Shown here: positions 1-51,414 of the stretch, piece after piece
Layout of the letters: each line of letters starts with the position of its first letter
Numbering within the stretch: the stretch's first letter is position 1
DNA from: Candidatus Micrarchaeota archaeon
Lineage (GTDB): Archaea > Micrarchaeota > Micrarchaeia > Anstonellales > Bilamarchaeaceae
Reading direction: 5' to 3'
Assembly (NCBI GenBank): GCA_029557835.1
Contig: JAKQHW010000011.1
Coordinates: forward strand, 1 to 51,414
DNA length: 51,414 bases
Made by a program: the position numbers and the translations under genes
The notes under the pieces: model-generated
Told to the model about the DNA's origin: nothing
Seen by the model: the letters and a program-made list of their open reading frames with translations, nothing else
Database searches by the model: none

Positions 1-468
1 ACCATAAGGTCCGCGGTTCCGCTGCGCAGGTTTTGTAGCCGCCTCGGGGAGTATGCGGGGCAGAGGATTGCGCTGGTGTTCGGGAGGGAAGGGATAGGGC
101 TGAATGAGAAGGAGATAGGGGTGTGCGACATCCTGGTGCACGCGGAAGCGGACCGGAGGTATCCCATCCTCAACATAAGCCATGCGATGGCGGTGGTGCT
201 CTATTCGGTGAGGGCGGGGGGCGGAAAGTCCGGGAAATGCGCGGAGGAGAGAATCAGGGGGGCGGAAAGGCGGGCGCTCACGCATATGTTTAATAAGATG
301 GCGGGGAGATATAGGGTGCGTAATCCGGGGAGGTGCCGGGCGGCCTTTGCAAGGGTGCTCGGAAGGGCGAACCCGACGATGGCGGAGGGGCAGTGCCTTC
401 TCAACGTCTTCCGGCTTGTGCTAGAAGAGCTGGGTGGTAAGGATGGCAAGGAAAATCACGCTCAATGA
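1..468 (+). CDS. SpoU/TrmH-superfamily RNA 2'-O-methyltransferase, C-terminal part (TrmJ-like); 5' end outside window
   Basis: Frame 1 is open from the window edge. ALVFGREGIGLNEKEI...YPILNISHAMAVVLY matches SpoU motifs 2-3. The helical C-terminal extension resembles the TrmJ tail. Confidence 0.6.
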   Translation, partial: TIRSAVPLRRFCSRLGEYAGQRIALVFGREGIGLNEKEIGVCDILVHAEADRRYPILNISHAMAVVLYSVRAGGGKSGKCAEERIRGAERRALTHMFNKMAGRYRVRNPGRCRAAFARVLGRANPTMAEGQCLLNVFRLVLEELGGKDGKENHAQ

Positions 469-1651
469 AATGATATCCCTCACTTTCGACGCGAATCCGC
501 AGATAAGGAAGCAGGCCGCGGCAGAGCTGGCGAGGTACGACGACCCGGCGGCGAATTTCGCGCTCCTGGAGCTCACATACGACAAGGATTCCAGCGTGAG
601 CTCGCTTGCGAGGAAGCTTCTGGACGACAGGAAGGCGTCCCAGCCCGAGCTGATGTCCTTCGCCGAGGTCTTCAGGAACGGGGCGGAGGAAAAAGAGGAG
701 GGGAAGAAGAGCGTGGAGGAGGAGCGCAAGGCGGAGACCGCAAGGGAGAAGATGCTGAGGCCGATCCAGCAGCTCATGGAGAGGAAGCTGGGGAAGGAGA
801 AGGCCAACGCGATGAGAAGCAGGATGATGCCCACGATAGAGAAGATATATATGAAAACCATGGGCAAGAACGGCCAGGTGAACGAGCAGAAGGGGAAGGC
901 CGTGCAGGAGATGCTTACCGATTACCTGGACGTGATCTCAGGGGCGGAGACGCATGTGATAACGGATGAGGGGGAGGGGAAGGCTCCCAGCCCGGAGATG
1001 CCGGATGGGGGGCCGGAGGAAGCGCCCGGGGAGGAGCTGCAGCCGGAACCGCATGGGGAGCTGGGGCTGCAGAGCGTAGGGACCAAGGAGCTGGACATGG
1101 GCAGGGCGGCGATAGAGCTGGAGGAGATTTCAAGCGAGCCTGAGACCCCGGATGCAATTGAGGCGCAGGAGGTGAGGGAAAGCAGGGAAGAGAGGGGGAG
1201 CGTTTTCCGGCTTGCGTACGAAACGATGATGGCGTCCGAAGGCGACGAGGACGTAATGAAGAGGGCGATGCAAAACATGCTCAGGAGCGCGGAGGAGGAG
1301 ATAAAGCTCGCGTTCAGGGTGGCCAAGGAAAGGCACAAGCAGATGAACATCACCCACCTCACGGAGCTGAAAAGCGGCATGAGGAACATAACCACCGTGC
1401 CCCTCGCCGTGAAGGCGGTGGAGCAGAGGGAGTACCAGAAGAGCAAGAAGGTGAAGGACAACTTCACGAGGCTGGTTGTGGCGGACGATGAGGGGAGCGA
1501 AGGGGTAATCTACTTATTCGACAACAGGGGCGCCCTGGTGAGGGAGGGGATGCGCATAAAGATAGAGAAGGGGTACGCGAAGACCTTCGGGTTCTCGGGC
1601 GAGACGGCGCTTTCCATAACGAAGAAGGGGAGCGCTCATATAATCCTTTGA
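443..1651 (+). CDS. hypothetical protein: N-terminal HEAT-like repeat, acidic low-complexity centre, C-terminal OB-fold-like domain
   Basis: The ORF spans 434..1651 and the first ATG is at 443. NPQIRKQAAAELARYDDPAA..LLELTYDKDSSV is HEAT-like. The C-terminus TRLVVADDEGSEGVIYLFDNRGALVREGMRIKIEKGY looks like an RPA-type OB fold. I recognise no family. Confidence 0.5.
   Translation: MARKITLNEMISLTFDANPQIRKQAAAELARYDDPAANFALLELTYDKDSSVSSLARKLLDDRKASQPELMSFAEVFRNGAEEKEEGKKSVEEERKAETAREKMLRPIQQLMERKLGKEKANAMRSRMMPTIEKIYMKTMGKNGQVNEQKGKAVQEMLTDYLDVISGAETHVITDEGEGKAPSPEMPDGGPEEAPGEELQPEPHGELGLQSVGTKELDMGRAAIELEEISSEPETPDAIEAQEVRESREERGSVFRLAYETMMASEGDEDVMKRAMQNMLRSAEEEIKLAFRVAKERHKQMNITHLTELKSGMRNITTVPLAVKAVEQREYQKSKKVKDNFTRLVVADDEGSEGVIYLFDNRGALVREGMRIKIEKGYAKTFGFSGETALSITKKGSAHIIL
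1627..1651 (+). repeat. direct repeat copy 1 (25 nt, GGGGAGCGCTCATATAATCCTTTGA)
   Basis: It matches 1814-1838 at 23 of 25 positions. It covers the last codons and stop of the 443..1651 gene. Confidence 0.85.
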
Positions 1652-1660
1652 TGGTTCAAA

Positions 1661-1813
1661 GGAATGTGCTAAGTGCGCGCAAAGGGCTACAAAGCGAAGT
1701 GGAGGGGGGTCAGAATGACCGGTAAAAATGGGGGGGTTCGGTCGACGCCCCGTTGCAGGGAATTGCAGCGAAGAGGGGTGGAGAGCGAATTAGCTTCCCC
1801 CGCGTTTTCTCGA
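1661..1813 (+). other. tRNA-less copy (X) of the tRNA-proximal noncoding module family
   Basis: AGTGCGCGCAAAGGGCTACAAAGCGAAGTGGA matches 35863-35894 at 25 of 32 positions. It is followed by a G-run, the mini-hairpin GGTCA-GAA-TGACC (1708-1720), TAAAAAT, a G7 run (1730-1736), a ~60-nt insert and a C5 run (1797-1801). No credible ORF is present. Confidence 0.45.
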
Positions 1814-1838
1814 GGGGAGCGCTCACATAATCCTCTGA
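1814..1838 (+). repeat. direct repeat copy 2 (GGGGAGCGCTCACATAATCCTCTGA)
   Basis: It pairs with 1627-1651. On the minus strand it encodes the last codons and stop (..SAQRIM*) of the 1823..2422 gene. Confidence 0.85.
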
Positions 1839-2422
1839 GCGCTTATGCAGTAGAGGATTTCGAAAAAGAACGGCCTCTGCTCAAGGATTGATGCCGAGAA
1901 GCCCTGCGATTGGAGGGAGGAAAGCGTTTTTTCGGGCGAGTTGAGCGAGCTCTGGATGAGGATTAGCGTGCCGCGGGGCGCAAGGTGGGCCTGGAATTCG
2001 TTTAGGAAACGGCCCAGGGTTTCCCTTCCGTCCTCCCCGCCGTCGAATGCGCGGTTGAGGGGGCCGCTTATGCGCTCCTCGGCGGAGGTCGGGAGATAGG
2101 GCGGGTTGAACAGGATTGCGTCGAATTTCCCCCTTATGTTGGAGAAAAGGTCAGATTGGACGAACAGGATGTTCCGGGCGCCGTTGGATTCCGCGTTCTT
2201 CCTGGCGCACTCGAGGGCCGTGGGGCTTGTGTCCGTTGCGAAGACCGGGTTTGAAGGGTTGGTTTTTGCATTGAGGATTGCGGCGAGGCCCGAGCCGGTG
2301 CCGATTTCGAGTATTTTGCCCTTTAAATTGCGGGAGTGGAAGGCCAGCAGCTCGGAATCCTCCGCAGGCTCGTATACATCGGAAGTGACGGATACGGAAA
2401 CACCCAGGAACTCATGGCTCAT
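1823..2422 (-). CDS. HemK/Mtq2-family N5-glutamine (release factor) methyltransferase
   Basis: It has the SAM motif ILEIGTGSGL and the NPPY motif (ILFNPPYLP). The ~200 aa size is typical of archaeal HemK-related methylases. Its start overlaps the stop of the upstream gene (TAATG). Confidence 0.75.
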   Translation of the reverse strand: MSHEFLGVSVSVTSDVYEPAEDSELLAFHSRNLKGKILEIGTGSGLAAILNAKTNPSNPVFATDTSPTALECARKNAESNGARNILFVQSDLFSNIRGKFDAILFNPPYLPTSAEERISGPLNRAFDGGEDGRETLGRFLNEFQAHLAPRGTLILIQSSLNSPEKTLSSLQSQGFSASILEQRPFFFEILYCISAQRIM

Positions 2423-3870
2423 TATCCTGTTTCACCGTTGCCTGCGCAGGGCCTTGGCCTGGCCATAAAATCTTGCCTGAACTGCTCCAGCCTGGACATG
2501 AAATCCTCGCACTGCCCTTGAAGGTGTGAGCATAGCGCCTTCAGCTGGGGGTCGTCGAAATGGATGCTCCCTATGGAGGCGAGGTCAATGCTGAGGATGG
2601 GCCTATCGTCCCTTATGAGGTGGACGCGGCGGTTCCCCTGGTCGAAGGACGTCCTGTAGGGGCTGAACTGGTCGTCGCGCCTGCACCCCACCACGCGGAA
2701 CACCTTCTCGCTCGCGGCAAGGCCGGGAGGGAGGTAACTTTCCATAGGCAGTATGGTGTATTCCCGGAAAATCGAGCGGAGATGGCCGAGGTAGTCTTTT
2801 CCGTCGTCGGGGAGGCCTATCTCGAGCCAGCCGAGCATGAGGAGATGTTTCGGGTCGGCGCCATAGACGTTTATCTGGCCGAAGCGCGGGGCGTGCACCC
2901 CCTCCAGCCCCTGCCTCACCAGCACCTCCCGCGGAGGGCACCTGGAGACCCAGCTGTCCGGGGCGCTGGCGATCGCGTCGCGGGGCACCTCGAAGCCCAG
3001 CTCGTTCTCTATGTAGCCGACGAGCCAGTCAATGTCCTCGCTTGCGAGCATGCGAGAGAGCACGGCCATTGTGTTGTTCACTATGAGGCGGGCGTTCCTC
3101 TGCCGCTTCTCCGGCCGGACGTTCTTGAGGGTGTGCAGGTTGTCGAGGTTGTCCGCAGACTTTATCACCCAGGCGCTCGTGTTCCCTGATACGTAATAGA
3201 GGCGGCGGTAGTAGCTGTATCCCCTCCTGTCGTACATGGAACGCTCGTAGCTGTCCTGCGTTGGGTAATAGGATTCTGAATCCGGGTATATCCATTCCTT
3301 TCCGTCCCATTTGGGCTTGGTGAGCCACAATACCATATCTGAGACGGGCGCCCCGAAATTCTCCCGTATCTCCTCAAGGCGTACCCCGAAATCCTCGATG
3401 GAGTCGTGGAGCATCGCCGCGGTGACCTGCTGCTGGTCCTCCTGCCTGCCCCTGCCAACCACCGCAATGCGGTATGCGACGCGCATGGCGTGCTGCATGT
3501 AGGCGGAGCCGTCGTCCCTCACAAATATGGAACCGGTTCTTGGGTTTGGGCGGGTGCGATGGAGAAGGGACAGGAATTCGTGGGCGGCTTCCAGCCGCTT
3601 TATCTGGCCCATGCCGAGGCTGCCATGCCTGGCGAATTCCCGCACAATCTGTTCCATGGAAACGTCATCAGGAGGGTGGAAAAAGCTGGTTGGCACGCGC
3701 TTGGCCGTGCATATCCCCTCAAAAAGGAGGGGTGCGCGGGACAGCCCGGAGGCCCCATCGGAAACTGTGGTGCCCAGCTGGCGCAAGCCGCGGGCTGGGG
3801 TGTCCCTTTCGCACAAGAGGTCGAGCTGCGTGCCCCTCATCGGGGGCGTCGGTTTCCTGTCTGGAGGCAT
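2422..3870 (-). CDS. HD-domain protein, RelA/SpoT (Mesh1)-type hydrolase domain plus unknown ~190-aa C-terminal domain
   Basis: QHAMRVAY..., AAMLHDSIEDFG and VIKSADNLDNLHTL match the H / HD / D motifs of SpoT-type (p)ppGpp hydrolase domains. A Tyr/Arg-rich insertion is present, and I do not recognise the C-terminal half. Confidence 0.65.
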   Translation of the reverse strand: MPPDRKPTPPMRGTQLDLLCERDTPARGLRQLGTTVSDGASGLSRAPLLFEGICTAKRVPTSFFHPPDDVSMEQIVREFARHGSLGMGQIKRLEAAHEFLSLLHRTRPNPRTGSIFVRDDGSAYMQHAMRVAYRIAVVGRGRQEDQQQVTAAMLHDSIEDFGVRLEEIRENFGAPVSDMVLWLTKPKWDGKEWIYPDSESYYPTQDSYERSMYDRRGYSYYRRLYYVSGNTSAWVIKSADNLDNLHTLKNVRPEKRQRNARLIVNNTMAVLSRMLASEDIDWLVGYIENELGFEVPRDAIASAPDSWVSRCPPREVLVRQGLEGVHAPRFGQINVYGADPKHLLMLGWLEIGLPDDGKDYLGHLRSIFREYTILPMESYLPPGLAASEKVFRVVGCRRDDQFSPYRTSFDQGNRRVHLIRDDRPILSIDLASIGSIHFDDPQLKALCSHLQGQCEDFMSRLEQFRQDFMARPRPCAGNGETG

Positions 3871-3966
3871 AATAATGGTAAATAGGCGCAGAAAAAGTAT
3901 TTAAACGTTGGGTTTTGTGGGAAAGTGAATGTTTGGGAATACATAAATGAAGGTTTTTTGCACTTG

Positions 3967-4401
3967 CTAGCGGATGACCAGCTGCTTCCCCTTCTTTTTC
4001 TGCCCTGATTTTATCCTCATGCGTATCTCAAGGACGCCGTTCTCGTATTTCGCCCTGGCGGAAGAGGGGTCCACCTCCTCGGGGAGGGCAAGCTCGCGGG
4101 AAAATGCGGAGAGGAGGCGCTCCTTCCTGTAGAAGCCCTTCCCCTTCTCCCCCTTCTCTTCCTTCCTCCCGCCCGAGATGCGCACGCGGTTGTCGTGCAG
4201 GTCCACCCGGATGTCCTCCTTGCTGAGGCCGGGCATCTCCACCGAGAGGACCAGCTCGTTCCTCTCCTTCCTGAGGTCGGCGGGCGGGGTGCGTGCCCCG
4301 GCGGTGAAGAAATCGAACTCTTTTCCGAAAAGGTCAGGGAACTCCCAGTAAAGCCGCTTCCGCATCCTCTTCAGCTTCTCGTATGGGTCCGGGACGAACA
4401 T
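3967..4401 (-). CDS. small heat shock protein, Hsp20/alpha-crystallin family
   Basis: The alpha-crystallin core is LVLSVEMPGLSKEDIRVDLHDNRVRISG...AKYENGVLEIRM. Confidence 0.85.
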   Translation of the reverse strand: MFVPDPYEKLKRMRKRLYWEFPDLFGKEFDFFTAGARTPPADLRKERNELVLSVEMPGLSKEDIRVDLHDNRVRISGGRKEEKGEKGKGFYRKERLLSAFSRELALPEEVDPSSARAKYENGVLEIRMRIKSGQKKKGKQLVIR

Positions 4402-4617
4402 CTACTGGTCAACCCTCTCCGCGACCCCGAAGGTCCTCTTGAGGGAGGTTATCTTCACCTTCAGGGTTTCGCCTTTCTGCGCGTTCGGGACGAATATCAC
4501 GAAGCCGTTCAGCTTCGCCATCCCGTCGCCTTTTCCGCCAACCGACTCGATGGTGACTTCCAGCACGTCGCCCTCTTTGACGGGCTTTGGAAGGTCTATT
4601 CCCTTGCTCTCTTCCAC
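4402..4617 (-). CDS. TRAM-domain RNA-binding protein
   Basis: This 71-aa protein contains EGDVLEVTIESVGGKGDGMAKLNGFVIFVPNAQKGETLKVKI, typical of stand-alone archaeal TRAM proteins. It abuts the Hsp20 gene. Confidence 0.75.
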   Translation of the reverse strand: MEESKGIDLPKPVKEGDVLEVTIESVGGKGDGMAKLNGFVIFVPNAQKGETLKVKITSLKRTFGVAERVDQ

Positions 4618-4690
4618 TTGCTCACCCGCTTTTTGGATGGGAAGCTAAAAATTAAATAGATATGCGGAGGACTAGGACTGGGCGATTGGC

Positions 4691-5251
4691 ATGGCAGGCA
4701 ACAAAAGGAGGAGGCCGTTCGGGTTCTTCGGTTTTGACGATGAGGGGTTCGGGTTCGGCGGCGAGTTTGAGCGCATGCGCGAGGAGATGGAGGAGATGAT
4801 GGAGAGGATGATGCAGGGCATGCCGCGTGACAGGGTGAGGCGGCTCTCGGAGATGAGGGGGCCGCAGGTTTACGGTTTTTCGGTGAGGGTCGGGCCGGAC
4901 GGGAAGCCGGTTGTGACGGAGTTCGGGAACGTTAAGAGGGAAAGGGGGCTGGAGCCCCAGGGCGAAATGGCCGGGGTGGAGGAATGCAAGGGAGCGGAGA
5001 AGGGGCAGGAAGGCGGGGAGAGGGAGCCGCTCGTGGATGTGTTCAAGGACAGGAAGGGAGTGAACGTGATTGCGGAGATGCCCGGTGTTGGCGAGAATGA
5101 AGTGCGGCTGGGCGTGAACGGGAAGGAGCTGGAGATAAGGGCTGAGGGGGCGAGGAAATACTACAGGAAGGTGGAGTTGCCCGAGGACGTCTCAAAGAAG
5201 AAGATGGAGAAGAAATACAGGAACGGGGTATTGGAGCTCGTTTTCTCCTAG
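4691..5251 (+). CDS. small heat shock protein, Hsp20 family (long N-terminal Met/Glu-rich arm)
   Basis: The C-terminal alpha-crystallin domain is VDVFKDRKGVNVIAEMPGVGENEV...KKYRNGVLELVF. It is divergent from the TRAM-Hsp20 pair. Confidence 0.8.
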   Translation: MAGNKRRRPFGFFGFDDEGFGFGGEFERMREEMEEMMERMMQGMPRDRVRRLSEMRGPQVYGFSVRVGPDGKPVVTEFGNVKRERGLEPQGEMAGVEECKGAEKGQEGGEREPLVDVFKDRKGVNVIAEMPGVGENEVRLGVNGKELEIRAEGARKYYRKVELPEDVSKKKMEKKYRNGVLELVFS

Positions 5252-5556
5252 CCGGTTTCCTTGTAGGCCCATTTCCTGTATTCCTTGCTCACTTTCGAGG
5301 CAGGGATGCCCATTATCTCAGGGCAGGAGTGGGGGTGGTTCTTCTTTATGAAGGATTCCAGCTTGGGATAGGATGCCTTGCGGGCCTTTATGATGAGGAT
5401 GAACTCGCTGTCCCTGCGGATTTTTCCCTCCCACCGGTACGTCGAGCGCTCGGTGCGGATGATTGTGCAGCAGGCGGCGAGCCTTGCTTCCAGGAGCTTG
5501 GAGGACAGGGACTCGGCGGCCATGAAGGAGGGCAGGGTCGTGAACGCGATTATCAT
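5248..5556 (-). CDS. cutA: CutA divalent-cation tolerance protein
   Basis: LAACCTII...STYRWEGKI..EFILIIKA...HPHSCPEI matches the CutA1 pattern in a 102-aa protein. Confidence 0.8.
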   Translation of the reverse strand: MIIAFTTLPSFMAAESLSSKLLEARLAACCTIIRTERSTYRWEGKIRRDSEFILIIKARKASYPKLESFIKKNHPHSCPEIMGIPASKVSKEYRKWAYKETG

Positions 5557-5831
5557 TGCAATCCCAGCTGTTTTTTTGCCGCGGGGCTCATCCTTTCCGG
5601 GGTCCAGCGGGGCTCCCAGACGAACTGCACCTGCACGGATGAGATGCCCTTTAGCTCCCTGACCTTGGACTCAACGTCGTTAACGATGTAGCCGAGGAGG
5701 GGGCAGGCGGGCGTGGTGAAGGTCATCCTTACCCTCGCTTCCCCTTTTTCCACGTCCACTCCGTAAACAAGGCCAAGGTCCACTATGCTGACGCCCAGCT
5801 CGGGGTCGAGCACTTCCCTGAGCTTTTCCAT
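5553..5831 (-). CDS. DUF59/MIP18-family Fe-S assembly protein (SufT/PaaD-like)
   Basis: LDPELGVSIVDLGLVYGVDV...VRMTFTTPACPL is the DUF59 signature. I trimmed the start to the ATG at 5831 because the longer ORF runs into the TBP gene. The stop and the cutA start form an ATGA overlap. Confidence 0.75.
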   Translation of the reverse strand: MEKLREVLDPELGVSIVDLGLVYGVDVEKGEARVRMTFTTPACPLLGYIVNDVESKVRELKGISSVQVQFVWEPRWTPERMSPAAKKQLGLQ

Positions 5832-5854
5832 GACCTGGCTGGATGTCGGCGCGC

Positions 5855-6439
5855 TCACTCCTTCACCGTTGAGAATGGCCTGAGTATCTTCTTGGCCTTG
5901 GAAAGCGCGGCCTCTATGCTTTTCTCGTCTTTGGAGCCGGCGCATATCACCTTGCCGTTCTTGAAGAGCAGGAGGGACGCCCTCGGCTCCCGGAATTTCA
6001 GGATTGCGCCCGGGAACTGCTCTGGCTCGTATTCCACGTTCTCCACTTCGGAGGCGATGGTGTACAGGTCGAGCCCCATCCCCAGGTTCGCGGAGGCGAC
6101 TATGTTGGTTATCTCGAATTCTGGCCTCTTGGTCTTCTTGATTATCTTCTTGGCATAGGGGGTGAGGAGCTTCACGGTCTTGGAGATCGTCTCCGCAATC
6201 TTCTGCTCGCTCTTGCAGCCCACGCACACTATCTTCCCGTTCTTGAAAAGCAGTATCGTCGCCTTTGGGTCGTCATATTTCAGGATTGCGCCCGGGAACT
6301 GCTCTGGCTCGTACTCGACCTGCGGTATCTTGGTCGCAATGAGGAAAAGGTCAAGCTCGAGGCCGAGGTTTGAGGACGCTACGATATTGGTAATGGTGTA
6401 ATCAATCCCTTTGAGCTTCGGAGACAAGAAATCACCCAT
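5855..6439 (-). CDS. tbp: TATA-box binding protein
   Basis: There are two TBP repeats: ITNIVAS.NLG..LDL..IA....VEYEPEQFPGAILK....LLFKNGK.VC.G. TTTATAAA lies ~30 nt upstream of the ATG. Confidence 0.95.
   Translation of the reverse strand: MGDFLSPKLKGIDYTITNIVASSNLGLELDLFLIATKIPQVEYEPEQFPGAILKYDDPKATILLFKNGKIVCVGCKSEQKIAETISKTVKLLTPYAKKIIKKTKRPEFEITNIVASANLGMGLDLYTIASEVENVEYEPEQFPGAILKFREPRASLLLFKNGKVICAGSKDEKSIEAALSKAKKILRPFSTVKE
5995..6313. repeat. 37-nt perfect intragenic direct repeat within tbp (5995-6031 and 6277-6313)
   Basis: ATTTCAGGATTGCGCCCGGGAACTGCTCTGGCTCGTA occurs twice. On the minus strand it encodes YEPEQFPGAILK in both TBP repeats. Confidence 0.9.
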
Positions 6440-6559
6440 TTAAATATCCGGCAGCAACATTTATAAAGGGGTGCAAGAATATCCATAATCACGGATTCTG
6501 CCTTAACCAGTAGTGGCAGGCTTATAAATCCAAAAGCGGAAAACAAAAAAGGTGGGAAT

Positions 6560-6835
6560 GTGGCAAAGAATTCCAAGGGAATCATGGTCAGGAGGACCAA
6601 AAGGTTCAAGAAGGAGAGGAAGCTCACGGTCACCGACCGCGTGAAGACGTTCAGCAAGGGCGACAAGGTGGTGATATCGCTGCAGCCGTCCTTCACAGGG
6701 TTCCCGGCCCCGAGGTACGACGGGAGGCACGGGACCATTGTGGAAGGGAGGGGCAAATCATATGTGGTCGAGATAAGGGACATGAAGGCGAAGAAGCAGC
6801 TCATAGTCGCCCCTGTCCACCTGAGGCGGATGTAG
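6560..6835 (+). CDS. rpl21e: 50S ribosomal protein L21e (eL21)
   Basis: It has a GTG start. KGIMVRRTKRFKKERKLTV...GDKVVI...PRYDGRHGTIVE..GKSYVVEI is typical eL21. Confidence 0.9.
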   Translation: MAKNSKGIMVRRTKRFKKERKLTVTDRVKTFSKGDKVVISLQPSFTGFPAPRYDGRHGTIVEGRGKSYVVEIRDMKAKKQLIVAPVHLRRM

Positions 6836-7159
6836 ATGAGGATAACAAACACCAAGCCGGCGACAACCGCGGAGGTCCTCGAAATACTCAGGGAGAGGAA
6901 GGAGGCGGGCGAGGAGCTGGGATACGAGCAGGCGAACGCCCTGGAGCACGCGGAGAACTTCGCGAAATGCGAGGGCAAGAAGGCGGAGGGCATCCTGAAG
7001 AAGGTGAAGGCGGCGAGCCCGAAAATAGATGATGAGACCGCGGTGAAGATTGTAGACATCATGCCTGCGCACGAGAGCACGCTCAGGGCGGTGCTGCTCA
7101 AGAACAAGATAGAGATAAGCGATGAGGAGATGAAGGAAGTGCTCAAGGCACTGGGGTAG
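6836..7159 (+). CDS. rpoF: DNA-directed RNA polymerase subunit Rpo4 (RpoF)
   Basis: This 107-aa helical protein sits in the conserved archaeal eL21-RpoF-DUF655 gene order. Its start immediately follows the eL21 stop. Confidence 0.7.
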   Translation: MRITNTKPATTAEVLEILRERKEAGEELGYEQANALEHAENFAKCEGKKAEGILKKVKAASPKIDDETAVKIVDIMPAHESTLRAVLLKNKIEISDEEMKEVLKALG

Positions 7160-7164
7160 TCGGG

Positions 7165-7716
7165 ATGGAAGATTATGCATGGGTTGTGGAATACCTCCCA
7201 AGGGGGAGGGCGGTTGGCTCGCGGCAGGAGCCGATTGTCCAGCTTGTGGGGGACCAGTTCTTCACCCTTCTCGAGGCGACGGTAAAGCCGGACGCGAACA
7301 TAACCGTGGGCAGCAGGATATTTGTGGGCAAGGGGGACCGGGCGGAAGTGGACAGGATAAAGGGCAGGATAGAGTATTCCGAGCTCACCACCGGGGCGAA
7401 GGACATCGTCCCCATAGTGGTGAGGAAAATAATAGAGGGCAGGGAGGAAATCTTCATAAAGTTCATCAACAAGGCGGGGCCCATATCCATGAGGGTGCAC
7501 CAGCTGGACCTTATCCCGGGGATAGGGAAGAAGAACATGGAGCTGATACTGAAAGAAAGGGAGAAGAAGCCATTTGAGAATTTCGCGGACCTGAAGGCGA
7601 GGGCCCCCACGGTGGGGGACCCTGCCGCGGTGTTCGTGCACAGGATAGTTTCCGAGATGGAGGGGAAGGAGAGGTACTACATCTTCGTGAAGCCTCCGCA
7701 GCGGGCGCAGTACTAG
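7165..7716 (+). CDS. DUF655-family protein (OB fold + helix-hairpin-helix, putative RNA/nucleotide binding)
   Basis: The N-terminus YAWVVEYLPRGR and LIPGIGKKNMELILKER (HhH) match DUF655. It has conserved synteny downstream of rpoF. Confidence 0.75.
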   Translation: MEDYAWVVEYLPRGRAVGSRQEPIVQLVGDQFFTLLEATVKPDANITVGSRIFVGKGDRAEVDRIKGRIEYSELTTGAKDIVPIVVRKIIEGREEIFIKFINKAGPISMRVHQLDLIPGIGKKNMELILKEREKKPFENFADLKARAPTVGDPAAVFVHRIVSEMEGKERYYIFVKPPQRAQY

Positions 7717-7757
7717 CCCTTGTTTTTAATTCTTCAGTAATTTATTATCTATAGCCG

Positions 7758-7853
7758 AGGGGTTATGGTTACCCTAAAAGGGAAGGGGGCGATGAGGTCC
7801 CGGTGGACTTCTTCGGACATCGCAGCAGCGATGCGGAGGTCCCCCTTCCTCCT
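7758..7853 (+). other. tRNA-proximal noncoding module, copy A (closing helix 7781-7789/7841-7849 with two internal hairpins)
   Basis: The sequence runs GGGGTTATGGTTACCCTAAAAG, then GGAAGGGGG...CCCCCTTCC. Internal hairpins are GAGGTCC-CGGT-GGACTTC (7794-7811) and CATCGC-AGCA-GCGATG (7818-7833). It ends 4 nt before tRNA-Val. Confidence 0.5.
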
Positions 7854-7925
7854 GGACCCGTGGTCCAATGGTCAAGACGCCAGCCTTACACGCTGGAGAC
7901 CCTGGTTCGATTCCGGGCGGGTCCA
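7854..7925 (+). tRNA. tRNA-Val (anticodon UAC)
   Basis: I folded the cloverleaf by hand. The acceptor is GGACCCG/CGGGTCC, the anticodon arm is CCAGC-CTTACAC-GCTGG and the T arm is CCTGG-TTCGATT-CCGGG. It is 72 nt with no encoded CCA. Confidence 0.9.
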
Positions 7926-7926
7926 C

Positions 7927-8721
7927 ATGGTGAGAATAAGCGAGGGTGAGATGGAGCTGAGGAAGGAGATTGCCTTGCACGTGGGGCAGGGCAACGCATT
8001 GCTCTCATCCATAAGGTTCTCGGAGCCGTTGCCTGCGGAGGAGGCGGAGAAACTGAAGAAGGCGTTCGCGCACTTTGATGAGGCGGAGGAGCTTAGCGAA
8101 GGGATGGAGGTTGGCGGGGCGAGGCTTTCCTCAGTTGGCGAATACGCGGACTATACGGAAATGTATGCGGGATTGTTTGGCAAATGCCTCTGGGGGGTCC
8201 CTTTCCAGGTGCGGGAGGAGGTGGTGAACGTGCTGGACTCCTATGTGGCGGATTCTTCTGAGAAGATGGAGCTGCTGTTGCGGGTCCGGGCCCTTGCCGG
8301 GAGGCAGGACGTTGGCCCGAAAGTGAGGCTGTACCTGAAATTCAAATTGTACAATGACTTTTACGAATACCTTTTCACGAGGCACAAGATGCTGCTGCTC
8401 ACGTCCAGGGATTTCGGCAGGATGGACAAGGACGGCACCGTGGGGGCTTTCCTGAACAGGGTGAAGTCCGAATGGGCGGACGAGAAATGGGTTCCGCAGT
8501 TCTCCTCGGTGTGGGGCGGCATGTACAGGAATTCCGCGGCGCATTTTGCGTTCAGGGTGGCGGAAGGCGCGATTGAGATAGAGAGGAGCGGGGAAAAGGT
8601 TCCGGAGGCGGAGCTGGACAAGTTGCTGAACAGGCTCATCATGCTTTCGATCGCTTTCGACTCGGTGGTGTACAGGCAGAAGAAGGAAGTCGTTTTCGAG
8701 AAGTACGGGGTGAGGTTATGA
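7927..8721 (+). CDS. hypothetical protein (alpha-helical, no recognised domain)
   Basis: I trimmed ORF 7765..8721 to the first ATG after the tRNA (7927; alternative 7951). The stop overlaps the next gene's start as ATGA. Confidence 0.5.
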   Translation: MVRISEGEMELRKEIALHVGQGNALLSSIRFSEPLPAEEAEKLKKAFAHFDEAEELSEGMEVGGARLSSVGEYADYTEMYAGLFGKCLWGVPFQVREEVVNVLDSYVADSSEKMELLLRVRALAGRQDVGPKVRLYLKFKLYNDFYEYLFTRHKMLLLTSRDFGRMDKDGTVGAFLNRVKSEWADEKWVPQFSSVWGGMYRNSAAHFAFRVAEGAIEIERSGEKVPEAELDKLLNRLIMLSIAFDSVVYRQKKEVVFEKYGVRL

Positions 8722-9179
8722 ATTATCCCGGGCACCTGCTGGTGGGAATAATTTTCGGGGCCGTATTCGCGCTTGCCATCGGGGCCGAGCCCTTCCTGTT
8801 CGGTTCCATTGTGTTCGTGGCTGCGTTCTCTGCGCTGGTGCCGGACATAGACCATGACAGCAGCAAGATGAGGCAGTGGGCGGACCTGGGGGTGCCCATC
8901 TGCGCGTTCCTTTTTTCATACAGTGCGATTTGCGACGGGGTGATGTGCGGGGCGGAGAACTGGCACCCAATCCTGGTGAACACGCTTGCGATAACCGGAC
9001 TGTACATGATTGTGATTACATACATGAAGCCGAGGCACAGGGGGATCACCCACACCCTTGCGGCTGCCGGGGCGTATGGGGTTGCGATATGGTTCTTTTC
9101 CGACTGGATGTTCGGGGTTGCGGGGCTGCTCGGATACCTGTCGCACCTTTTCGCGGACAGGATGGCGAAGCTGGTCTGA
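8718..9179 (+). CDS. membrane-bound metal-dependent hydrolase, DUF457/YdjM family
   Basis: It is a polytopic membrane protein. PDIDHDSS, HRGITHTL and SHLFAD histidine/aspartate motifs are typical of DUF457. Confidence 0.7.
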   Translation: MNYPGHLLVGIIFGAVFALAIGAEPFLFGSIVFVAAFSALVPDIDHDSSKMRQWADLGVPICAFLFSYSAICDGVMCGAENWHPILVNTLAITGLYMIVITYMKPRHRGITHTLAAAGAYGVAIWFFSDWMFGVAGLLGYLSHLFADRMAKLV

Positions 9180-9393
9180 ACCGGGATGGGGCATAATTAT
9201 AAACTCTCTTCGCCAAAAAAGGTGCGGATGAAGAGATGCAGGTTTGCTGAGGGCCTCCCTCCCTGCAAAAGGCGTTTCCGGCTCAACAGTCCGGCTGGTA
9301 TGGCCGGGGGCGCCTTCCGGAGCTTCGGCTCCTGGACTACAGAAAGGGGGGATGCCCGCTGATGAAAACCTGGAGCTCTGACACAAAAGCATA

Positions 9394-9438
9394 TTGTAAC
9401 CATGGTTACAAGCGGCATATGAATAAAATCTTATTCAT
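9394..9438. promoter_or_regulatory. two palindromes upstream of the zinc-ribbon gene (candidate operator/promoter)
   Basis: TTGTAACCATGGTTACAA (9394-9411) is a perfect 18-bp palindrome. ATGAATAA-AATC-TTATTCAT (9419-9438) contains an A/T-rich TATA-like core. GGAGGG at 9444-9449 precedes the ATG at 9452. Confidence 0.4.
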
Positions 9439-9451
9439 GTAATAGGAGGGC

Positions 9452-10174
9452 ATGCGCTGCAGGGTGTGCGGGCGCGAAGGATTCGACATCTGCCCGGAAT
9501 GCTCGTTTAAGGAACAGAACACCCAGTGCTGGCGCTGCAGGATGTACATACCGACCTCTGAGATGCAGCAATGGAAGGGGCAGTGGATATGCCCGAACTG
9601 CAGGATGGACACCGAAAGGGAGGACGAGCTGAAATTCGAGGGGAAAAAGAGGAAGGACGAGGGGGCCGGTGCCGAAACGTACGAGAAGCCGGGCCGGTGC
9701 CAGCGCTGCAGCAGGGAGACCAAGATACTCTACCAGTTCAACGGAAGGAAGCTTTGCTGGTACTGCCTTGAGGACGAGAACAGCACCGACTATTCGGGCG
9801 CCGGGCCTTCCGGGGGAGCCATAAGGGTGCAGGTCAGGCAGGAAAAAAGCCGGAGGAAGGGGCTCATCAACCGGCTGATAAGGATGGTTGCCGGCGGCGG
9901 TGAGGAAGAAGAGAAAGTCACCGTGATCTCCAATGCAAAGCTGATCCCCATAAAGAAAGGGGAGAGGGATGCCGAGGGGGAAACTGCTCCTGAGGGCGCT
10001 GTTCCGGCCAAGGCACCTGAAAAAAAGCCTGTTCTTCCAGCGGAAAAAAGGCCCCGCCCGGATTCCGGGCCGGTTGTGGGGAAAGAAGGGCCGGAAGAAA
10101 ACAAAGGGAAGGACGGGGAAGGGGGGAAAGACGAGAAAAAGAAGACGGACTGGAGCCTGTGGAAGAAGGACTAG
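9452..10174 (+). CDS. triple zinc-ribbon protein with Lys/Glu-rich C-terminal tail
   Basis: There are three CxxC...CxxC pairs: CRVCG..CPEC, CWRC..CPNC and CQRC..CWYC. A low-complexity basic/acidic tail follows. Confidence 0.6.
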   Translation: MRCRVCGREGFDICPECSFKEQNTQCWRCRMYIPTSEMQQWKGQWICPNCRMDTEREDELKFEGKKRKDEGAGAETYEKPGRCQRCSRETKILYQFNGRKLCWYCLEDENSTDYSGAGPSGGAIRVQVRQEKSRRKGLINRLIRMVAGGGEEEEKVTVISNAKLIPIKKGERDAEGETAPEGAVPAKAPEKKPVLPAEKRPRPDSGPVVGKEGPEENKGKDGEGGKDEKKKTDWSLWKKD

Positions 10175-10554
10175 CCCCTCCTGATTGCTATCTCGCCTCC
10201 GGACTCCCGTATGTACTCCATTTCCCTCCCCCTGGAATCCGAAAGCATCATCTCTGTGGAATGGTCGCTCACCCTGAGCGTGAGCACCCTCCTCGCCCTG
10301 TCCAGGGAGGCCTCCACGCTGTAAACGTCCGCGCCCTCCACGCGGGCATATTTCACCGAGCAGCCCTCGAACCTTTCCGGCCTGGTCGCGAGCTCGCCTA
10401 TCCTGGAGTCCCGGACCTTTCCCGAGAATATGTTCCTCCACGCGTCGTTCATAACGTTGAATGCGGCAATCTCGGCGCTCTGCAACGCCACGCTCACGAC
10501 CGGAACGTAGCTGAGCCGTGAAACCTCCTCTTCCCTCTCCTTTGCCGCCCTCAT
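10171..10554 (-). CDS. hypothetical protein
   Basis: This 127-aa ORF is the last gene of a co-directional minus-strand run. It has no recognisable motif. Confidence 0.45.
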   Translation of the reverse strand: MRAAKEREEEVSRLSYVPVVSVALQSAEIAAFNVMNDAWRNIFSGKVRDSRIGELATRPERFEGCSVKYARVEGADVYSVEASLDRARRVLTLRVSDHSTEMMLSDSRGREMEYIRESGGEIAIRRG

Positions 10555-10558
10555 AGCA

Positions 10559-10891
10559 TCAACCCAATGTCACTTTTTTCCCGGACCAGTAGACCGAGAC
10601 CTGGCCTTCGCCCCTGCTCACAGTGAATAACGCGCCCCCGCTCTGCACCACCATCGTCCTTTCGTTGGGAAGGCTTACCGAGAAGCCGCCCTCGTCTATC
10701 CGCGGCAGTTCCGGCATGTGCCTCCTGGCGATGTCCAGCATCTCGTTTATCCTCTGCACCGCCTGGAGCTGGAGCTCCTGCCTCAGCCCCTCGATCTCCT
10801 CCTGCTTCCGGATTGGCTTTGGCACTGAGAATAAGCTCAGGTCCCTGCCCGCCTGCCTTTGAACCGGTCCCGCCATGGTTATTTTTCCCAT
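10559..10891 (-). CDS. hypothetical protein (coiled-coil N-terminal half, beta-rich C-terminal half)
   Basis: This 110-aa ORF lies 4 nt upstream of the next gene. I recognise no family. Confidence 0.45.
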   Translation of the reverse strand: MGKITMAGPVQRQAGRDLSLFSVPKPIRKQEEIEGLRQELQLQAVQRINEMLDIARRHMPELPRIDEGGFSVSLPNERTMVVQSGGALFTVSRGEGQVSVYWSGKKVTLG

Positions 10892-10930
10892 GGGGAGCTT
10901 AAATATCTTTCCTTCGCGCGCGTTCGGTGC

Positions 10931-11518
10931 TCAGAACCGGAACTCGCCGGCGCCATCCCTGAGCACCTTCATCCCCACAAGGTCGACAATCGTTGATTCC
11001 TTCCTGAAAAGCGTCTCCCCCCCGTCTATGGCCAGGTCCGCCTTGGCCACCAATCCTGCATCAAGCTTGCCGAATGAGAAAACCGATCCTTGCCCGGAGA
11101 TGTTCGCACTCGTCCCTATTATGGGGAGCCCGGTGTCGCCCGAGACCTTCCTTATGAAGGAGTGGAGCGGGACGCGCACGCCTATCTTGCTTCCCGGGCA
11201 TGCGGGGATGTCCTCCTTCTTTTCAAGAAGGAAGGTGTACGGGCCCGGAAGGTATCGGAACAGGTACCTGGCCTTGTCCTCCGGGACCTCGCAGTACCTC
11301 CTCAACATGGAGAAATCGGAAACAATGATGGAGAACGGCTTCCCGTCCCTTCCCTTGATCTCCCTCACCCTTTCGCAGACCTTTCCGTCCAGCGCGTTCC
11401 CGCCAATCCCGTAGACCGTGTCCGTGGGATAGATGAACACCTTCCCCTCCCTCATCGCGTTCCCCGCCGCCTCAAGGGCTCCGGCATAATCCCCGGCAAG
11501 GGAGAATCTTTTCCTCAA
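10931..11518 (-). CDS. sua5: L-threonylcarbamoyladenylate synthase, Sua5/YrdC/TsaC family (single-domain)
   Basis: IYPTDTVYGIGGNA, KGRDGKPFSIIV, PGPYTFLL and GTSANISG are YrdC-domain signatures. Confidence 0.85.
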   Translation of the reverse strand: MRKRFSLAGDYAGALEAAGNAMREGKVFIYPTDTVYGIGGNALDGKVCERVREIKGRDGKPFSIIVSDFSMLRRYCEVPEDKARYLFRYLPGPYTFLLEKKEDIPACPGSKIGVRVPLHSFIRKVSGDTGLPIIGTSANISGQGSVFSFGKLDAGLVAKADLAIDGGETLFRKESTIVDLVGMKVLRDGAGEFRF

Positions 11519-13077
11519 AGCTCACGCACCTCTATCTGCCCGTACCTGCCCTCAAGCTTCCGGAATTTTTTCCTTCCCTGCTTGAAGATGTAGGTGATGT
11601 CGTTCGGCTTGGCGTAAAGCACGAAGCCGCCCTCAACCTTCTCCAGCCTGAACTCGTGCTGCATGAGCCTGGAAAGGGCGCGCTCCAGCGAGCCGCCCCT
11701 GCGCTCCCCGCCCCTCCTGCCGCCGCGCTGCCCCCCTTCCGCGAGCGGCAGCACCACCGTCTCCTCCCCGAACTTGTAGATCTCGTACTCCGGCTCGCCG
11801 CTCTCGAAATCCTTCACCTCTATCACGGGGCGGGCGAGGTCCGCCTCCCTCATCCCCGCAGGGACCTTCACGGAATGGGTGAGCTCGTACACCTGGGTGA
11901 TCTGCCCCCCGTCTATCATTATGACCGTGTCCACAACCTGGGGGATCACTCCCAAATCCACCTTCCCTATGAACCGCTGTATCGCGTCTATCGCCTTGCG
12001 CCCGTGCACCACGCCAACCAGCCCTATGCCGGTGAGCCTCATGTCCGTGTAGATGTTGAAGTCCTTGCTCTTCCTCATCTCGTCGTAGAAAGTATAGTCC
12101 GGGCGCACGAGCAGGAGTATGTCCTTGGTATAATCGAAATCCCCCTCCAGCGCCGTGTACTGGGTTATCTCCTGGATTACGCGCATGTCCCTCGGCGACT
12201 CCATGGTCTTCACCACATATCCCTTGCCGTGGTAATATTCCGCGAGGGCGGCTGCGAACGTTGACTTCCCAGAGCCGGGCGGCCCGCAGACGATTATCCC
12301 CTCCGCCTGCTCGTCCATCCGCCTCATCAGCTTCTCGCTTATCTCGTAATCCTTCAGCGTGTTCTTCTTTATCGGGCGGACGATGGTGATTTCGAAACCG
12401 TCCGAGAACGGCGGCTTGGCGATGACTATGCGGTAGTCCGCCATCTGCAACACGCTCGCGCCCATTCGGTCTATCTCGAAATAATATGACTGGTTCCTGC
12501 CCGCCGCCTCGACGATTTCCTCCCCCATCTTCCTTATCCGCTCCTCGGAGATTATCTCTCCCAGCTCAACGCGCTCCACTCTCGCCGGGCCGCCTTTTTT
12601 CAGCACCGGCCTGCATCCCTCCTTCAGGTGGAGGGACATGGTCTGCGCGTCGAAATAATGCTCGAAGCTCAGTTTCCCCTTCTCCTCCCTGGCGCGCAGG
12701 TAGACGGTCTTCAACCCCTCCACCCCGGCGGCCTCGTGCTGCACCGTGTCCCCGGTTATCAGGACGGCGCCCAACTCCTTCGCGAGCTTCCTTATCAGGA
12801 AATCCAGCTGCCCTGTGCGCCTCGCCTCGTGCAGTTCCTCCGGGGCGGGCCTCTCCCCCTTTATCTGGAGGGAGATTTTTCCTGATTTCTCCATTTCCCG
12901 CAGCTTCCTCATCACCGCGAAGCCCGCGTACCCCGTTTCCTTTTTCCGGTTCGCCTGCCCCTCTATCTCGGCTATCGTGGCCTCGTGGAGGAAAAGCTCC
13001 CCCTTCACCTCGCCCTTCTCTATCAGGTCTATGATTCTTCCATCGATTATTACGCTTGTATCGCATACATGACGCAT
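11515..13077 (-). CDS. PIN-domain / PilT-like ATPase / KH-domain protein (COG1855-type)
   Basis: The N-terminal PIN domain is VCDTSVIIDGRI...LITGD. Walker A is GPPGSGKSTFAAAL. A KH-like region lies at the C-terminus. The architecture is widespread in archaea. Confidence 0.8.
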   Translation of the reverse strand: MRHVCDTSVIIDGRIIDLIEKGEVKGELFLHEATIAEIEGQANRKKETGYAGFAVMRKLREMEKSGKISLQIKGERPAPEELHEARRTGQLDFLIRKLAKELGAVLITGDTVQHEAAGVEGLKTVYLRAREEKGKLSFEHYFDAQTMSLHLKEGCRPVLKKGGPARVERVELGEIISEERIRKMGEEIVEAAGRNQSYYFEIDRMGASVLQMADYRIVIAKPPFSDGFEITIVRPIKKNTLKDYEISEKLMRRMDEQAEGIIVCGPPGSGKSTFAAALAEYYHGKGYVVKTMESPRDMRVIQEITQYTALEGDFDYTKDILLLVRPDYTFYDEMRKSKDFNIYTDMRLTGIGLVGVVHGRKAIDAIQRFIGKVDLGVIPQVVDTVIMIDGGQITQVYELTHSVKVPAGMREADLARPVIEVKDFESGEPEYEIYKFGEETVVLPLAEGGQRGGRRGGERRGGSLERALSRLMQHEFRLEKVEGGFVLYAKPNDITYIFKQGRKKFRKLEGRYGQIEVREL

Positions 13078-13131
13078 AAGAGCACCTGGTTTGTTTGGGA
13101 TTATGAGTATTATATAGGTTGTGGGCGCGGA

Positions 13132-13338
13132 CTACATCCCGAACCTCGGCCTGAGGCGCCTGAGCGCCGCCCGCACGGCAAGCCAGAATGCGAGCAGGGC
13201 AAGGAATGAAAGCCCGGTTTCCGTGGCCCCGCTTATCCCGAAATGCCTTATCGAATAGAACCAGGCGGCGAGGACGATTAGGTAAACCGCAACCTCAAAA
13301 AGCTGCCACGCCCCTATCGGGAATGCCCTTATGTCCAT
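13132..13338 (-). CDS. small membrane protein (2 TM helices)
   Basis: I trimmed the ORF to the ATG at 13338 (MDIRAFPIGAW...), which begins 2 nt after the dys stop. It has two hydrophobic helices. Confidence 0.4.
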   Translation of the reverse strand: MDIRAFPIGAWQLFEVAVYLIVLAAWFYSIRHFGISGATETGLSFLALLAFWLAVRAALRRLRPRFGM

Positions 13339-13339
13339 G

Positions 13340-14365
13340 TCAACCCTTGTCCAGCATCGGCCCGAAGTTCTTTGGCTTCCTTTTCTTCCAATTGCCTTTG
13401 TGGTAGGCGTAGCCGACCACCAGGGGCATCGCAATCGTCGCCTCGGCGAAAACCATCTGCTCGTTTCCCTCGTCCACCTTGCCCCAGGAATGCGCCTCCT
13501 TCAGGGTGGAGCCGGAGAGCGCACCGTCCCTCTCGTCCGCTACGGTGATTTGCACCGCGTACTTGTGCATGGAGACGTCCTTCCCGAGAACCTCCGCCGC
13601 GACCACAATGTCCTGCGTGAAGTTCTTCGGGACTCCGCCCCCTATCATGAGGATTCCGGTCTCCCCGGCCGCCAATTTGATTTTCGTAATCTCAAGGAAG
13701 TCCTTCGCCGAGTCTATGGACGCGTGCTGCTTTGGATTGTGCCACTGATGGTGCACGAAGCCGAAGCCGGCGCTGCAGTCGGAAAATGCAGGCACAAAAA
13801 TAGGCACGCCCATCTCGTAGGACGCGAGCACCACGGACTGCCTGTTCTTCCCGTGCTCCTGCAGGTATTTGCCCATCTCCCGGATAATTTCCCTTGAGGA
13901 ATGGGGCTTCGGAGGAAGGGAATCCGCTATTTTCGCAACGGTCATGTCGCACTCGCGCAGCTCGTCCTCGTCTATATATGTATCATATATGCGGTCTATG
14001 CGCTTCTGCCTCAAATCCTCGTCGTCCGCCATGGGGTTGCCCATGTAGTGCCTGAAGCCCAGCCCCTCGAAGAAGTCCTGGTCCACCATTATCGCGCCCG
14101 TGGAGACAATCGCGTCCACCATGTTGTTGCGCACCATGTCCACGACCACATCTTTCAACCCCGCGCTGAAGAGGGAGCCGGCCAGGCAGAGTATCACGGA
14201 GCAATTCTCGTCCGCCAGCATCTTGTCGTAGATATGGGAAGCACGGGCGAGGTTCCTCGCCTGGAACGCCATGTGAGAATAGTCTTCTATTAGCTGCACC
14301 GGGTTGTGCTTCTTGATGTCTATGTGCTTTATCTCCTTTCCAAGGTATTCCTCTCTGGTAGGCAT
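13340..14365 (-). CDS. dys: deoxyhypusine synthase
   Basis: The whole sequence looks like DHS (STGAIMVDQDF, IGGGVPKNF, SWGK). GTATAAAAAAC lies ~25-30 nt upstream of the ATG. Confidence 0.9.
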   Translation of the reverse strand: MPTREEYLGKEIKHIDIKKHNPVQLIEDYSHMAFQARNLARASHIYDKMLADENCSVILCLAGSLFSAGLKDVVVDMVRNNMVDAIVSTGAIMVDQDFFEGLGFRHYMGNPMADDEDLRQKRIDRIYDTYIDEDELRECDMTVAKIADSLPPKPHSSREIIREMGKYLQEHGKNRQSVVLASYEMGVPIFVPAFSDCSAGFGFVHHQWHNPKQHASIDSAKDFLEITKIKLAAGETGILMIGGGVPKNFTQDIVVAAEVLGKDVSMHKYAVQITVADERDGALSGSTLKEAHSWGKVDEGNEQMVFAEATIAMPLVVGYAYHKGNWKKRKPKNFGPMLDKG

Positions 14366-14379
14366 GAGGGAGAAATGCT

Positions 14380-14394
14380 GGGCAACTGTTTTTT
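14380..14394 (+). repeat. 15-nt perfect direct repeat, copy 1 (GGGCAACTGTTTTTT)
   Basis: It is identical to 14588-14602. It lies in the dys promoter region. Confidence 0.9.
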
Positions 14395-14497
14395 ATACTA
14401 TCGTGAGAGAAATATAATACGCACTTGGGACTATGCGCCCATGTTTGCGAACCGTCCGCTTTATGTCGGATAAAAACGGGACTAAAAAAGCGGTCGA

Positions 14498-14572
14498 GGG
14501 CTCGTAGCTCAGCTTGGCCAGAGCGGCGGACTTTTAATCCGTAGGTCGGGGGTTCAAATCCCCTCGAGCCCG
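14498..14572 (+). tRNA. tRNA-Lys (anticodon UUU)
   Basis: The acceptor is GGGCTCG/CGAGCCC, the D arm is GCTC..GAGC, the anticodon arm is GCGGA-CTTTTAA-TCCGT and the T arm is GGGGG-TTCAAAT-CCCCT. Confidence 0.9.
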
Positions 14573-14580
14573 AAAAACGC

Positions 14581-14618
14581 AAGGAGGGGGCAACTGTTTT
14601 TTCCCTATCCCCCTCCTT
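14581..14618 (+). terminator. G5/C5 hairpin with T6 in the loop plus a TCATTTTC tail, downstream of tRNA-Lys
   Basis: AAGGAGGGGG-(18 nt incl. TTTTTT)-CCCCCTCCTT is a 10-bp stem, followed by TCATTTTCC. It contains direct-repeat copy 2 (14588-14602). Confidence 0.4.
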
Positions 14619-14691
14619 TCATTTTCCACGCTCCTTTCTGATTTCCTCCCCCAACCAAATAAAAATAAACCCTCCTTCCGAATAATAACCC

Positions 14692-15198
14692 ATGAAACCC
14701 GTCCTATTCGCATTGGCTTTGGGGATATTGCTTCTTGCCGGCTGCACGCTCCCGTGGCAGCAGGCTCAGCCCGCGCAACAGCCCGCCCCCCAGCCGCCCG
14801 CCCTCATACAGCCGCCTGCCTGCGAGGAATACGCGACCTACGCGAAGGGGGAGCTGAACGGGGTTTACGGCACTTACAGGAACACGTGCGACGGCTCGGA
14901 CCTGAAGGCATACTTCTGCAGGGGAGGGGTGGTCGCGGAGGAGATAGTCCGGTGCGGCTGGAACTGCTACAACGACGAATGCGTGCACAGGAGGGAGGGC
15001 TTCTGCGTGGACTCCAACGAGAAGGACGACCAGTACAGGCGGGGCGAGACCAAGATGACCGTGAGCACCTCGGTGATGGAGAGGGTCGTGGACAGATGCG
15101 CTTCCCCCACCACATTATATGAGTATTACTGTTCGGGCGGGGACATCGTGAGGAAGGAGATTGCGTGCACGTGCGCAGAAGGTGAATGCGTCAGATGA
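14692..15198 (+). CDS. Cys-rich secreted lipoprotein (lipobox LLAGC)
   Basis: It has a signal peptide with a lipobox (LLLAGC), a Pro/Gln-rich linker and two related Cys-rich units (YFCRGG..RCGWNCYNDECV and YYCSGG..ACTCAEGECV). Confidence 0.55.
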   Translation: MKPVLFALALGILLLAGCTLPWQQAQPAQQPAPQPPALIQPPACEEYATYAKGELNGVYGTYRNTCDGSDLKAYFCRGGVVAEEIVRCGWNCYNDECVHRREGFCVDSNEKDDQYRRGETKMTVSTSVMERVVDRCASPTTLYEYYCSGGDIVRKEIACTCAEGECVR

Positions 15199-15845
15199 GG
15201 GAGATTTTCAGGGGGGTGTACGAGGAGGGCGGGAAGCTCTACACCCTCAATTTCGCACCGGGCACCAAAGTCTACGGGGAGGACGTGCTCAGGGCCGGCG
15301 GTAAGGAATACCGCTCATGGATGCCGAGCAGGAGCAAGCTCGGCTCAGCGATAAAGAAGGGGCTGAAGGAGATGCCCATAATGCCGGGCTCGAAGGTGCT
15401 TTACCTAGGCGCGGCGACCGGCACGACCGTGTCGCACGTTTCGGACATAGTCGGAGGGGAGGGGGAGGTGTACGCGGTGGAGATTTCGGCACATTCCATG
15501 AAGTCCCTTCTCCAGGTGTGCGAGCACAGGGGCAACATAATCCCCATACTTGCGGATGCCGGCAGGCCGCAGGAATACGAGGAGGTCGGCGGGGTGGACG
15601 TGGTGTTCGAGGACGTCGCGCACCCGGACCAGGCGGAGATGATGGTTAAGAACGCGAGGTTCCTGGGGAAGGGCGGCTATGCGATGATTGCGATAAAGTC
15701 CCAGAGCATCGATGTGACGAAAAGGCCGGAGGAGATATACGCGAGGGTTGAGAAGGAGCTGGAGGGGACTTTTGAGGTGGTGGAAAGGATATCCCTGGAG
15801 CCTTACGAGCGGGATCATCTATTTCTTCTTTTGAGAAAGAAGTGA
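15186..15845 (+). CDS. flpA: fibrillarin-like rRNA/tRNA 2'-O-methyltransferase
   Basis: YRSWMPSRSKLGSAI, VLYLGAATGTTVSHVSDIV and AVEISAHS are typical of archaeal fibrillarin. It overlaps the preceding lipoprotein gene by 13 nt. Confidence 0.9.
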   Translation: MRQMREIFRGVYEEGGKLYTLNFAPGTKVYGEDVLRAGGKEYRSWMPSRSKLGSAIKKGLKEMPIMPGSKVLYLGAATGTTVSHVSDIVGGEGEVYAVEISAHSMKSLLQVCEHRGNIIPILADAGRPQEYEEVGGVDVVFEDVAHPDQAEMMVKNARFLGKGGYAMIAIKSQSIDVTKRPEEIYARVEKELEGTFEVVERISLEPYERDHLFLLLRKK

Positions 15846-17204
15846 GTATTCGGTGAACTTCTTGAGCGCGCGGACAGCGAAATCCGGGGAGTCGTAGGAA
15901 GGTATTCCGTACCTGTCCCACACCTTCCTGCTCTCCGCGGTGTAGTCCCCGCCGACAGCGACCGCGAATATCGGCTTCTTCCTCTGGTCTGAGGCGGATA
16001 TCACGATGTCCAGTATGCTGGAGTCCAGCGCTGGGGCCTGGAAAAGCACTATGACTATTATGGAGTCCACATTGGGGTCTGCAAGCAGCGCGTCAAGCGC
16101 CTTCCGGTATTCCTCGGGGCCGGAATCCGCGATCAGGTCTATGGGGTTCCCCACCTTCCCGTATTGCGGAAGCACTTCCCTTATAACTTTCTCGGTCTCC
16201 GAGGAGAGCTGCGCAAGCTGCAGGCCCTCCGCCTCTATCGCGTCAGCGCTTAGCACCCCCAGCCCGCCTCCGTCAGTCAGCACGGCAACCCTCCTCCCCT
16301 TGGGAAGCGGCTGGCTGAACGCGTTTACCACGTGGAAAAGCTCGGCGAGGGAATTGGCCTCTATCACCCTGGACTGCCTGAAAGCCGCCTGGTAGGCGGT
16401 GTAATTGCCCGCGATGTTCCCGGTGTGGGACATTGCCGCCTGGGAGGCGCCCGCGGTCTTGCCCGCCTTGAGCACTATGACCGGCTTTTTCTTTCCGACC
16501 TTCTTCATGACCTCGAACAGCTTCCTCCCGTCCTTGGTCCCCTCGAGGTACAGGATTATCTGCCTGGTGCGCGGGTCGGAGCCGAAATACTCCACAAGGT
16601 CCGCATCGTCTATCGTGAGCGCGTTCCCGTAGGATGCGAATTTCGCGAAGCCAACCCCGAAATGCGCGGCCATGTCAACTATGCAGCTTCCGACCGCGCC
16701 GCTCTGGGTCGCGAAGGAGATCTCGCCTATGCGGGGCCTCCCCAGTTTGTAGAATGGGAAGAACAGCGTGTCCAGCCTTTTGGACGGGTCGAGCGCGCCG
16801 AGGCAGTTCGGCCCTATCATCGCGATTCCGTATTTCTTCACGGCCTTGGACAGCTTCTCGTCAAGGTCCTTCCTCCCTATCTCGCCGAAGCCGGCGGAGA
16901 GGACTATCGCGCCCTTCACCCCCTTCCTTCCGCACTGCTCCATCACGGATGGGATGTGCTCCGCGGGTATGGCGAAGACCGCGAGGTCGACCTTCCCGGG
17001 TATGGAGTGCACATCCGGGTAGCAGCGCAGCCCGAGCACCTCCCTGTACTTGGGGTTCACCGGGTATACCTTCCCCTGGAAGCTCGCGTCCATTATGTTC
17101 TTCAGGACCACGTGCCCGAGCTTGCCCGTGGCAGGGGAGCCCCCTATTACCGCAATCGAATCCGGCTCGAAAACATGGTTTAGGTTCCTCACGTCCCTGC
17201 GCAT
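15819..17204 (-). CDS. acdA: ADP-forming acetyl-CoA synthetase, alpha subunit (CoA-binding/succinyl-CoA synthetase-like)
   Basis: FEPDSIAVIGGS...VYPVNPKY...GPNCLG and the MSHTGN phospho-His loop are present. Confidence 0.85.
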   Translation of the reverse strand: MRRDVRNLNHVFEPDSIAVIGGSPATGKLGHVVLKNIMDASFQGKVYPVNPKYREVLGLRCYPDVHSIPGKVDLAVFAIPAEHIPSVMEQCGRKGVKGAIVLSAGFGEIGRKDLDEKLSKAVKKYGIAMIGPNCLGALDPSKRLDTLFFPFYKLGRPRIGEISFATQSGAVGSCIVDMAAHFGVGFAKFASYGNALTIDDADLVEYFGSDPRTRQIILYLEGTKDGRKLFEVMKKVGKKKPVIVLKAGKTAGASQAAMSHTGNIAGNYTAYQAAFRQSRVIEANSLAELFHVVNAFSQPLPKGRRVAVLTDGGGLGVLSADAIEAEGLQLAQLSSETEKVIREVLPQYGKVGNPIDLIADSGPEEYRKALDALLADPNVDSIIVIVLFQAPALDSSILDIVISASDQRKKPIFAVAVGGDYTAESRKVWDRYGIPSYDSPDFAVRALKKFTEYSLLSQKKK

Positions 17205-17207
17205 ACC

Positions 17208-17840
17208 TCACACCCCCCTCCTTATCCTCACGTCGACTATGTCGTATCCGCGCTCGTCGAAAACGACCGGGTTCAGGTCCATCTCCTCGATGTCCTCCTC
17301 CACCATTATCCTGCAGACCCTTACCATAAGCTCCTCCAGGGATGCTATGTCGATGGGCCGTATCCCCCTAACGCCAGTTATCAGCGGGTTGGAGCGCAGC
17401 TCCATCACCATCTCCCTGACGTCCTCCTTCCTTATGGGGCAGATGCGGGCGGAGATGTCGCGGAACACCTCCACGTACACGCCCCCCAGCCCGAGCACCA
17501 CCATGTGCCCGAACTGCGGGTCCTTCTTCCCCCCTATCAGTATCTCAAGCCCCTTGCGGGCCATCTTCTGCACGAGCATCCCGGACGTCCTGTGGCCGCG
17601 GACGCTCTCCATTATGTCGTCGTACGCCGCAAGCATCCTTTCCTCGTTCTTGAGCCCCACCTTCACCGCGCCGTAATCGGTCTTGTGGGATATCTCGCTG
17701 GAGACTATCTTGAGGGCCACCGGGTAGCCGAGCCTTTTCGCGATTCTCGCGGCCTCCTTCTCGCTTTTTGCGATCCCATACGGGATGAGCCTGATTCCAT
17801 GCTTCTCCAAGAGGGAGAATTCCGGGATGCGTGCGGGCAT
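17208..17840 (-). CDS. acdB: ADP-forming acetyl-CoA synthetase, beta subunit (ATP-grasp)
   Basis: LLEKHGIRLIPYG...GYPVALKIVSSEISHKTDYGAVKVGL is an ATP-grasp domain. It lies directly upstream of acdA. Confidence 0.8.
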   Translation of the reverse strand: MPARIPEFSLLEKHGIRLIPYGIAKSEKEAARIAKRLGYPVALKIVSSEISHKTDYGAVKVGLKNEERMLAAYDDIMESVRGHRTSGMLVQKMARKGLEILIGGKKDPQFGHMVVLGLGGVYVEVFRDISARICPIRKEDVREMVMELRSNPLITGVRGIRPIDIASLEELMVRVCRIMVEEDIEEMDLNPVVFDERGYDIVDVRIRRGV

Positions 17841-17900
17841 GCGCTAGGCATCTTGTAGAAAATTTAAAAATGCACTCCGAGCATAGGAGGCGGCGAGAAA

Positions 17901-19151
17901 ATGGGAAAAATGAAGTTGCAGTGCCTCGGCGCGGGGCAGGAGGTCGGAAGGAGCTGCTTTGTCCTGGAGACGGACCAGAAGGTGATGCTGGACTGCGGGC
18001 TCAAGATTTACGAGGTGGGCGAAGGCAGGGACATGTTCCCGCTCCCGTTCAGGGGAAGGCTGGACGCAATCGTACTTGGGCACGCGCATTTCGACCATTC
18101 CGGTTACCTCCCTTCCATGTTCGCGCATGGGGGGCCGGACTGGTTCTCCACGCCCCCGACCGCGGAGATAACCAACCTGCTCTGGGCGGATTCGATGAAG
18201 ATAATGGGCGACAGGTCCCCGTACACGGAGGCGGAGATCGCGAAGGCGAACAGGAAATGGGTGGGGCTGGAGTACGGGAAGAGGCTGCACCTGGGAAAGA
18301 CGGCCTTCCGGCTGCACGACGCGGGGCACATACTAGGGGCCGCGATGGTGGAGGCGGAGCACGGGGGGAGGAGGTTCGTTTATACGGGCGACTTCAAGAT
18401 GGAAGGGAGCAGGATGCACGCCGGCGCGGAGCCGGTGAAGGATGTGGACGTGCTCGTGATCGAGAGCACATACAGCAGCAGGGAGCACCCGGAGAGGAAG
18501 GGGCTGGAGAGGAAGCTCGCGGAGGATGTTGCGGAAGTGATAGACTCTGGGGGCAACGCGCTTTTCCCGGCTTTCGCGGTGGGGAGGACGCAGGAGCTGA
18601 TAAGCATAATACGCGCACACAACAAGGGCGTCCCTATATTCGTGGACGGGATGGGCAAGGAGGTCACAAGGATGTGCATGAGGAACCCGGGCTACATAAG
18701 GGACGCGGAGGAGTTCGGGGAGCACGCGGAGAGCGCGGTATTCGTGCAGGGGAGGGAGGACAGGGTGGACGCGACCTCCATGCCATCTGTGATAATAAGC
18801 ACGGCAGGCATGCTGCAGGGCGGGCCCGCGCTGCAGTACATGCTCAACCTGATGCCCGGCTCAAAGATGTATTTCACAGGATACAACGTGGAGGGGACGA
18901 ACGGGTGGAGGATGATGAAGGAGAGCAGGATCCTCCTGGAAGGGAACCTGCTCGAGGTGGACACGCCCTGGGAGTATTACGACTTCTCGGCGCACGCCGG
19001 GAGGGCGGACCTGCTTGAATTCATACGCAAGGCAGGGCCGGAGAAGATAGTGCTCAACCACGGGGACGGGATTCCGGCCTTCGCGGAGGAGCTGCGCGGG
19101 CAGGGATACGAGGTCCACGCCCCAAAGAACGGCGACACCATCGAGCTATGA
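17901..19151 (+). CDS. metallo-beta-lactamase/beta-CASP ribonuclease (aCPSF2-like)
   Basis: It has CLGAGQEVGRSCF, the HxHxDH motif (GHAHFDHSG) and beta-CASP motifs. It is 416 aa with no KH domains. Confidence 0.8.
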   Translation: MGKMKLQCLGAGQEVGRSCFVLETDQKVMLDCGLKIYEVGEGRDMFPLPFRGRLDAIVLGHAHFDHSGYLPSMFAHGGPDWFSTPPTAEITNLLWADSMKIMGDRSPYTEAEIAKANRKWVGLEYGKRLHLGKTAFRLHDAGHILGAAMVEAEHGGRRFVYTGDFKMEGSRMHAGAEPVKDVDVLVIESTYSSREHPERKGLERKLAEDVAEVIDSGGNALFPAFAVGRTQELISIIRAHNKGVPIFVDGMGKEVTRMCMRNPGYIRDAEEFGEHAESAVFVQGREDRVDATSMPSVIISTAGMLQGGPALQYMLNLMPGSKMYFTGYNVEGTNGWRMMKESRILLEGNLLEVDTPWEYYDFSAHAGRADLLEFIRKAGPEKIVLNHGDGIPAFAEELRGQGYEVHAPKNGDTIEL

Positions 19152-19562
19152 GCGGCGGGAGAAGAGAAGGGGGGCGAAAAGCGGGAGAATTGCCGCCGCT
19201 AGGCAGAACGTGCTCTGCTTTGGGGGCGCGGCCCGGTCCTCGCAAAGCCCCCTGGCGAAAGTGTTGAGCGGGTCTATGTTCCCGCACACTGATTCGTTGT
19301 TGGTTACGCGCGCGACCTCCATGTAGCAGCGGTCCCTGCCAGAGCCGATGAACGCGTCCCCGCGGGATGTGTCTATCATGTCGCACATCGCCACCCCGCC
19401 CGCGGCATCGTCGTGCAGGATTGCGCGGTTAAGCGCCGCGTTGGTGCAGGGGGTGGCTGTGCGGTTCTGGATGCAGTTCTGCTCGTGGCCCATCAATTCG
19501 CCCACGCACCCGGAAAAGGCAAGCAGGAAAGCCACGGACAATGCGATGAGCGCCCTGTTCAT
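19146..19562 (-). CDS. lipoprotein with C-terminal hydrophobic anchor-like segment
   Basis: The start at 19562 forms an ATGA overlap with the upstream stop. It has a signal peptide with a lipobox (LLAFSGC). The C-terminus FCLAAAILPLFAPLLFSRRS resembles a sorting/anchor signal. Confidence 0.5.
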   Translation of the reverse strand: MNRALIALSVAFLLAFSGCVGELMGHEQNCIQNRTATPCTNAALNRAILHDDAAGGVAMCDMIDTSRGDAFIGSGRDRCYMEVARVTNNESVCGNIDPLNTFARGLCEDRAAPPKQSTFCLAAAILPLFAPLLFSRRS

Positions 19563-20086
19563 CCCCTCGCCTCGAAAAGCCATTTGAACGAGTCCCTCTT
19601 CAGGGCTTCCTTCGCCATCTTCTTCGCGGAAGCGGTCTTCAGGAGCGCTGATGCGCGCTCAATCCACTGCTCCACGTATTTGTTACCAAGGTCCCTGTAT
19701 TCCTTCGCCTGGAAGATGAGCTCGAGCCGGTCCGCGTCCTTCGCGACCTCCATCACGCGGGCGTCCCTGAAAAGTTCCGGTATCTCTGGAAGCGGCGCGA
19801 ACGTGTCCGCCTGCGCCCTGCCCTCGTCTATCTCCATGTATCTCTTCCCAACGATGTGCACGTCGTTTATCCGGACCTCGTGCAAATCGTGGAACAGGGC
19901 CGCAAGCGCCGCCTTCTCCGGGTCCACGCCCTCCTTTTTCGCTAGGATGTATGCGATGACCGCAGAACGGTAGGAATGCTCGGATACGCTCTCCGGCTTT
20001 ATCCCTATGGTCTTCCAGCCCGAGCGCTCCACTCTGCGCAGCGCGCCTGCCTGGTATATGAAGTCTATCTCGTCCAGATTACTCAC
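19559..20086 (-). CDS. HD-domain phosphohydrolase, YfbR-like 5'-deoxynucleotidase family
   Basis: RSGWK...ESVSEHSYRSAVIAY and ALFHDLHEVRINDV are HD-domain signatures. Confidence 0.75.
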   Translation of the reverse strand: MSNLDEIDFIYQAGALRRVERSGWKTIGIKPESVSEHSYRSAVIAYILAKKEGVDPEKAALAALFHDLHEVRINDVHIVGKRYMEIDEGRAQADTFAPLPEIPELFRDARVMEVAKDADRLELIFQAKEYRDLGNKYVEQWIERASALLKTASAKKMAKEALKRDSFKWLFEARG

Positions 20087-21278
20087 CGAACTTATGCCTC
20101 ATCATGGAGATGGTCTCCTGGGGCGTGTGGCCCAGCTTTATGAGCTTTGTGTGCCCCCTTATCCCCTTCCCGCTCTCGACGGTCGTCACCAGCCCGAGCA
20201 TCTCCAGGTCAGTGAGGTAGCTCCTGTAAGAGCGCGCGGTCTTGGCGGATTTCCTGAGCTTGGAGCAGAGCTCGGAATAGTCCTCGTAAACCTCCCCGGA
20301 GAAGAGGTATCCGTCCTTCCCCTCCTCGAACCTCGCGTATTTGCTCCCCGAAAGGGTGAGGCGCGCGACCGCGTAGAGCACGAGCTGGTGGTGCTCCGGC
20401 AGCTTGTCGACCGCCTCCTTCACAAGGTCGGTCTCCACTATTTCCCTCGCCCCCTTCACCTCGGCGTCGGTTATCCTCCCGAGGCCCTTTTCCTCGGCGT
20501 ATTCGGCCGCGCGCGCGATCAGCTTTAGCGCGTAGCGCGCGTCCCCGGACTCCTGCGCGGTGTACGCGCTGGCGAGGTTTATCGCGCCCGGGGTTATCGC
20601 GTCCTTGTTGAATGCGAGCTCCACCCTCTGCTGCAGGATTTTCTGCAGCTGGGGCGCGGTGTATGGGGGGAACACCATCTCCCTCTCGTAGAGGCTGCTC
20701 TTGCTGCGCGGGTCGAGCCCCTCCTTGAACGTGAGGCGGTTGGATATGCCCACCAGGGAGACGCCGCCGCGCTCCAGCTCGTCGTTCGCCCTTGTGAGCG
20801 TGTATATCAGCTCGTCTATGTTCTTAGCCATGTCTATCTCGTCCAGCACGAGTATCAGCTGCCTCCCCTCCCCGCACCACTCGAGCATCTTCTCGTAATA
20901 AAAAGGCAGCCCGTACCCCTGCTTGTCAAGGCCGTTGGTGAGCGCCTTTATCGCCTTGGACAGGATGCGGTAGGGCTTGTTGTACATCCTGCAGTTTATG
21001 TATGTGATGCGGGCGTTTTGGCGCTCCTCCTCGAATTTCCTGGCCACGTGCTTGACCGAGCAGGTCTTGCCGGTGCCGGTCTTCCCGTATATCATGAGGT
21101 TGCGCGCCTTCCTGCCCTGGAGGGCGGGGGCGAGTATGGACATCAGCTCCCTTATCTGGTGCTCCCTGAAATGGAGGGTGTCGGGTATGAAATGGGGTGA
21201 GAGCACGTCCCTGTCGCGGTATATGCGCGAGGGGCCAGTGAAGTCTCCAAAAGAAGGCATCTCAGCACCGGAAAGCAT
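20079..21278 (-). CDS. cdc6: Orc1/Cdc6 replication initiator
   Basis: It has an AAA+ Walker A (YGKTGTGKT), Walker B (LVLDEID) and a C-terminal winged helix. An alternative ATG is at 21260. Confidence 0.92.
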   Translation of the reverse strand: MLSGAEMPSFGDFTGPSRIYRDRDVLSPHFIPDTLHFREHQIRELMSILAPALQGRKARNLMIYGKTGTGKTCSVKHVARKFEEERQNARITYINCRMYNKPYRILSKAIKALTNGLDKQGYGLPFYYEKMLEWCGEGRQLILVLDEIDMAKNIDELIYTLTRANDELERGGVSLVGISNRLTFKEGLDPRSKSSLYEREMVFPPYTAPQLQKILQQRVELAFNKDAITPGAINLASAYTAQESGDARYALKLIARAAEYAEEKGLGRITDAEVKGAREIVETDLVKEAVDKLPEHHQLVLYAVARLTLSGSKYARFEEGKDGYLFSGEVYEDYSELCSKLRKSAKTARSYRSYLTDLEMLGLVTTVESGKGIRGHTKLIKLGHTPQETISMMRHKFGE

Positions 21279-21387
21279 TCTTGGTTGGAAGCATTTAATA
21301 AGATTGGGATTAGTGGAAACGGCGCTTTGGCCCGGAGGAGGGAGGGTTTATTAATCCTTTTCGTCCAATAGCTGGACACACGGCGTA

Positions 21388-21777
21388 ATGGCAGGTGACA
21401 GGATGGGAATATTCGACAAGATTTTCGGGAAAGAGAAAGAGACCGAAGAGCCTGACCTTGGGCAATACCTCGAGATAGAGGAGGAAGGCGACGTGGTGAA
21501 CCCGCCGGCGGACTTCTATGTCAAGAGGATAGACCTGAGGAACGAGGGCGACGCGAACCTCGCGCTCAAGGAGCTCACGAGCAAGAACATAATAATCGTG
21601 AACGTGACCCCCCTCTCGAAGCAGCCGAACAGGCTGAAGGGGATAATCGGCAAGCTCAAGGTGAGCGCGGAGAAGATGAACGGCGACATAGCGCTGCTCA
21701 CGCAGGAGCTCGTTCTCCTAACTCCCTCCAAAGTGAAGATAGTGAAGTCTAAGCAGAAGCCTGTGGAGAAGGCCTGA
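21388..21777 (+). CDS. sepF: cell division protein SepF (archaeal type)
   Basis: The N-terminal amphipathic helix is MGIFDKIFGK (the ATG at 21403 is possibly the true start). The C-terminal SepF core is IIIVNVTPL...GDIALLTQELVLLTPSKVKI. Confidence 0.7.
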   Translation: MAGDRMGIFDKIFGKEKETEEPDLGQYLEIEEEGDVVNPPADFYVKRIDLRNEGDANLALKELTSKNIIIVNVTPLSKQPNRLKGIIGKLKVSAEKMNGDIALLTQELVLLTPSKVKIVKSKQKPVEKA

Positions 21778-21840
21778 GCTTAGCTTCCCTCCGGGGCGCG
21801 AGCCCCCTGATTTTTATTATTCATCGTTTTAGGTGTAACC

Positions 21841-22752
21841 ATGCTCAAGGTGGATTTCCTGGGGACCGGAGGCGCGGTCCCTTCCATAAAGAGGGCCATG
21901 CCGGCCATTGCCCTCCACTGGGACAAGCTGTTCCTGTGGGACTGCGGGGAGGGCACGCAGAGGGAGATGATGAGGCGCGGCGTCGGGTACGGGGGCGTGG
22001 AGGCGATATTCATAACCCACATGCACCTGGACCACTTCATGGGCGTGTTCGGGCTGATAGAGACCATAAGGATGAACACGCAGAGGGAGCACCTGCGCAT
22101 CTTCGCGCCAAGGGGGCTGGCGCGCATAATCGAGGCGATGAGCCCGTCCTTCGCACGCAGGCCGGACTTCATACAGTTCGGCGAGATGCACGAGGGCGAG
22201 CTCTACCGCGGCAAGGACTATTCCATATCCGCGTTCAGGGTGGAGCACGGTAGGGAGGCGTACGGGCTCGTTTTCCACGAGGACGACAAGGTGAAGTTCA
22301 ACGAGAAGGAGGCGAAGGGGCGCGGTCTGCGGGGAAAGATGTTCCGCGAGATACAGGAGAGGGGGGAAGTGGAGGTTGCGGGGAAGAGGGTAAAGCTTGA
22401 GGAGGTGAGCTGGGTGAGGAAGGGTATCAAGGCGGTTTATTCCGGGGACACGATGCCGTCGGAGAGGGTCGCGCTCGCGGCAAGGGGCGCGGACCTGCTC
22501 ATACACGACGCCACCTTCGGGGAGGGGATGGGCGACGAGGCCGAGGGGAGGATGCACACCACCGCGGCAGGGGCCGCGAGGATTGCGAAGGCGGCTGGAG
22601 TGAAAAGGCTGGTTTTGACGCACATAAGCTGCAGGTACGCTGGCGCGGAGAAGGAACTGCTCTCTGAAGCGCGGGCGATATTCAGGAACTCTGAGTTGGC
22701 CAAGGATGGGATGTCGCTGGAAGTGAAGCCGGAGAAGGAAGAGCCGGAATAG
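21841..22752 (+). CDS. rnz: ribonuclease Z (tRNA 3' endonuclease)
   Basis: LGTGGAVP, the HxHxDH motif (ITHMHLDH) and THIS are present. The ~300 aa size fits short-form RNase Z. Confidence 0.9.
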   Translation: MLKVDFLGTGGAVPSIKRAMPAIALHWDKLFLWDCGEGTQREMMRRGVGYGGVEAIFITHMHLDHFMGVFGLIETIRMNTQREHLRIFAPRGLARIIEAMSPSFARRPDFIQFGEMHEGELYRGKDYSISAFRVEHGREAYGLVFHEDDKVKFNEKEAKGRGLRGKMFREIQERGEVEVAGKRVKLEEVSWVRKGIKAVYSGDTMPSERVALAARGADLLIHDATFGEGMGDEAEGRMHTTAAGAARIAKAAGVKRLVLTHISCRYAGAEKELLSEARAIFRNSELAKDGMSLEVKPEKEEPE

Positions 22753-22812
22753 GGAGGAAACGCACTCAGCAAAGGAATAAATACCGCTGAATTGAAATTA
22801 TAGTGCAATAAT

Positions 22813-25350
22813 ATGGAAACCATAGCCGAATTGTTCAGGAAAAGGTTCCCCGAGCCCACGGCAATCCAAAAGAAGGCGATGCCTGAGCTTTTGCAGGGGA
22901 AGAACGCTTTGCTAGTGGCACCAACTGGGAGCGGGAAGACCGAAGCAGCATTACTGCCCGTGCTGGAGATGGTGCACGGCAAGCCGGGGATAACCTGCCT
23001 TTACATCACTCCGCTTAGGGCGCTGAACAGGGACATGAAAAAAAGGATGGACTGGTGGTGCGACCATGCAGGGATAACGCACGCGGTCAGGCATGGGGAC
23101 ACCAGCGTGAGCGAGCGCGGGAAGCAGAGGGCGAAGCCTCCCCAGCTGCTCATAGTCACCCCGGAAACCCTGCAGGCGCTGCTTGTTGGCAGGGTGATGA
23201 GGAAGCACCTTGCAAATGTTAAGCACGTGATAGTGGACGAGGTGCACGAGCTGCTGAACAACAAGCGCGGGACGCAGTTGTCCATGGGGCTGGAGCGGCT
23301 CGCGGAAATTGCGGAATTCCAGAGGATAGGGCTGAGCGCCACGGTTGCGGAGCCGCGGGAGGCGGGGAGGCTCATCTGCGGCGCGAGGCCGTTCTCGGTG
23401 CTGGAGGCAGGTGGGAACAGGGGCATCCGGCTTGAGATAATCAAGGCGTACGGGGGGGAGAGGAAGAGCTTCGAGCGGCTCAAGGAGTTCCTTGAGAAGG
23501 AAGCGCCGAAGAGGAGGATAGTTTTCGTGAACACGAGGAGCACCGCAGAGGCGCTCTCCACCTACCTTGCGATGGAGAAGGTCCCGGTGGACGTGCACCA
23601 CGGCTCGCTCTCCGCGGAGGTGCGGCTAAAGACGGAGGAGGGGCTGAGGGGCGGGGAGCTCCAGACGGTGGTGGCGACATCCTCGCTGGAGCTTGGGATA
23701 GACATAGGGGATATGGAGGAGGTCGTGCAGTTCGGCTCCCCGCGCGAGGTGGCGCGCCTCGTGCAGAGGGTGGGGCGGAGCGGGCACGCGATGCACCTGG
23801 AGCCATCTGGGAAAATAATTGTCGGGGATTACGACGACTGGATGGAGGCGCGCGCAATCCAGAGGAAATTTGGCGAGGGCTTCCTGGAGGGGCGGGAAGC
23901 GGTGAGGGGCGCGATGGACGTCGCCGCGCACCAGTTCGTGGGCCTGCTCATGGAGATGGGCAGGATGAAGGTGGATGGCGCCTATGGGATATTGAACAGG
24001 GCTTATGCGTTCGCGCTTAAGCCTGAGGAGTTCAGGCGGGCGGTGAAGCAGCTCGAAAGGGAGCGCCTCATATTCCTCAACCCGGACGGCAGCGCGGCCA
24101 TCAGGCGGGCGGGGAGGGAGTATTACTTCTACAACCTGACGACCATACCCAAGGAAAAGAAATATGCGCTGAGGGATTCGAGCACGAACAGGATTGTCGC
24201 GTCGCTTGACGAGAGGTTCGTGTCTACGCTCACCCCCGGGGAGTTCTTTTCTTCCAAGGGCAGGGTATGGAGGATGGTCGAGCTTTCGCACGAGCTGCTC
24301 GCCGAGCCTGCTTCATCCGCGGACTTCATAATCCCGGATTGGGTTGGCGAGGACATCCCTGTGCACCGGGAAATCGCGCAGGAGGTGGGGAGGCTGAGGG
24401 CCGGGGACGGGGACGCGCACGGGGGGAGGGCCATCCCGGACGACGGGAAAATCGTGGTGGAGATTGCGAAGGAATCCGTGGTGCTGCATTCATGCTTCGG
24501 GACCAGGATAAATTACACCCTGGGGCGGGTTCTCCAGCTGCGGCTGGCGAAGAGGCTTGGGGCCGAGGTTGCGGTTGCAACGGACCCGTACAGGGTGATG
24601 CTGAAGCTGCCCTTCCCGGCGAAGAGGGAATGGGTCGACGCGGCGCTCGTGCCGTATGACCTGGAGTTCGATGCCGAGGAGTCCCTTTGGAATTCGTCTG
24701 CGTTGAGAATAGTGTTCCTGCACACCGGGCGCATGTTCGGGATGTTCGGGGAGGACGCGATGGTTGGCACCAAGCTCATGCGGCTCATGGCTGACACCCC
24801 GGTCTACGCCGAGGCGGTAAACACAATCTTCAGGAAATACTTCGACCTGGAAGGCACGAAAAAAGTTCTTGTTGGATTGATGAAAAAGGAGCCGGAGCTC
24901 ATATTCGAGGAAAAGGAGGAACTATCATTTTTTGCAATGGAGGGCATAAGGAGAAAAGAGGAAGGAGTGCCTTCCATACAGCCGCGGGAGGCGATGCTGA
25001 AATCCATAAGGGAGGAAATATCCAAAAAGCCGGTGGAGCTGAAGTGCCTCTCCTGCGGGGCGTCCAGGCGGACCACCGCTGGGAACGCGCCCGGGCAGAT
25101 GAAATGCCATGCGTGCGGTCGCTCATCGCTCACGCTCGGGAAGGGCGGGCCCGAGGACCAGGCGCTCGCCGCGGCCATATTGCGCGCATATGGGAAGAGG
25201 GGGCTTCTTGCGCTCTCGGTTTATGGGGTCGGGCCAAAGACCGCGGACAGGATACTGAGCAAACTGCACAAGGACGAGGACCTGCTGCTTTTGGAACTGT
25301 TGGAGGCCCAGAAGAATTTCATTAAAAATAAGAAATACTGGAGGGCATAG
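22813..25350 (+). CDS. lhr: Lhr-like superfamily-2 DEAD/DEAH helicase
   Basis: It has AIQKKAMP, APTGSGKTEAA, DEVHEL, SAT and a domain similar to the Lhr core. A C-terminal zinc ribbon (CLSCG...CHACG) is present. Confidence 0.85.
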   Translation: METIAELFRKRFPEPTAIQKKAMPELLQGKNALLVAPTGSGKTEAALLPVLEMVHGKPGITCLYITPLRALNRDMKKRMDWWCDHAGITHAVRHGDTSVSERGKQRAKPPQLLIVTPETLQALLVGRVMRKHLANVKHVIVDEVHELLNNKRGTQLSMGLERLAEIAEFQRIGLSATVAEPREAGRLICGARPFSVLEAGGNRGIRLEIIKAYGGERKSFERLKEFLEKEAPKRRIVFVNTRSTAEALSTYLAMEKVPVDVHHGSLSAEVRLKTEEGLRGGELQTVVATSSLELGIDIGDMEEVVQFGSPREVARLVQRVGRSGHAMHLEPSGKIIVGDYDDWMEARAIQRKFGEGFLEGREAVRGAMDVAAHQFVGLLMEMGRMKVDGAYGILNRAYAFALKPEEFRRAVKQLERERLIFLNPDGSAAIRRAGREYYFYNLTTIPKEKKYALRDSSTNRIVASLDERFVSTLTPGEFFSSKGRVWRMVELSHELLAEPASSADFIIPDWVGEDIPVHREIAQEVGRLRAGDGDAHGGRAIPDDGKIVVEIAKESVVLHSCFGTRINYTLGRVLQLRLAKRLGAEVAVATDPYRVMLKLPFPAKREWVDAALVPYDLEFDAEESLWNSSALRIVFLHTGRMFGMFGEDAMVGTKLMRLMADTPVYAEAVNTIFRKYFDLEGTKKVLVGLMKKEPELIFEEKEELSFFAMEGIRRKEEGVPSIQPREAMLKSIREEISKKPVELKCLSCGASRRTTAGNAPGQMKCHACGRSSLTLGKGGPEDQALAAAILRAYGKRGLLALSVYGVGPKTADRILSKLHKDEDLLLLELLEAQKNFIKNKKYWRA

Positions 25351-25404
25351 CCTGAGGGTGGTTTAAAAGCCTTATTGTGTTAATTATATAAAAAAGGTGT
25401 AATA

Positions 25405-26361
25405 TTGCAAAGGAAAACCAAATGGAAAATGAGGGCGCTCGCGGAAGCCCGGGTAAGGCGGGAAGCGGAGCGCCGGGAGAAAAAGTTCAGGGCTGCGCAG
25501 AAGCCTTCTCCGGAGAGTCTGATCAGGGGGCTTAAGCCCGCAATCGGGCTCATAGACGCGAACAGGTTTGATGAGGCCCGGGATATGGTTGCCGACTTCC
25601 TTGAGAGGCGCCCGGGCAGCGCGGCCGGCCATTCGCTGCTCATAAGGATACACGGGATGCTTGGGGAGGCGGAGCTTTCCGAGCACCTTTTCGAATATGC
25701 GAAGGGAAATGGGATGGGGTCAAGGGACCTGTATGGGGCGATGGTGGATGCCTATTCCAGCTGCAGGGAATTCGGGAAGGCGCAGGCGGTGATCGCAGAA
25801 GCCGAAGCCTGCGGCCTTGGGTGCGCAAAAAATTACGCGCACCTGATGGCAGGATTATACGGGGAGGGGCGGTACGAAGACGTGGAAAGGGTCTATCTGT
25901 CCCTCCCCATCTCATACAAATCCAAGGCAGCCCTTAACATCAAGTATGCCGACGCATTGAGGAAGATGAAGAGATACGGGGAAGCCAAGGAAGCCGCGGA
26001 GTTTTCCATAAGCCTGCGGAGCACTCTGGCCGAGAAAACCAAGGCAAGGATAATCATAGGATATTGCGAAATGTGCCTGGGGAACCCGGAGAAGGCCTAC
26101 AAGCTTCTCCGTGAGGAATACGAGAAGGTTTCCCGGCTGGAGGATGGGGGGTTCTCGCAGAGGTTTTTCCCGAGGCTGCTTTGCGGGGTTGTGTTCGCAT
26201 GCAGCAAGGCAGGCATACCCCAGCCGGATTCGACCGCGGAGCAGTGGAGGAGGCTGCTTGAGAGGATCCAGGAGGAAGGGCGCGGAAATGCCGGGGATAT
26301 AGGGGCCGCGCTCATGCGCTTGCGCCATATACCCGCCGCACCTGCCCAGCACGAATTATAA
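25405..26361 (+). CDS. helical-repeat protein (TPR/PPR-like)
   Basis: It has ~35-aa helix-turn-helix repeats such as DLYGAMVDAYSSCREFGKAQAVIAEAEACGLGC and KNYAHLMAGLYGEGRYEDVERVY. The listed start is TTG at 25405 and the first ATG is at 25429. Confidence 0.5.
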   Translation: MQRKTKWKMRALAEARVRREAERREKKFRAAQKPSPESLIRGLKPAIGLIDANRFDEARDMVADFLERRPGSAAGHSLLIRIHGMLGEAELSEHLFEYAKGNGMGSRDLYGAMVDAYSSCREFGKAQAVIAEAEACGLGCAKNYAHLMAGLYGEGRYEDVERVYLSLPISYKSKAALNIKYADALRKMKRYGEAKEAAEFSISLRSTLAEKTKARIIIGYCEMCLGNPEKAYKLLREEYEKVSRLEDGGFSQRFFPRLLCGVVFACSKAGIPQPDSTAEQWRRLLERIQEEGRGNAGDIGAALMRLRHIPAAPAQHEL

Positions 26362-26384
26362 TAGGTTCGGTGGGAATCTACACC

Positions 26385-27290
26385 ATGGCTGAATTCGTCG
26401 AGGCTCCGCTGTCCGAGTTCGAGCAGGCGGGGAAAATCGCTGCGAAGGTGCGTGAGGAGAGCAAGTCCCTTGTGATGGTGGACGCGAGCCTCCTGGACGT
26501 TGCGGAAACAATAGAAGGGATGATTATCGAGGAGGGGGCGTTCCCCGCTTTTCCGACCAATGTATCAATCAATGAGATAGCCGCGCACTACACCCCCGAG
26601 AAAGGGGACGGGGCGCTCTTCAAGGAAACGGACCTGGTGAAGATAGATTTCGGGGTGAGCGTGAACGGGGCGCTTTCGGACACCGCTTACACCATAGATT
26701 TGAGCGAAAAGAACGGCAAGCTGGTGGAGGCCGCGGAGAAGGCGCTCGAGAACGCGATTGCGGGGATCAAGCCCGGGGTGAAGGTAGGCGAGGTGGGTGG
26801 CATTGTGGAGGAGACCGTCAAGGGGTATGGGTTCCGCCCGATAGCCAACCTCACGGGCCACATGATAAAGACCGGGCTTCTGCACGCGGGGATAGACATA
26901 CCGAATGTGAAGACCGAGGACCCGTACGAGTTCCAGGTTGGCGACATATTCGCCGTTGAGCCGTTTGCAACCGATGGGAAGGGTTTCGTTTCCGACACCG
27001 AGCAGGTGGAGATATTCTCGCTCTATCTTCCCGGGGGATTGCGCATGAGGCAGTCCAGGCAGCTGTTGAACCACATAATAAACAACTACGGGATGCTCCC
27101 GTTCGCGGAGAGATGGCTGGTGCAGGAGTTCCCCTCCAAATTGCTGGTGGGCAACGCGCTAAAGGAAATGCTGAGGATGCAGGTGCTGAAGGCCTACCCG
27201 GTGCTGAAGGAAGCCGGGGGCGGGCTGGTCTCGCAGGCGGAGCATACTGTGGTTGTGGAAGAGGGTGGCGCGCGAATCCTGACTCAATAG
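26385..27290 (+). CDS. map: methionine aminopeptidase, type 2 (archaeal)
   Basis: FPTNVSINEIAAHYTP, DFGV..NG...D.A.T and AEHTV are present. I trimmed the ORF to the ATG at 26385. Confidence 0.9.
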   Translation: MAEFVEAPLSEFEQAGKIAAKVREESKSLVMVDASLLDVAETIEGMIIEEGAFPAFPTNVSINEIAAHYTPEKGDGALFKETDLVKIDFGVSVNGALSDTAYTIDLSEKNGKLVEAAEKALENAIAGIKPGVKVGEVGGIVEETVKGYGFRPIANLTGHMIKTGLLHAGIDIPNVKTEDPYEFQVGDIFAVEPFATDGKGFVSDTEQVEIFSLYLPGGLRMRQSRQLLNHIINNYGMLPFAERWLVQEFPSKLLVGNALKEMLRMQVLKAYPVLKEAGGGLVSQAEHTVVVEEGGARILTQ

Positions 27291-27351
27291 GTTTTTATTC
27301 TTCTTTTGTTGCTAATATGGATGCCGGAGACTGGAAACAGGAAACGGTCTT

Positions 27352-27450
27352 GGGTCCGTAAGGTAACCTGGATAGCCTACAAGGCTTCGAATGCCTTCTC
27401 CTGAATGCAGGAGCAACCTTGCAGTGTGGGTTCAAATCCCGCCGGGCCCG
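27352..27450 (+). tRNA. tRNA-Arg (anticodon UCG) with ~25-nt intron at the canonical 37/38 position
   Basis: The acceptor is GGGTCCG/CGGGCCC. The anticodon arm is CAAGG-CTTCGA[intron ATGCCTTCTCCTGAATGCAGGAGCA]A-CCTTG. The T arm is GTGGG-TTCAAAT-CCCGC. The intron carries the hairpin CTCCTG-AATG-CAGGAG. Confidence 0.85.
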
Positions 27451-27464
27451 ATTGGAGAAAACGC

Positions 27465-27480
27465 GGGGGAGGCGTCCCCC
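27465..27480 (+). terminator. G5/C5 hairpin plus TCATTTTC tail downstream of tRNA-Arg
   Basis: GGGGGA-GGCG-TCCCCC is followed by TCATTTTCTTCC. The same CCCCCTC..TCATTTTC tail follows tRNA-Lys. Confidence 0.4.
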
Positions 27481-27574
27481 TCATTTTCTTCCATCTCTCT
27501 GATCCCCCTCCACTTCGCTTGGAGCCGCTTGGCGCGCACTCCTTACGCAATTGGATGGATTAAGGTGATTATGC

Positions 27575-27814
27575 ATGGACAAGGAAAGGGCGGAGAAAAG
27601 CCTTCGGAAACTGAAAGCCCACCTGGAAAGGGGCGCGTGGATTGCGGAGAAGCATCCGGAAGTGTTCGCGCTTGCCAGGCAGTATGCGGAGGACGCTGAG
27701 CATTTCTTCAAAAAAGGGGATTGCTTCTCATCCTTTGGGGCTTCCGATTATGCGTATGGGCTATTGGATGCGGTTTGGATTGTGGAGAAGGGCGGGCTTC
27801 CGCCCCCATTGTGA
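27575..27814 (+). CDS. DUF357-family protein
   Basis: This 79-aa helical protein contains YAEDAEHFFKKGDCFSSFGASDYAYGLLDA, which matches the DUF357 pattern. Confidence 0.65.
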   Translation: MDKERAEKSLRKLKAHLERGAWIAEKHPEVFALARQYAEDAEHFFKKGDCFSSFGASDYAYGLLDAVWIVEKGGLPPPL

Positions 27815-27953
27815 GGGTGGGGCGAAGCCTTAAAAACATTCGTTAACATCATAATACACAATACACAAGCGCTTTTTTTCCAAGCTTAGTTGCTCCGGAT
27901 TGGGGAAGCATTTAAAACTCTTACAATCTAAAGGAGACCAACTATTTTTGGTG

Positions 27954-28592
27954 ATGCATATGGAAACCGATTCCAAAGAGCAGATGATAAAGAAGACCGG
28001 CACGACCACGGTCGGCCTTGTGTGCAAGGACGGCGTGATACTGGGGAGCGACCGCAGGGCGACGATGGGATACTACATAGCCAACAAGAAGACCCCCAAG
28101 ATACACATGATAAGCGACCGAATAGGGATGACCATCGCGGGCGGGGTCGGGGATGCGCAGTCCCTGGTGCGCTGGATGCGCGCGGAGATAAAGCTCTACG
28201 AGCTAAAGCACGGGAGGAAGATGAGCGTCGGGGGCGCGGCCACCCTTCTTGCGAACATACTCTCCGGCCACAAATACTACCCGTTCTTCGTGCAGCTGCT
28301 GGTCGGCGGCGTGGACGACAAGCCCAGGGTGTTCAGCGTGGACATGCTTGGCGGGGTCACGGAAGAGGACATAACCGCGACCGGGAGCGGCTCGCCGATT
28401 GCGATGGGCGTCCTGGAAGAGATGTATGTGAAGGACGGGACTGTCAAGGAGAATGCGCCGATAGCTGCCAGGGCGGTCGGCGCGGCGATGAAGAGGGACG
28501 CCGGGAGCGGGGAAGGGGTGGATATCCTGGTAATAACCAACTCCGGCACCGAGGCGCTCACTGACAAGGATTTCAGGAAGCACAGTGCCTGA
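27954..28592 (+). CDS. psmB: proteasome subunit beta
   Basis: A short propeptide is followed by the catalytic TTTVGLVCKDGVILGSDRRAT. ATTTAAAA lies upstream. I chose the start at ATG 27954 (the ORF opens at 27900). Confidence 0.9.
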   Translation: MHMETDSKEQMIKKTGTTTVGLVCKDGVILGSDRRATMGYYIANKKTPKIHMISDRIGMTIAGGVGDAQSLVRWMRAEIKLYELKHGRKMSVGGAATLLANILSGHKYYPFFVQLLVGGVDDKPRVFSVDMLGGVTEEDITATGSGSPIAMGVLEEMYVKDGTVKENAPIAARAVGAAMKRDAGSGEGVDILVITNSGTEALTDKDFRKHSA

Positions 28593-28709
28593 GGGCAAGC
28601 CTGGCGCAGAAGAAGAACGTTTTTGAGGGCGGAGGTTTTGGCGTCTTTTTTCGCCTCCGGCCCGTTTCCGGGCGCGAGCCCGGGCGGATGAAAAAAGGCG
28701 GGTGATTTT

Positions 28710-30605
28710 TTGCAACAGAAAGAAATAGAGAAGACCGTATCTGAGATAATGCCCGCGGAGTGCGGGATTGCCAAGGTGGAGGCCGAAGGCCTGAATATAG
28801 TAATATATGTGAGGAACATCGAGGCGTTCTACCGCAACGACCAGCTCATCAAGCAGCTTGCCGGAGCGGTCAGGAAGAAAGTCAGTGTAAGGGTGGACCA
28901 GTCCCGGCTCATGGACATGGAGAGGGCAAGGAAAGAGATTGAGTCCCTCGTGCCAAAGGAGGCGGTGATAAGCTCCATCACGTTCGCATCAACCTTCTCC
29001 GAGGTGTTCATAGAGGCGCTCAAGCCCGGGCTCGTGATAGGCAAAGGGGGCGTGGTGCTCAAGGAGATAATAACAAGGACGGGCTGGTCGCCCGTGGTCC
29101 TGAGGAGCCCGACCATACCCTCCTCGACCATACGGGGGATAAGGAAGGGATACATGGCCGAGGCGGAGGACAGGAAGAAGTTCCTGCTCTCGCTCGGGAA
29201 GAAGATATGCCAGCCCTCGCCCTCGAGCGAATGGGTGCGGGTGTCCATGCTCGGCGCGTTCAGGGAGGTGGGCCGGAGCTGCATGCTGGTGCAGACCCCC
29301 CACAGCAGGTTGCTCATTGACGTGGGGATAAACCCGGTGATAGGGGAGGCCACCAAGGCCTACCCATACCTCAACTTCATGGGGTTCCCGCTGGAAGAGC
29401 TGGACGCCGTGATAATCAGCCACGGCCACATAGACCACATGGGCTTCCTGCCCTATCTGTACGCTTATGGATACGACGGCCCGGTGTACTGCACCCCCCC
29501 GACCAGGGAGCTGATGGCGCTGCTGCAGACCGATTCCGTGGACCTCATGAAGAAATCCCTCGGGGTGGACCCGCCATACGGGAAGAAGGACATCCAGAAG
29601 GAGCTCAGGCGGGTGGTCCCGGTGGAGTACGGGGAAGTGGTGGACATAACCCCGGAGATAAAGATGACGCTCTACAACGCCGGGCACATAATCGGGAGCG
29701 CGATGGTCCACCTCCACATAGGGGAGGGGCTCCACAACCTTGTGTACAGCGGGGACATGAAATTCGGGTACACCCGGCTCTTCGAGCCGGCCAACACCCG
29801 CTTCCCGCGCATAGAGACGCTCTTCCTGGAAAGCACATACGGGGCCAAGAACGACATCACCTCGAACCGGAGGGACATGGAAGACAGGCTCGTGAACATA
29901 ATCAAGGAGACCGCGGCGAAGGGGGGAAAGGTGCTCATACCGGTGTTCGCGGTTGGGAGGAGCCAGGAGATAATGCTCGTGCTGGAGGACTATGTGAGGC
30001 GGGACCCGAACTTCAACGTCCCGGTCTACATAGACGGCATGGTGATGGAGACCTCGGCCATCCACACCGCGTATCCGGAATACCTGCGCGAGAGCATAGA
30101 GAGGAGGATACTCTCCAACAACAGCCCGTTTGAGTCCCCGATGCTCAAGGTGGCCAAGGGGACGGACAAGGAGAGCATAGTGAACGGCGAGCCGGCGGTC
30201 ATACTTGCGCCGTCAGGAATGCTAAACGGCGGGCCTTCTGTGGAATACCTCAGGCTCATGGCCGAGGACGAGAGGAACACGCTCGTTTTCGTGGGCTACC
30301 AGAGCCCGCTTTCCCTAGGGCACAAGATACAGAGGGGCATGAAGGAGATACCGGTCACCGGAGACGACGGAAGGGCAAAGATAATGAACATAAGGATGCG
30401 CATCGAGACCGTGGAGGGCTTCTCCGGCCACAGCGACAGGCACCAGCTCATGGCATTCCTCAGCAACCTAAAGCCGGTTCCGGAGCGCGTCTTCACGATG
30501 CACGGGGACTGGAACAAGGCGGACGACCTCGCGAGGGGGGCAGCTTCCCTGCTCAGGAGGGAGGCGAGGGCGCCCCTGAACCTAGAGGCGATTAGGCTCA
30601 AATGA
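28710..30605 (+). CDS. aCPSF1/FttA: KH-KH + metallo-beta-lactamase + beta-CASP ribonuclease (transcription termination factor)
   Basis: The 631-aa protein has N-terminal KH domains (GLVIGKGGVVLKEI), an HxHxDH motif (SHGHIDHMG) and beta-CASP motifs. It lies next to psmB, as in many archaea. Confidence 0.9.
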   Translation: MQQKEIEKTVSEIMPAECGIAKVEAEGLNIVIYVRNIEAFYRNDQLIKQLAGAVRKKVSVRVDQSRLMDMERARKEIESLVPKEAVISSITFASTFSEVFIEALKPGLVIGKGGVVLKEIITRTGWSPVVLRSPTIPSSTIRGIRKGYMAEAEDRKKFLLSLGKKICQPSPSSEWVRVSMLGAFREVGRSCMLVQTPHSRLLIDVGINPVIGEATKAYPYLNFMGFPLEELDAVIISHGHIDHMGFLPYLYAYGYDGPVYCTPPTRELMALLQTDSVDLMKKSLGVDPPYGKKDIQKELRRVVPVEYGEVVDITPEIKMTLYNAGHIIGSAMVHLHIGEGLHNLVYSGDMKFGYTRLFEPANTRFPRIETLFLESTYGAKNDITSNRRDMEDRLVNIIKETAAKGGKVLIPVFAVGRSQEIMLVLEDYVRRDPNFNVPVYIDGMVMETSAIHTAYPEYLRESIERRILSNNSPFESPMLKVAKGTDKESIVNGEPAVILAPSGMLNGGPSVEYLRLMAEDERNTLVFVGYQSPLSLGHKIQRGMKEIPVTGDDGRAKIMNIRMRIETVEGFSGHSDRHQLMAFLSNLKPVPERVFTMHGDWNKADDLARGAASLLRREARAPLNLEAIRLK

Positions 30606-31145
30606 TCATGTCTTTTCCTGCTTGGAAAAAGCCTTGTTCATGAGCGGGACGCAGTAGAACGAGAACGCGAGCCCTGCCATGCCGCCGGTGAGCAGGCGAA
30701 TGAGGTTGGAGCTCTCCCTCAGCCCGATGAGTTGCGTGCCGCCGTCAAGCGCGATGGGGGCCAGTGCAAGCACGAAGAACAGGGGGTTCGGCACCATCTT
30801 GGAATCGTGCCTTCTGAGAAGGAAAAGCAGGGCGCCGCCCAAAAGCGCAGCGGCGTATATCCCGACGTCCCTGGAGCAGACCGGGAACGCGTACCCTGCA
30901 ACGCCGCCCTTCTCGACCGCATATATCCTATATGGGACCAGCTGCCCGCCCTCCATGCAATCCGAAATCCCCTGGCCCGGGAAATAGCATATCGAGCGGG
31001 AGACGAACTGGTGGCATGTGAGCCCGTACGCGGCGTAGAGCGGCTCTGCGAGCCCGATGCCCGCCTCGGCAAGGAACGGGGTGATGAGTATTGGCAGCGT
31101 GAACAGCGCGAGCACGGCCATGTATGCCTTATACCCCGTTTCCAT
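30606..31145 (-). CDS. DUF2085-family membrane protein
   Basis: It has multiple TM helices and a CHQFVSRSI motif. I trimmed the ORF to the ATG at 31145. Confidence 0.6.
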   Translation of the reverse strand: METGYKAYMAVLALFTLPILITPFLAEAGIGLAEPLYAAYGLTCHQFVSRSICYFPGQGISDCMEGGQLVPYRIYAVEKGGVAGYAFPVCSRDVGIYAAALLGGALLFLLRRHDSKMVPNPLFFVLALAPIALDGGTQLIGLRESSNLIRLLTGGMAGLAFSFYCVPLMNKAFSKQEKT

Positions 31146-31147
31146 CC

Positions 31148-31627
31148 TCACACCTTCCTGCCAAGCTCGCGTGAGCACTCATTCCTCTCCCACGGGTATA
31201 CCAGCCATGACTTTGTCTCTTCCACGAAGAAATCCGGCCGGAACTTGGAATGGGGCTTGAAATGGAGGGTGGCGACCTTGATTTCGGTGGCGCCCATCCG
31301 CATGAGATGGTCCTTCGCAACCTTGAGGCTCCTCCCGGTGTCGGAAACGTCGTCCACAAGCAGCGCCCTTTTCCCGTCGATTCGGGTGGTCAGCTGCTGG
31401 GTGAGCTGCGGAAACTCCATCGTTTTCCCCATCCCCTTGTAGAAGGAGACGCGTATCACCTGGAGGTCGCCAACATCCATTATGTCGGAAAGGAGGCGGG
31501 CCGGGACAAGCCCTCCCCTGCTGACGCCTATGATCGTATCCGGGGAAAAGCCGGATGATTTAACCTGCAAGGCGAGGCGTTCGCACATGCGGGAGGCGCC
31601 GCCCCAGCTTACCCTCAGCAGTTCCAT
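31148..31627 (-). CDS. purine (hypoxanthine/guanine-type) phosphoribosyltransferase
   Basis: The PRPP-binding motif is ALLVDDVSDTGRSL, followed by C-terminal YPWE. I trimmed the ORF to the ATG at 31627 (MELLRVSW...). Confidence 0.75.
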   Translation of the reverse strand: MELLRVSWGGASRMCERLALQVKSSGFSPDTIIGVSRGGLVPARLLSDIMDVGDLQVIRVSFYKGMGKTMEFPQLTQQLTTRIDGKRALLVDDVSDTGRSLKVAKDHLMRMGATEIKVATLHFKPHSKFRPDFFVEETKSWLVYPWERNECSRELGRKV

Positions 31628-31724
31628 GGTAGGGGTTGGGTGGCTCCGGATTAAAAGCGTTCGCTCTCGTGTGCGCCCAGATAACATTTTTATATTTTGC
31701 CTTTGAAGAGAAGCTTGTGATAGC

Positions 31725-32111
31725 ATGGGCATATTGAAATCAATAAAGGAATTCTTCTTGGGGAAGGACGAGAAGAAGGCCGTTCCACAAGCAAAGCCGG
31801 CGGCCGCAGCGCCGCCTGCCGCGAGGCCGCTGCCTCCGCCAAGGCCGGTTGCGAGGCCGCTGCCTCCTCCACAGAGGCCGGCGGGTGCGATGCCCCCGAG
31901 GCCGATAGCGCCTATTTACCGGCCGCTTCCGCCTCCGGCGCGCCCGGTTGCGAGGCCGCTGCCTCCGCCAAGGCCTGCTGCCAGGCCCGCAGTCTTTGCG
32001 CCGCCCTATTCCGCCATGAAGGCGGCCCAGAAGCCCGCCGCCAAGAAGCCGGCGAAAAAGGCGGCTAAGAAGGCGCCTGCGAAAAAAGGGAAGGCGAAAA
32101 GGAAAAAGTGA
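31725..32111 (+). CDS. Pro-rich repeat protein with N-terminal amphipathic helix and Lys/Ala-rich basic tail
   Basis: It starts MGILKSIKEFFLGK, carries 4x (A)RPLPPP(R)P units and ends AAKKPAKKAAKKAPAKKGKAKRKK. Confidence 0.5.
   Translation: MGILKSIKEFFLGKDEKKAVPQAKPAAAAPPAARPLPPPRPVARPLPPPQRPAGAMPPRPIAPIYRPLPPPARPVARPLPPPRPAARPAVFAPPYSAMKAAQKPAAKKPAKKAAKKAPAKKGKAKRKK
31821..31975 (+). repeat. intragenic DNA repeats encoding ARPLPPPRP units
   Basis: GCGAGGCCGCTGCCTCCGCCAAGGCC is identical at 31821-31846 and 31950-31975. A 17-nt partial copy is at 31851-31867. Confidence 0.85.
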
Positions 32112-32162
32112 ATTAAAGACGGGGGCGAGAGCCCCCTTCCTGTTTTTCCATAACCAGGGCGG

Positions 32163-32711
32163 TCAGGGGCGCAGTATAGCCGCCGCGATGACTGATGTCC
32201 ACTTCCCGTTCTTGTCCACCACGGCGGTCTGGGTGGTGTTGAAGGTCTTGACTATCTTGCCGCTCATCTTGAAGTGCTCCTCCTTCTCGTTCCATGCTGC
32301 GTCCACGTCGAACTCGATGCCCATGGTCGAGGCCAGCATCGAGGCGGCCAGGTCCTCGGAGTAGTCGCCGCACTTCTCCTGGTTCAGCCCGTAGGAATGG
32401 TGCTCGCTCAGGTAGCCGTGTATGGCCGGCTCTGCGGGGAGGGCCGTGCCTATGGAGGCCGAGATGAGCCGGTTCGGCTCGCAGGAGGAGATGCGGGCCA
32501 TGACCGTGAATACTATCTCGCCCGCATGCATGCCGGAGAGCCCCTCCTCGCGACTTATCACCTTGGCCCCGGGGGGCATTATGCTGGAGACGGTGACGAG
32601 GTTGAACTGGGCGATGCCTGCGGAGCGCAGCGCCTCCTCAAAAGAGCCGAGTTTCGTGTTCGAGACCCCGACGCCCTTTGTAAAGAACACCTTTTTAGGA
32701 ACAAAAGTCAT
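32163..32711 (-). CDS. pdaD: pyruvoyl-dependent arginine decarboxylase
   Basis: It starts MTFVPKKVFFTKGVG and has the self-cleavage site FNLVTVSS. Only the C-terminal 182 aa of the 438-aa ORF are used (ATG at 32711). Confidence 0.9.
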   Translation of the reverse strand: MTFVPKKVFFTKGVGVSNTKLGSFEEALRSAGIAQFNLVTVSSIMPPGAKVISREEGLSGMHAGEIVFTVMARISSCEPNRLISASIGTALPAEPAIHGYLSEHHSYGLNQEKCGDYSEDLAASMLASTMGIEFDVDAAWNEKEEHFKMSGKIVKTFNTTQTAVVDKNGKWTSVIAAAILRP

Positions 32712-32771
32712 TTTCCCACATCCGGTTTTTTCTATAAACAGTTTTTTAACCTTTATATGGAAATCCAATGC

Positions 32772-33896
32772 ATGGGAGTGACACCGTGGGAAGTATCCGG
32801 CAACATAGATTATGAGAAGCTCATAAAGGAGTTCGGGACCAGCGGCATAACCCCTGCCCTGCGGGCGAGGGTTGAGAGGAACGCCGGGGAAAGCAACGTG
32901 ATGCTCAGGAGGGGGTATTTCTTCTCCCACAGGGACCTGGACCTCGTGATGGACGATTACGAGAAAGGAAGGGGGTTCTACCTTTATACCGGCAGGGGGC
33001 CGAGCGGCCCGATGCACATCGGCCACCTGATACCCCTCGTTTTCACCAGATGGCTGCAGGAGAGGTTCAAGGTGAACCTTTACATAGAGATAACCGACGA
33101 CGAGAAGTTCCTGTGCAGGCGGGAGGAGGGATGGGAAGATATCGGGAAACACGCGGAGCAGAACATCCGGGACATCGCGGCGGTCGGGTTCGACCCTGAC
33201 CGGACGTTCATATTCAGGGACAGCGAGTACATAGGCAACGTATACCCGATGCTGCTCAAGATAGCCAAGAAGGTGAATTTCTCGACCGTGAAGGCGGTAT
33301 TCGGCTTCACGAATGAGACCAACATAGGGTTCATCTTCTACCCGGCATACCAGATAATGCCCACCCTGTTCGAGAAGAAGAGGTGCCTCATCCCCGCGGC
33401 GATAGACCAGGACCCGTACTGGAGGGTGCAGAGGGACATCGCCGAATCGCTCGGGCACCAGAAGACGGCGGCAATACATTCAAAGTTCCTCTCGCCCCTG
33501 CAGGGGGCGGAGGGGAAGATGAGCTCCAGCGTAAGGGAGAGCGCCATCTGGCTGGATGACGACGAGAAAACGGTGCGGAAAAAGATAATGAAGTACGCGT
33601 TCTCGGGAGGGCGCTCCACCCTGGAGGAGCACAGGAGGCTGGGGGCGGACCTGTCCGTGGACGTGCCGTTCCAGTGGCTGAGCGTGCTGTTCGAGCCGGA
33701 TGATGTGGAGTTAAAAAGAATCGCCGGGGAATATGGAAGCGGCAGGATGCTCACCGGGGAGGTGAAGGAAATCCTTGCGGGGAAGGTGAATGAATTCCTC
33801 GAGGGGCACCGGGCAAGGCGGGAGAAGGCGGACGTAAAGAAATACATGCGCACCGGAAAGCTGGCAAAAGAGATGTGGAACAAACGGTTTGAGTGA
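32772..33896 (+). CDS. trpS: tryptophan--tRNA ligase (archaeal/eukaryotic type)
   Basis: VTPWEVSG..DYEKLIKEFG, the HIGH-like motif TGRGPSGPMHIGH and the KMSKS-like motif KMSSS are present. An alternative ATG is at 32757. Confidence 0.9.
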   Translation: MGVTPWEVSGNIDYEKLIKEFGTSGITPALRARVERNAGESNVMLRRGYFFSHRDLDLVMDDYEKGRGFYLYTGRGPSGPMHIGHLIPLVFTRWLQERFKVNLYIEITDDEKFLCRREEGWEDIGKHAEQNIRDIAAVGFDPDRTFIFRDSEYIGNVYPMLLKIAKKVNFSTVKAVFGFTNETNIGFIFYPAYQIMPTLFEKKRCLIPAAIDQDPYWRVQRDIAESLGHQKTAAIHSKFLSPLQGAEGKMSSSVRESAIWLDDDEKTVRKKIMKYAFSGGRSTLEEHRRLGADLSVDVPFQWLSVLFEPDDVELKRIAGEYGSGRMLTGEVKEILAGKVNEFLEGHRARREKADVKKYMRTGKLAKEMWNKRFE

Positions 33897-33900
33897 TATT

Positions 33901-34803
33901 ATGGAACGCAAAGGATTCGGGGGGGGAAGGCCGGGTGGATTCAGGGGGAGGCCCAGTGGAGGCTTCGGCGGGAGGCCGAGGGGCGGCGGACCTGACCTGG
34001 ATATGGAAAGGCGGCTCAGGTTCCTTAAGAAGGCGAGGGAGAGGACCGCGCAGGCCCTGCGCAGCAGGGACGTCATGCTTGCCCAGATATCACGCTCCAT
34101 AGAGCAGCTGGAGGAGGTGTCCAACCTCCTCGGGGAAAAGCTTGAGGAGATGTATTCGTTGCAGTTCCCGGAGCTAAAGACGAGCGACCGGAGGAGCTAT
34201 GTGGGGGTGGTCCTGAACATGGAGAGGGAAAACCCGGACCCTGCCTCGATATCGAGATTCGTGGGGCAGGGGAGGGCCGAGGCCATCTGCCAGAAGGCAA
34301 GGGAGAGCACCGGCGGCCAGCTGGAGGCAAAGGACATAGAGAAGATAAGGGAGCTTGCGAGGGAAATCGAGAACGTTTACGGGCTGATGGACTCGTACGA
34401 GGCATACCTGGAGGAGATGGCGAAGGAGGTTTGCCCGAACATAGAGCACCTGGTCGGAGGCAAGCTGGCCGGGAAGCTGGTCTCGCTCGCAGGGAGCCTG
34501 AGGAAGCTCTCGCTGATGCCCGCGAGCACCATACAGGTCCTCGGTGCGGAGAAGGCGCTCTTCAAGCACCTCAAGAACAAGAAGGGTGTGGCCCCTCCTA
34601 AGCACGGGGTGCTTTTCCAGTATCCGGCTATTTCGCAGTCAAACAAGAAGGCGAGGGGCAAGATAGCGCGTGCGCTGGCCGCGAAGCTTGCGATTGCGGC
34701 GAAGGCGGATGCGCAGACGAAAAGGTTCATAGCGCCGATGCTGAAGGAGAACCTTGAAGCCCGGATAAGGGAGGTCCTCTCCGAGAAAAGGGCGAGGGCT
34801 TGA
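33901..34803 (+). CDS. nop5: Nop56/58 (Nop5) C/D-box RNP protein lacking the N-terminal domain, with N-terminal RGG/GAR tract
   Basis: The Nop domain is GKLVSLAGSLRKLSLMPASTIQVLGAEKALFKHL..PKHGVLFQYP and the coiled-coil region is LEEMYSLQFPEL. The N-terminus is GFGGGRPGGFRGRPSGGFGGRPRGGG. Confidence 0.85.
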   Translation: MERKGFGGGRPGGFRGRPSGGFGGRPRGGGPDLDMERRLRFLKKARERTAQALRSRDVMLAQISRSIEQLEEVSNLLGEKLEEMYSLQFPELKTSDRRSYVGVVLNMERENPDPASISRFVGQGRAEAICQKARESTGGQLEAKDIEKIRELAREIENVYGLMDSYEAYLEEMAKEVCPNIEHLVGGKLAGKLVSLAGSLRKLSLMPASTIQVLGAEKALFKHLKNKKGVAPPKHGVLFQYPAISQSNKKARGKIARALAAKLAIAAKADAQTKRFIAPMLKENLEARIREVLSEKRARA

Positions 34804-35423
34804 GGATCCTTGCCGTATCCGATTTGCACGGGGAAGAAGAGGCGCTGGAGAGGGTTGCGGCACGGTCTAAAGGATATGATTACGTATTGGTGGCCGGGGA
34901 CATGGCACGGAGGCCGGGGAAAGACGGCTTCGTGACGGACCTGCTCTCGTCCTCTGAAAATATTTTCGTGATTCCGGGGAACGGGGACTCTGATTATTCG
35001 GAAGAGGCGGGCGGGAAATGGCTGCACGGGAGGAGGGTGGAAATAGGTGAGGGGCTGAACCTGGTCGGGTTCGGCTACAGCCCGCCGACCCCTTTCGGGA
35101 CTCCGGGGGAATTCCCGGAGGAAAAGCTGTACGGGTGGATGAAAGGGCTCCCGATAGACGGAAACACCATATTTATTACGCACGCTCCCCCTTATGGGAT
35201 AATGGACGAGGCGCGCGGCGGGCATGCGGGGAGCAGGGCGGTCCTGCGGATAATCGAGGAGAAACGCCCCCTCGTGAACGTTTGCGGGCACATACACGAG
35301 AACGAGGGGGTGCGGATGCATGGCAAGACAACCGTGCTGAAGGTCGGGGCCGCAAACAGGGGAAGGTGCGGGGAGATAGGGGTTGAATCAGGAAATTTAA
35401 AGTGCAGGAACATGGGGCTGTGA
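34800..35423 (+). CDS. metallophosphoesterase (calcineurin-like)
   Basis: ILAVSDLHG, VAGDM, GNGD, THAPP and GHIHE motifs are present. The TTG start overlaps the nop5 stop. Confidence 0.75.
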   Translation: MRILAVSDLHGEEEALERVAARSKGYDYVLVAGDMARRPGKDGFVTDLLSSSENIFVIPGNGDSDYSEEAGGKWLHGRRVEIGEGLNLVGFGYSPPTPFGTPGEFPEEKLYGWMKGLPIDGNTIFITHAPPYGIMDEARGGHAGSRAVLRIIEEKRPLVNVCGHIHENEGVRMHGKTTVLKVGAANRGRCGEIGVESGNLKCRNMGL

Positions 35424-35427
35424 GCGC

Positions 35428-35808
35428 ATGAGGATAAGGAAGGCGGGTTTCTCCGAAGAGCTCGCTTCTCTTGTTAGAAGGCTTTTCCCGGGCTCAGAGC
35501 CGCTTTTCAGGGATAAGGATTCGTATTTCATCGCTGAGGAAGACGGGAGGATTGTCGGGTTCTCCCACCTGATAGAGGCGGAGGGGAGAATGCTCCTGCA
35601 GGGCATAGGGGTGCTCCAGGAATGGAGGGAAAGGGGCATAGGTGGGAGGCTGCTGGACGCCTCAATAAGGTTTGCGGACAGGAAGGGGATGGATGTGTTC
35701 CTTAAGGTCAGGCCGGACAATCCGGCGCTTGGCTTATATTATAAAAAGGGTTTCACACTCAAGAAGATAAAGGACGTCTACGTCCTGGAAAGGAAAAGGA
35801 AGAATTGA
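35428..35808 (+). CDS. GNAT-family N-acetyltransferase
   Basis: It has the acetyl-CoA motif LQEWRERGIGGRLL and a YKKGF tail, in a 126-aa protein. Confidence 0.8.
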   Translation: MRIRKAGFSEELASLVRRLFPGSEPLFRDKDSYFIAEEDGRIVGFSHLIEAEGRMLLQGIGVLQEWRERGIGGRLLDASIRFADRKGMDVFLKVRPDNPALGLYYKKGFTLKKIKDVYVLERKRKN

Positions 35809-35855
35809 ACCAGCTCCCATTTTAATAAGATGGTGGGGGCAAATAATAAACACGC

Positions 35856-35997
35856 GAAATGAGTGCGTGCAAAGAGTTGCACGGTGAAGTGGAAAGGGGG
35901 TATGATTACCCTAAAGAGAGGGGGGATGGTGGAGTTCCGCAGAACTTCGCCAGACATCGCCGCAGCGATGCTGAAGGCGTTCCCCCTTCTTCTTGGA
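35856..35997 (+). other. tRNA-proximal noncoding module, copy B
   Basis: AGTGCGTGCAAAG..GAAGTGGA is shared with copy X. It continues GGGGGTATGATTACCCTAAAGAGA, a G6 run, hairpins GGAGTTC-CGCA-GAACTTC (35931-35948) and CATCGC-CGCA-GCGATG (35955-35970), then CCCCCTTCTTCT. It ends ~4 nt before tRNA-Pro. Confidence 0.5.
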
Positions 35998-36070
35998 GGG
36001 GTCGTGAGCTAACCTGGTATGCTGCCAGCTTTGGGAGCTGGTTGTCAGAGTTCAAATCTCTGCGACCCCA
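35998..36070 (+). tRNA. tRNA-Pro (anticodon UGG)
   Basis: The acceptor is GGGGTCG/CGACCCC, the anticodon arm is CCAGC-TTTGGGA-GCTGG and the T arm is CAGAG-TTCAAAT-CTCTG. Confidence 0.9.
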
Positions 36071-36081
36071 AAAGGAGAGAT

Positions 36082-36154
36082 TGGGCCCACCCGGATTCGA
36101 ACCGGGGATCCCTACCGTGTGAGGGTAGTGTCTTAACCGCTCGACTATGGGCCC
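36082..36154 (-). tRNA. tRNA-Val (anticodon CAC)
   Basis: The reverse complement is GGGCCCATAGTCGAGCGGTTAAGACACTACCCTCACACGGTAGGGATCCCCGGTTCGAATCCGGGTGGGCCCA. It is convergent with tRNA-Pro across an 11-nt gap. Confidence 0.9.
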
Positions 36155-36278
36155 TGGAAGAGAAAATAATAGGGGCGGAAGTCCTTAAAAACAGTTTCCC
36201 CACTGAAATAGTATAACGTTCTGATTATTACCTTCGTTATCCACGGGGGGAGGGTCAGGATGAACCCCTGCAATTAAT

Positions 36279-36325
36279 GGGGGGTTATGAGTACGCTAGA
36301 GAGAAGGGGGTGCTCCCCCTTCCTC
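36279..36325 (+). other. tRNA-proximal noncoding module, minimal copy C (tetraloop hairpin)
   Basis: GGGGGGTTATGAGTACGCTAGAGAG is followed by AAGGGGG-TGCT-CCCCCTT. It ends 6-8 nt before tRNA-Met/Ile2. Confidence 0.4.
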
Positions 36326-36330
36326 TTGCA

Positions 36331-36471
36331 GCCGAGGTAGCTCAGCCTGGCTGGAGCGCCAGACTCATAAGGCGCGGTTCTTATGAGTACTGAGGCGGAC
36401 TTTCCGCCTATGACATACAAAGGCGTATCTGGGAGATCTGGAGGCCGGGGGTTCAAATCCCCCCCTCGGCA
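36331..36471 (+). tRNA. tRNA with anticodon CAU (elongator Met or Ile2) containing a ~66-nt intron (36370-36435)
   Basis: The acceptor is GCCGAGG/CCTCGGC. The anticodon arm is CCAGA-CTCATA[intron]A-TCTGG. The T arm is GGGGG-TTCAAAT-CCCCC. The intron contains CTTATGAG, complementary to the anticodon loop, which is expected for BHB formation. It is not initiator-like (G1, no GGG/CCC anticodon stem). Confidence 0.85.
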
Positions 36472-36480
36472 ATTCTGGTT

Positions 36481-37047
36481 TTATGCAGGATAAAACATGA
36501 AGAACAGTATCGCCGCCGCGGGTATTGTGATGTTGTCGTCCAGCGGGAGCGGCAGTGATTCCGCCATTGCGCAGGCCATGGCGAGCGGGATTGCGGCGGG
36601 CCCGATGAAATAGAACGCTGTGAGCGAGCCGGCCAGGAAGGCGAGGCTGCCCTCGAACGTCTTGTTGCGGTTGTATGGGATGCGCCATCTGCCATTCTGG
36701 CCGATGAGTGTTGAAAGGGAGTCCCCAAAAGCGAGGACGCAGATTGCTGCTGAGAGTGCGTTCAGGTCGCTTATCGCCACCGAAGCCATGAGGATTCCGA
36801 ATGCGTACCATGCCGAGCCGAAGCCTGGGGCGCGCACCCCCCTCCTTTCGAAATTCTCGATGAACCAGCTTACGAACGGCAGGCGGAGCCCGGAAAGGGC
36901 AAGGTGCATGGCCATCAGCCCTGCAAGAATGCCGGCGAAAAGGATGATTTCGAGGGTGTGCCTTCCGAAGTTTTGCAATATGAGGAGGAAGATTATCCCG
37001 ATTGCGATGTGTATCAGTTTCCTACTTCTTTCCTTCAAGCAAAGCAC
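36481..37047 (-). CDS. dolichol kinase / CTP-dependent polyprenol kinase family (CTP_transf_1 superfamily)
   Basis: It is a polytopic membrane protein. SRKLIHIAIG, FGDSLSTLIGQ and KTFEGSLAF are typical of COG0170 (SEC59-like). Confidence 0.6.
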   Translation of the reverse strand: MLCLKERSRKLIHIAIGIIFLLILQNFGRHTLEIILFAGILAGLMAMHLALSGLRLPFVSWFIENFERRGVRAPGFGSAWYAFGILMASVAISDLNALSAAICVLAFGDSLSTLIGQNGRWRIPYNRNKTFEGSLAFLAGSLTAFYFIGPAAIPLAMACAMAESLPLPLDDNITIPAAAILFFMFYPA

Positions 37048-37483
37048 CCCATATTATGTCCGCGAGCTGGTATGCGATTGGGGCGGCCACAAGCGCGGCC
37101 GCGATGTCCTCGAACGTGTGCACGCCCAGGTAAAAGCGCGTATATGCTACGAGTATGGCGAAAACCCAGTAAAGCGGGAAAAACCTGTGCCCTATGAATG
37201 CGAGCATGAGCGTGAATGCTATGGCCGCGTGGCCGCTGGGCATGGAATAATCCAGCGGGCAGTCTATAAGGGACGATGAGCCGATGCAGGGGCGCGGCTG
37301 CATTATCGCGGCCTTCGCGCCGAGGGTTATGAGCCCGGCGATGAGGAGGGCGAGCGCTATCTTCATGCGTTTCCCGTTCCTGGGCTCCGTGGCGAGCACA
37401 AGGAGGATTATTATCGAGAAGAAGGCGTAGGGATTGTCAAGGAACTGTGCGAATGTGACAAATGCCTGCGCCGCCGGGTCCAT
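37022..37483 (-). CDS. PAP2-family (polyprenyl-diphosphate/phosphatidate) phosphatase
   Basis: The PAP2 motifs are KAAIMQPRP, PSGHAA and TRFYLGVHTFEDI. I trimmed the ORF to the ATG at 37483. Confidence 0.75.
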   Translation of the reverse strand: MDPAAQAFVTFAQFLDNPYAFFSIIILLVLATEPRNGKRMKIALALLIAGLITLGAKAAIMQPRPCIGSSSLIDCPLDYSMPSGHAAIAFTLMLAFIGHRFFPLYWVFAILVAYTRFYLGVHTFEDIAAALVAAPIAYQLADIIWGALLEGKK

Positions 37484-37487
37484 ATGC

Positions 37488-39059
37488 TCACCATAGCGGA
37501 ACGCCCGAGAACACATGGAAAAGGGCGATTCCGCATACAGAGAGGAAGGCAAAGTATTTTATGAATGAGGATGGCCTCCCCTCAACGTATGATATGAATG
37601 CTGCGGACAGGAAGGAGTATGCCGCAAGGTATGAGGCCGGGAGGGCGGAAAGGCCGGGCGGCTGTGCCCCTTCGCCGAATCCCGAGGAGAGCGACAATGC
37701 GGAGCCGATTATGAAGGGCAGCAGCAGCGCTCCGGAGATGAGCGTGTACTTCTGCATGGAAAGCAGGTTTTCGCGCTCCCTGCGCATCTCCAGGGAGGAG
37801 AGCAGGTCGTCTGCAAGCATCGAAAGGCAGCGGGAGATGTCGTGGCCGGCGCCCAGCGCGCGTGAGAGCAGGTCCGAGAACCGCTTTAGGAGAAGCGAGC
37901 CGTTCCTCCTCCACAGGTCCTCAAGCACGGACTCCGGCTTGACGTTCGCCCTGGCCTGCTTGAGGGAGATGGCGGCCTCTTCCCTGAGGGGCGGCATGGA
38001 ATACTTCTCCATGGAGGAGAGTATGGGCTCCAGCCCAAGCCCGGGCGGCTGGGATGAGATGGCAAGGGCCACGTCCGGGAGGGCTTCCTCTATCTTTTCC
38101 CTCCTCTTCTCCCTGAGGTACATCGGGTAGGAGAGCGCGGCGGCGCCTGCGGCAAGGAGCAGGAACATCGGGAATCTGGGGATGAATGCTGGCAGGAGCA
38201 TGAATGCTGCAGTGGCCGCAAAGGCCGGGATGAAGACCCTGAGCTGGAACTTGGGAGAAAAGAACGACGGCGGGGACAGGGATGCGGCGAGCGCCAGGAG
38301 GGCGGCGGATGCGGCCGGTATGAGGGCGAGCATTATGAATGGGAGCGCGGAGGGCTCGAGGCCGCCCAGCGGCGAAACGCGCCCGAGGGACGAGAAGATT
38401 ATGAGGAACGCCGGGAATATAACCGCAACTGCCATGAAGAGCAGGGAAAGGATAGACTGGCGGGAGGATGCGCTTTTCATCGCGTGCTTCTGGAGCGAGA
38501 GCAGGTCGTTGGAGACGCGTATCAGGTCCCCTCCGGCCCTCCCTTTCTCATAGGCGGACGAGACGCTGAGCAGCGCCCTGCGTATCGGGATCGAGCGGAG
38601 GCGGCCGGCGAGATGGGCGAGGGAGGACGGGATGGACGCGCCGCGGCGGACTTCCCTTTCCATCGCCCTGAATTCCTGGGAAAGGGGGGACCTCCCTTTC
38701 GAGATTGCGGAGAGGGATTCGGCAAACGGCACGCCCATCTCAAGGAGCATCCCGAGCATGCGGAGGGAGAACGGGAGCTCCGCCTCCATGCGCGAGATGC
38801 GCAGGTTGAAAAGGAAGCGCGGGGCCCTGAGCATGAGCAGGAGGGCGAGCGCTGAAACCAGGAGGGCGGCGGGGGCGAGCATGCCCGGGGGGGACACCAG
38901 GAAAGAGACGGGGATTGCCAGCAAAATTGAGAGGGTTAGGGCGAAGCACGCGTACCTTCCGGGCTCAAGGCCGATGCGGCCTGCGAAGGCGAGCTGGCTG
39001 CTGGAAAGCGGGATGGGCGGGAAGGCGGACACGAAAGCCTCAAGATTTCCCTGAGCCAT
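37488..39059 (-). CDS. type IV pilus/archaellum assembly platform membrane protein (FlaJ/TadC/GspF-like)
   Basis: This 523-aa polytopic membrane protein has two cytoplasmic helical domains. It overlaps the upstream secretion ATPase gene. Confidence 0.65.
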   Translation of the reverse strand: MAQGNLEAFVSAFPPIPLSSSQLAFAGRIGLEPGRYACFALTLSILLAIPVSFLVSPPGMLAPAALLVSALALLLMLRAPRFLFNLRISRMEAELPFSLRMLGMLLEMGVPFAESLSAISKGRSPLSQEFRAMEREVRRGASIPSSLAHLAGRLRSIPIRRALLSVSSAYEKGRAGGDLIRVSNDLLSLQKHAMKSASSRQSILSLLFMAVAVIFPAFLIIFSSLGRVSPLGGLEPSALPFIMLALIPAASAALLALAASLSPPSFFSPKFQLRVFIPAFAATAAFMLLPAFIPRFPMFLLLAAGAAALSYPMYLREKRREKIEEALPDVALAISSQPPGLGLEPILSSMEKYSMPPLREEAAISLKQARANVKPESVLEDLWRRNGSLLLKRFSDLLSRALGAGHDISRCLSMLADDLLSSLEMRRERENLLSMQKYTLISGALLLPFIIGSALSLSSGFGEGAQPPGLSALPASYLAAYSFLSAAFISYVEGRPSSFIKYFAFLSVCGIALFHVFSGVPLW

Positions 39060-40395
39060 AGAACCTACCCTGGTATTCCGAAAAGAACTCCTGGAACCCC
39101 CTCTTTTTCCTTATGAACGATTCCCGTTCCTTCAGCTCCTGCCGGGCCTCTTTTGCGCTGAGCCCGAGGGAGGAAGAGGCGGCGGCCATTAGTTCCGAGG
39201 CGTCCCCGAACCTCCATGAATCCGAGCCGTTGTCGTATGAGATGATGGGCTTCATCGATGGGCCGAAGCAGAGCTCCGCCATCCTCCTTATCTCAGTGTT
39301 TCTCCTCTTGCGGGGGTCGTAGCGAAGCATCCTCCTCTGGACCACTATCGCGCCTATGCTGTTGAAGTCCGCCTCGCTTATTCCGAAGAGCCTGAGCCTG
39401 CGGAGCGTCTCCTCCGCGCTCTGGGCGTGGAAGGTGGCATAGCAGCCCCGGGCCTGCCCCCCGAGGAGCGCATCGAATAGCGCGGATGCCTCATCGGCGT
39501 TCCTCACTTCGCCAACTATCAGGCGGTCAGGCCGCATCCGGAGCGTATCATACACAAGCTCGCGGAGCGGGATGCCCATCTCCTCGTTCGCAACCAGCCT
39601 CGCCTTGTGGGGATGGGGGACGTTTATTTCTGGGCTTTCCTCGGTTATGACTATGCGCTCGTCCGCGGGTATGAAGGAGAAAAGGGAGTTGAGGGTTGTC
39701 GTCTTTCCGCTTGCGGTGTTTCCGGAAATTATGAGGGAAATGTCGGACTGCATGGCCAGGGAGAGCAATGCGATTGCGCGGGCCGGGAACGCTCCTGATG
39801 AAACAAGCTCGTGCGGTGAGAACGGGCTCTCGGTGAAGCGCCTTATCGTGAGCTCCCCTTCCGAAAGCGGGGGCAGGCTGGCGTGCATCCTCGAGCCGTC
39901 CGGGAGTATCGCGTTTAGCTTTGGGCGCTGCAGGGTTATCCTCCTCCCGATGTTCTTGCCCATCTTGTTTATCACCTCGGCAAGGGCGTCCATGGAGGTG
40001 AATTCCGCATTCACCGCCTTCCAGCCCTCCTTCCTGATGTAGACGTACGCGGGCTTGCCTATGCCCACCACGCTTATCTCCTCTATGGACCTGTCCTCCA
40101 GCAGCGGGTCTATGAAAGCGAACCCGTAGATGTGGAGGAAGCACATCCTCGGGAGGTAGGAAGACTGCTCTCGGTCGAGGATTATCCCGTTGCGCTGGGC
40201 AGTGGAAGCTATTATGGACCGTATAGAGCCGAGGACCTCCTCCTTTGAGCGGAAATCCTTGGTGCGCGCCTCATCCCGGAAAGCCTCCTCGGAAAGGGAT
40301 ATCAGCTCCTCTTCCTCAGGGCTCAGCCGCGGAAGCGGAAGCCTGTATTCCCCGCCGCTATTTATCTTCCAGCCCAGCATCAAAATCAACCTCAT
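39040..40395 (-). CDS. type II/IV secretion-system ATPase (FlaI/ArlI/PilB-VirB11 family)
   Basis: It has Walker A ISGNTASGKTTTLN, the Asp box/Walker B RLIVGEVR and the His box ATFHA. Confidence 0.85.
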   Translation of the reverse strand: MRLILMLGWKINSGGEYRLPLPRLSPEEEELISLSEEAFRDEARTKDFRSKEEVLGSIRSIIASTAQRNGIILDREQSSYLPRMCFLHIYGFAFIDPLLEDRSIEEISVVGIGKPAYVYIRKEGWKAVNAEFTSMDALAEVINKMGKNIGRRITLQRPKLNAILPDGSRMHASLPPLSEGELTIRRFTESPFSPHELVSSGAFPARAIALLSLAMQSDISLIISGNTASGKTTTLNSLFSFIPADERIVITEESPEINVPHPHKARLVANEEMGIPLRELVYDTLRMRPDRLIVGEVRNADEASALFDALLGGQARGCYATFHAQSAEETLRRLRLFGISEADFNSIGAIVVQRRMLRYDPRKRRNTEIRRMAELCFGPSMKPIISYDNGSDSWRFGDASELMAAASSSLGLSAKEARQELKERESFIRKKRGFQEFFSEYQGRFYGSGKS

Positions 40396-40708
40396 CCCCT
40401 ACGGAGAAAAGCGCCCCGTCCGCCAGCCCTGCCTCCAGCAGGTAGCGGGCTGGCCCGGCGTTCCTGTGGAGCAGGCGGAACGGGCCGACGAGCGCCTTCT
40501 CGGTGACTTTTTTCCCTTCGCTTATGTAAATGGCGTAGAACGGGAAGAAAACGAAGAGGGAGTGGATGGGGTGTATCGCCTCTTCCCGGAAATCGAAAAG
40601 GATGTTGACCTGATTGGGGCGGAACATCAGGCCGCGGATTTGCGGCAGGATGGAGAACGCAGTGAGGCACCGGATTTGCTTTCCACTTGTCCTGTTCCCC
40701 ACAATCAT
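40358..40708 (-). CDS. DUF192 (COG1430)-like protein
   Basis: IRGLMFR, ILFDF, FVFFPFYAIYISEGKKV and ARYLLEAGLADGALFSVGDEV follow the DUF192 pattern. The start forms an ATGA overlap with the uppS stop. Confidence 0.55.
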   Translation of the reverse strand: MIVGNRTSGKQIRCLTAFSILPQIRGLMFRPNQVNILFDFREEAIHPIHSLFVFFPFYAIYISEGKKVTEKALVGPFRLLHRNAGPARYLLEAGLADGALFSVGDEVDFDAGLEDK

Positions 40709-41394
40709 TTTCCGAACCTTCGCCCAGTGTTTTCGTAGAATTTAAGCGCGGCCATGAAATCATCCCTTGTGAAATCCGGCCAGAGCTTCTGCGAGAAATA
40801 AAGCTCGCTGTATGCGGACTGCCATGGGAGGAGCCCGCTCAGGCGCTGTTCCCCGGAAGTGCGTATTACCAGGTCCGGGTCCGGGATGCCCGCGGTATAC
40901 AGGTGGGAAGAGATCGATTCCTCGGTTATCTCCTTCCCTTCCTTCAAAACCGCTTTCACCGCGTCGACTATCTCCGCCCTGCCCCCGTATGCGAGCAGGA
41001 GGTTGAGCTGGTAATCCCCCTTGCCCGCGGTGAGCCTCTCCACCTCCTGGAAAAGGCCCTGCACCTCGCTGGGGAATAGGGATGTGCGGCCAAGGAAGCG
41101 CACCCGGACGCCATATCTGTCCTTCTCTTCCTTGCGCCTGACCGCCTCGATGAGGTTGCGCTGGAAGAGCCCGAAGAGCTTCCTTATCTCCTCGGGGTCC
41201 CGCTGGAAGTTCTCGGTGCTGAAGCCCCACATCGTGAGGATGGGCACCCCCTCCTCCCTGCACCACTTCGCCACGTCCGCGATCTTCTCTATCCCTATGC
41301 GGTACGCCTCCTCGCGGCTGATTCCGTGCTGTTCGCCCCATCTCCGGTTTCCGTCTGGTATTATGACAACGTGTTTCGGCCTGGGCTGGTCCAT
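40705..41394 (-). CDS. uppS: cis-prenyltransferase (undecaprenyl/dehydrodolichyl diphosphate synthase)
   Basis: HVVIIPDGNRRWG..., TMWGFSTENFQR and RTSGEQRLSGLLPWQSAYSELYF are present. Confidence 0.9.
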   Translation of the reverse strand: MDQPRPKHVVIIPDGNRRWGEQHGISREEAYRIGIEKIADVAKWCREEGVPILTMWGFSTENFQRDPEEIRKLFGLFQRNLIEAVRRKEEKDRYGVRVRFLGRTSLFPSEVQGLFQEVERLTAGKGDYQLNLLLAYGGRAEIVDAVKAVLKEGKEITEESISSHLYTAGIPDPDLVIRTSGEQRLSGLLPWQSAYSELYFSQKLWPDFTRDDFMAALKFYENTGRRFGK

Positions 41395-41397
41395 CCG

Positions 41398-42396
41398 TCA
41401 CCACTCCTTCATATGCAGCGCGAAGTCTATGAGCCGGTTCGAGTATCCCCACTCGTTGTCGTACCAGGAGAAAACCTTCGCGAAATTCCCTGTTGCGCTT
41501 GTGAGCTGGGAATCGACTATCGATGAATGGGGGTTCCCGATTATGTCGCAAGAGACTATCGGGTCCTCCGTGTACTGCAGGACGCCCTTCATCTGGCCCT
41601 CTGCGGCTGCCTTGAGGGCGGCATTGACTTCATCCCTGGTGGCCTCTTTGTTGAGCTCCACGGAGAGGTCCACCAGCGAGCCGTCAGGGACAGGCACGCG
41701 GAGGGCAACGCCGTCCATCCTGCCCTTCATCTCCGGGATGACCTCGCCTATCGCCTTGGCTGCGCCGGTCGTGGTCGGGATGATTGAAACCGCGGCCGCC
41801 CGCGCGCGCCTGAGGTCCTTGTGGCTGCCGTCCACCACGTTCTGGTCGTTGGTGTAAGCGTGCACGGTGGTCATGTAGCCCCGCCTGACCCCGAACGAGT
41901 CGACAAGCACCTTCAAGACCGGGGCGAGGCAGTTGGTGGTGCATGACGCCAGGGAAAACACCTTTGCGTTCCTGTCTGCCTGCCCCATGTTCACCCCAGG
42001 GACAATGGACTGGCAGCCCTTGGCAGGGGCGGAGATGAGCACGCGCCTGGCTCCGGCCTCCATGTGCTTGCCCGCCTCGGCTGCGTCCTTGAATATGCCA
42101 GTGGACTCTATGACAAGGTCTACGTTGTGCGCCTTCCAGGGTATCTTCGCCGGGTCGGTTTCCCTTGTCCAGGGTATCCCATATCCGTTTATCACGATGG
42201 ATTTGTCGGTGGCCTTCACGGTCCCCTGGAAAGGGCCCATGACCGAATCGTACTTGAACAGGTGCGCATTCACGAACTGGTCGCTCCGGTTGTTTATCTG
42301 CGCAATTTCGATGCCTTTCCCCACAAGCCCGCGCTCAAAGGCGGCCCGGAGGAACATCCTCCCTATCCTTCCAAAACCCGAAATTCCTATCCTCAT
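41398..42396 (-). CDS. gap: glyceraldehyde-3-phosphate dehydrogenase, class I (bacterial/eukaryotic type)
   Basis: It has GISGFGRIGR, the active site ASCTTNCLAP and WYDNEWGYS. I trimmed the ORF to the ATG at 42396. Confidence 0.9.
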   Translation of the reverse strand: MRIGISGFGRIGRMFLRAAFERGLVGKGIEIAQINNRSDQFVNAHLFKYDSVMGPFQGTVKATDKSIVINGYGIPWTRETDPAKIPWKAHNVDLVIESTGIFKDAAEAGKHMEAGARRVLISAPAKGCQSIVPGVNMGQADRNAKVFSLASCTTNCLAPVLKVLVDSFGVRRGYMTTVHAYTNDQNVVDGSHKDLRRARAAAVSIIPTTTGAAKAIGEVIPEMKGRMDGVALRVPVPDGSLVDLSVELNKEATRDEVNAALKAAAEGQMKGVLQYTEDPIVSCDIIGNPHSSIVDSQLTSATGNFAKVFSWYDNEWGYSNRLIDFALHMKEW

Positions 42397-42448
42397 CTCA
42401 ACACCCAAAAATTGATGGTATAATGATAGGAAAATTTTATAATGGGGT

Positions 42449-44518
42449 TCATGCGCTGCCGCTGCGTGGTGCGGCGTTCTCAAGCAGGAGCTGCCGGACA
42501 TCGGGTGTAATCGACCTGCTTTCCACCATTATGTAATGCCCGCCCCCCTTGGAGAATATTATGGAATTCCGTATGTTGAGGAGGCCTTCCGGCAGGCTCT
42601 CGGGCCTGCAGTTCAGGCGGAAGAGATAGAACCAGAAGTTGCCGGAGGTCATGATGCTGGTGCAGCCGAGGGGGTTGTTGCTGTCCCTGTGCTCCGAGGC
42701 CTGGGCGACCGTGGAGCCGAGCGAGGAGAAGAATTTCATCCTTGTCTCAAAAAGGCGTTCCTCCGCAGGGTCGAAGAAGGAGGATGGGGGCGCGTATATG
42801 ACGGCACCTTTTATGAATTCAACGAATTCCGGCCTGTTCGTGGGTAGGGCCGGGCCCCCGGAAGCGGGAGGAACGCTGGCTTCGGCGCCTGTTTCGGGGC
42901 CTGAATCGGTGGAGCCGCCCCTCAGGGCTGCGGCCACAGGGATGACGAGGGGGGTCGGGAGGGGGGTGTCCTCATCCAGCTGCCTTTCGGCCTTTTCGCA
43001 GGGCATGACAGTTATGCGCACCTTGCCTCCGTTTGGCAGCAAAACGTCGTGGCTCCTTGCCTGGGTTATGGAAGGGGTAAGGAACATCCTTGTGGACAGG
43101 CTGGACAGGTGCCCCTCTAGCCTTGCCGTAGCTTCGGTGAAATGCATGTTGGTGATTACCTGGTGTTCACCGCCGCGGATGGCCAGGATTGCAAAATCCC
43201 CGCCATCCCCTATGAATTCGTCTTCCGGCGTCCATGATGCGCCGAAGCCTCTTGCGAACTCCCTCACCGAATTGTGGGCCAGGATAACAAGCTCTTCGGC
43301 AGGGGAAAGGCGCGGGGATTCCGCAGGGGTTTCAAAGAAGGAGGCCCTGGAGGGGGTGATGCTGAAACTGGAGCCTTCGGCATCCGGCATGCGGATGAGG
43401 TAAACGCAGTTCTGCTCAGACACCCTGCCTGATGGATCCGGCCTTACGAAGCAGGCGTACATGGACGGGTCTATGAAGGAAAGCTCTCCGGCCGCATCCC
43501 TGCTCCCGTCCGCTATTTTCGCCGGATGTATGCCCTTGGAAAGAAGGTATTTCGAAGTGCCTACGATTATTTCGACAAGCCTCGGGAGCATCGGTGTCTC
43601 GACCCCGCCTACCCTGCAGGTCGCGTCCCTGAAGCGCCTCTCAAGTTCCGGATCCTTGACCGCACGGGCGTCCCGGAAATGGCTGGCATCGACGTTCAGG
43701 TAATTGGTGGATATCCTGCAGGCTGCAAGAATTGAATATATCCTGGATGCCGGCTTGCCCGCGCCTGGTTTCTGGGATGCCTCTTCCGGAGCAGGCGGGG
43801 CTTCGCAAATGGGCCTGGCCACCCGGTTTCCGAATGCGTCGGTATATTGCTTGGGGGATGGCGCTGGGAGGTCTATGGAAGGGGCGGACTCCCTTATGCT
43901 CTCGGCTGCGGCGACTGCGGACTCCGTGGCCGGATGGGACTTGCAGAAATCGAATATCGCCCTTTCCGCATCCCTATGCGTCATGAAAAGGAAGCGGAGC
44001 GTGCCTGGCGGCTTGTCAAGGCGGATGCTTCGCATGTTGGTCATGCAGTCAACAAGGTTTCCGAATTCCGAAAGCGCGGACAGCGGGGCGTTGGTGAAGA
44101 CGAAGCGCCTGCAGACCGGCTCGCCGCAATGGAGCACCGCCAGCCTGAGCCGTATGGTTTCTCCGCTTTCAGGGTCGGTGAATTTCGCGGATGACACGTA
44201 TTCGACAGCGGAGACGAGCGATTCGCTTATGGACTGGGCGCGGATCGGCCTGCCCCTTGTGTCCCGTATCCTCTGGCCGAGCCGGTTCTCCGCCTCCATG
44301 GCCGGGCCAATCGCCCTCTGCATATCCGGCACCAGCTGCCTGCCCGTTTCAGGAAGAAGGCCCTTTGCAGGCGGGGAAATGACCGAGGCATCTATCCTGC
44401 TTATCAGCTGTGCGGTATCGCTCGTTGCCTTGTATGCGCCTGGCCTGAAGCCCGGGGTGTGGACCGGGAGCTCCATCGTGGGGATGTCTCCCTTGTACCT
44501 GTCCCTGTATTGCATCAT
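42449..44518 (-). CDS. large orphan protein (689 aa), no recognisable domain
   Basis: It is the longest frame by far in this interval. The ATG at 44518 lies ~30 nt downstream of TTTATAAA (the ORF track opens at TTG 44539). It has no TM helix, no NTPase motif and no metal motif. Confidence 0.5.
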   Translation of the reverse strand: MMQYRDRYKGDIPTMELPVHTPGFRPGAYKATSDTAQLISRIDASVISPPAKGLLPETGRQLVPDMQRAIGPAMEAENRLGQRIRDTRGRPIRAQSISESLVSAVEYVSSAKFTDPESGETIRLRLAVLHCGEPVCRRFVFTNAPLSALSEFGNLVDCMTNMRSIRLDKPPGTLRFLFMTHRDAERAIFDFCKSHPATESAVAAAESIRESAPSIDLPAPSPKQYTDAFGNRVARPICEAPPAPEEASQKPGAGKPASRIYSILAACRISTNYLNVDASHFRDARAVKDPELERRFRDATCRVGGVETPMLPRLVEIIVGTSKYLLSKGIHPAKIADGSRDAAGELSFIDPSMYACFVRPDPSGRVSEQNCVYLIRMPDAEGSSFSITPSRASFFETPAESPRLSPAEELVILAHNSVREFARGFGASWTPEDEFIGDGGDFAILAIRGGEHQVITNMHFTEATARLEGHLSSLSTRMFLTPSITQARSHDVLLPNGGKVRITVMPCEKAERQLDEDTPLPTPLVIPVAAALRGGSTDSGPETGAEASVPPASGGPALPTNRPEFVEFIKGAVIYAPPSSFFDPAEERLFETRMKFFSSLGSTVAQASEHRDSNNPLGCTSIMTSGNFWFYLFRLNCRPESLPEGLLNIRNSIIFSKGGGHYIMVESRSITPDVRQLLLENAAPRSGSA

Positions 44519-44588
44519 AATCGTATATAAAAGTGTCAAATTGTGTTTATAAACCTAATGGAAACCTGATAGCGCGCCTCGGGGTCAT

Positions 44589-45197
44589 TCAGTAAGCCTC
44601 GCCGGGCTGGTTGTTGCCGTTGACGTTACGCCTGTTGTTGAGGGCGCCGGCGTTGTGGACCAGAGGCCTGACTCCCTCGCCCGCAATCCTGTAGAGCCAC
44701 CTTTTCTCATCTTCAGGAAGGCGCCCAAACTTCTCTGCGGAAACAACGAGCGGAATCCTCGCAATATCGTGGGGCTTACCGGGCACCCATTTATCAGAAA
44801 CCTGCGTTATGCCATCAAGAACTATTACGGACTGCGCGTGTACGATGACCTTGCCGTTCTCTTCTCCCACATCCTCGGGCACGACAAAAAGCCCGACTCC
44901 CTTTCTGCCGACCGCTTCTTTCGGCACATGGCTGGCTGGAAGAATCATCCCAGTAAGTGCGTCTTTAACGTCCTTTCCACCTTGGAAAACGCCATTTTTC
45001 TCCGGGTGTGCAAGCAGTTCATCCGCCCAGAAGCCGTAAACCCTGTTCCTCCACACATAGGCGTCAAGCAGAGGGTGTGGAGGAAGCCCCATCTTCCTCT
45101 CTGCGACTGCCTTCCTTGCGTCAAGGTAGCGCGCATCCCTCCCAAGCTGCACAATTTCCCTAGTCTGAGTATTGGAGTTCATGATAATATAGTGCAT
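44589..45197 (-). CDS. orphan protein (202 aa)
   Basis: The ORF has ordinary composition and is tightly packed between the ATPase and the 689-aa gene. I recognise no motif. Confidence 0.45.
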   Translation of the reverse strand: MHYIIMNSNTQTREIVQLGRDARYLDARKAVAERKMGLPPHPLLDAYVWRNRVYGFWADELLAHPEKNGVFQGGKDVKDALTGMILPASHVPKEAVGRKGVGLFVVPEDVGEENGKVIVHAQSVIVLDGITQVSDKWVPGKPHDIARIPLVVSAEKFGRLPEDEKRWLYRIAGEGVRPLVHNAGALNNRRNVNGNNQPGEAY

Positions 45198-45230
45198 GGA
45201 AATCTTAAAAAGCCATCTTTTAACACATAT

Positions 45231-46601
45231 TTACTGCCTGCCCATCCCGACTATCTTATCAGGGCTGAACAGCAGGACGCCTTCGGTTTCCTTCAGCGAA
45301 AACCCGCTCCTGGAAAACAAAACCCATACGACCGGCTTTTTGGTGCGGGCAACGAGCGCCTTTGCGGATTCCCGCAGGGAGGAAAGCTCCGCCTCCCCGC
45401 TCTTTTCGCCCGTCCATTTGCAGCCGCCGATGTAGAGCGCCTTGTCTGTTTCCACAACAATATCCACGTCCCTCTGCTCGAATTTTCCCTCCTGCACCTC
45501 AACGGCTCCCCACCACCTGCCGGAGCGGGCAATCTTCTCGTCCCTGCCTTCAAGATGGGATTCCAGAAGGCCCCTGCAGAGGAACTCAAAACGCCTGCCG
45601 AGGAACGCGGCCATCTCCTCTTTTGAGGGCGGAGAGCGCTTCCCATAGACGAGGGAAAACCAGAACGCGATTGTATTGTCGGTTATGGAATACAACCCCT
45701 TCTTGCTCTTCAGGGGGTTCTGGCCGAACGGAACCGTCCGCTCCACCATGCGGAACTCCTTCTGGAGCGCCTTCATGTATTTTGCTAGCGTGGTGGAGCG
45801 CATGCCGAGCTTCTGGGAAATCTCTGCCATGGAAACGTAGCCGCCGTGTATAGCCTCAAGTATCGCGTAATATTTGGAGTACGCGCCGCCGAACTCCTGT
45901 TTCAGGACGTTTTCGCCCTCCTCCCTCAGCTGCGCGCCAGCCTCAAAGAAAAGTGAGCGGATTGCGGCGTGGAATTCCTTTTCCTCCCCTTTCTCGACCA
46001 GCACATAATAATATGGTATCCCGCCGAAAATACAGAAGAACCGTATTTTTTCCTCCAGCTCCCTTATCCCTATTCCATCCAATAATTCCATAACCGTGCT
46101 GAAAGGCAGCGGCGGGAGCAGGATTGTGTTCGTGGCGCGGTTGAAGAGCGGGGCTTTCTGCACGGCGAAAAGCTTGTTCATCATCCCCATGTATGAGCCG
46201 GAGAAGACCAGGAGGATGTCTTTTTTGTCCTTGTACCTGTCCCAGAGCCGCTGCATCTCGTACGGGATTGCCTTGTTCACCTCAAGGACGTTCGGGAACT
46301 CGTCCATGCATACGAGGTCAAAACCGTGCTCGAACATGTATTCCACGGCCTCCCTGAAAGTGCCGAAGGATGGGGAATAACCTGCAACCGCCCTTATCTC
46401 GTCTTCGATATCCTTGGCGACCTGCTTCTCCTCTTTCGGGACTATCAGCACGCTTACCGCCTTCTTCCCCTGTATGAACTCCTCTATTAGCCTGCTCTTG
46501 CCAACCCTCCTCCTGCCGCTTATCACCGCCATGTCCGCTCCATCCCTTGCATATGCCTTCTCAAGGACGGCAAGTTCCTTCTCCCTGTCGTAGAATTTCA
46601 T
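45231..46601 (-). CDS. Arch_ATPase-family AAA ATPase with wHTH and C-terminal DUF234 (nuclease-fold-like) domain
   Basis: It starts FYDREKEL, has Walker A ISGRRRVGKS and Walker B LVCMDEF, a wHTH (YVSMAEISQKLGMRSTTLAKYMKAL) and DUF234-like RWWG...DVDIVVE...GGCKW. Confidence 0.8.
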   Translation of the reverse strand: MKFYDREKELAVLEKAYARDGADMAVISGRRRVGKSRLIEEFIQGKKAVSVLIVPKEEKQVAKDIEDEIRAVAGYSPSFGTFREAVEYMFEHGFDLVCMDEFPNVLEVNKAIPYEMQRLWDRYKDKKDILLVFSGSYMGMMNKLFAVQKAPLFNRATNTILLPPLPFSTVMELLDGIGIRELEEKIRFFCIFGGIPYYYVLVEKGEEKEFHAAIRSLFFEAGAQLREEGENVLKQEFGGAYSKYYAILEAIHGGYVSMAEISQKLGMRSTTLAKYMKALQKEFRMVERTVPFGQNPLKSKKGLYSITDNTIAFWFSLVYGKRSPPSKEEMAAFLGRRFEFLCRGLLESHLEGRDEKIARSGRWWGAVEVQEGKFEQRDVDIVVETDKALYIGGCKWTGEKSGEAELSSLRESAKALVARTKKPVVWVLFSRSGFSLKETEGVLLFSPDKIVGMGRQ

Positions 46602-47097
46602 GTTCTCACCAGAGTTATCCTGTTGCTGGATAATCCTATGGCAGGATAACTTATTAAATATACCGGCTTAACAATAACTTAACATAACTCACGTCGGTGA
46701 GTGGATTATTGTTAAGTATTGTTAAATTAATGATGGTCGCCTATTTTATGCATCTAACTGAACAAAAATCCCAATTTCTTTCATTATACTGAAGGCTTTA
46801 GGATACGCGGGCGCTTCGGCCTTCTGTGAATCGTTAAATCTCATTACGTAAAGTTTAAGCTGGATTTATTTGACGAAAACGCCAGGAATGCAATTCTTCC
46901 GTCTTAAAATATTAAGCGGTTTATGATTTAATGCAATTTAATGTAAATGTCGAACCGTCATTAGTAAGTCGCTCCGTTTTAATCATTTACCCTTCGCTCA
47001 GGCGGAAAAGGAGAGAGAATGGAAGCTGTAAAACCTGATTTTGCAGACGTAGTGGCTGGAAACCCGAAACTGGAAACTGGAAACAAAATCAATGATT
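46602..47097. other. ~500-bp AT-rich gene-free region with palindromes and CTGGAAAC repeats
   Basis: GC is visibly far below the flanks (e.g. 21 of 60 in 46681-46740). No ORF of 60 aa or more lies within 46602-46978. Inverted repeats are 46614-22/46642-50 and 46667-77/46706-16, with an inner hairpin at 46687-46702. CTGGAAAC occurs at 47056-63, 47070-77 and 47077-84. Confidence 0.6.
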
Positions 47098-47169
47098 TGG
47101 GCCCGAAGGGAATCGAACCCTCGATCTCTACCATGTCAGGGTAGCGTCTTACCATTCGACTACGGGCCC
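47098..47169 (-). tRNA. tRNA-Val (anticodon GAC)
   Basis: The reverse complement is GGGCCCGTAGTCGAATGGTAAGACGCTACCCTGACATGGTAGAGATCGAGGGTTCGATTCCCTTCGGGCCCA. TTATAT lies 26 nt upstream of position 1. Confidence 0.9.
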
Positions 47170-47232
47170 TACTCGTAAAGGCTAAGTTCCAACAGATATA
47201 AGGGCGCAAATGGTTTTTAAACGGTTGCAGGG

Positions 47233-47871
47233 TCAGGAAGCCGGGAGCACCTCGACTTCTACCAGCGAGCCAATGTGGAGGCTGAGTTCCGTCATAAGAT
47301 GGACCGGAGCGATTAACTCCACCACAGAAAGGCCGTGCTGGGAGCGCCTCGGGAAGATGACTGCCCCTTCCATTCCGCCTACCCTGCACCGGTACGCCTC
47401 GATGGGGCCGTATGCCTTCCCCTTATGGCTAAACCCTGGTATCTCTATCGGCTTGCGGGTACGGAGCTCAAGCCGCAGTTCGAGGTCTTCGGGGGATACC
47501 TCGATATTGAGGGTGCCGGGATAGGGGGTGAAGCCCAGCCTTTCCTCTATCGCCTTCCTGTAGCCCGGGAGGGACATGTAGAACTTCCCTTCCTTGAAGC
47601 CCCCGACAACCTTCCCGTGGAGGATTATCGGCCCGCCTTCGAAAAGCTTCTTCAGCATGGAAAACTGGGAGAAAAGGGCGCGGGAGGCCTTCCTTGTCAG
47701 CATAATCCCATTTCCGGAACGCTCCGCAAGCCCCTCCATCTCAAGCGAACGGATGCGGACAGAGGCGTTCTGCTGGCTCATGCCGAGAAGGCGCCCAAGC
47801 TCTGCGGTGGTGATGCGGACCGGCCTGCCGAGGGCGCCCTTCCTTGCGAGAAGCAGGATTGCCTCGTCCAT
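47233..47871 (-). CDS. ribK: CTP-dependent riboflavin kinase with N-terminal winged-helix domain (RbkR-like)
   Basis: The N-terminal wHTH is TTAELGRLLGMSQQNASVRIRSLE. The archaeal RibK core is GFTPYPGTLNIEV... Confidence 0.85.
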   Translation of the reverse strand: MDEAILLLARKGALGRPVRITTAELGRLLGMSQQNASVRIRSLEMEGLAERSGNGIMLTRKASRALFSQFSMLKKLFEGGPIILHGKVVGGFKEGKFYMSLPGYRKAIEERLGFTPYPGTLNIEVSPEDLELRLELRTRKPIEIPGFSHKGKAYGPIEAYRCRVGGMEGAVIFPRRSQHGLSVVELIAPVHLMTELSLHIGSLVEVEVLPAS

Positions 47872-47913
47872 GCCTGGAAAATGCGGGAAACGTTTTTAAA
47901 TGCTGAAGGGACT

Positions 47914-48651
47914 ATGCAAAGCGGTGATGGATTGCTCAAATCAGTAGGGGATGCCCTTGAAAACTTCTCGAGGGACCCCGTCGCGTTCATGGTTCCGACG
48001 CTGCTTTACCCGATTATGATGCTGATAACCCTGGGCGCGTTCTCAGGAGTGATGTTGATAGCGTTCCTGCTCCTCACAGTGCTAAAGCTGGGGGGCGACA
48101 TAACAATATATGCGCTCGGGGCGCTCGGGGCCCTGCTCCTCTTCATTTATTCCATTTTGTCTGCGGGATACAAAGGGGCGATGGTCAGCGAGTACAACAA
48201 CGCGACTGAGCAGAGGGAGGTCGGGCTTTCCCATTATATAAACTACGCGACGGCGAATTGCGGGGCGCTGTTCGTGATTTCGCTTGTGAAGATGGTCGTC
48301 GTAGGCTTTGTCGTAATGCCTTTCATACTCCTCTATTACTTCCTCCTATCCGGACTGTGGGACGGATGGACGTATCTCCTGGGGGCGCTTTGGCTGATGC
48401 TGCTGTTCTTCATGGAGTTCCTGTTCTCCTTCTCTTTCACGGCATACGTTGTCAGGAAGGTTTCTCCGATAACTGCGCTGATAATAGGGTTCAATTTCGT
48501 GAGGGAGAAGAACGTGAAGGCGCTGCTTGTGTATGCCTTCTATGCGCTGGTGTTTGCCACTACGCTCATCCCGATAGTAAACCTGGTCGCATACCCGGTG
48601 TTCTACCCGATAGCGTATACCTCGCTAATCCTCTTCTTTAAGGGCAGATAG
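47914..48651 (+). CDS. polytopic membrane protein, unknown function
   Basis: I trimmed the ORF to the ATG at 47914, because its upstream part is antisense to ribK. It has about six hydrophobic helices. Confidence 0.5.
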   Translation: MQSGDGLLKSVGDALENFSRDPVAFMVPTLLYPIMMLITLGAFSGVMLIAFLLLTVLKLGGDITIYALGALGALLLFIYSILSAGYKGAMVSEYNNATEQREVGLSHYINYATANCGALFVISLVKMVVVGFVVMPFILLYYFLLSGLWDGWTYLLGALWLMLLFFMEFLFSFSFTAYVVRKVSPITALIIGFNFVREKNVKALLVYAFYALVFATTLIPIVNLVAYPVFYPIAYTSLILFFKGR

Positions 48652-49545
48652 CGCCTTCTCCGCGTATACCGCGGCTATTGAGCCGTCTGAAGCTGCGGTG
48701 CTGACCTGCCTGAGGGGGGTGGAACGAACATCGCCGGCAGCATAAACAAGAGGGAGGCTTGTTTCCATCCTTTCATTTGCGGTTATGTAGCCATCCTTGT
48801 CGAGGGCCAGTTCCCCGGAAAGGAAATCCGTGCTCGGCTCCTGGCCCATGAAGAAGAAGACGCCGTCGACATTCAGCTCCTTTTCCTGCCCGGTTTCGTT
48901 GCTGCGGACAATTATTCCCTGGACACGGCCTTTTCCGTTTATGGAAATTATTTCGGAGCCCATTACCTTCTCTATGTTTGGGCGGTCCGCCTGGGCCTGC
49001 ATTGCCTTCTCAGCCCGGAACCTTTCCCTACGATGTATAAGATAGACCTTTGATGCGAATTTGGAGAGGGTAGCCGCCCCGTCCATTGCGGAGTTGCCGC
49101 CCCCAACGACTGCCACCACCTTGCCCTTGAAGAAGGCGGCGTCACAGGTCGCGCAGTAACTTACACCTCTGCCGTGGAGCTCATTCTCCCCGGGTATCCC
49201 GACCTTCTTCTCCTTCGCGCCGCTTGCGATGATGAGGGCCTTGAAGCTTATGTCGCCCTTGGTAGTCTTTGCTATCTTCTTTTCGAAATCAAGCGAGAGC
49301 ACTTCGGCATTTTCGATTATCCTAGCCCCGAACGCCGCCGCATGGTCCGCCATCCTTTTGCCGAGCTCCGGGCCGGAAACTGACCTGTCCCCAGGCCAGT
49401 TCTCTATTTTGGCTATGGCTGCCAGCTGGCCCCCGACCGGACCCCTCTCGAGGACGCAGGTCTTCCTGCCGCCCCTTGCCGCGTAAAGCGCGGCGGTGAG
49501 GCCCGCGGGGCCTGCCCCGATTACGAGTATTTCGCACTCTTCCAT
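48625..49545 (-). CDS. trxB: thioredoxin-disulfide reductase
   Basis: It has the FAD motif VIGAGPAGLTAA, the redox CATCD and the NAD(P)H motif VVGGGNSAMDGA. Confidence 0.9.
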   Translation of the reverse strand: MEECEILVIGAGPAGLTAALYAARGGRKTCVLERGPVGGQLAAIAKIENWPGDRSVSGPELGKRMADHAAAFGARIIENAEVLSLDFEKKIAKTTKGDISFKALIIASGAKEKKVGIPGENELHGRGVSYCATCDAAFFKGKVVAVVGGGNSAMDGAATLSKFASKVYLIHRRERFRAEKAMQAQADRPNIEKVMGSEIISINGKGRVQGIIVRSNETGQEKELNVDGVFFFMGQEPSTDFLSGELALDKDGYITANERMETSLPLVYAAGDVRSTPLRQVSTAASDGSIAAVYAEKALSALKEED

Positions 49546-49555
49546 CTGAACCGCC

Positions 49556-50365
49556 TCAAATCGGGACGCGCCTTCCGGAGGCGTCCCGCCTGTATTTGCC
49601 GAATTCGGATATCTTTTTCACCAGTTCTTTTTTAATTACCGGGCCCTCGGTGCACATCCGTATGCCCAGAGGGTCCACCGAGCACTGGCCGCACACGCCT
49701 ATCCCGCATTTCATGTAGCGCTCAAGGCTGAGTTCGCACGGGATTTTGGACCCGTCTGAGATTTCCACCACCTTTTTCATCATTATCTCCGGGCCGCAGG
49801 TGCAAATTTTGCCGGACTTGTTTTTCTGCAGGGCGGATTTCAGCAGATCCGTGGCAAAGCCCCTGGAGCCCGCCGAGCCATCGTCTGTGGAAACAGCCAC
49901 CTCCGCCCCGGCCTTCTTCATGCGCTCGGTAAAGAACAGCAGGTCCCTGGTTTTGGCGCCCTGCATATAGAAAACCTTCTTCCCTCTTTTCAGCGCCTCA
50001 TCGGCCAGGAAGGCGAGCGGGGCGCAGCCGCACCCCCCTGAAACGAGCAAGAGCGTTTTCTCCTTCCCGAGCGTGAAATGGGTGCCGAACGGGCCCCGGA
50101 ACCCTGCAAGGTCTCCTGCCTTCAGTTTTATCGCGGCTTTCGAGAATTCGCCAACCGCGGAGACGCTCACCCCGAAGCTTTTTCCGTCGCAGAAGGAGAT
50201 GCTCATGGGCTTCTCGCCGATTCCCGGGACCCAGAGCATGACGAACTGGCCGGGCTTGGCCTTGAGCGGGTAATCGAAATAGATTGTTTTTACCGAGGGG
50301 TTCTCCTGCACCGCACGGGAGATTCTAAGCGTTATGATCGGGTCGTGTTTTTCACTCATGCGCAA
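49556..50365 (-). CDS. pyrK: dihydroorotate dehydrogenase (class 1B) electron-transfer subunit
   Basis: It has an FAD/NAD-binding fold and a C-terminal 2Fe-2S motif CGIGVCGQC. It overlaps pyrD. Confidence 0.85.
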   Translation of the reverse strand: MRMSEKHDPIITLRISRAVQENPSVKTIYFDYPLKAKPGQFVMLWVPGIGEKPMSISFCDGKSFGVSVSAVGEFSKAAIKLKAGDLAGFRGPFGTHFTLGKEKTLLLVSGGCGCAPLAFLADEALKRGKKVFYMQGAKTRDLLFFTERMKKAGAEVAVSTDDGSAGSRGFATDLLKSALQKNKSGKICTCGPEIMMKKVVEISDGSKIPCELSLERYMKCGIGVCGQCSVDPLGIRMCTEGPVIKKELVKKISEFGKYRRDASGRRVPI

Positions 50366-51263
50366 TCCCCCTCATCTCCCTTATGGAGGAGAAGCCTTCC
50401 TTCTCCATGAACCCCCGCATCTCCCTGCATACCTTTGAGAATACGTCCATCCCACGGTAATAGACCCCTGAGCCGATTGCGGCCGCAGAGGCGCCGGCCA
50501 TGATTAATTCTATTGCGTCCGCTCCGTTGGTGACGCCGCCTGTGCCTATTACGGGCAGCCCGGTGCCCCTGTATAGGTCATAGACGCATTTTACGGCGAT
50601 GGGCTTTATCGCGGGGCCGGATACGCCCCCGCACTTGTTTGAGAGGACGGGCTTTCTTGCACGTATGTCGATTTGCATTCCCGGGCCGATGGTATTGATG
50701 GCGGTTATGCCGTCAGCGCCCGCGGATTTTACGGCGCAGGCAACTTCCACGAGGTCAGGGGTGTTGGGTGAAAGCTTGACGAAAACCGGGATTTTGGTGT
50801 TCCTTTTCGCGGAACGAACTGCCCATTCGGCGGCTGCCGGGTCGTGCGAGAATGGCTTGCCGAACTCGTGGGAGACGTTCGGGCAGGATATGTTCAGTTC
50901 TATGATGGCTGGGTTCGCCTTGCTGATTTCCTTTGCGAGGGTCCCAAAATTTTCGGCCTTGAATTCGACGATTGAGGCAATCACCGGGGCGCCGGAGTTC
51001 TTAACCGCGTATTCTATCTCCGGGATGGAATCCTTTACGCCTGCGTTGGAAAGGCCCACCGCGTTCATCATGCCCTGCGCATAGGTGATTATCACGGGGT
51101 TGGGGTGGCCCTTGCGCGGCTCCAGGGAAATGGATTTGGAGGTGACCGCGCCTGCGCCGTGCCTCGCAACGTTGCACAGGGAGGCGCCGGAAACGCCCAC
51201 TATTCCGGAAGCGAGGATTGTGGGGTTGGATAGCTTCACCCCTGCGAGTTCGGTCTCCAGCAT
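50352..51263 (-). CDS. pyrD: dihydroorotate dehydrogenase, class 1B catalytic subunit
   Basis: LSNPTILASG, NISCPN, GADGITAINT and IGTGGV are present. I trimmed the ORF to the ATG at 51263. Confidence 0.9.
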   Translation of the reverse strand: MLETELAGVKLSNPTILASGIVGVSGASLCNVARHGAGAVTSKSISLEPRKGHPNPVIITYAQGMMNAVGLSNAGVKDSIPEIEYAVKNSGAPVIASIVEFKAENFGTLAKEISKANPAIIELNISCPNVSHEFGKPFSHDPAAAEWAVRSAKRNTKIPVFVKLSPNTPDLVEVACAVKSAGADGITAINTIGPGMQIDIRARKPVLSNKCGGVSGPAIKPIAVKCVYDLYRGTGLPVIGTGGVTNGADAIELIMAGASAAAIGSGVYYRGMDVFSKVCREMRGFMEKEGFSSIREMRGIAHE

Positions 51264-51352
51264 CAGGAATAATATGTGATAATTATTTATATGGATTTGC
51301 GTGGGGAGGGGAAAACGCAAAAAGAAGAAAAAGGAAAAATAGGTGAAGAGGG

Positions 51353-51414
51353 CTAGTAGTCGCCCTCGCCGCCCATTCCGCCCATGCCGCCAGGGCCGCC
51401 GGGGGGCATTCCAC
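51353..51414 (-). CDS. 3' end of a gene ending ...GMPPGGPGGMGGMGGEGDY* (GGM tail, chaperonin/thermosome-like); rest outside window
   Basis: The minus-strand translation of the last 62 nt gives a Gly-Gly-Met repeat C-terminus typical of chaperonins. Only 19 codons are visible. Confidence 0.35.
   Translation of the reverse strand, partial: GMPPGGPGGMGGMGGEGDY

Follow-up and report, generated by a model that had tools for sequence, protein, structure and literature searches.

MITE/REP/REPIN-type repeats (Correia elements, RUP, REPINs) are short (50–150 nt), non-coding, multi-copy sequences that form hairpins, reside at gene boundaries including the space between convergent genes, vary in their presence between orthologous sites, and may carry promoter-like or terminator-like signals. 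The repeat family described here shares these properties; it differs in that terminal inverted repeats are missing, target duplications measure 12 to ~100 nt instead of a fixed 2–10 nt or none, conserved copies directly adjoin the 5' ends of tRNAs, 2–3 nt away, and the hosts are DPANN archaea. Hence, of the classical MITE criteria, neither the terminal inverted repeats nor the fixed short target-site duplication is met. Rickettsia palindromic elements (RPE) are bacterial and lie both in non-coding regions and, in frame, within protein-coding genes. Like them, the present family is palindromic and found in frame in genes, here a SpoU methylase gene; we know of no long target duplications and no association with tRNA 5' ends for RPE. 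SINEs and processed pseudogenes, which arise by target-primed reverse transcription, have a fixed 3' end at the right repeat, target duplications of variable length, and 5' filler. Our family resembles them in the fixed 3' end next to the right repeat, the variable duplications, the 5' filler and the existence of shorter 3'-half copies. However, the latter all start at one position and not at random, no reverse transcriptase was seen among the ORFs scanned, and several copies possess upstream AT-rich boxes, which an RNA copy should lack. Elements of the IS200/IS605 or REP/RAYT type have subterminal hairpins and do not duplicate their target; in our family, hairpins near both ends are conserved and co-vary, but many copies are flanked by duplications.

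The only precedent that we found for long variable duplications is IS1634/IS1549, whose insertion gives direct repeats of 8–514 bp by a mechanism that has no accepted explanation (PMC2266710); the IS1634 family is reportedly preferential to Euryarchaeota (PMC2266710). These insertion sequences are 1.5–2 kb long and possess a DDE transposase and inverted ends, whereas neither such a gene nor such ends were seen for our family, and mobilisation in trans by an IS1634-like enzyme would be pure conjecture. Near-identical upstream regions before unrelated genes have been described as putative mobile promoters ('promoter reuse in prokaryotes', PMC3575422). Our family likewise provides near-identical sequences ahead of unrelated genes, and for its short copies a pure promoter reading is attractive. 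This reading was nevertheless rejected, since the 'TATA' box is base-paired and co-varies with the 3' arm, and loop inserts of 50–60 nt break the promoter geometry in three copies (X, A and B); moreover, the gene next to X turns its 3' end towards it. An integrase-type att element was discarded as well, since the flanking repeat differs for each insertion and is drawn from the local target, and the unit of ~160 nt contains no gene. No description of the family was found in the literature on repeats and mobile elements of Micrarchaeota.

Table 1. Features of the window, i.e. the whole stretch of 51,414 nt analysed here. Genomic loci of relatives are denoted by L numbers in table and text.
Feature	Position	Strand	Remarks
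HEAT-repeat gene	434–1651	+	405 aa; ends ..KKGSAHIIL, TGA 1649–1651; ORF list
HemK/PrmC-like methyltransferase gene	1823–2422	-	199 aa; ends ..AQRIM, TGA 1823–1825; ORF list
Left copy of the duplicated target, AGGGGAGCGCTCATATAATCCTTTGA	1626–1651	+	last 8 codons and stop of the HEAT gene
Perfect 8-bp hairpin TCCTTTGA-TGGT-TCAAAGGA	1644–1663	+	end of left repeat plus 14-nt filler (1652–1665); fold of 1600–1700, z = -3.1
Element X, full-length family member	1666–1812	+	147 nt; covariance model, alignment, fold z = -3.8
X, 5' domain	1666–1703	+	
X, GAAGTGGA	1696–1703	+	
X, G-run	1704–1709	+	
X, GGTCA-GAA-TGACC	1708–1720	+	
X, A-tract TAAAAAT	1723–1729	+	
X, G7	1730–1736	+	
X, loop insert	1737–1796	+	60 nt
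X, C5	1797–1801	+	
X, GCGTTTTCT	1802–1810	+	
Right copy of the duplicated target, AGGGGAGCGCTCACATAATCCTCTGA	1813–1838	+	minus strand = last 5 codons and TGA of the HemK-like gene
Copy A, core element	7755–7853	+	~50-nt loop insert; between conserved TATA region and tRNA-Val(TAC)
'K' leader module, unrelated to the X family	14427–14497	+	between TATA box and tRNA-Lys
X2, second full-length copy of the X subtype	27454–27548	-	107.5 bits
Empty orthologue of the L086 insertion site	33870–33905	+	TrpRS-like/Nop5-like stop/start junction, no element
Copy B, full-length	35854–35997	+	loop insert; ends 3 nt before tRNA-Pro
Copy C, minimal core	36279–36330	+	ends 3 nt before intron-containing tRNA-Met (36331–36471)

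The locus in question is the junction of a HEAT-repeat gene and a convergent HemK-like gene (Table 1), which are syntenic in all close relatives. The HEAT gene has 234 homologues, many with Pfam HEAT_2, and the HemK-like gene has 228 relatives in the genomes, orthologues matching Pfam MTS/PrmA; in the nearest other genome, the HEAT protein is 80% identical. The initial annotation had proposed that a tRNA-less module copy (X) lies here between 25-nt direct repeats, at 1627–1651 and 1814–1838, which duplicate the 3' ends of both genes. These coordinates are exact, and one more base on the left extends the repeat to 26 nt, of which 24 are identical; it scores 20, while shuffled flanks reach no more than 11. 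The ORF translations agree with the assignment to the two gene ends. The right copy starts with 10 nt that are non-coding today and yet equal to those of the left copy; furthermore, both copies carry a lineage-specific His codon where 21 of the 21 other homologues compared have Tyr. From these two features the insertion event looks recent. Beyond the two known sites, a degenerate 25-mer pattern (up to 3 mismatches) is absent from the 51,414 nt and from 100 shuffles. In all fetched loci the 25-mer recurs solely at orthologous HEAT-gene ends, and the repeat is consequently not the common motif that would have refuted the annotation. The filled site is also found in two further independent assemblies (one from JGI, one from ENA) with a single SNP, and is therefore not an assembly artefact. 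An empty allele of the same population was not encountered, X being present in both of these assemblies, and the element is identical in all three.

All the parts listed for X in the annotation are present between the repeats. A covariance model built without X, from X2, L096, L086 and L091 (model R1), recovers it with 61.3 bits (E = 6e-14, model positions 1–97). In the long terminal hairpin, the A-tract and G7 pair with C5 and GCGTTTTCT around the 60-nt insert as loop; the predicted fold has -43 kcal/mol and is followed by TTTT on the plus strand and TTTTT on the minus strand. X is closer to the full-length subtype (X2, L086, L096) than to the tRNA-linked copies A, B and C, whose core motif GGGKTATGNNTACSCTARARRGRRRGGGG does not occur in X within 3 mismatches. 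The subtype of X, which has GGTCAGAATGA.. and ..GCGTTTTCTC, is sister to the A/B/C type, and R1 links both. X is a divergent member, with 61 bits versus 105–112 for the closest subtype; its loop insert, like the 44 nt to the left, has no match outside the three assemblies of the locus, and no source copy was identified. That X lacks a tRNA holds, for neither ARAGORN nor Rfam (RF00005) detects one in 1500–2000, where the best Rfam match is sR43 (19 bits, threshold 45) within the HemK coding region. At Rfam gathering thresholds the whole window yields only seven tRNAs, including two intron-containing ones missed by ARAGORN.

Comparison of orthologous loci in Micrarchaeota relatives brought to light the empty sites that the annotation had predicted, with one segment copy and overlapping stops. 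In L001, L004 and L005 the stops overlap by 16 nt, wholly within the 25-mer, and in L083 and L123 by 11 nt. The spacing of 187 bp, which without a module would have counted against the idea, occurs in no relative. All three clades of the protein tree, outgroups included, show the overlap, and from this tree we infer that it is ancestral. The window stems from a Micrarchaeota (DPANN) archaeon, whose ancestors thus had a HEAT-repeat gene and a convergent HemK-like gene with their last 16 nt in common. Today, 147 nt of X and 14 nt of filler lie between two 26-nt copies of the segment that holds the old overlap, and because the duplicated segment contains this overlap, each gene has kept a complete 3' end.

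Other lineages have resolved the same overlap differently. In the sister clade (L081, L003, L002) the same segment is duplicated, with 1, 2 or 26 nt separating the copies, and in L119, L120 and L109 the two stops abut without any insert. In L082 the junction is filled by a tRNA-less copy of the tRNA-Lys leader 'K' (Table 1) with a repeat of 7–8 nt; this copy spans approximately the predicted transcription start to tRNA position -2, i.e. the transcribed leader only. Overlap resolution has hence happened repeatedly, by plain tandem duplication in other lineages and by insertion of a tRNA-Lys leader in one.

What is more general is the behaviour of the family to which X belongs. Its conserved copies end 0–5 nt, mostly 2–3 nt, upstream of tRNA genes, and the remaining ones occupy 5' UTRs or gene junctions or are embedded in genes in frame; the SpoU methylase gene of L003, L109 and L120, for instance, contains the core element as GGYEYPREKGG..PPSSW. 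X2 abuts the 3' end of an intron-containing tRNA gene (27352–27450). Two helices characterize the family: a short hairpin on the 5' side, whose loop resembles a Shine-Dalgarno sequence (consensus GCGTAAGGAGTACG), and a long 3' hairpin with a purine/A-rich arm opposite a pyrimidine/T-rich arm and a G5–7/C5–7 core. Compensatory changes occur in 20 of 21 pairs, and pairing reaches 89.5% compared with 53–66% for slid partners; the helices are hence under selection. Terminal inverted repeats were not found when the 5' end (GCGTAAGGAG.. or G-run) was compared directly with the reverse-complemented 3' end (GGAGAAAACGC or CCAAGAGGAAGG). In short copies the AT-rich box is situated 23–27 nt before the ..TTGG end, which itself lies 2–3 nt from tRNA +1; the TA(A/G)AGAGA box is placed ~34–27 nt before tRNA +1, and ..CTCTTGGAGG.. 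stands before ATG codons; in X the AT-rich box is ~85 nt away and no gene comes after it, transcript data being unavailable. Family copies are nearly identical across genomes whose proteins are only 65–80% identical. L082, L119 and L120 have no counterpart of copy A at their orthologous sites, and presence or absence at orthologous sites is likewise seen for the SpoU-gene copies and the L005 copy, in line with the earlier suggestion that the family moves or is copied. The family occurs in the lineages of the window, L003, L005 and L120, and is missing from the 22 kb of the L082 genome and the 21 kb of L119 that were sampled.

The search for further copies bounded by direct repeats was productive too. 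At least ~12 other family copies are flanked by a duplicated target of 12 to ~100 nt, usually a gene or tRNA end; the duplications within the family measure 12, 14, 24, 26, 26, 28, 32, 32, 35, 41, 44, 57 and at least 67 nt. In L086 the repeat (24/24 identical) consists of the end of a TrpRS-like gene plus the ATG of a Nop5-like gene, and the window itself provides the empty orthologue of this site. In L096 it comprises nt -1 to 31 of a tRNA-Thr gene (31/32 identical), in L093 18 identical nt, extendable to ~26 nt, cover a tRNA 3' end, in L107 the 57 nt are the last 15 codons of PheRS-alpha, and in L115 at least 67 nt correspond to the 3'-terminal 20 or more codons of Rpe. Flanking duplications are also present at L101, L095, L084, L092, L116, L100 and L096(-). 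No flanking repeat was found for the tRNA-linked copies and X2. In the scattered copies the right-hand target copy abuts the fixed 3' end of the element: the end points of independent insertions fall within ~2 nt of one element position (..CTCTTGG or ..TTTTCTC), and most insertions start from the same G-run, with a variable filler of 0–27 nt at the 5' junction. Each insertion possesses a different repeat, drawn from the local target, around a unit of ~160 nt without a gene. Consistent microhomology was not seen at the junctions. A candidate mobilising enzyme, which the annotation had suggested looking for, did not emerge: the 20 window ORFs scanned with Pfam are housekeeping genes or without match, and none is a transposase, reverse transcriptase or integrase.

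Taken together, we consider it probable, short of certain, that X was inserted into ancestrally overlapping genes and duplicated its target, that both gene ends were thereby kept, and that X has separated the genes ever since. This is the interpretation proposed in the initial annotation, and the single-copy empty sites and the repeats around other copies support it, although a duplication that came first is not fully excluded. Because the sister clade and L119, L120 and L109 have lost the overlap without any element, its resolution does not require one, and the duplication could pre-date X. A tandem duplication by slippage, perhaps in the ancestor shared with L081, L003 and L002, might have separated the genes; X would have landed later in a neutral gap, and gene conversion or coding constraint would account for the near-identity of the copies. 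Tandem duplications of the segment with spacers of 0–2 nt are known from at least two clades, a third, degenerate copy in the L002 spacer marks the segment as duplication-prone, the window groups with the duplicated clade in the protein tree, and GCGCTCA, the HemK TGA stop, is common to the right-hand copies of the window, L081 and L002. We nevertheless regard this sequence of events as unlikely, albeit worth keeping in mind: the window's duplication of 26 nt and the sister clade's of ~21 nt have different left boundaries, the right copy of the window agrees with the left one at all 10 unconstrained bases while the copies of the sister clade match at only about half of the positions, and other family members have long flanking repeats of their own. 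Moreover, a target-duplicating element that entered an existing tandem duplication should have left three target copies, and X is flanked by only two.

The mechanism is harder to determine. Target duplications of 12 to ~100 nt fit no ordinary transposase and are too variable for a classical fixed target-site duplication. An enzyme that makes widely and variably spaced staggered cuts, as in IS1634/IS1549, target-primed copying of a leader RNA, or template switching during replication might each be responsible; the former two are favoured by the fact that independent insertions have a constant 3' end. No dedicated mobile element would be needed if tRNA-leader hairpins were copied into stalled or broken sites by MMBIR-like template switching, the polymerase returning upstream of its departure point and thus creating duplications of arbitrary length, of which selection would retain those that spare both genes. 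The extreme variation in duplication length (7 to ~100 nt), the copying of an unrelated tRNA-Lys leader into the same junction in L082, the variable 5' filler and the lack of an enzyme among the 20 window ORFs would suit such a process. The uniform end points and the common G-run start of independent insertions do not, nor does the lack of consistent microhomology, and near-identical copies in genomes with 65–80% identical proteins point to a recognised element; we consider this scenario improbable. Finally, X could have stood between the two genes ancestrally, as a terminator or a gene for a small RNA, and have been lost in the relatives, where the overlap would have emerged secondarily. The conserved helices, an AT-rich box (CATATAAT) in the left repeat ~25 nt upstream of the 5' domain, and a T-run at the end of X, as in an independent small-RNA gene, are compatible with it. 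This possibility is already contradicted by the phylogenetic distribution, namely the overlap in all three clades including outgroups, and appears barely tenable, for a 26-nt direct repeat cannot arise by deletion; that recombination between the repeats would regenerate the observed empty site exactly is also counted against it.

Under the preferred reading of a target-duplicating insertion, X would have arrived in one step once the lineage had diverged from the closest relatives sampled. In compact genomes, only insertions whose duplication spans the overlap may survive, and the repeats would for this reason coincide with gene ends. Besides separating the genes, X would add a strong hairpin with T-runs on both strands (GCGTTTTCT on plus, ATTTTTA on minus). 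This hairpin would probably act as a two-way transcription stop, a putative function inferred from sequence alone; a simple terminator scan does not flag it, its loop exceeding 8 nt. With both empty and filled sites at hand, the locus illustrates how overlapping genes in a DPANN genome of ~1 Mb are naturally separated without damage to either, and the family is a conserved, structured one with an unusual signature, i.e. a fixed 3' end combined with long, variable target duplications. We tentatively hypothesize, with more doubt than confidence, that the modules are undescribed archaeal non-autonomous mobile elements: structured cassettes of 50–150 nt that are fused as 5' leaders to tRNA genes and spread to gene boundaries with target duplications of 7 to ~100 bp, either by retro-copying of leader RNAs released by RNase P or by an IS1634-like enzyme acting in trans. 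If true, ultra-compact DPANN genomes would have a regular route for resolving gene overlaps and for creating new boundaries of transcription units. Many tRNA genes of Micrarchaeota have a 16-bp hairpin, which is under selection, 2–3 nt upstream; one may ask where transcription of these genes starts, how they are insulated from the genes upstream, and how their 5' ends mature. The 29-nt core motif may serve as a simple lineage tag for metagenomes.

Several other identities were considered for the elements and dismissed. As for a small protein, the 72-aa ORF at 1673–1891 and a short frame ending in ..EVEGDxxDGRK in some copies are broken by stops in L096, and both lack a usable start codon. A hammerhead-like three-way junction was rejected for copies A and B, as the core motifs differ between them. 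Permissive Rfam scans of X and of copy B gave chance-level matches only. X as a C/D-box sRNA can be discounted, the C and D boxes missing on both strands. Concerning transposition genes in general, a Y1 transposase was not seen, and a TnpB gene is present in the relative L119. Separately from the above, a textbook C/D-box sRNA is situated 3' of HemK in the distant relatives L007, L008, L011 and L012.

At the junction between the HEAT-repeat gene and the HemK-like gene, the element X is enclosed by two direct repeats that coincide with the 3' ends of these convergent genes. The initial annotation had described them as 25-mers at 1627-1651 and 1814-1838, and these positions are exact; the true length of the repeat is 26 nt, with 24 of 26 positions identical. 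A degenerate version of the 25-mer (up to three mismatches) matches only twice in the window and never in 100 shuffles, and the ungapped flank-versus-flank score is 20, compared with a maximum of 11 for shuffled flanks. Every module part listed for X was found, and no tRNA was detected at X. Two further assemblies made independently, one contig from JGI and one from ENA, contain the same filled junction with a single SNP; hence, it is a real genomic state. Among 127 fetched loci, the 25-mer was seen at orthologous HEAT-gene ends only. This excludes a motif common to the ends of convergent genes, which would have refuted the earlier interpretation.

Coordinates of features in the window and in related loci (L-numbers: fetched loci of relatives or other contigs), including flanking duplications of family copies
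Feature	Locus	Position	Strand	Remarks
Left repeat copy	window	1626-1651	+	last eight codons and TGA of ORF 434-1651; C-terminus ..KKGSAHIIL
Right repeat copy	window	1813-1838		minus strand: last five codons and TGA (1823-1825) of ORF 1823-2422 (-); C-terminus ..AQRIM
Element X	window	1666-1812		
Copy X2	window	27454-27548	-	full-length subtype
Copy A	window	7755-7853		
Copy B	window	35854-35997		
Copy C	window	36279-36330		
In-frame SpoU methylase copy	L003	6028-6121	-	read as ..GGYEYPREKGG.PPSSW..
In-frame SpoU methylase copy	L109	213-304		read likewise
In-frame SpoU methylase copy	L120	1132-1222		read likewise
Empty orthologue of L086 site	window	33870-33905		
Flanking duplication	L086			24/24 nt; last eight codons of TrpRS-like gene and ATG of the next, Nop5-like gene
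Flanking duplication	L096		+	31/32 nt; positions -1 to 31 of tRNA-Thr gene; one side intact gene, other side fragment
Flanking duplication	L096		-	~44 nt, diverged; tRNA 3' end and trailer
Flanking duplication	L093			18 nt exact, ~26 nt total; tRNA 3' end and trailer
Flanking duplication	L107			57 nt; final 15 codons of PheRS-alpha with the stop
Flanking duplication	L115			≥67 nt; final ≥20 codons of ribulose-phosphate epimerase, as far as transketolase start
Flanking duplications	L101, L095, L084, L092, L116, L100			32, 41, 35, 28, 12, 14 nt, respectively
Junction insert	L082	7234-7312		
tRNA-Lys leader	window	14427-14497		TATA box to tRNA-Lys
TnpB (OrfB_IS605 / Cas12f-like) gene	L119	2097-3215	-	
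Minimal hairpin	window	32114-32144		directly after ORF 31725-32111
Intron-containing tRNA genes	window	27352-27450; 36331-36471		
GGAAAC(C/T)GG-type repeats	window	47058-47097; ~27326-27351		beside tRNA genes
GGAAAC(C/T)GG-type repeats	L119	17520-17545; 17640-17700		beside tRNA genes
Orc1/Cdc6	window	20082-21278	-	
tRNase Z	window	21841-22749		
Termination factor FttA/aCPSF1	window	28710-30602		
Deoxyhypusine-synthase-like gene	window	13343-14365	-	
Imperfect direct repeats	window	31809-31987		30-nt spacing

Judged by the relatives of its HemK-like protein, the window belongs to the Micrarchaeota, a DPANN lineage; for the HEAT-repeat protein there are 234 homologues, the closest with identities of 80, 79, 79 and 73%. 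The state of the junction was read in 14 related loci. Stops overlap within a single copy of the segment by 16 nt in L001 (CTACATAATCCTCTGA), L004 and L005, and by 11 nt in L083 and L123; these are the empty sites that the initial annotation had predicted, i.e. relatives with a single copy inside the 25-mer and genes overlapping tail to tail. The segment is duplicated in tandem in L081, L003 and L002 (spacers of 1, 2 and 26 nt, respectively), the stops abut with 0 nt between them and the overlap exactly duplicated in L119, L120 and L109, and L082 carries an insert of ~79 nt between GCTCTAA and GCTCTGA. In a neighbour-joining tree of the HEAT protein, group 1 is ((window,(L081,(L002,L003))),L001), group 2 is (L082,(L083,L123)), and group 3 contains L004, L005, L119 and L120. 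Overlapping stops are present in all three groups and are ancestral; the overlap has been resolved on at least four independent occasions.

Two other observations concern this region. In L007, L008, L011 and L012, which represent more distant Micrarchaeota with a different neighbouring gene, a textbook C/D-box small RNA (ATGATGA..CTGA..ATGATGA..CTGA) lies just downstream of the HemK-like gene. The independent contigs L124 and L125 both break at the same point beside the HEAT gene, where the preceding 30 nt recur in inverted orientation as a fold-back; this is probably an artefact of assembly, the site being prone to hairpins.

According to pattern and motif searches, the module is a real repeat family that occurs in two related forms. 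The shorter, core form of ~47 nt (GGGGGTTATGA(G/T)TACCC TA(G/A)AGAGA AGGGGG-loop-CCCCC TTCCTCTT GG) is matched by window copies A, B and C and by copies in L003 and L005; a further 40 core copies, on 35 contigs, came from a single scan of metagenome contigs. The full-length form of ~95 nt possesses an extra 5' domain (GCGTAAGGAGTACG .. CAAAGAGTTGCAAA GTGAAGTGG), and one of its subtypes, with the 3' end ..GAAGAAAATGAGGGGG-loop-CCCCCGCGTTTTCTCC, comprises X2 and copies in L096, L086 and L091. A covariance model trained on these four copies, with X excluded, finds X over the full model length (61.3 bits, E = 6e-14) and also detects B-type and core copies; since one model recovers them all, full-length, B-type and core copies form one superfamily. 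X differs in that the loop of its terminal hairpin contains a 60-nt insert; at the same place, a different insert of ~50 nt is found in A, B, L005 and L116. Rfam contains no family matching the module.

When 19 copies are aligned, pairing in the two helices reaches 89.5%, versus 53-66% when the partners are slid by 1-3 columns, and compensatory changes occur in 20 of 21 pairs, with the caveat that the alignment was fitted to the model. A TATA-like, purine-rich 'box' co-varies with the 3' pyrimidine tract, its pairing partner; hence, what selection maintains is a hairpin, in RNA or single-stranded DNA. The minimal hairpin in the window (TAAAGACGGGGGCGAGAGCCCCCTTCCTGTT) bears a weak likeness to the family 3' hairpin (16 bits with R1, the covariance model built without X).

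Left and right flanks were compared for every copy, with shuffled controls. The search for other copies bounded by direct repeats was successful, e.g. in L086, L096 and L107. The right-hand repeat begins within ~4 nt of the constant 3' end of the element in all cases except L084 (9 nt), and 0-27 nt of filler separate the left-hand repeat from the 5' end. At the L086 site, stop and start overlapped ancestrally (ATGTTTGA); as the window lacks the element there, the two genomes are reciprocally filled and empty. By the same comparison, tRNA-linked copies and X2 have no flanking repeat; they look like old, conserved copies.

The best reading of X, from comparison of sequences, is a one-step insertion with a 26-nt target duplication, which agrees with the original proposal that the genes once overlapped tail to tail and that both kept intact 3' ends when the target was duplicated. 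It is favoured by the exact empty site in relatives and by the 24-nt and 32-nt repeats at other members of the same subtype. The main rival, in which duplication came first and insertion later, can draw on the tandem duplications of L081, L003, L002, L119, L120 and L109, but these could equally be footprints of elements lost later. An older tandem duplication followed by insertion should also give three target copies, whereas X is flanked by two only, and in the right copy the ten bases that have lost their coding role are identical to the left copy. Both copies contain a His codon (CAT/CAC) specific to this lineage, at a position occupied by Tyr in all of the 21 other homologues that were compared; sister-clade tandem copies match at only about half of the positions. 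The identical bases and the common His codon point to an event after the lineage had diverged from the sister clade.

In a set of 36 non-redundant core copies, 14 terminate 0-5 nt (mostly 2-3) before a same-strand tRNA gene, with seven tRNA identities represented, and eight lie within open reading frames; others precede an ATG by 2-17 nt, often as ..CTCTTGGAGG... Copy A is located between a conserved TATA region and tRNA-Val(TAC), and is missing in L082, L119 and L120. L005 has a copy between the SpoU and HEAT genes, L004 none. The in-frame SpoU copy is absent in the window, L002, L081, L004 and L005; it occupies the same position in genomes of two different clades and is absent in closer relatives of each.

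In its behaviour, the family resembles a MITE or REP-type repeat, but classical MITEs were rejected because it lacks inverted ends and a fixed short duplication; nor does it pass the defining tests for integrase att repeats. It shares in-frame insertions with Rickettsia palindromic elements, a fixed 3' end plus variable duplications with SINE-type retro-insertions, and the same upstream region before unrelated genes with 'mobile promoters' (PMC3575422). With duplications spanning 7 to ~100 nt, an ordinary transposase of fixed stagger is ruled out. The only documented parallel found for such long, variable duplications is IS1634/IS1549, with repeats of 8-514 bp on insertion by an unknown mechanism; the IS family to which they belong is reportedly found preferentially in Euryarchaeota (PMC2266710). 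In the literature on Micrarchaeota, no description of such elements was found. The mechanism of insertion itself has a substantial chance of being new.

The 3' end is constant, the 5' start fairly constant, and copies are near-identical across genomes; these features speak for a recognised element and against random template switching as the source of the copies. An RNA route is suggested by the L082 junction insert, a copy of the unrelated tRNA-Lys leader: it starts a few nucleotides past the predicted transcription start and ends at tRNA position -2, and so covers the transcribed leader only. Against such a route stand the lack of any reverse transcriptase seen and the AT-rich boxes upstream of some copies. 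A Pfam scan of 20 window ORFs revealed no transposase, integrase or reverse transcriptase; in L119, the TnpB gene lies ~7 kb upstream of the junction, with no Y1 transposase annotated beside it.

The L082 insert has a 7-8-nt flanking repeat, and the HemK reading frame extends into it by 15 codons. It is closer to the tRNA-Lys leader of the window than to that of its own genome, which has an extra 56-nt insert (L126, reverse complement of 3641-4010); the tRNA-Lys of L127 (1-640) has no such leader.

X separates the HEAT and HemK 3' ends, and its hairpin (-43 kcal/mol, z = -3.8) has T-runs on both strands. A role as a two-way transcription stop is inferred from these features and untested; a simple terminator scan did not flag X.

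Elsewhere in the window, both intron-containing tRNA genes are detected by Rfam and missed by ARAGORN. Short GGAAAC(C/T)GG-type repeats accompany several tRNA genes and are also found within the tRNA-Lys intron of L126. Given the Orc1/Cdc6 gene, a replication origin may be close by. The deoxyhypusine-synthase-like gene has closest matches of 92, 88 and 84% identity, and among the next best are Ignavibacteria-labelled proteins (~75%), which suggests gene transfer or mis-binned records. The imperfect direct repeats, GC-rich (..GGTTGCGAGGCCGCTGCCTCC..) and in or beside an ORF, may encode a repetitive protein segment.

Follow-up and report, generated by a model that had tools for sequence, protein, structure and literature searches.

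The closest described systems are of four kinds. The Rickettsia palindromic elements (RPEs), reportedly described by Ogata and colleagues in 2000, are short dispersed hairpin repeats of 100-150 bp. REP/BIME repeats with their RAYT proteins and the PATEs, which derive from IS200/IS605, depend on single-strand HUH Y1 mobilisation. Some integrative elements bring along a substitute for the 3' end of the gene into which they insert, the att sites lying in tRNA or protein genes. Among archaea, MITE-like C/D-box sRNA elements have been reported from Pyrobaculum calidifontis (PMC6009581) and sRNA-tRNA cotranscripts from N. equitans (PMC3491384).

We analysed a stretch of 51,414 nucleotides from a Candidatus Micrarchaeota archaeon of the Ca. 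Bilamarchaeaceae, class Micrarchaeia (contig JAKQHW010000011.1; hereafter the window), in which a structured module is joined to the 5' end of tRNA-Val(UAC). An earlier note, made from the sequence alone, had regarded this module as the founding copy of a four-member, tRNA-associated family. In our analysis it is probably one copy (copy A) of a small non-autonomous mobile structured repeat of the RPE/REP/PATE kind, which occurs in a Micrarchaeota clade (Ca. Bilamarchaeaceae and relatives) and here forms the tRNA-Val leader. A covariance model built from the element family was searched against the window and found exactly the four copies listed before (A, B, C and D), with 53.0, 60.7, 66.2 and 39.6 bits, respectively, and a next best match of 13.7 bits; the same four were obtained with filters on and off. 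For copy A the score was 53.0 bits (E=1e-12). The features are compiled in Table 1.

Table 1. Positions of the element copies and associated features in the window.
Feature	Positions	Strand	Description	Evidence
Copy A	7757..7855	+	core with 48-nt insert (expanded element), joined to tRNA-Val(UAC)	covariance model, ortholog alignment
Hairpin 1 of copy A	7759..7774	+	GGGU/ACCC stem plus A-U pair, UGG loop	
Hairpin 2 of copy A	7780..7850	+	closing helix 7780-7789 with 7841-7850, insert enclosed	
Insert in hairpin-2 loop of copy A, lineage-specific	7790..7840	+	contains hairpins a and b	
TATA-like A/T-rich box TTTTTAATTC	7723..7732	+	putative promoter of the leader-tRNA-Val transcript	
tRNA-Val(UAC)	7854..7926	+		ARAGORN and Rfam
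Copy B	35854..35996	+	'long' form: 5' extension plus core with insert	covariance model, fold
Copy C	36277..36329	+	minimal 53-nt form, ATG GGGGGTTATGAGTACGCTAGAGAGAAGGGGG TGCT CCCCCTTCCTCTTGC	covariance model, 66.2 bits
Copy D	1652..1813	+	divergent 'D-type' long form, no tRNA, between two convergent genes	39.6 bits
Left 25-nt direct repeat GGGGAGCGCTCAYATAATCCTYTGA	1627..1651	+	gives last codons and stop of ORF 434-1651	
Right direct-repeat copy	1814..1838	+	holds stop codon (1823-1825) and final codons of the methyltransferase gene, which is convergent	

The gene order DUF655-tRNA-Val(UAC) is common to three relatives (L075, L079 and L076), whose DUF655 proteins are 85%, 83% and 73% identical to that of the window. 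None of them carries the element at this site, and all three keep the TATA-like box, centred ~35 nt upstream of tRNA +1. The window and L028 have in common the box TTTTTAATTC and the next ~24 nt, followed by the element, of 95 nt in the window and 52 nt in L028, and finally by the tRNA. Since close relatives have an equal promoter box and tRNA-Val without the element, the alignments show copy A, as judged from sequence, to be an insertion into the putative leader, between a pre-existing promoter box and the tRNA-Val(UAC) +1 and within 0-2 nt of +1. The final two G residues of copy A are at the same time positions 1-2 of the tRNA, as seen in the alignment with the element-less L075 and the short-form L028. 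The inferred transcription start is upstream of the element, which should therefore become part of the transcript as a structured 5' leader of ~105 nt and be cut off by RNase P. The ribonucleoprotein form of this enzyme is reported to be near-universal in archaea, and the protein-only HARP to be absent from DPANN (PMC6380272). The co-transcribed leader proposed in the earlier note would thus be essentially right, given that element-less orthologous loci place the module downstream of the promoter box. For the dedicated processing signal, insulator or terminator also considered there, no evidence was found in our analysis. Maturation of the tRNA should not require the element, since close relatives do without it. 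Gene callers are misled at this locus, where a 318-aa ORF was called across module and tRNA.

Far from being a founding copy, copy A is a derived form, in which the common ~53-nt core is expanded by 48 nt with two hairpins in the loop of hairpin 2. Its hairpin 1, GGGGTTATGGTTACCC, is followed by the A-rich linker TAAAAG. In the closing helix GGAAGGGGG (7781-7789) pairs with CCCCCTTCC (7841-7849), and a G7780-U7850 wobble can extend it; the insert contains hairpin a (GAGGTCC-CGGT-GGACTTC, 7794-7811) and hairpin b (CATCGC-AGCA-GCGATG, 7818-7833). The helices and both inner hairpins are placed as originally claimed, and the three-way junction also appears in the minimum-free-energy RNA fold of copy A, whose z-score is modest (-1.7 to -2.2). 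The same type of insert is present in copy B and in L004, L024, L020, L037 and L072. Seven expanded copies, taken from different organisms, have 93% of cells paired, compared with at most 62% with slid partners, and compensatory double changes occur at four pairs; 0 of 500 shuffles reach the observed score. The changes within the insert include CAUCGC/GCGAUG to CUUCAC/GUGAAG and U-A to C-G. The three-way junction predicted for the expanded form is therefore well supported. Within the core covariation is barely testable, because its ~51 nt are almost invariant: across 46 distinct sequences 98% of helix-2 cells are paired, with only 2 double changes. Divergent copies (copy D; L035, 7387-7444; L039, 519-573; L047, 792-843) keep both hairpins. 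They form hairpin 1 by other pairs, namely GGUCA/UGACC in copy D and GGGUC/GACCC in L039b and L047 instead of GGGUA/UACCC. In hairpin 2 of D-type copies AAAAA..GGGGG faces CCCCC..UUUUU, or GGGGAGGG faces CCCUCCCC, and the lengths of G-run and C-run vary jointly among copies.

Box-like motifs stand beside the insert, C-like (UGAUGA, CGAUGA or UGGUGA) on one flank and D-like (CUGA or CGGA) on the other; in copy A they are CGAUGA and CGGA. They belong to the insert only and are thus optional. A K-turn at the insert flanks is speculative: the box spacing does not fit canonical K-turn geometry, and the unpaired nucleotides on the D-box strand are on the wrong strand. Scans of copies A, B, C and D against Rfam 15, at the gathering threshold and at E<=5, gave no match, in keeping with the original statement that the module is not a tRNA, C/D, H/ACA, RNase P or SRP RNA. 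A literature search with the element sequence returned no matching paper. With neither an Rfam family nor a paper that matches, the repeat family appears to be unannotated. Pistol, HDV-like, hammerhead and hatchet ribozymes were rejected, their architecture being a misfit by eye and Rfam giving no match.

The remaining copies in the window illustrate the variability of the element. The 5' extension of copy B (GCGAAAUGAGUGCG...GAAGUGGA) contains the hairpin CGUGCAA/UUGCACG, and a gap of 1 nt separates the end of this copy from tRNA-Pro(UGG) at 35998-36070. The gap is also 1 nt between copy C and an intron-containing tRNA(CAU) at 36331-36471. Altogether, 3 of the 7 tRNAs in the window carry the element, and the others have ordinary A/T boxes 27-35 nt upstream. 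The site of copy D is empty in the relative L075. This copy adjoins a methyltransferase gene on the minus strand (1823-2422), and its flanking 25-nt repeats show two differences, both synonymous. Both repeat copies are under selection, since the right one supplies the stop and last codons of the methyltransferase gene; a plain 25-bp duplication would be enough to account for these flanks.

An exact-pattern scan of one genome per prokaryotic species identified 37 loci, 36 of them in 8 Micrarchaeota (Bilamarchaeaceae-like) MAGs and one a chance match in an alphaproteobacterium. A single contig of 1.03 Mb holds at least 10 copies. Together with a metagenome scan, further copies were thus found in at least eight Micrarchaeota MAGs and on 34 additional contigs, and the covariance model recognised 71 copies in distinct contexts. 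The four members in the window were correctly counted, but the family is far larger. Because a scan of IMG/VR gave just one chance match, a viral or plasmid carrier was rejected.

The unit common to these copies, written as RNA, is (AT/GC/TC)GGGGGG-UUAUGAKUACCC forming hairpin 1, UA, AAGAGAAGGGGG-loop-CCCCCUUC(C)UCUU forming hairpin 2, and GG. The corresponding DNA consensus is AT, GC or TC, followed by GGGGGGTTATGA(T/G)TACCCTA(A/G)AGAGAAGGGGG, a loop of 3-6 nt and CCCCCTTC(C)TCTTGG. Hairpin 2 of this ~53-nt core has 12 bp with one bulged C, the end reads CTCTTGG, and copy C represents this form. The first dinucleotide (AT, GC or TC) is specific for subfamilies, which have linked diagnostic bases. 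Variants arise by the 48-nt insert in the hairpin-2 loop (A and B) and by a 5' extension, GCGUAAGGAGYRCG...GAAGUGG (B and D), with an A/T-rich peak ~19-25 nt upstream; some copies carry both. Longer composites with an extra hairpin and a GCAAUUGAU linker precede several tRNAs. Copy C keeps a remnant of this upstream module at 36245-36276, and composite forms are found in L035, L048, L042 and L054. Truncated and nested copies occur as well (L003, L054, L060).

Besides the D site, occupied and empty sites were compared at two loci. The tRNA-Val site is occupied in the window and L028 and empty in L075, L079 and L076. Conversely, a site in a gene for a SpoU-family methylase is occupied in L075, L013, L046 and L066 and empty in the window. 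The latter insertion is in frame and adds 18 codons, MGGY(D/E)YP(K/R)EKGG.P.SSW; the window and L024 are without the peptide at this position. In L024 a 100-nt expanded copy reads in frame as a C-terminal extension of the SpoU methylase. In-frame coding insertion with an empty allele in relatives is an RPE-like trait. The element has one open sense frame, the insert comprises exactly 16 codons, and 23 of 67 copies have an ATG start. A small protein gene (MGGYDYPKEKGG...) was nevertheless rejected: the frame is shifted in variants with other loop lengths and interrupted by a stop in the D-type, and copies linked to tRNAs are often without ATG. The frame shifts and the D-type stop suggest that the open frame acts as a filter on the copies that persist within or beside ORFs, as in the RPEs, and is not a gene.

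The element thus resembles the RPEs as a short dispersed hairpin repeat without a transposase of its own in the reduced genome of a symbiont, and in being inserted in frame into proteins, where the open frame adds a short peptide, as well as next to or into RNA genes and into intergenic regions. It differs from them in having no sequence relation, a core of only ~53 nt and an archaeal (DPANN) host range. To our knowledge, RPEs are neither fused to tRNA 5' ends at 0-3 nt nor flanked by recoded gene-end duplications.

The termini of the element were then considered. A classical MITE was rejected, since there are no terminal inverted repeats (TIRs): the ends (AT)GGGGGGTTATGA... and ...CCTTCCTCTTGG are not complementary, and the only inverted repeats are the internal hairpins. 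Nor is there a target-site duplication (TSD) of fixed length; comparison with the empty sites showed none at the tRNA-Val and SpoU insertions, and elsewhere the flanking duplications measure 11 to ~80 nt. The absence of TIRs, of TSDs at simple insertions, the strand bias, the location at gene ends and the imperfect, function-defining hairpins near the ends are shared with REP/BIME-RAYT repeats and PATEs. As in PATEs the hairpins are subterminal, hairpin 1 starting 2-4 nt from the 5' end and hairpin 2 ending 2 nt from the 3' end. PATEs insert 3' of one conserved tetra- or pentanucleotide, whereas the 5' flanks of the present copies vary and contain no conserved target motif; the flank endings TGAT, AAAT, AATC and GCGC follow the element subfamily and do not represent a common target. 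A GTAG-type head and inverted REPIN pairs are lacking as well, and neither TnpA nor RAYT was among the few neighbouring ORFs scanned. In the same handful of ORFs we detected no transposase, integrase or reverse transcriptase, and the only multi-copy protein family near the elements was an Lrp/AsnC regulator. Taken together, the missing TIRs and TSDs, the subterminal hairpins, the precise 3' end and the strand bias would fit mobilisation of the IS200/IS605 (PATE) or REP/RAYT type better than a cut-and-paste MITE. The two hairpins may be conserved because they are required by a machinery for mobility or recombination that works on DNA or RNA in single-stranded form.

The strand bias was apparent in two ways. 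Of 48 copies, 46 are in sense orientation to at least one neighbouring gene, a count that uses crude ORF calling, which is unreliable in G-rich coding DNA, so that the sign of the local GC skew is the better guide. On the 1.03-Mb contig the plus strand carries all five copies between 102 and 328 kb and the minus strand all five between 386 and 727 kb, and the strand switches with the sign of the local GC skew. This pattern fits either a required sense orientation or a replication-strand bias equally well. The element may be tolerated only in sense orientation and in 'safe' places, such as short tRNA leaders, gene boundaries and surface-tolerant coding positions.

A same-strand tRNA adjoins 24 of the 71 distinct copies, always at a distance of -3 to +3 nt, and no copy has one at 4-30 nt. 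The tRNAs concerned are Ser-GCU, Ser-UGA, Pro-UGG/CGG, Val-UAC, Gly-GCC/UCC, Thr-CGU, Asn-GUU, Met/CAU and one intron-bearing tRNA. The suggestion of a duplicating tRNA-associated element was essentially right, but the association with tRNAs is only partial: about two thirds of the copies are located at the ends or starts of protein genes, some of them in frame within coding sequence. Enrichment beside tRNAs is too strong for random insertion and must be caused either by targeting or by retention. Viability can account in part for the narrow spacing, short leaders tolerating an insertion only between the start site and +1. No distant duplicates of tRNAs were found upstream of the tRNA-linked copies.

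Equivalent tRNA loci are occupied in several species (Ser-GCU, Val-UAC, Pro-UGG, Gly-GCC and Thr-CGU). This recurrence, like the crowding of one third of all copies into the few nucleotides ahead of tRNA +1, could equally mean host benefit or targeting and in this respect speaks against a mobile repeat. It is possible, although we consider it unlikely, that the element is of mobile origin but has been exapted as a cis-acting leader, kept before particular tRNAs since the host profits from a structured leader, be it by protection of the primary 5' end, by insulation of the tRNA against read-through, by recruitment of L7Ae through the C/D-like insert or by positioning of RNase P. The presence of the element at orthologous tRNA loci, in the case of Ser-GCU for instance, in as many as seven organisms or contigs would agree with such a role, as would the narrow spacing to +1 in all 24 cases, the bias to sense orientation, a core that is near-invariant despite diverging flanking genes, and the C-box- and D-box-like motifs beside the insert. 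But close relatives mature tRNA-Val without the element, the majority of copies lie away from tRNAs, and the short leader may just be the sole viable insertion window by a tRNA. Moreover, orthologous loci hold different subtypes across species, and one copy (L036, 4168-4214, 45.6 bits) is decaying; both observations indicate turnover rather than strict vertical conservation of a function.

A further alternative, which we regard as improbable, is a small-RNA gene. Here the long form (A/T box, 5' extension and core, ~100-150 nt) would be a multi-copy trans-acting sRNA, released by RNase P from an sRNA-tRNA dicistron as reported for C/D sRNA-tRNA cotranscripts in Nanoarchaeum, and the short copies would be retro- or pseudo-copies. 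An A/T-rich peak does lie ~19-25 nt before the GCGUAAGGAG start of the long forms, which also fold well (copy B, z-score -4.3) and in many cases precede tRNAs, and the 3' end of the element is exactly where RNase P cleavage would leave it. Archaeal sRNA-tRNA dicistrons and MITE-like sRNA elements have also been reported (PMC6009581). Like the present family, these archaeal elements are small structured RNA-like units at gene boundaries, present in ~15 copies and sometimes co-transcribed with tRNAs, and the expanded form described here has C- and D-box-like motifs. In contrast to the Pyrobaculum elements, which have flanking inverted repeats and canonical C/D boxes with guides, the core has neither. 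A C/D box sRNA was rejected, since the boxes occur only in the optional insert, two hairpins take the place of guides between them, and Rfam gives no C/D match. More generally, the absence of a guide-like variable region, of a canonical C/D or H/ACA architecture and of any Rfam match speaks against an sRNA gene. An RNA intermediate beginning at a transcription start is, moreover, hard to reconcile with inserted long copies, since these include the A/T box upstream and additional non-conserved DNA.

It is very improbable that the element acts primarily as a DNA-level site, be it an attC- or att-arm-like hairpin at which a site-specific recombinase would put small cassettes at the 3' ends of genes or tRNAs, or a portable promoter with a TAAAGAGA box ~30 nt before tRNA +1. 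Hairpin 2 has an attC-like bulged base and a variable terminal loop. However, no recombinase was present among the neighbouring ORFs scanned, there is no duplicated core at simple insertions, and the copies are single and dispersed, without arrays. An integron attC site was rejected on the latter ground and because an R-box consensus (RYYYAAC/GTTRRRY) is missing. With respect to the promoter version, TAAAGAGA is indeed centred ~30-33 nt before tRNA +1 in minimal copies, but it makes a poor TATA box, and the box farther upstream is better conserved. In addition, the 48-nt insert breaks the spacing in A and B and yet keeps its compensatory pairs. A TATA promoter as the main role of TAAAGAGA was therefore rejected.

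The mobile-repeat reading has to accommodate one more feature, which also bears on a recombination site. At about a dozen copies the upstream gene or tRNA has its 3' end duplicated, as direct repeats on either side of the element. In every duplication the right copy begins 0-2 nt past the 3' end of the element, as a site-specific recombinase would predict. The repeated end is, for example, VRRYPEPVIVIY* in L015 and the PIP-box end of FEN1 in L035. Among protein genes there are eight clean cases, in which the duplicated ends differ by 48 synonymous and 17 non-synonymous codon changes, and inspection of the flanking sequences showed that the stop codon is kept in both ends. The left, in-frame copy has a lower GC3 than the gene body and the right copy is host-like in L035, L018, L014 and L015; the reverse holds for L052. 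At L033 the DNA immediately to the left of the element resembles the gene end of other species. The 3' ends of tRNA-Thr genes (GGU, CGU, UGU) are duplicated to the right of long-type copies, and between tRNA-Thr and the element lie 0-530 nt of cargo, such as a GNAT gene (L038) or an 81-aa ORF (L008); with the element at their right border, these inserts are cassette-like. A diversity-generating retroelement (VR/TR) was rejected, since the changes between the duplicated ends show no adenine specificity and are in the main synonymous.

Gene-end duplications with mostly synonymous differences fit no simple transposition model. On the simplest reading of the sequences, the duplications other than that of copy D would represent a patch of gene end, spacer and element from another lineage, joined precisely at the 3' end of the element. 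In this they are reminiscent of integrative elements that replace the 3' end of their target: the left gene end looks foreign (synonymous differences, lower GC3) and the right one host-like, the 3' ends of tRNA-Thr genes occur in duplicate, and the space between the two copies holds small cargo genes. Unlike integrative elements, the inserts measure 60-600 bp and are without an integrase, a different gene is duplicated at each locus, and the crossover is always at the 3' end of the repeat and not in a shared core. A tentative and rather unlikely proposal is that the element is the part we can see of an archaeal system for mobility or recombination that has not been described before and would join DNA precisely at the 3' end of the repeat. 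The insert would bring a recoded gene 3' end from another lineage and thereby 'heal' the target; targets would be tRNA 5' ends and tRNA-Thr 3' ends, and small cargo genes could be carried along. If true, this would be a homing-like, integrase-less cassette system that spreads between Micrarchaeota lineages.

The meaning of the module shifts accordingly, from a tRNA-specific processing module with four members to what is probably a clade-wide mobile repeat with two hairpins. The tiny genomes of DPANN archaea are thought to be under strong streamlining, yet in this clade a structured repeat is tolerated and has spread to tRNA leaders, to junctions within operons and into coding sequence. The occupied tRNA loci offer a natural experiment on how RNase P handles structured leaders of ~50-150 nt, and the presence or absence of the element can serve as a marker for strain tracking. 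The recoded gene-end duplications, finally, point to frequent exchange of DNA between lineages or to a joining mechanism that would be new to archaea.

The two-hairpin element of about 53 nt was found between duplicated gene 3' ends at a series of loci in other Micrarchaeota MAGs and metagenome contigs (see table). At these loci, the codon differences between the duplicated ends are mainly synonymous (48 synonymous vs 17 non-synonymous), the stop codon is kept in both copies, and the GC3 of the left copy is often below that of the gene body. This suggests that the duplicated ends are patches of foreign origin.

Copy D, the window copy without a tRNA, is surrounded by a 25-nt direct repeat. Its left copy forms the end of the ORF at 434-1651, and its right copy contains the stop and last codons of a methyltransferase gene that runs convergently on the minus strand (1823-2422). 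The copy D insertion is absent in the relative L075, where the same two genes directly adjoin each other.

Small cassettes were observed at tRNA-Thr genes in L038 and L008. Both have an intact tRNA-Thr on one side and a duplicated tRNA-Thr 3' fragment on the other, and their right border is the long-type element, which carries a 5' extension. As cargo, the L038 cassette carries a 183-aa GNAT acetyltransferase and the L008 cassette an 81-aa Cys-rich ORF, for which no Pfam match was obtained.

Coordinates of element copies and associated features
Feature	Locus	Position
Element between duplicated gene 3' ends	L015	3825-3876
Element between duplicated gene 3' ends	L035	7387-7444
Element between duplicated gene 3' ends	L018	6623-6674
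Element between duplicated gene 3' ends	L014	7698-7749
Element between duplicated gene 3' ends	L037, L052, L058, L072	
25-nt direct repeat around copy D, left	window	1627-1651
25-nt direct repeat around copy D, right	window	1814-1838
Small cassette	L038	5734-6309
Small cassette	L008	3366-3647
In-frame element in SpoU-family RNA methylase gene	L075	1168-1221
In-frame element in SpoU-family RNA methylase gene	L013	4506-4559
In-frame element in SpoU-family RNA methylase gene	L046, L066	

Within the SpoU-family RNA methylase gene, the element adds 18 codons and the frame is kept in all four loci; the empty counterpart of this insertion site lies at 181-300 of the window. In L024 (1858-1957), the 100-nt form, consisting of the core and a 48-nt insert, is translated in frame as a C-terminal extension. 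A 318-aa ORF (window 7765-8721) begins inside the module of copy A, crosses tRNA-Val and enters the downstream gene, and was annotated by the gene caller in one public assembly (L002 1482-2438). The annotation of this ORF is an artefact that the element produces, and the true start of the downstream gene is probably near 7936.

On the 1.03-Mb contig JBAZFC010000001.1, all element copies are on the plus strand at 102-328 kb and on the minus strand at 386-727 kb. Comparing L021, L019, L033 and L014 with L003, L013, L006 and L018, we observed that the strong local GC skew changes with element strand (+0.15 to +0.24 vs -0.08 to -0.18). This joint switch points to large domains of co-oriented genes, or to replichores.

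Other features were noted near tRNA genes. Downstream of the minus-strand tRNA-Val GAC, the heptamer CTGGAAA is repeated in tandem about 4 times (47056-47084; GTTTCCAG when read on the tRNA strand). In related loci (L005, L011, L015, L030, L035, L037, L038, L048), these GGAAAC/GTTTCC repeats also occur after many tRNAs and occupy tRNA introns; they may form a second family of repeats or act as termination signals. Two intron-containing tRNA genes (27352-27450 and 36331-36471, the latter the CAU tRNA just after copy C) were found by Rfam and missed by ARAGORN in default mode. Immediately past tRNA-Lys, a G/C-rich inverted repeat, GGAGGGGG...CCCCCTCC, surrounds a T6 run (14573-14620); it resembles a terminator and is not related to the element family. 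The window furthermore encodes the termination factor FttA/aCPSF1 with KH and beta-CASP domains (28710-30605) and a shorter beta-CASP/RMMBL paralog (17901-19151), both of which bear on RNA 3'-end formation in this organism.

Follow-up and report, generated by a model that had tools for sequence, protein, structure and literature searches.

The tRNA-Pro(UGG) gene in the window (the whole stretch of 51,414 nucleotides that was analysed) is preceded by a structured block of about 140 nucleotides, here called copy B. This region is a composite of nested repeats specific to Micrarchaeota (DPANN archaea), and its parts are as follows.

35820-35829, + strand: TATA-like box TTTTAATAAG, candidate promoter for a transcript of leader and tRNA-Pro, read from the sequence
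35853-35994, + strand: copy B, the whole composite, a structured block before tRNA-Pro(UGG)
35853-35895, + strand: 5' head GCGAAATGAGTGCGTGCAAAGAGTTGCACGGTGAAGTGGAAA, also found in copy C and as the head of 'type ii' modules from other Micrarchaeota
35896-35911, + strand: G-run and mini-hairpin GGGGGTATGATTACCC, first part of the outer 'P1-type' module
35913-35925, + strand: purine strand AAAGAGAGGGGGG of the closing stem P1, pairing with 35982-35994 in the RNAfold minimum-free-energy structure
35925-35974, + strand: core mini-element (cmsearch, 76.9 bits; covariation over 26 distinct copies; filled versus empty sites)
35982-35994, + strand: pyrimidine strand CCCCCTTCTTCTT of stem P1, ending 3 nucleotides (GGA) before the mature 5' end of tRNA-Pro
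35998-36070, + strand: tRNA-Pro(UGG) (ARAGORN; Rfam, 59.2 bits), whose 5' leader is the composite module

All motifs that an earlier sequence-only reading had described in copy B are present where it placed them. The G-run (35896-35900) overlaps the mini-hairpin GGGTA-TGAT-TACCC (35898-35911) and is followed by TAAAGAGA and a run of six G residues (35912-35925). The core then comprises GA, hairpin 1, GA, hairpin 2, and a CTGA tail. Hairpin 1 (GGAGTTC-CGCA-GAACTTC) reaches 11 base pairs when extended, with 35927-35937 pairing with 35942-35952 around a CGCA loop, and hairpin 2 (CATCGC-CGCA-GCGATG, 35955-35970) pairs 35955-35960 with 35965-35970 around the same tetraloop. The TATA-like box lies about 25 to 30 nucleotides 5' of the start of copy B, at what is predicted to be the promoter position. 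There is no room for a promoter between the module and tRNA-Pro, because the gap is only 3 nucleotides. Since the composite lies between the TATA-like box and the tRNA, transcription most probably yields a leader some 140 nucleotides long.

Related modules occur at three other places in the window.

1661-1813, + strand: copy C, a 'type ii' module without a core, ending in CCCCCGCGTTTTCTC
7758-7853, + strand: copy A, a P1-type module with a core (7788-7837), adjoining tRNA-Val(UAC) at 7854
36279-36328, + strand: copy D, an empty P1-type module, consisting of the mini-hairpin and AGAGAGAAGGGGG-TGCT-CCCCCTTCCTCTT (repeat families D10 and D12)

Copies A and B are true paralogues; a repeat search aligned 7758-7837 with 35895-35974 at 74% identity over 80 nucleotides (family D3). 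In a search with a covariance model of the core, copy B reaches 76.9 bits (E about 1e-15) and copy A 64.4 bits (E about 9e-13), and the 51-kb window contains no third match. AT-rich TATA-like boxes lie 5' of copy A, at 7723-7749. Copy D ends 2 to 3 nucleotides 5' of an intron-containing tRNA-Met(CAU) gene (36331-36471), and when it is aligned to filled modules the gap covers exactly the core (alignment A8). The distance from module to tRNA is 0 to 3 nucleotides in copies A, B, and D, and what precedes the other tRNA genes of the window is short and plain. Copy C is flanked by 26-nucleotide direct repeats (1626-1651 and 1813-1838) and is 78% to 83% identical to type ii modules of contigs L029, L145, L148, and L152. 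Elsewhere in the window, G5-loop-C5 hairpins with T-containing pyrimidine runs close genes or tRNAs (14581-14620, 27458-27480, and 32114-32144).

Outer repeat layers

The outer shell of copy B is a second repeat layer, composed of the GGGGKTATGATTACCC mini-hairpin and a purine/pyrimidine stem. When three empty and seven filled P1 modules are aligned, their edges coincide, and the P1 stem, an inverted repeat internal to the module, is present in the empty ones as well. Support for this stem consists of folding energies and its presence in empty modules; a formal count of its pairs was dropped, because its strands are low in complexity and their registers differ (bulged C). The mini-hairpin sequence GGGGKTATGATTACCCTAAAGAGA is kept in 10 P1-type modules, and its pairing is lost in copy D and in L139a.

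The 5' head of copy B belongs to a different repeat. A head of the form GCGTAAGGAG...GTGAAGTGGG is also found in L029, L129, L142, L145, and L152, and a direct count upheld the earlier observation that the 5' part of copy B matches copy C (1673-1704) at 25 of 32 positions. It is the sequence of this head that is conserved; the local hairpin that it forms in copy B is not.

The outer modules are polymorphic between related genomes. Contig L156 of MAG258 is syntenic with window positions 68-4932 at 69% to 77% nucleotide identity, and its orthologous site lacks copy C and one copy of the 26-nucleotide repeat. Conversely, L156 carries a P1 module with a core where the window has none. P1 modules with cores elsewhere are 84% to 89% identical to copy B and 79% to 81% identical to copy A, as against 69% to 77% for flanking genes. 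Direct repeats around outer modules measure 26 nucleotides in the window (copy C) and 17 in L155; weaker ones of 14 to 16 nucleotides may be due to chance.

One alternative gives the outer stem (G5...C5 with a pyrimidine run) the role of terminator or attenuator for the upstream gene, so that the block before tRNA-Pro would be a 3' element of the GNAT gene and not a tRNA leader. Similar G5-loop-C5 hairpins close other genes and tRNAs in the window, and all module copies except D are downstream of a same-strand ORF. Moreover, the stem reads purine-then-pyrimidine on both strands, and one empty module follows a tRNA in reverse orientation. However, the tRNAs of copies A, B, and D must be transcribed through the stem, because they start 0 to 3 nucleotides after it, and these tRNAs (Pro-UGG, Val-UAC, and Met-CAU) are presumably needed. 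In addition, CCCCCTTCTTCTT has no oligo-T tract, whereas the stand-alone copy C has one (GCGTTTTCTC), and an ORF in L156 reads through its module, with the next gene starting right after. We therefore regard a terminator as highly improbable.

Pairing and folding of the core

The sequence-only reading drew attention to compensatory changes between hairpin 1 of copy B and that of copy A (GAGGTCC-CGGT-GGACTTC; hairpin 2 of copy A is CATCGC-AGCA-GCGATG). These changes are correct: pair 6 changes from C:G to T:A, and pairs 2 and 3 swap A:T and G:T. In the extended form of the hairpin, with 11 base pairs, copies A and B differ by two further double changes, from C:G to T:A and from A:T to G:C. The alignment of all copies that was proposed as a check points the same way. 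Among 26 distinct cores, pairing is intact in 98.6% of pair cells, and both sides change in 9 of 17 pairs (hairpin 1, 6 of 11; hairpin 2, 3 of 6). No shuffle out of 500 attains this level of covariation, and controls in which the pairing was slid give 30% to 58% pairing. Selection on base pairing of the core is thus supported for the whole family, beyond the comparison of A with B.

The alternative raised in the sequence-only reading, in which a 5' GATG pairs with CATC of hairpin 2, shows no covariation, and is broken in copies with 5' CATGG or AATGG or with CTTCAC/GTGAAG as hairpin 2. Copy B folds at -62 kcal/mol (z = -5.25), with none of 200 shuffles as stable, and copy A at -46.5 kcal/mol (z = -2.4). 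However, the minimum-free-energy fold of copy B has an alternative in place of the canonical hairpin 2, and the three-way junction that had been envisaged lies 2.4 kcal/mol above the minimum (-60.2 versus -62.6). We accept the canonical hairpin 2 because covariation, not energy, supports it, and cores located within a host helix can reasonably be described as forming a three-way junction.

Hairpin 1 contains exactly one wobble per copy, either U6.G25 or G7.U24, and the junction nucleotides G29, G49, and A50 are near-invariant. All G.U wobbles in hairpin 1 are on the strand given here, and this sense strand folds more stably than its complement in 19 of the 26 cores. Together these observations favour a folded single strand, either RNA or single-stranded DNA. 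The sequence-only reading had allowed for RNA or cruciform DNA; a double-stranded cruciform fits less well, because its complementary arm would have A.C mismatches.

Several known structures were considered by inspection and set aside. The core has no CUGAUGA...GAAA...UH, as a hammerhead or other small ribozyme would require, and its junction strands are GA, (A)GA, and CNGA. As to a K-turn, k-junction, or box C/D motif, A30 is U in five copies, only 2 nucleotides separate hairpin 2 from the 3' GA, and CUGA is present in the alignment only in copy B and L142. A bulge-helix-bulge motif would need a 4-base-pair central helix, and none was found by hand in three GA registers (L130, L093b, and L155).

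Distribution and hosts of the core

The covariance model detects at least 36 strong copies of the core (48 to 50 nucleotides) on at least 28 contigs of Micrarchaeota type, from at least six MAGs; MAG258 alone has at least 12 cores. The sample is biased in that 25 of the 36 copies were recovered via an exact hairpin-2 pattern; TTCNNCRGACATCGCNGCAGCGATGC or hairpin-1 variants are examples of scan patterns that would be free of this ascertainment. Scanning a genome collection for hairpin 2 returned 35 loci, of which 21 are labelled Micrarchaeota, Micrarchaeia, ainarchaeum, or unclassified archaeon and 13 are bacterial; one more is labelled bacterium, yet its context matches the archaeal locus L132. 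In metagenomes, the 18-base hairpin-2 pattern also reads as coding sequence (D-I-A-A-A-M), and the matches listed are mostly chance. Four were true among the first 100 metagenome loci listed (L029, L043 = L050, L093), with L079 later added as a fifth; for L091, L092, and L094-L121 the screening consisted of a flank filter for runs of G or C alone. In a model screen of 100 further loci, all but two true matches scored 34 bits or less, which is the most that hairpin 2 alone reaches by chance.

Other searches brought no homology of the family to light. A 28-nucleotide core pattern had no match in viral contigs. At the gathering threshold, Rfam 15 found only tRNAs in the window and 17 related loci, and low-threshold scans (E <= 10) of copies B and C and of a TnpB 3' region gave noise, with no family and no ribozyme model. 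Concatenated core peptides matched three short, spurious ORFs in a protein database. For module B, the translation of 40 residues gave no candidates in a word index and four matches in a representative library; two of these were short read-through ORFs, and the other two were repetitive proteins unrelated to it. No core peptide is conserved, because the copies do not all use the same frame through the core.

One explanation of copies A and B, that they are simply old duplicates of one tRNA leader whose compensatory changes arose by chance, would suit the fact that the window has only two full copies, both 5' of tRNAs. It is scarcely credible given 36 copies in many contexts and at least six MAGs, covariation throughout the family, and the filled and empty sites described below.

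One conserved leader scaffold, which precedes tRNA-Leu(UAG) genes of several genomes and also tRNA-Gly and tRNA-Ser, has the core at position 1, position 2, or both. Empty sites of the form GAGC-GAAC/GAAT-GCT correspond to filled sites GAGC-GA[48 nt]AC/AT-GCT, and GAAGC-GA-GCTATGG corresponds to GAAGC-GA[48 nt]GCTATGG. Filled and empty sites therefore differ by 48 nucleotides, flanked by GA...GA. This flank surrounds the core in about 14 of 20 contexts, with CA, TG, or GG in others. The termini of the core (TGGTGAAG... and ...GCGATGCA(GA)) have only TG...CA in common and no terminal inverted repeats, and the left boundary given by filled and empty sites lies 0 nucleotides from the foot of hairpin 1.

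Hosts of the core are diverse, and include further leader scaffolds and intergenic spacers. One core lies in the intron of a tRNA-Thr gene (L148, tRNA at 532-693), and in L141 a core is found inside hairpin 1 of another core. A core subfamily occupies the loop of a subterminal hairpin at the right end, or 3' region, of a TnpB element. In L093, a GT2 glycosyltransferase ORF (6130-6903) has a core in frame that adds 16 residues, and this insert coincides with a 16-column gap relative to the Pyrococcus furiosus DPM synthase 5mlz. A core also lies in the tail of an ORF in L136, and the L156 ORF reads through a whole module. In nearly all hosts of known direction (tRNA leaders, tRNA intron, TnpB 3' region, and ORFs) the core is in the sense orientation, the type ii module of L140 being a case in which it is antisense. 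The direction of flanking ORFs proved too noisy a reference for core orientation, since many long ORFs are spurious in this GC-rich DNA. TnpB was considered as the partner of the core; it is present only in L141 and L043/L050, and is absent from the window.

These hosts bear on the earlier view that pairing preserved through sequence change indicates function. The pairing is under selection, but a functional RNA specific to tRNA leaders is not supported, because the core recurs in unrelated hosts, and both the core and its outer shell are present at some homologous sites and absent from others. Nor are compensatory changes proof of a host function, because they are equally expected of mobile repeats whose founders must fold.

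A functional RNA domain, for example a sequence-specific protein-binding module or a platform for processing or stability, might nevertheless have been recruited repeatedly into tRNA leaders, small RNAs, and other transcripts, with its spread a by-product of selection for that function and not of selfish transposition. Cores are 98% to 100% identical inside scaffolds that are only 68% to 94% identical. Selection on the sequence accounts for this no less well than homing or gene conversion of recent date. The single conserved wobble of hairpin 1 looks like a recognition feature, and the near-invariant junction nucleotides add to this picture. The mostly sense orientation, together with the better folding of the sense strand in 19 of 26 cores, would also be explicable by a role at the RNA level. 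In addition, at least seven different tRNAs have structured leaders whose closing helix lies 0 to 3 nucleotides from the mature 5' end. However, no RNA role is obvious for cores in the reading frame of an enzyme, in a protein tail, in antisense orientation (L140), or nested within another core. Most tRNAs in the window lack a core, its position differs among orthologous tRNA-Leu leaders, and the core has neither an Rfam match nor, by inspection, a K-turn, a C/D box, or a ribozyme core. A recruited domain is thus the main alternative to a mobile repeat, but one that we doubt. If it is correct, tRNA biogenesis in DPANN archaea would involve a new module for RNA-protein recognition, namely the strongly conserved core.

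Proposed spread of the core as a mobile repeat

The explanation that we prefer, with a probability of roughly 0.55, is that copy B contains a nested, non-autonomous mobile repeat that is transcribed as a long tRNA-Pro leader and removed in tRNA 5' maturation, and whose hairpins are kept because it propagates as a folded single strand. The inner layer would be a unit of 48 nucleotides (50 with flanking GA) with two hairpins and NGCA-type loops, which probably spread by insertion beside GA, usually into the apical loop of an existing hairpin. The outer layer would be the P1-type module of about 50 nucleotides, made up of the GGGGKTATGATTACCC box and a polypurine/polypyrimidine stem and apparently gained and lost between related genomes. 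Copy B would have arisen when such a module was joined to a 5' head taken from a third repeat type. The leader of about 140 nucleotides would be cut off at 5' maturation of tRNA-Pro, presumably by RNase P. Because copies that propagate would have to fold as a single strand, the hairpins would persist. The intermediate that we favour is single-stranded DNA, namely the non-template strand exposed at heavily transcribed RNA genes, which would explain both the loop targets and the mostly sense orientation. Against a mobile repeat, no mobilising gene was found in the window and the 8-kb loci, the core is without terminal inverted repeats, and the sole candidate for a target duplication of the core is the GA dinucleotide.

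Alternately, the core might be an intron-like element that acts at the RNA level. Reverse splicing or retroposition would bring it into accessible loops of abundant RNAs, and it would be removed again from transcripts, so that insertions in ORFs, tRNAs, and small RNAs would be harmless. Most insertions lie, in sense, within hairpin loops of structured RNAs that are transcribed, and an essential-looking GT2 gene and a tRNA intron are among the hosts. ARMAN-type Micrarchaeota reportedly have a splicing endonuclease of broad specificity. However, inspection revealed no bulge-helix-bulge at the boundaries in three registers (L130, L093b, and L155), nor is there a self-splicing or ribozyme signature, and the L140 core is antisense to its host module. 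Also, the length of 48 nucleotides keeps the reading frame and copies in ORFs are free of stop codons, as if translated, although this is a weak point resting on two or three cases. We consider such an intron improbable. A related idea, which is unlikely but slightly less so, is an archaeal mobile element of a new kind, acting via RNA, that enters exposed loops of pre-tRNAs, small RNAs, and mRNAs in sense, is fixed via cDNA, and is possibly re-excised. If this were true, tRNA precursors of DPANN archaea would have a minimal parasite resembling an intron or a SINE, and the 26- and 17-nucleotide direct repeats around outer modules would be target duplications of the retroposition type.

Short mobile introns of the bulge-helix-bulge type are established in tRNA and rRNA genes of Thermoproteales. 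Like the core, they are short, structured inserts at varying positions in structural RNA genes of one archaeal lineage; unlike them, the core has no such motif at its boundaries on inspection and is also intergenic and antisense.

A parallel in behaviour is offered by Rickettsia palindromic elements (RPEs), which are found in frame in ORFs and also in tmRNA and RNase P RNA genes (PMC2229807). Both RPEs and the core are short hairpin repeats, each confined to one lineage with reduced genomes (PMC2229807, PMC10969869), and both occur in intergenic regions, in frame in conserved proteins, and in structural RNA genes. The structural RNA hosts are tmRNA and RNase P RNA for RPEs, as compared with tRNA leaders, a tRNA intron, and a TnpB 3' region for the core. 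However, an RPE is a single long palindrome of 105 to 150 bp in an alphaproteobacterium, whereas the core is archaeal, has 48 nucleotides and two hairpins, and is nested in repeat layers. The two share no sequence, and the core family is found only in contigs of Micrarchaeota type. Their mobility is equally unexplained.

Bacterial REP/BIME sequences and REPINs are imperfect palindromes of 20 to 40 nucleotides that are mobilised by RAYT transposases and thought to be handled as folded single strands. The core resembles them in being very short, present in many copies, arranged in mosaics with other motifs, and maintained in structure. In contrast, it has no GTAG head, its hairpins are direct neighbours instead of an inverted pair, and it is not strictly extragenic. 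REPs are not known from archaea.

In IS200/IS605 elements such as IS608, a cleavage site is followed by a spacer with a guide tetranucleotide and then by a subterminal hairpin. The ends of these elements, their miniature derivatives (PATEs), and TnpB omega-RNA regions are, like the core, hairpin-based, strand-specific, and free of inverted repeats. The core does not fit the canonical geometry, because its left boundary touches the foot of hairpin 1; no spacer or guide precedes the hairpin foot. The only motif that recurs on its 5' side is the GA dinucleotide, as compared with the conserved target of 4 to 5 nucleotides beside which IS200/IS605 elements insert without duplication. IS200/IS605 elements are reported in more than 65% of Micrarchaeota genomes (PMC13343696).

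Small non-autonomous repeats, some of them fused into ORFs, are found among archaea in the form of MITEs and of the palindromic repeats with coding potential of Methanocaldococcus jannaschii (Suyama et al. 2005, as cited in PMC2229807). The core is likewise short, non-coding, multi-copy, and polymorphic in presence or absence, but the terminal inverted repeats of MITEs are absent from it. It has no clear target duplication and is shorter than the prokaryotic elements in PMC2229807 and PMC10969869 (about 105 to 155 bp).

If the core is indeed mobile, it would be among the smallest mobile repeat units described, and would show RPE-like behaviour in an archaeal lineage with similarly reduced genomes. 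This would suggest that tiny structured repeats that tolerate or exploit RNA genes recur in small-genome symbionts. To our knowledge, no repeat family was previously described for Micrarchaeota. The covariance model can be used for masking and for a census of the core family, and filled and empty sites can serve as markers of strain and lineage history. The family also explains why leaders of 100 to 200 nucleotides precede several tRNA genes of these genomes. Gene callers can be misled by them, as frames stay open through modules and even through tRNAs. An ATG within the mini-hairpin opens frames through copies A, B, and D and the module of L155.

The copy B block and its counterparts in the window

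The block that precedes tRNA-Pro(UGG), copy B, most likely consists of nested, non-autonomous mobile repeats. Its parts occur in the order given by the sequence-only reading, namely a G-run, the mini-hairpin GGGTA-TGAT-TACCC, TAAAGAGA, G6, hairpin 1, hairpin 2 and CCCCCTTCTTCTT, and the tRNA starts at 35998, 3 nt past the end of CCCCCTTCTTCTT. Four modules and one upstream element are relevant in the window:

1661-1813: copy C, which has its 5' head and a G-run/C-run frame in common with copy B, carries no core and ends in GCGTTTTCTC
7759-7853: copy A, with the element order of copy B, abutting tRNA-Val(UAC)
35820-35829: TATA-like box upstream of the copy B block, which lies between the box and tRNA-Pro
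35853-35997: copy B block before tRNA-Pro(UGG), as read from the sequence
36279-36328: copy D, before an intron-containing tRNA-Met, with the mini-hairpin and a purine/pyrimidine stem that has a simple TGCT loop

The likeness of copies A and B far exceeds chance, because they are 74% identical across 80 nt, two window copies score 76.9 and 64.4 bits with a covariance model that gives chance hairpin-2 matches at most 34 bits, and the folding z-scores are -5.25 (copy B) and -2.4 (copy A). The pair changes previously listed for hairpin 1 are all present, and two extra double changes appear once this hairpin is taken to its full 11 bp. The 5' part of copy B matches 1673-1704 at 25 of 32 positions, as had been claimed. 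The minimum-free-energy fold of copy B swaps out the canonical hairpin 2, and the canonical three-way junction lies only 2.4 kcal/mol above that fold.

Copy B is a chimera of three parts: a head of type ii, the third repeat type, to which copy C belongs; a P1-type module, which is an outer shell of mini-hairpin and purine/pyrimidine closing stem (P1); and the core, a 48-50-nt unit of hairpins 1 and 2 also found inside copy A. In another MAG, a module that closely matches copy B (L142, 88% identity) has no tRNA after it. The upstream regions of the window's other four tRNAs are short and ordinary. The window is archaeal: some of its tRNAs contain introns, none is followed by an encoded CCA, and GC content is 51-62%. 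Rfam gave no family match for the modules at any threshold tried.

Pairing and distribution of the core

All true loci share a near-invariant stretch, GATGGTGAAGTTCCGCAGAACTTCGCCAGACATCGCCGCAGCGATGCAGA, which comprises hairpin 1, GA, hairpin 2 and a CNGA tail. A covariance model built from 21 sequences found at least 36 core copies on 28 contigs among the gathered loci, including nine copies, at eight distinct sites, that lack the exact pattern. Among 26 distinct core sequences, 98.6% of pair cells hold standard pairs, and both partners vary in 9 of the 17 pairs (6 of the 11 pairs of hairpin 1 and 3 of the 6 of hairpin 2, whose variants include CATCTC/GAGATG, CTTCAC/GTGAAG and TATCGC/GCGATA). 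No shuffled control attains these values, and sliding the partner strand reduces pairing to 30-58%. Because of this family-wide pairing and these both-sided changes, the argument that pairing is kept through sequence change is right, and it is general across the core family. Stem P1 is supported by energy and recurrence, its low-complexity strands giving little covariation. A bulge-helix-bulge, a K-turn and a ribozyme were ruled out for the core by inspection and Rfam.

A metagenome scan used the poorly selective hairpin-2 pattern, and the matches listed are mostly coding sequence; at least five of them are true loci (four at first screening and a fifth later), about 30 loci having been screened by a flank filter alone. 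A slightly longer pattern yielded 35 loci in a species-representative genome collection. These include 21 labelled Candidatus Micrarchaeota, Micrarchaeia, ainarchaeum or unclassified archaeon, and 13 bacterial loci that score at most 34 bits; this sampling is biased to exact hairpin 2, and neighbourhoods are 8-kb loci. The one remaining locus, L138 (JAQTMV010000225.1), from a MAG labelled 'Methylococcales', is probably mis-binned, because it shares its leader module, its core and an archaeal-type tRNA-Leu(UAG) with an ainarchaeum contig (L132) from the same site. The window belongs to a Micrarchaeota-type group that carries the core, and positions 68-4932 are syntenic with a contig of a related Micrarchaeota genome, MAG258, at 69-77% nucleotide identity. 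JGI metagenome contig Ga0116237_10003297 encodes one of the window's proteins. Literature searches found no published description of the core family.

Apparent mobility of the core and of the outer layers

The inner unit moves. One scaffold, GAGGTTTTTGGGCTCCTTTTTGCGCCGAGC ... GAGCGAGGCAACCCAAAGGCAGAGTGAAGC ... GCTTCACGATGACAAAAAGGAG, precedes tRNA-Leu(UAG) in several genomes, and also tRNA-Gly and tRNA-Ser. This scaffold carries the core at one position, another or both. The difference between a filled and an empty site is exactly 48 nt, with GA...GA on either side:

Position 1: empty GAGC-GAAC-GCT, filled GAGC-GA[48 nt]AC-GCT
Position 2: empty GAAGC-GA-GCTATGG, filled GAAGC-GA[48 nt]GCTATGG

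Most core sites are apical loops of already existing hairpins. Nesting is seen in locus L141, where the 3' strand of one core's hairpin 1 holds a second core whose hairpin 2 is different. A tRNA-Thr(UGU) gene, its tRNA identity confirmed by Rfam, has a core in its intron, and another core is antisense inside its host module (L140). Proteins are hosts as well: a core lies in the C-terminal tail of one protein (L136), and in a GT2 glycosyltransferase (L093) the in-frame core's 16 residues correspond to a 16-column gap against Pyrococcus furiosus dolichol-phosphate-mannose synthase. A predicted 59-residue ORF (P0001, from an 810-nt ENA contig) crosses two tandem cores in two different frames; thus tandem core arrays exist.

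One core subfamily occupies the loop of a TnpB element's subterminal hairpin (GCCCCGG/CCGGGGAGC), 25 nt from the right end, the expected location of the guide (omega) RNA scaffold. The right end, ...GGGGAGCATGTCACAAT, was set where the loci diverge:

L141, 3339-4560: TnpB (IS200/IS605-type) element
L043, 1-190 (= L050, 9300-9581): TnpB element

Micrarchaeota commonly carry IS200/IS605 elements (PMC13343696), but the core departs from their canonical geometry. Its closest analogues are Rickettsia palindromic elements, which form in-frame fusions in ORFs and are present in tmRNA and RNase P RNA genes (PMC2229807, PMC10969869), and the Methanocaldococcus jannaschii repeats with coding potential, cited in PMC2229807. 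Like the core, the Rickettsia elements insert in frame into ORFs and into structural RNA genes.

The outer layers move as well. Seven core-bearing P1-type modules align flush with three empty ones (copy D and two in L139), the single gap being the core. Compared with its syntenic counterpart in MAG258, the window has acquired copy C along with a second copy of the upstream ORF's last 26 nt. The resulting direct repeats, AGGGGAGCGCTCAYATAATCCTYTGA, at 1626-1651 and 1813-1838, bracket copy C; each includes the final seven codons and the stop of ORF 434-1651, and their two differences fall at third codon positions. At the orthologous site MAG258 has a single 26-nt copy, with no module. The MAG258 contig (L156) carries a P1-plus-core module, in the stretch 4456-4560, between genes that nearly abut or overlap in the window (395-425). 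Its upstream ORF runs through the module and is lengthened by about 40 C-terminal residues, finishing on the next gene's start codon. Copy B shares 84-89% identity with the core-bearing P1-type modules of other genomes and copy A shares 79-81% with them, compared with 69-77% for flanking genes.

Possible roles, and observations around the tRNA genes

A sequence-specific RNA role for the core is a rather unlikely alternative, and an intron-like element acting at the RNA level is considerably less probable still. Both would fit cores that are 98-100% identical within one leader-scaffold set itself 68-94% identical, the conserved junction G and GA, and the single wobble (U6.G25 or G7.U24) kept in nearly every copy. 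At least seven different tRNAs in these genomes have structured leaders, with a closing helix that stops 0-3 nt short of the mature 5' end, which also favors these readings. The moving core and outer layers point to nested mobile repeats. As such a repeat, the copy B block would be transcribed as a long tRNA-Pro leader and cut away at tRNA 5' maturation, presumably by RNase P. Hairpins would be retained because propagating copies must fold as single strands. A coherent, if speculative, route is that copies insert into the non-template strand where it is displaced at heavily transcribed RNA genes; this would explain the loop targets and mostly sense orientation.

G5-loop-C5 hairpins with T-containing pyrimidine runs end tRNAs or genes at 14581-14620, 27458-27480, 32114-32144 and 36819-36849. 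They have the appearance of terminators and are similar to the module's outer stem. That stem is unlikely to serve as a terminator, since transcription of three presumably needed tRNAs has to pass through it.

Rfam detected two intron-containing tRNAs (36331-36471, Met-CAU; 27352-27450) that ARAGORN missed. The tRNA-Met-CAU intron, about 70 nt, contains TTATGAGTACTGA, resembling box C and box D', and shares the 10-mer TTATGAGTAC with the copy D mini-hairpin (36286-36295). Short CTGGAAAC/GGAAAC repeats adjoin window tRNA genes (27325-27350 and 47050-47097) and directly flank several cores in other Micrarchaeota contigs, L146, L148 (a tRNA intron), L136, L145 and L155; they could represent one more repeat layer.

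An open frame, 7765-8721, runs from an ATG in the copy A mini-hairpin across both the module and tRNA-Val and on into the gene downstream, and could lead a gene caller astray. The likely start of that gene is the ATG at 7927, 1-2 nt past the tRNA, and the open frame may mean that tRNA-Val and the downstream mRNA are co-transcribed. A GC-rich, GCCGCTGCCTCCGCCAAGGCCGGTTGCGAGGCC-like repeat with 30-nt periodicity (31809-31987) is probably a low-complexity coding repeat.
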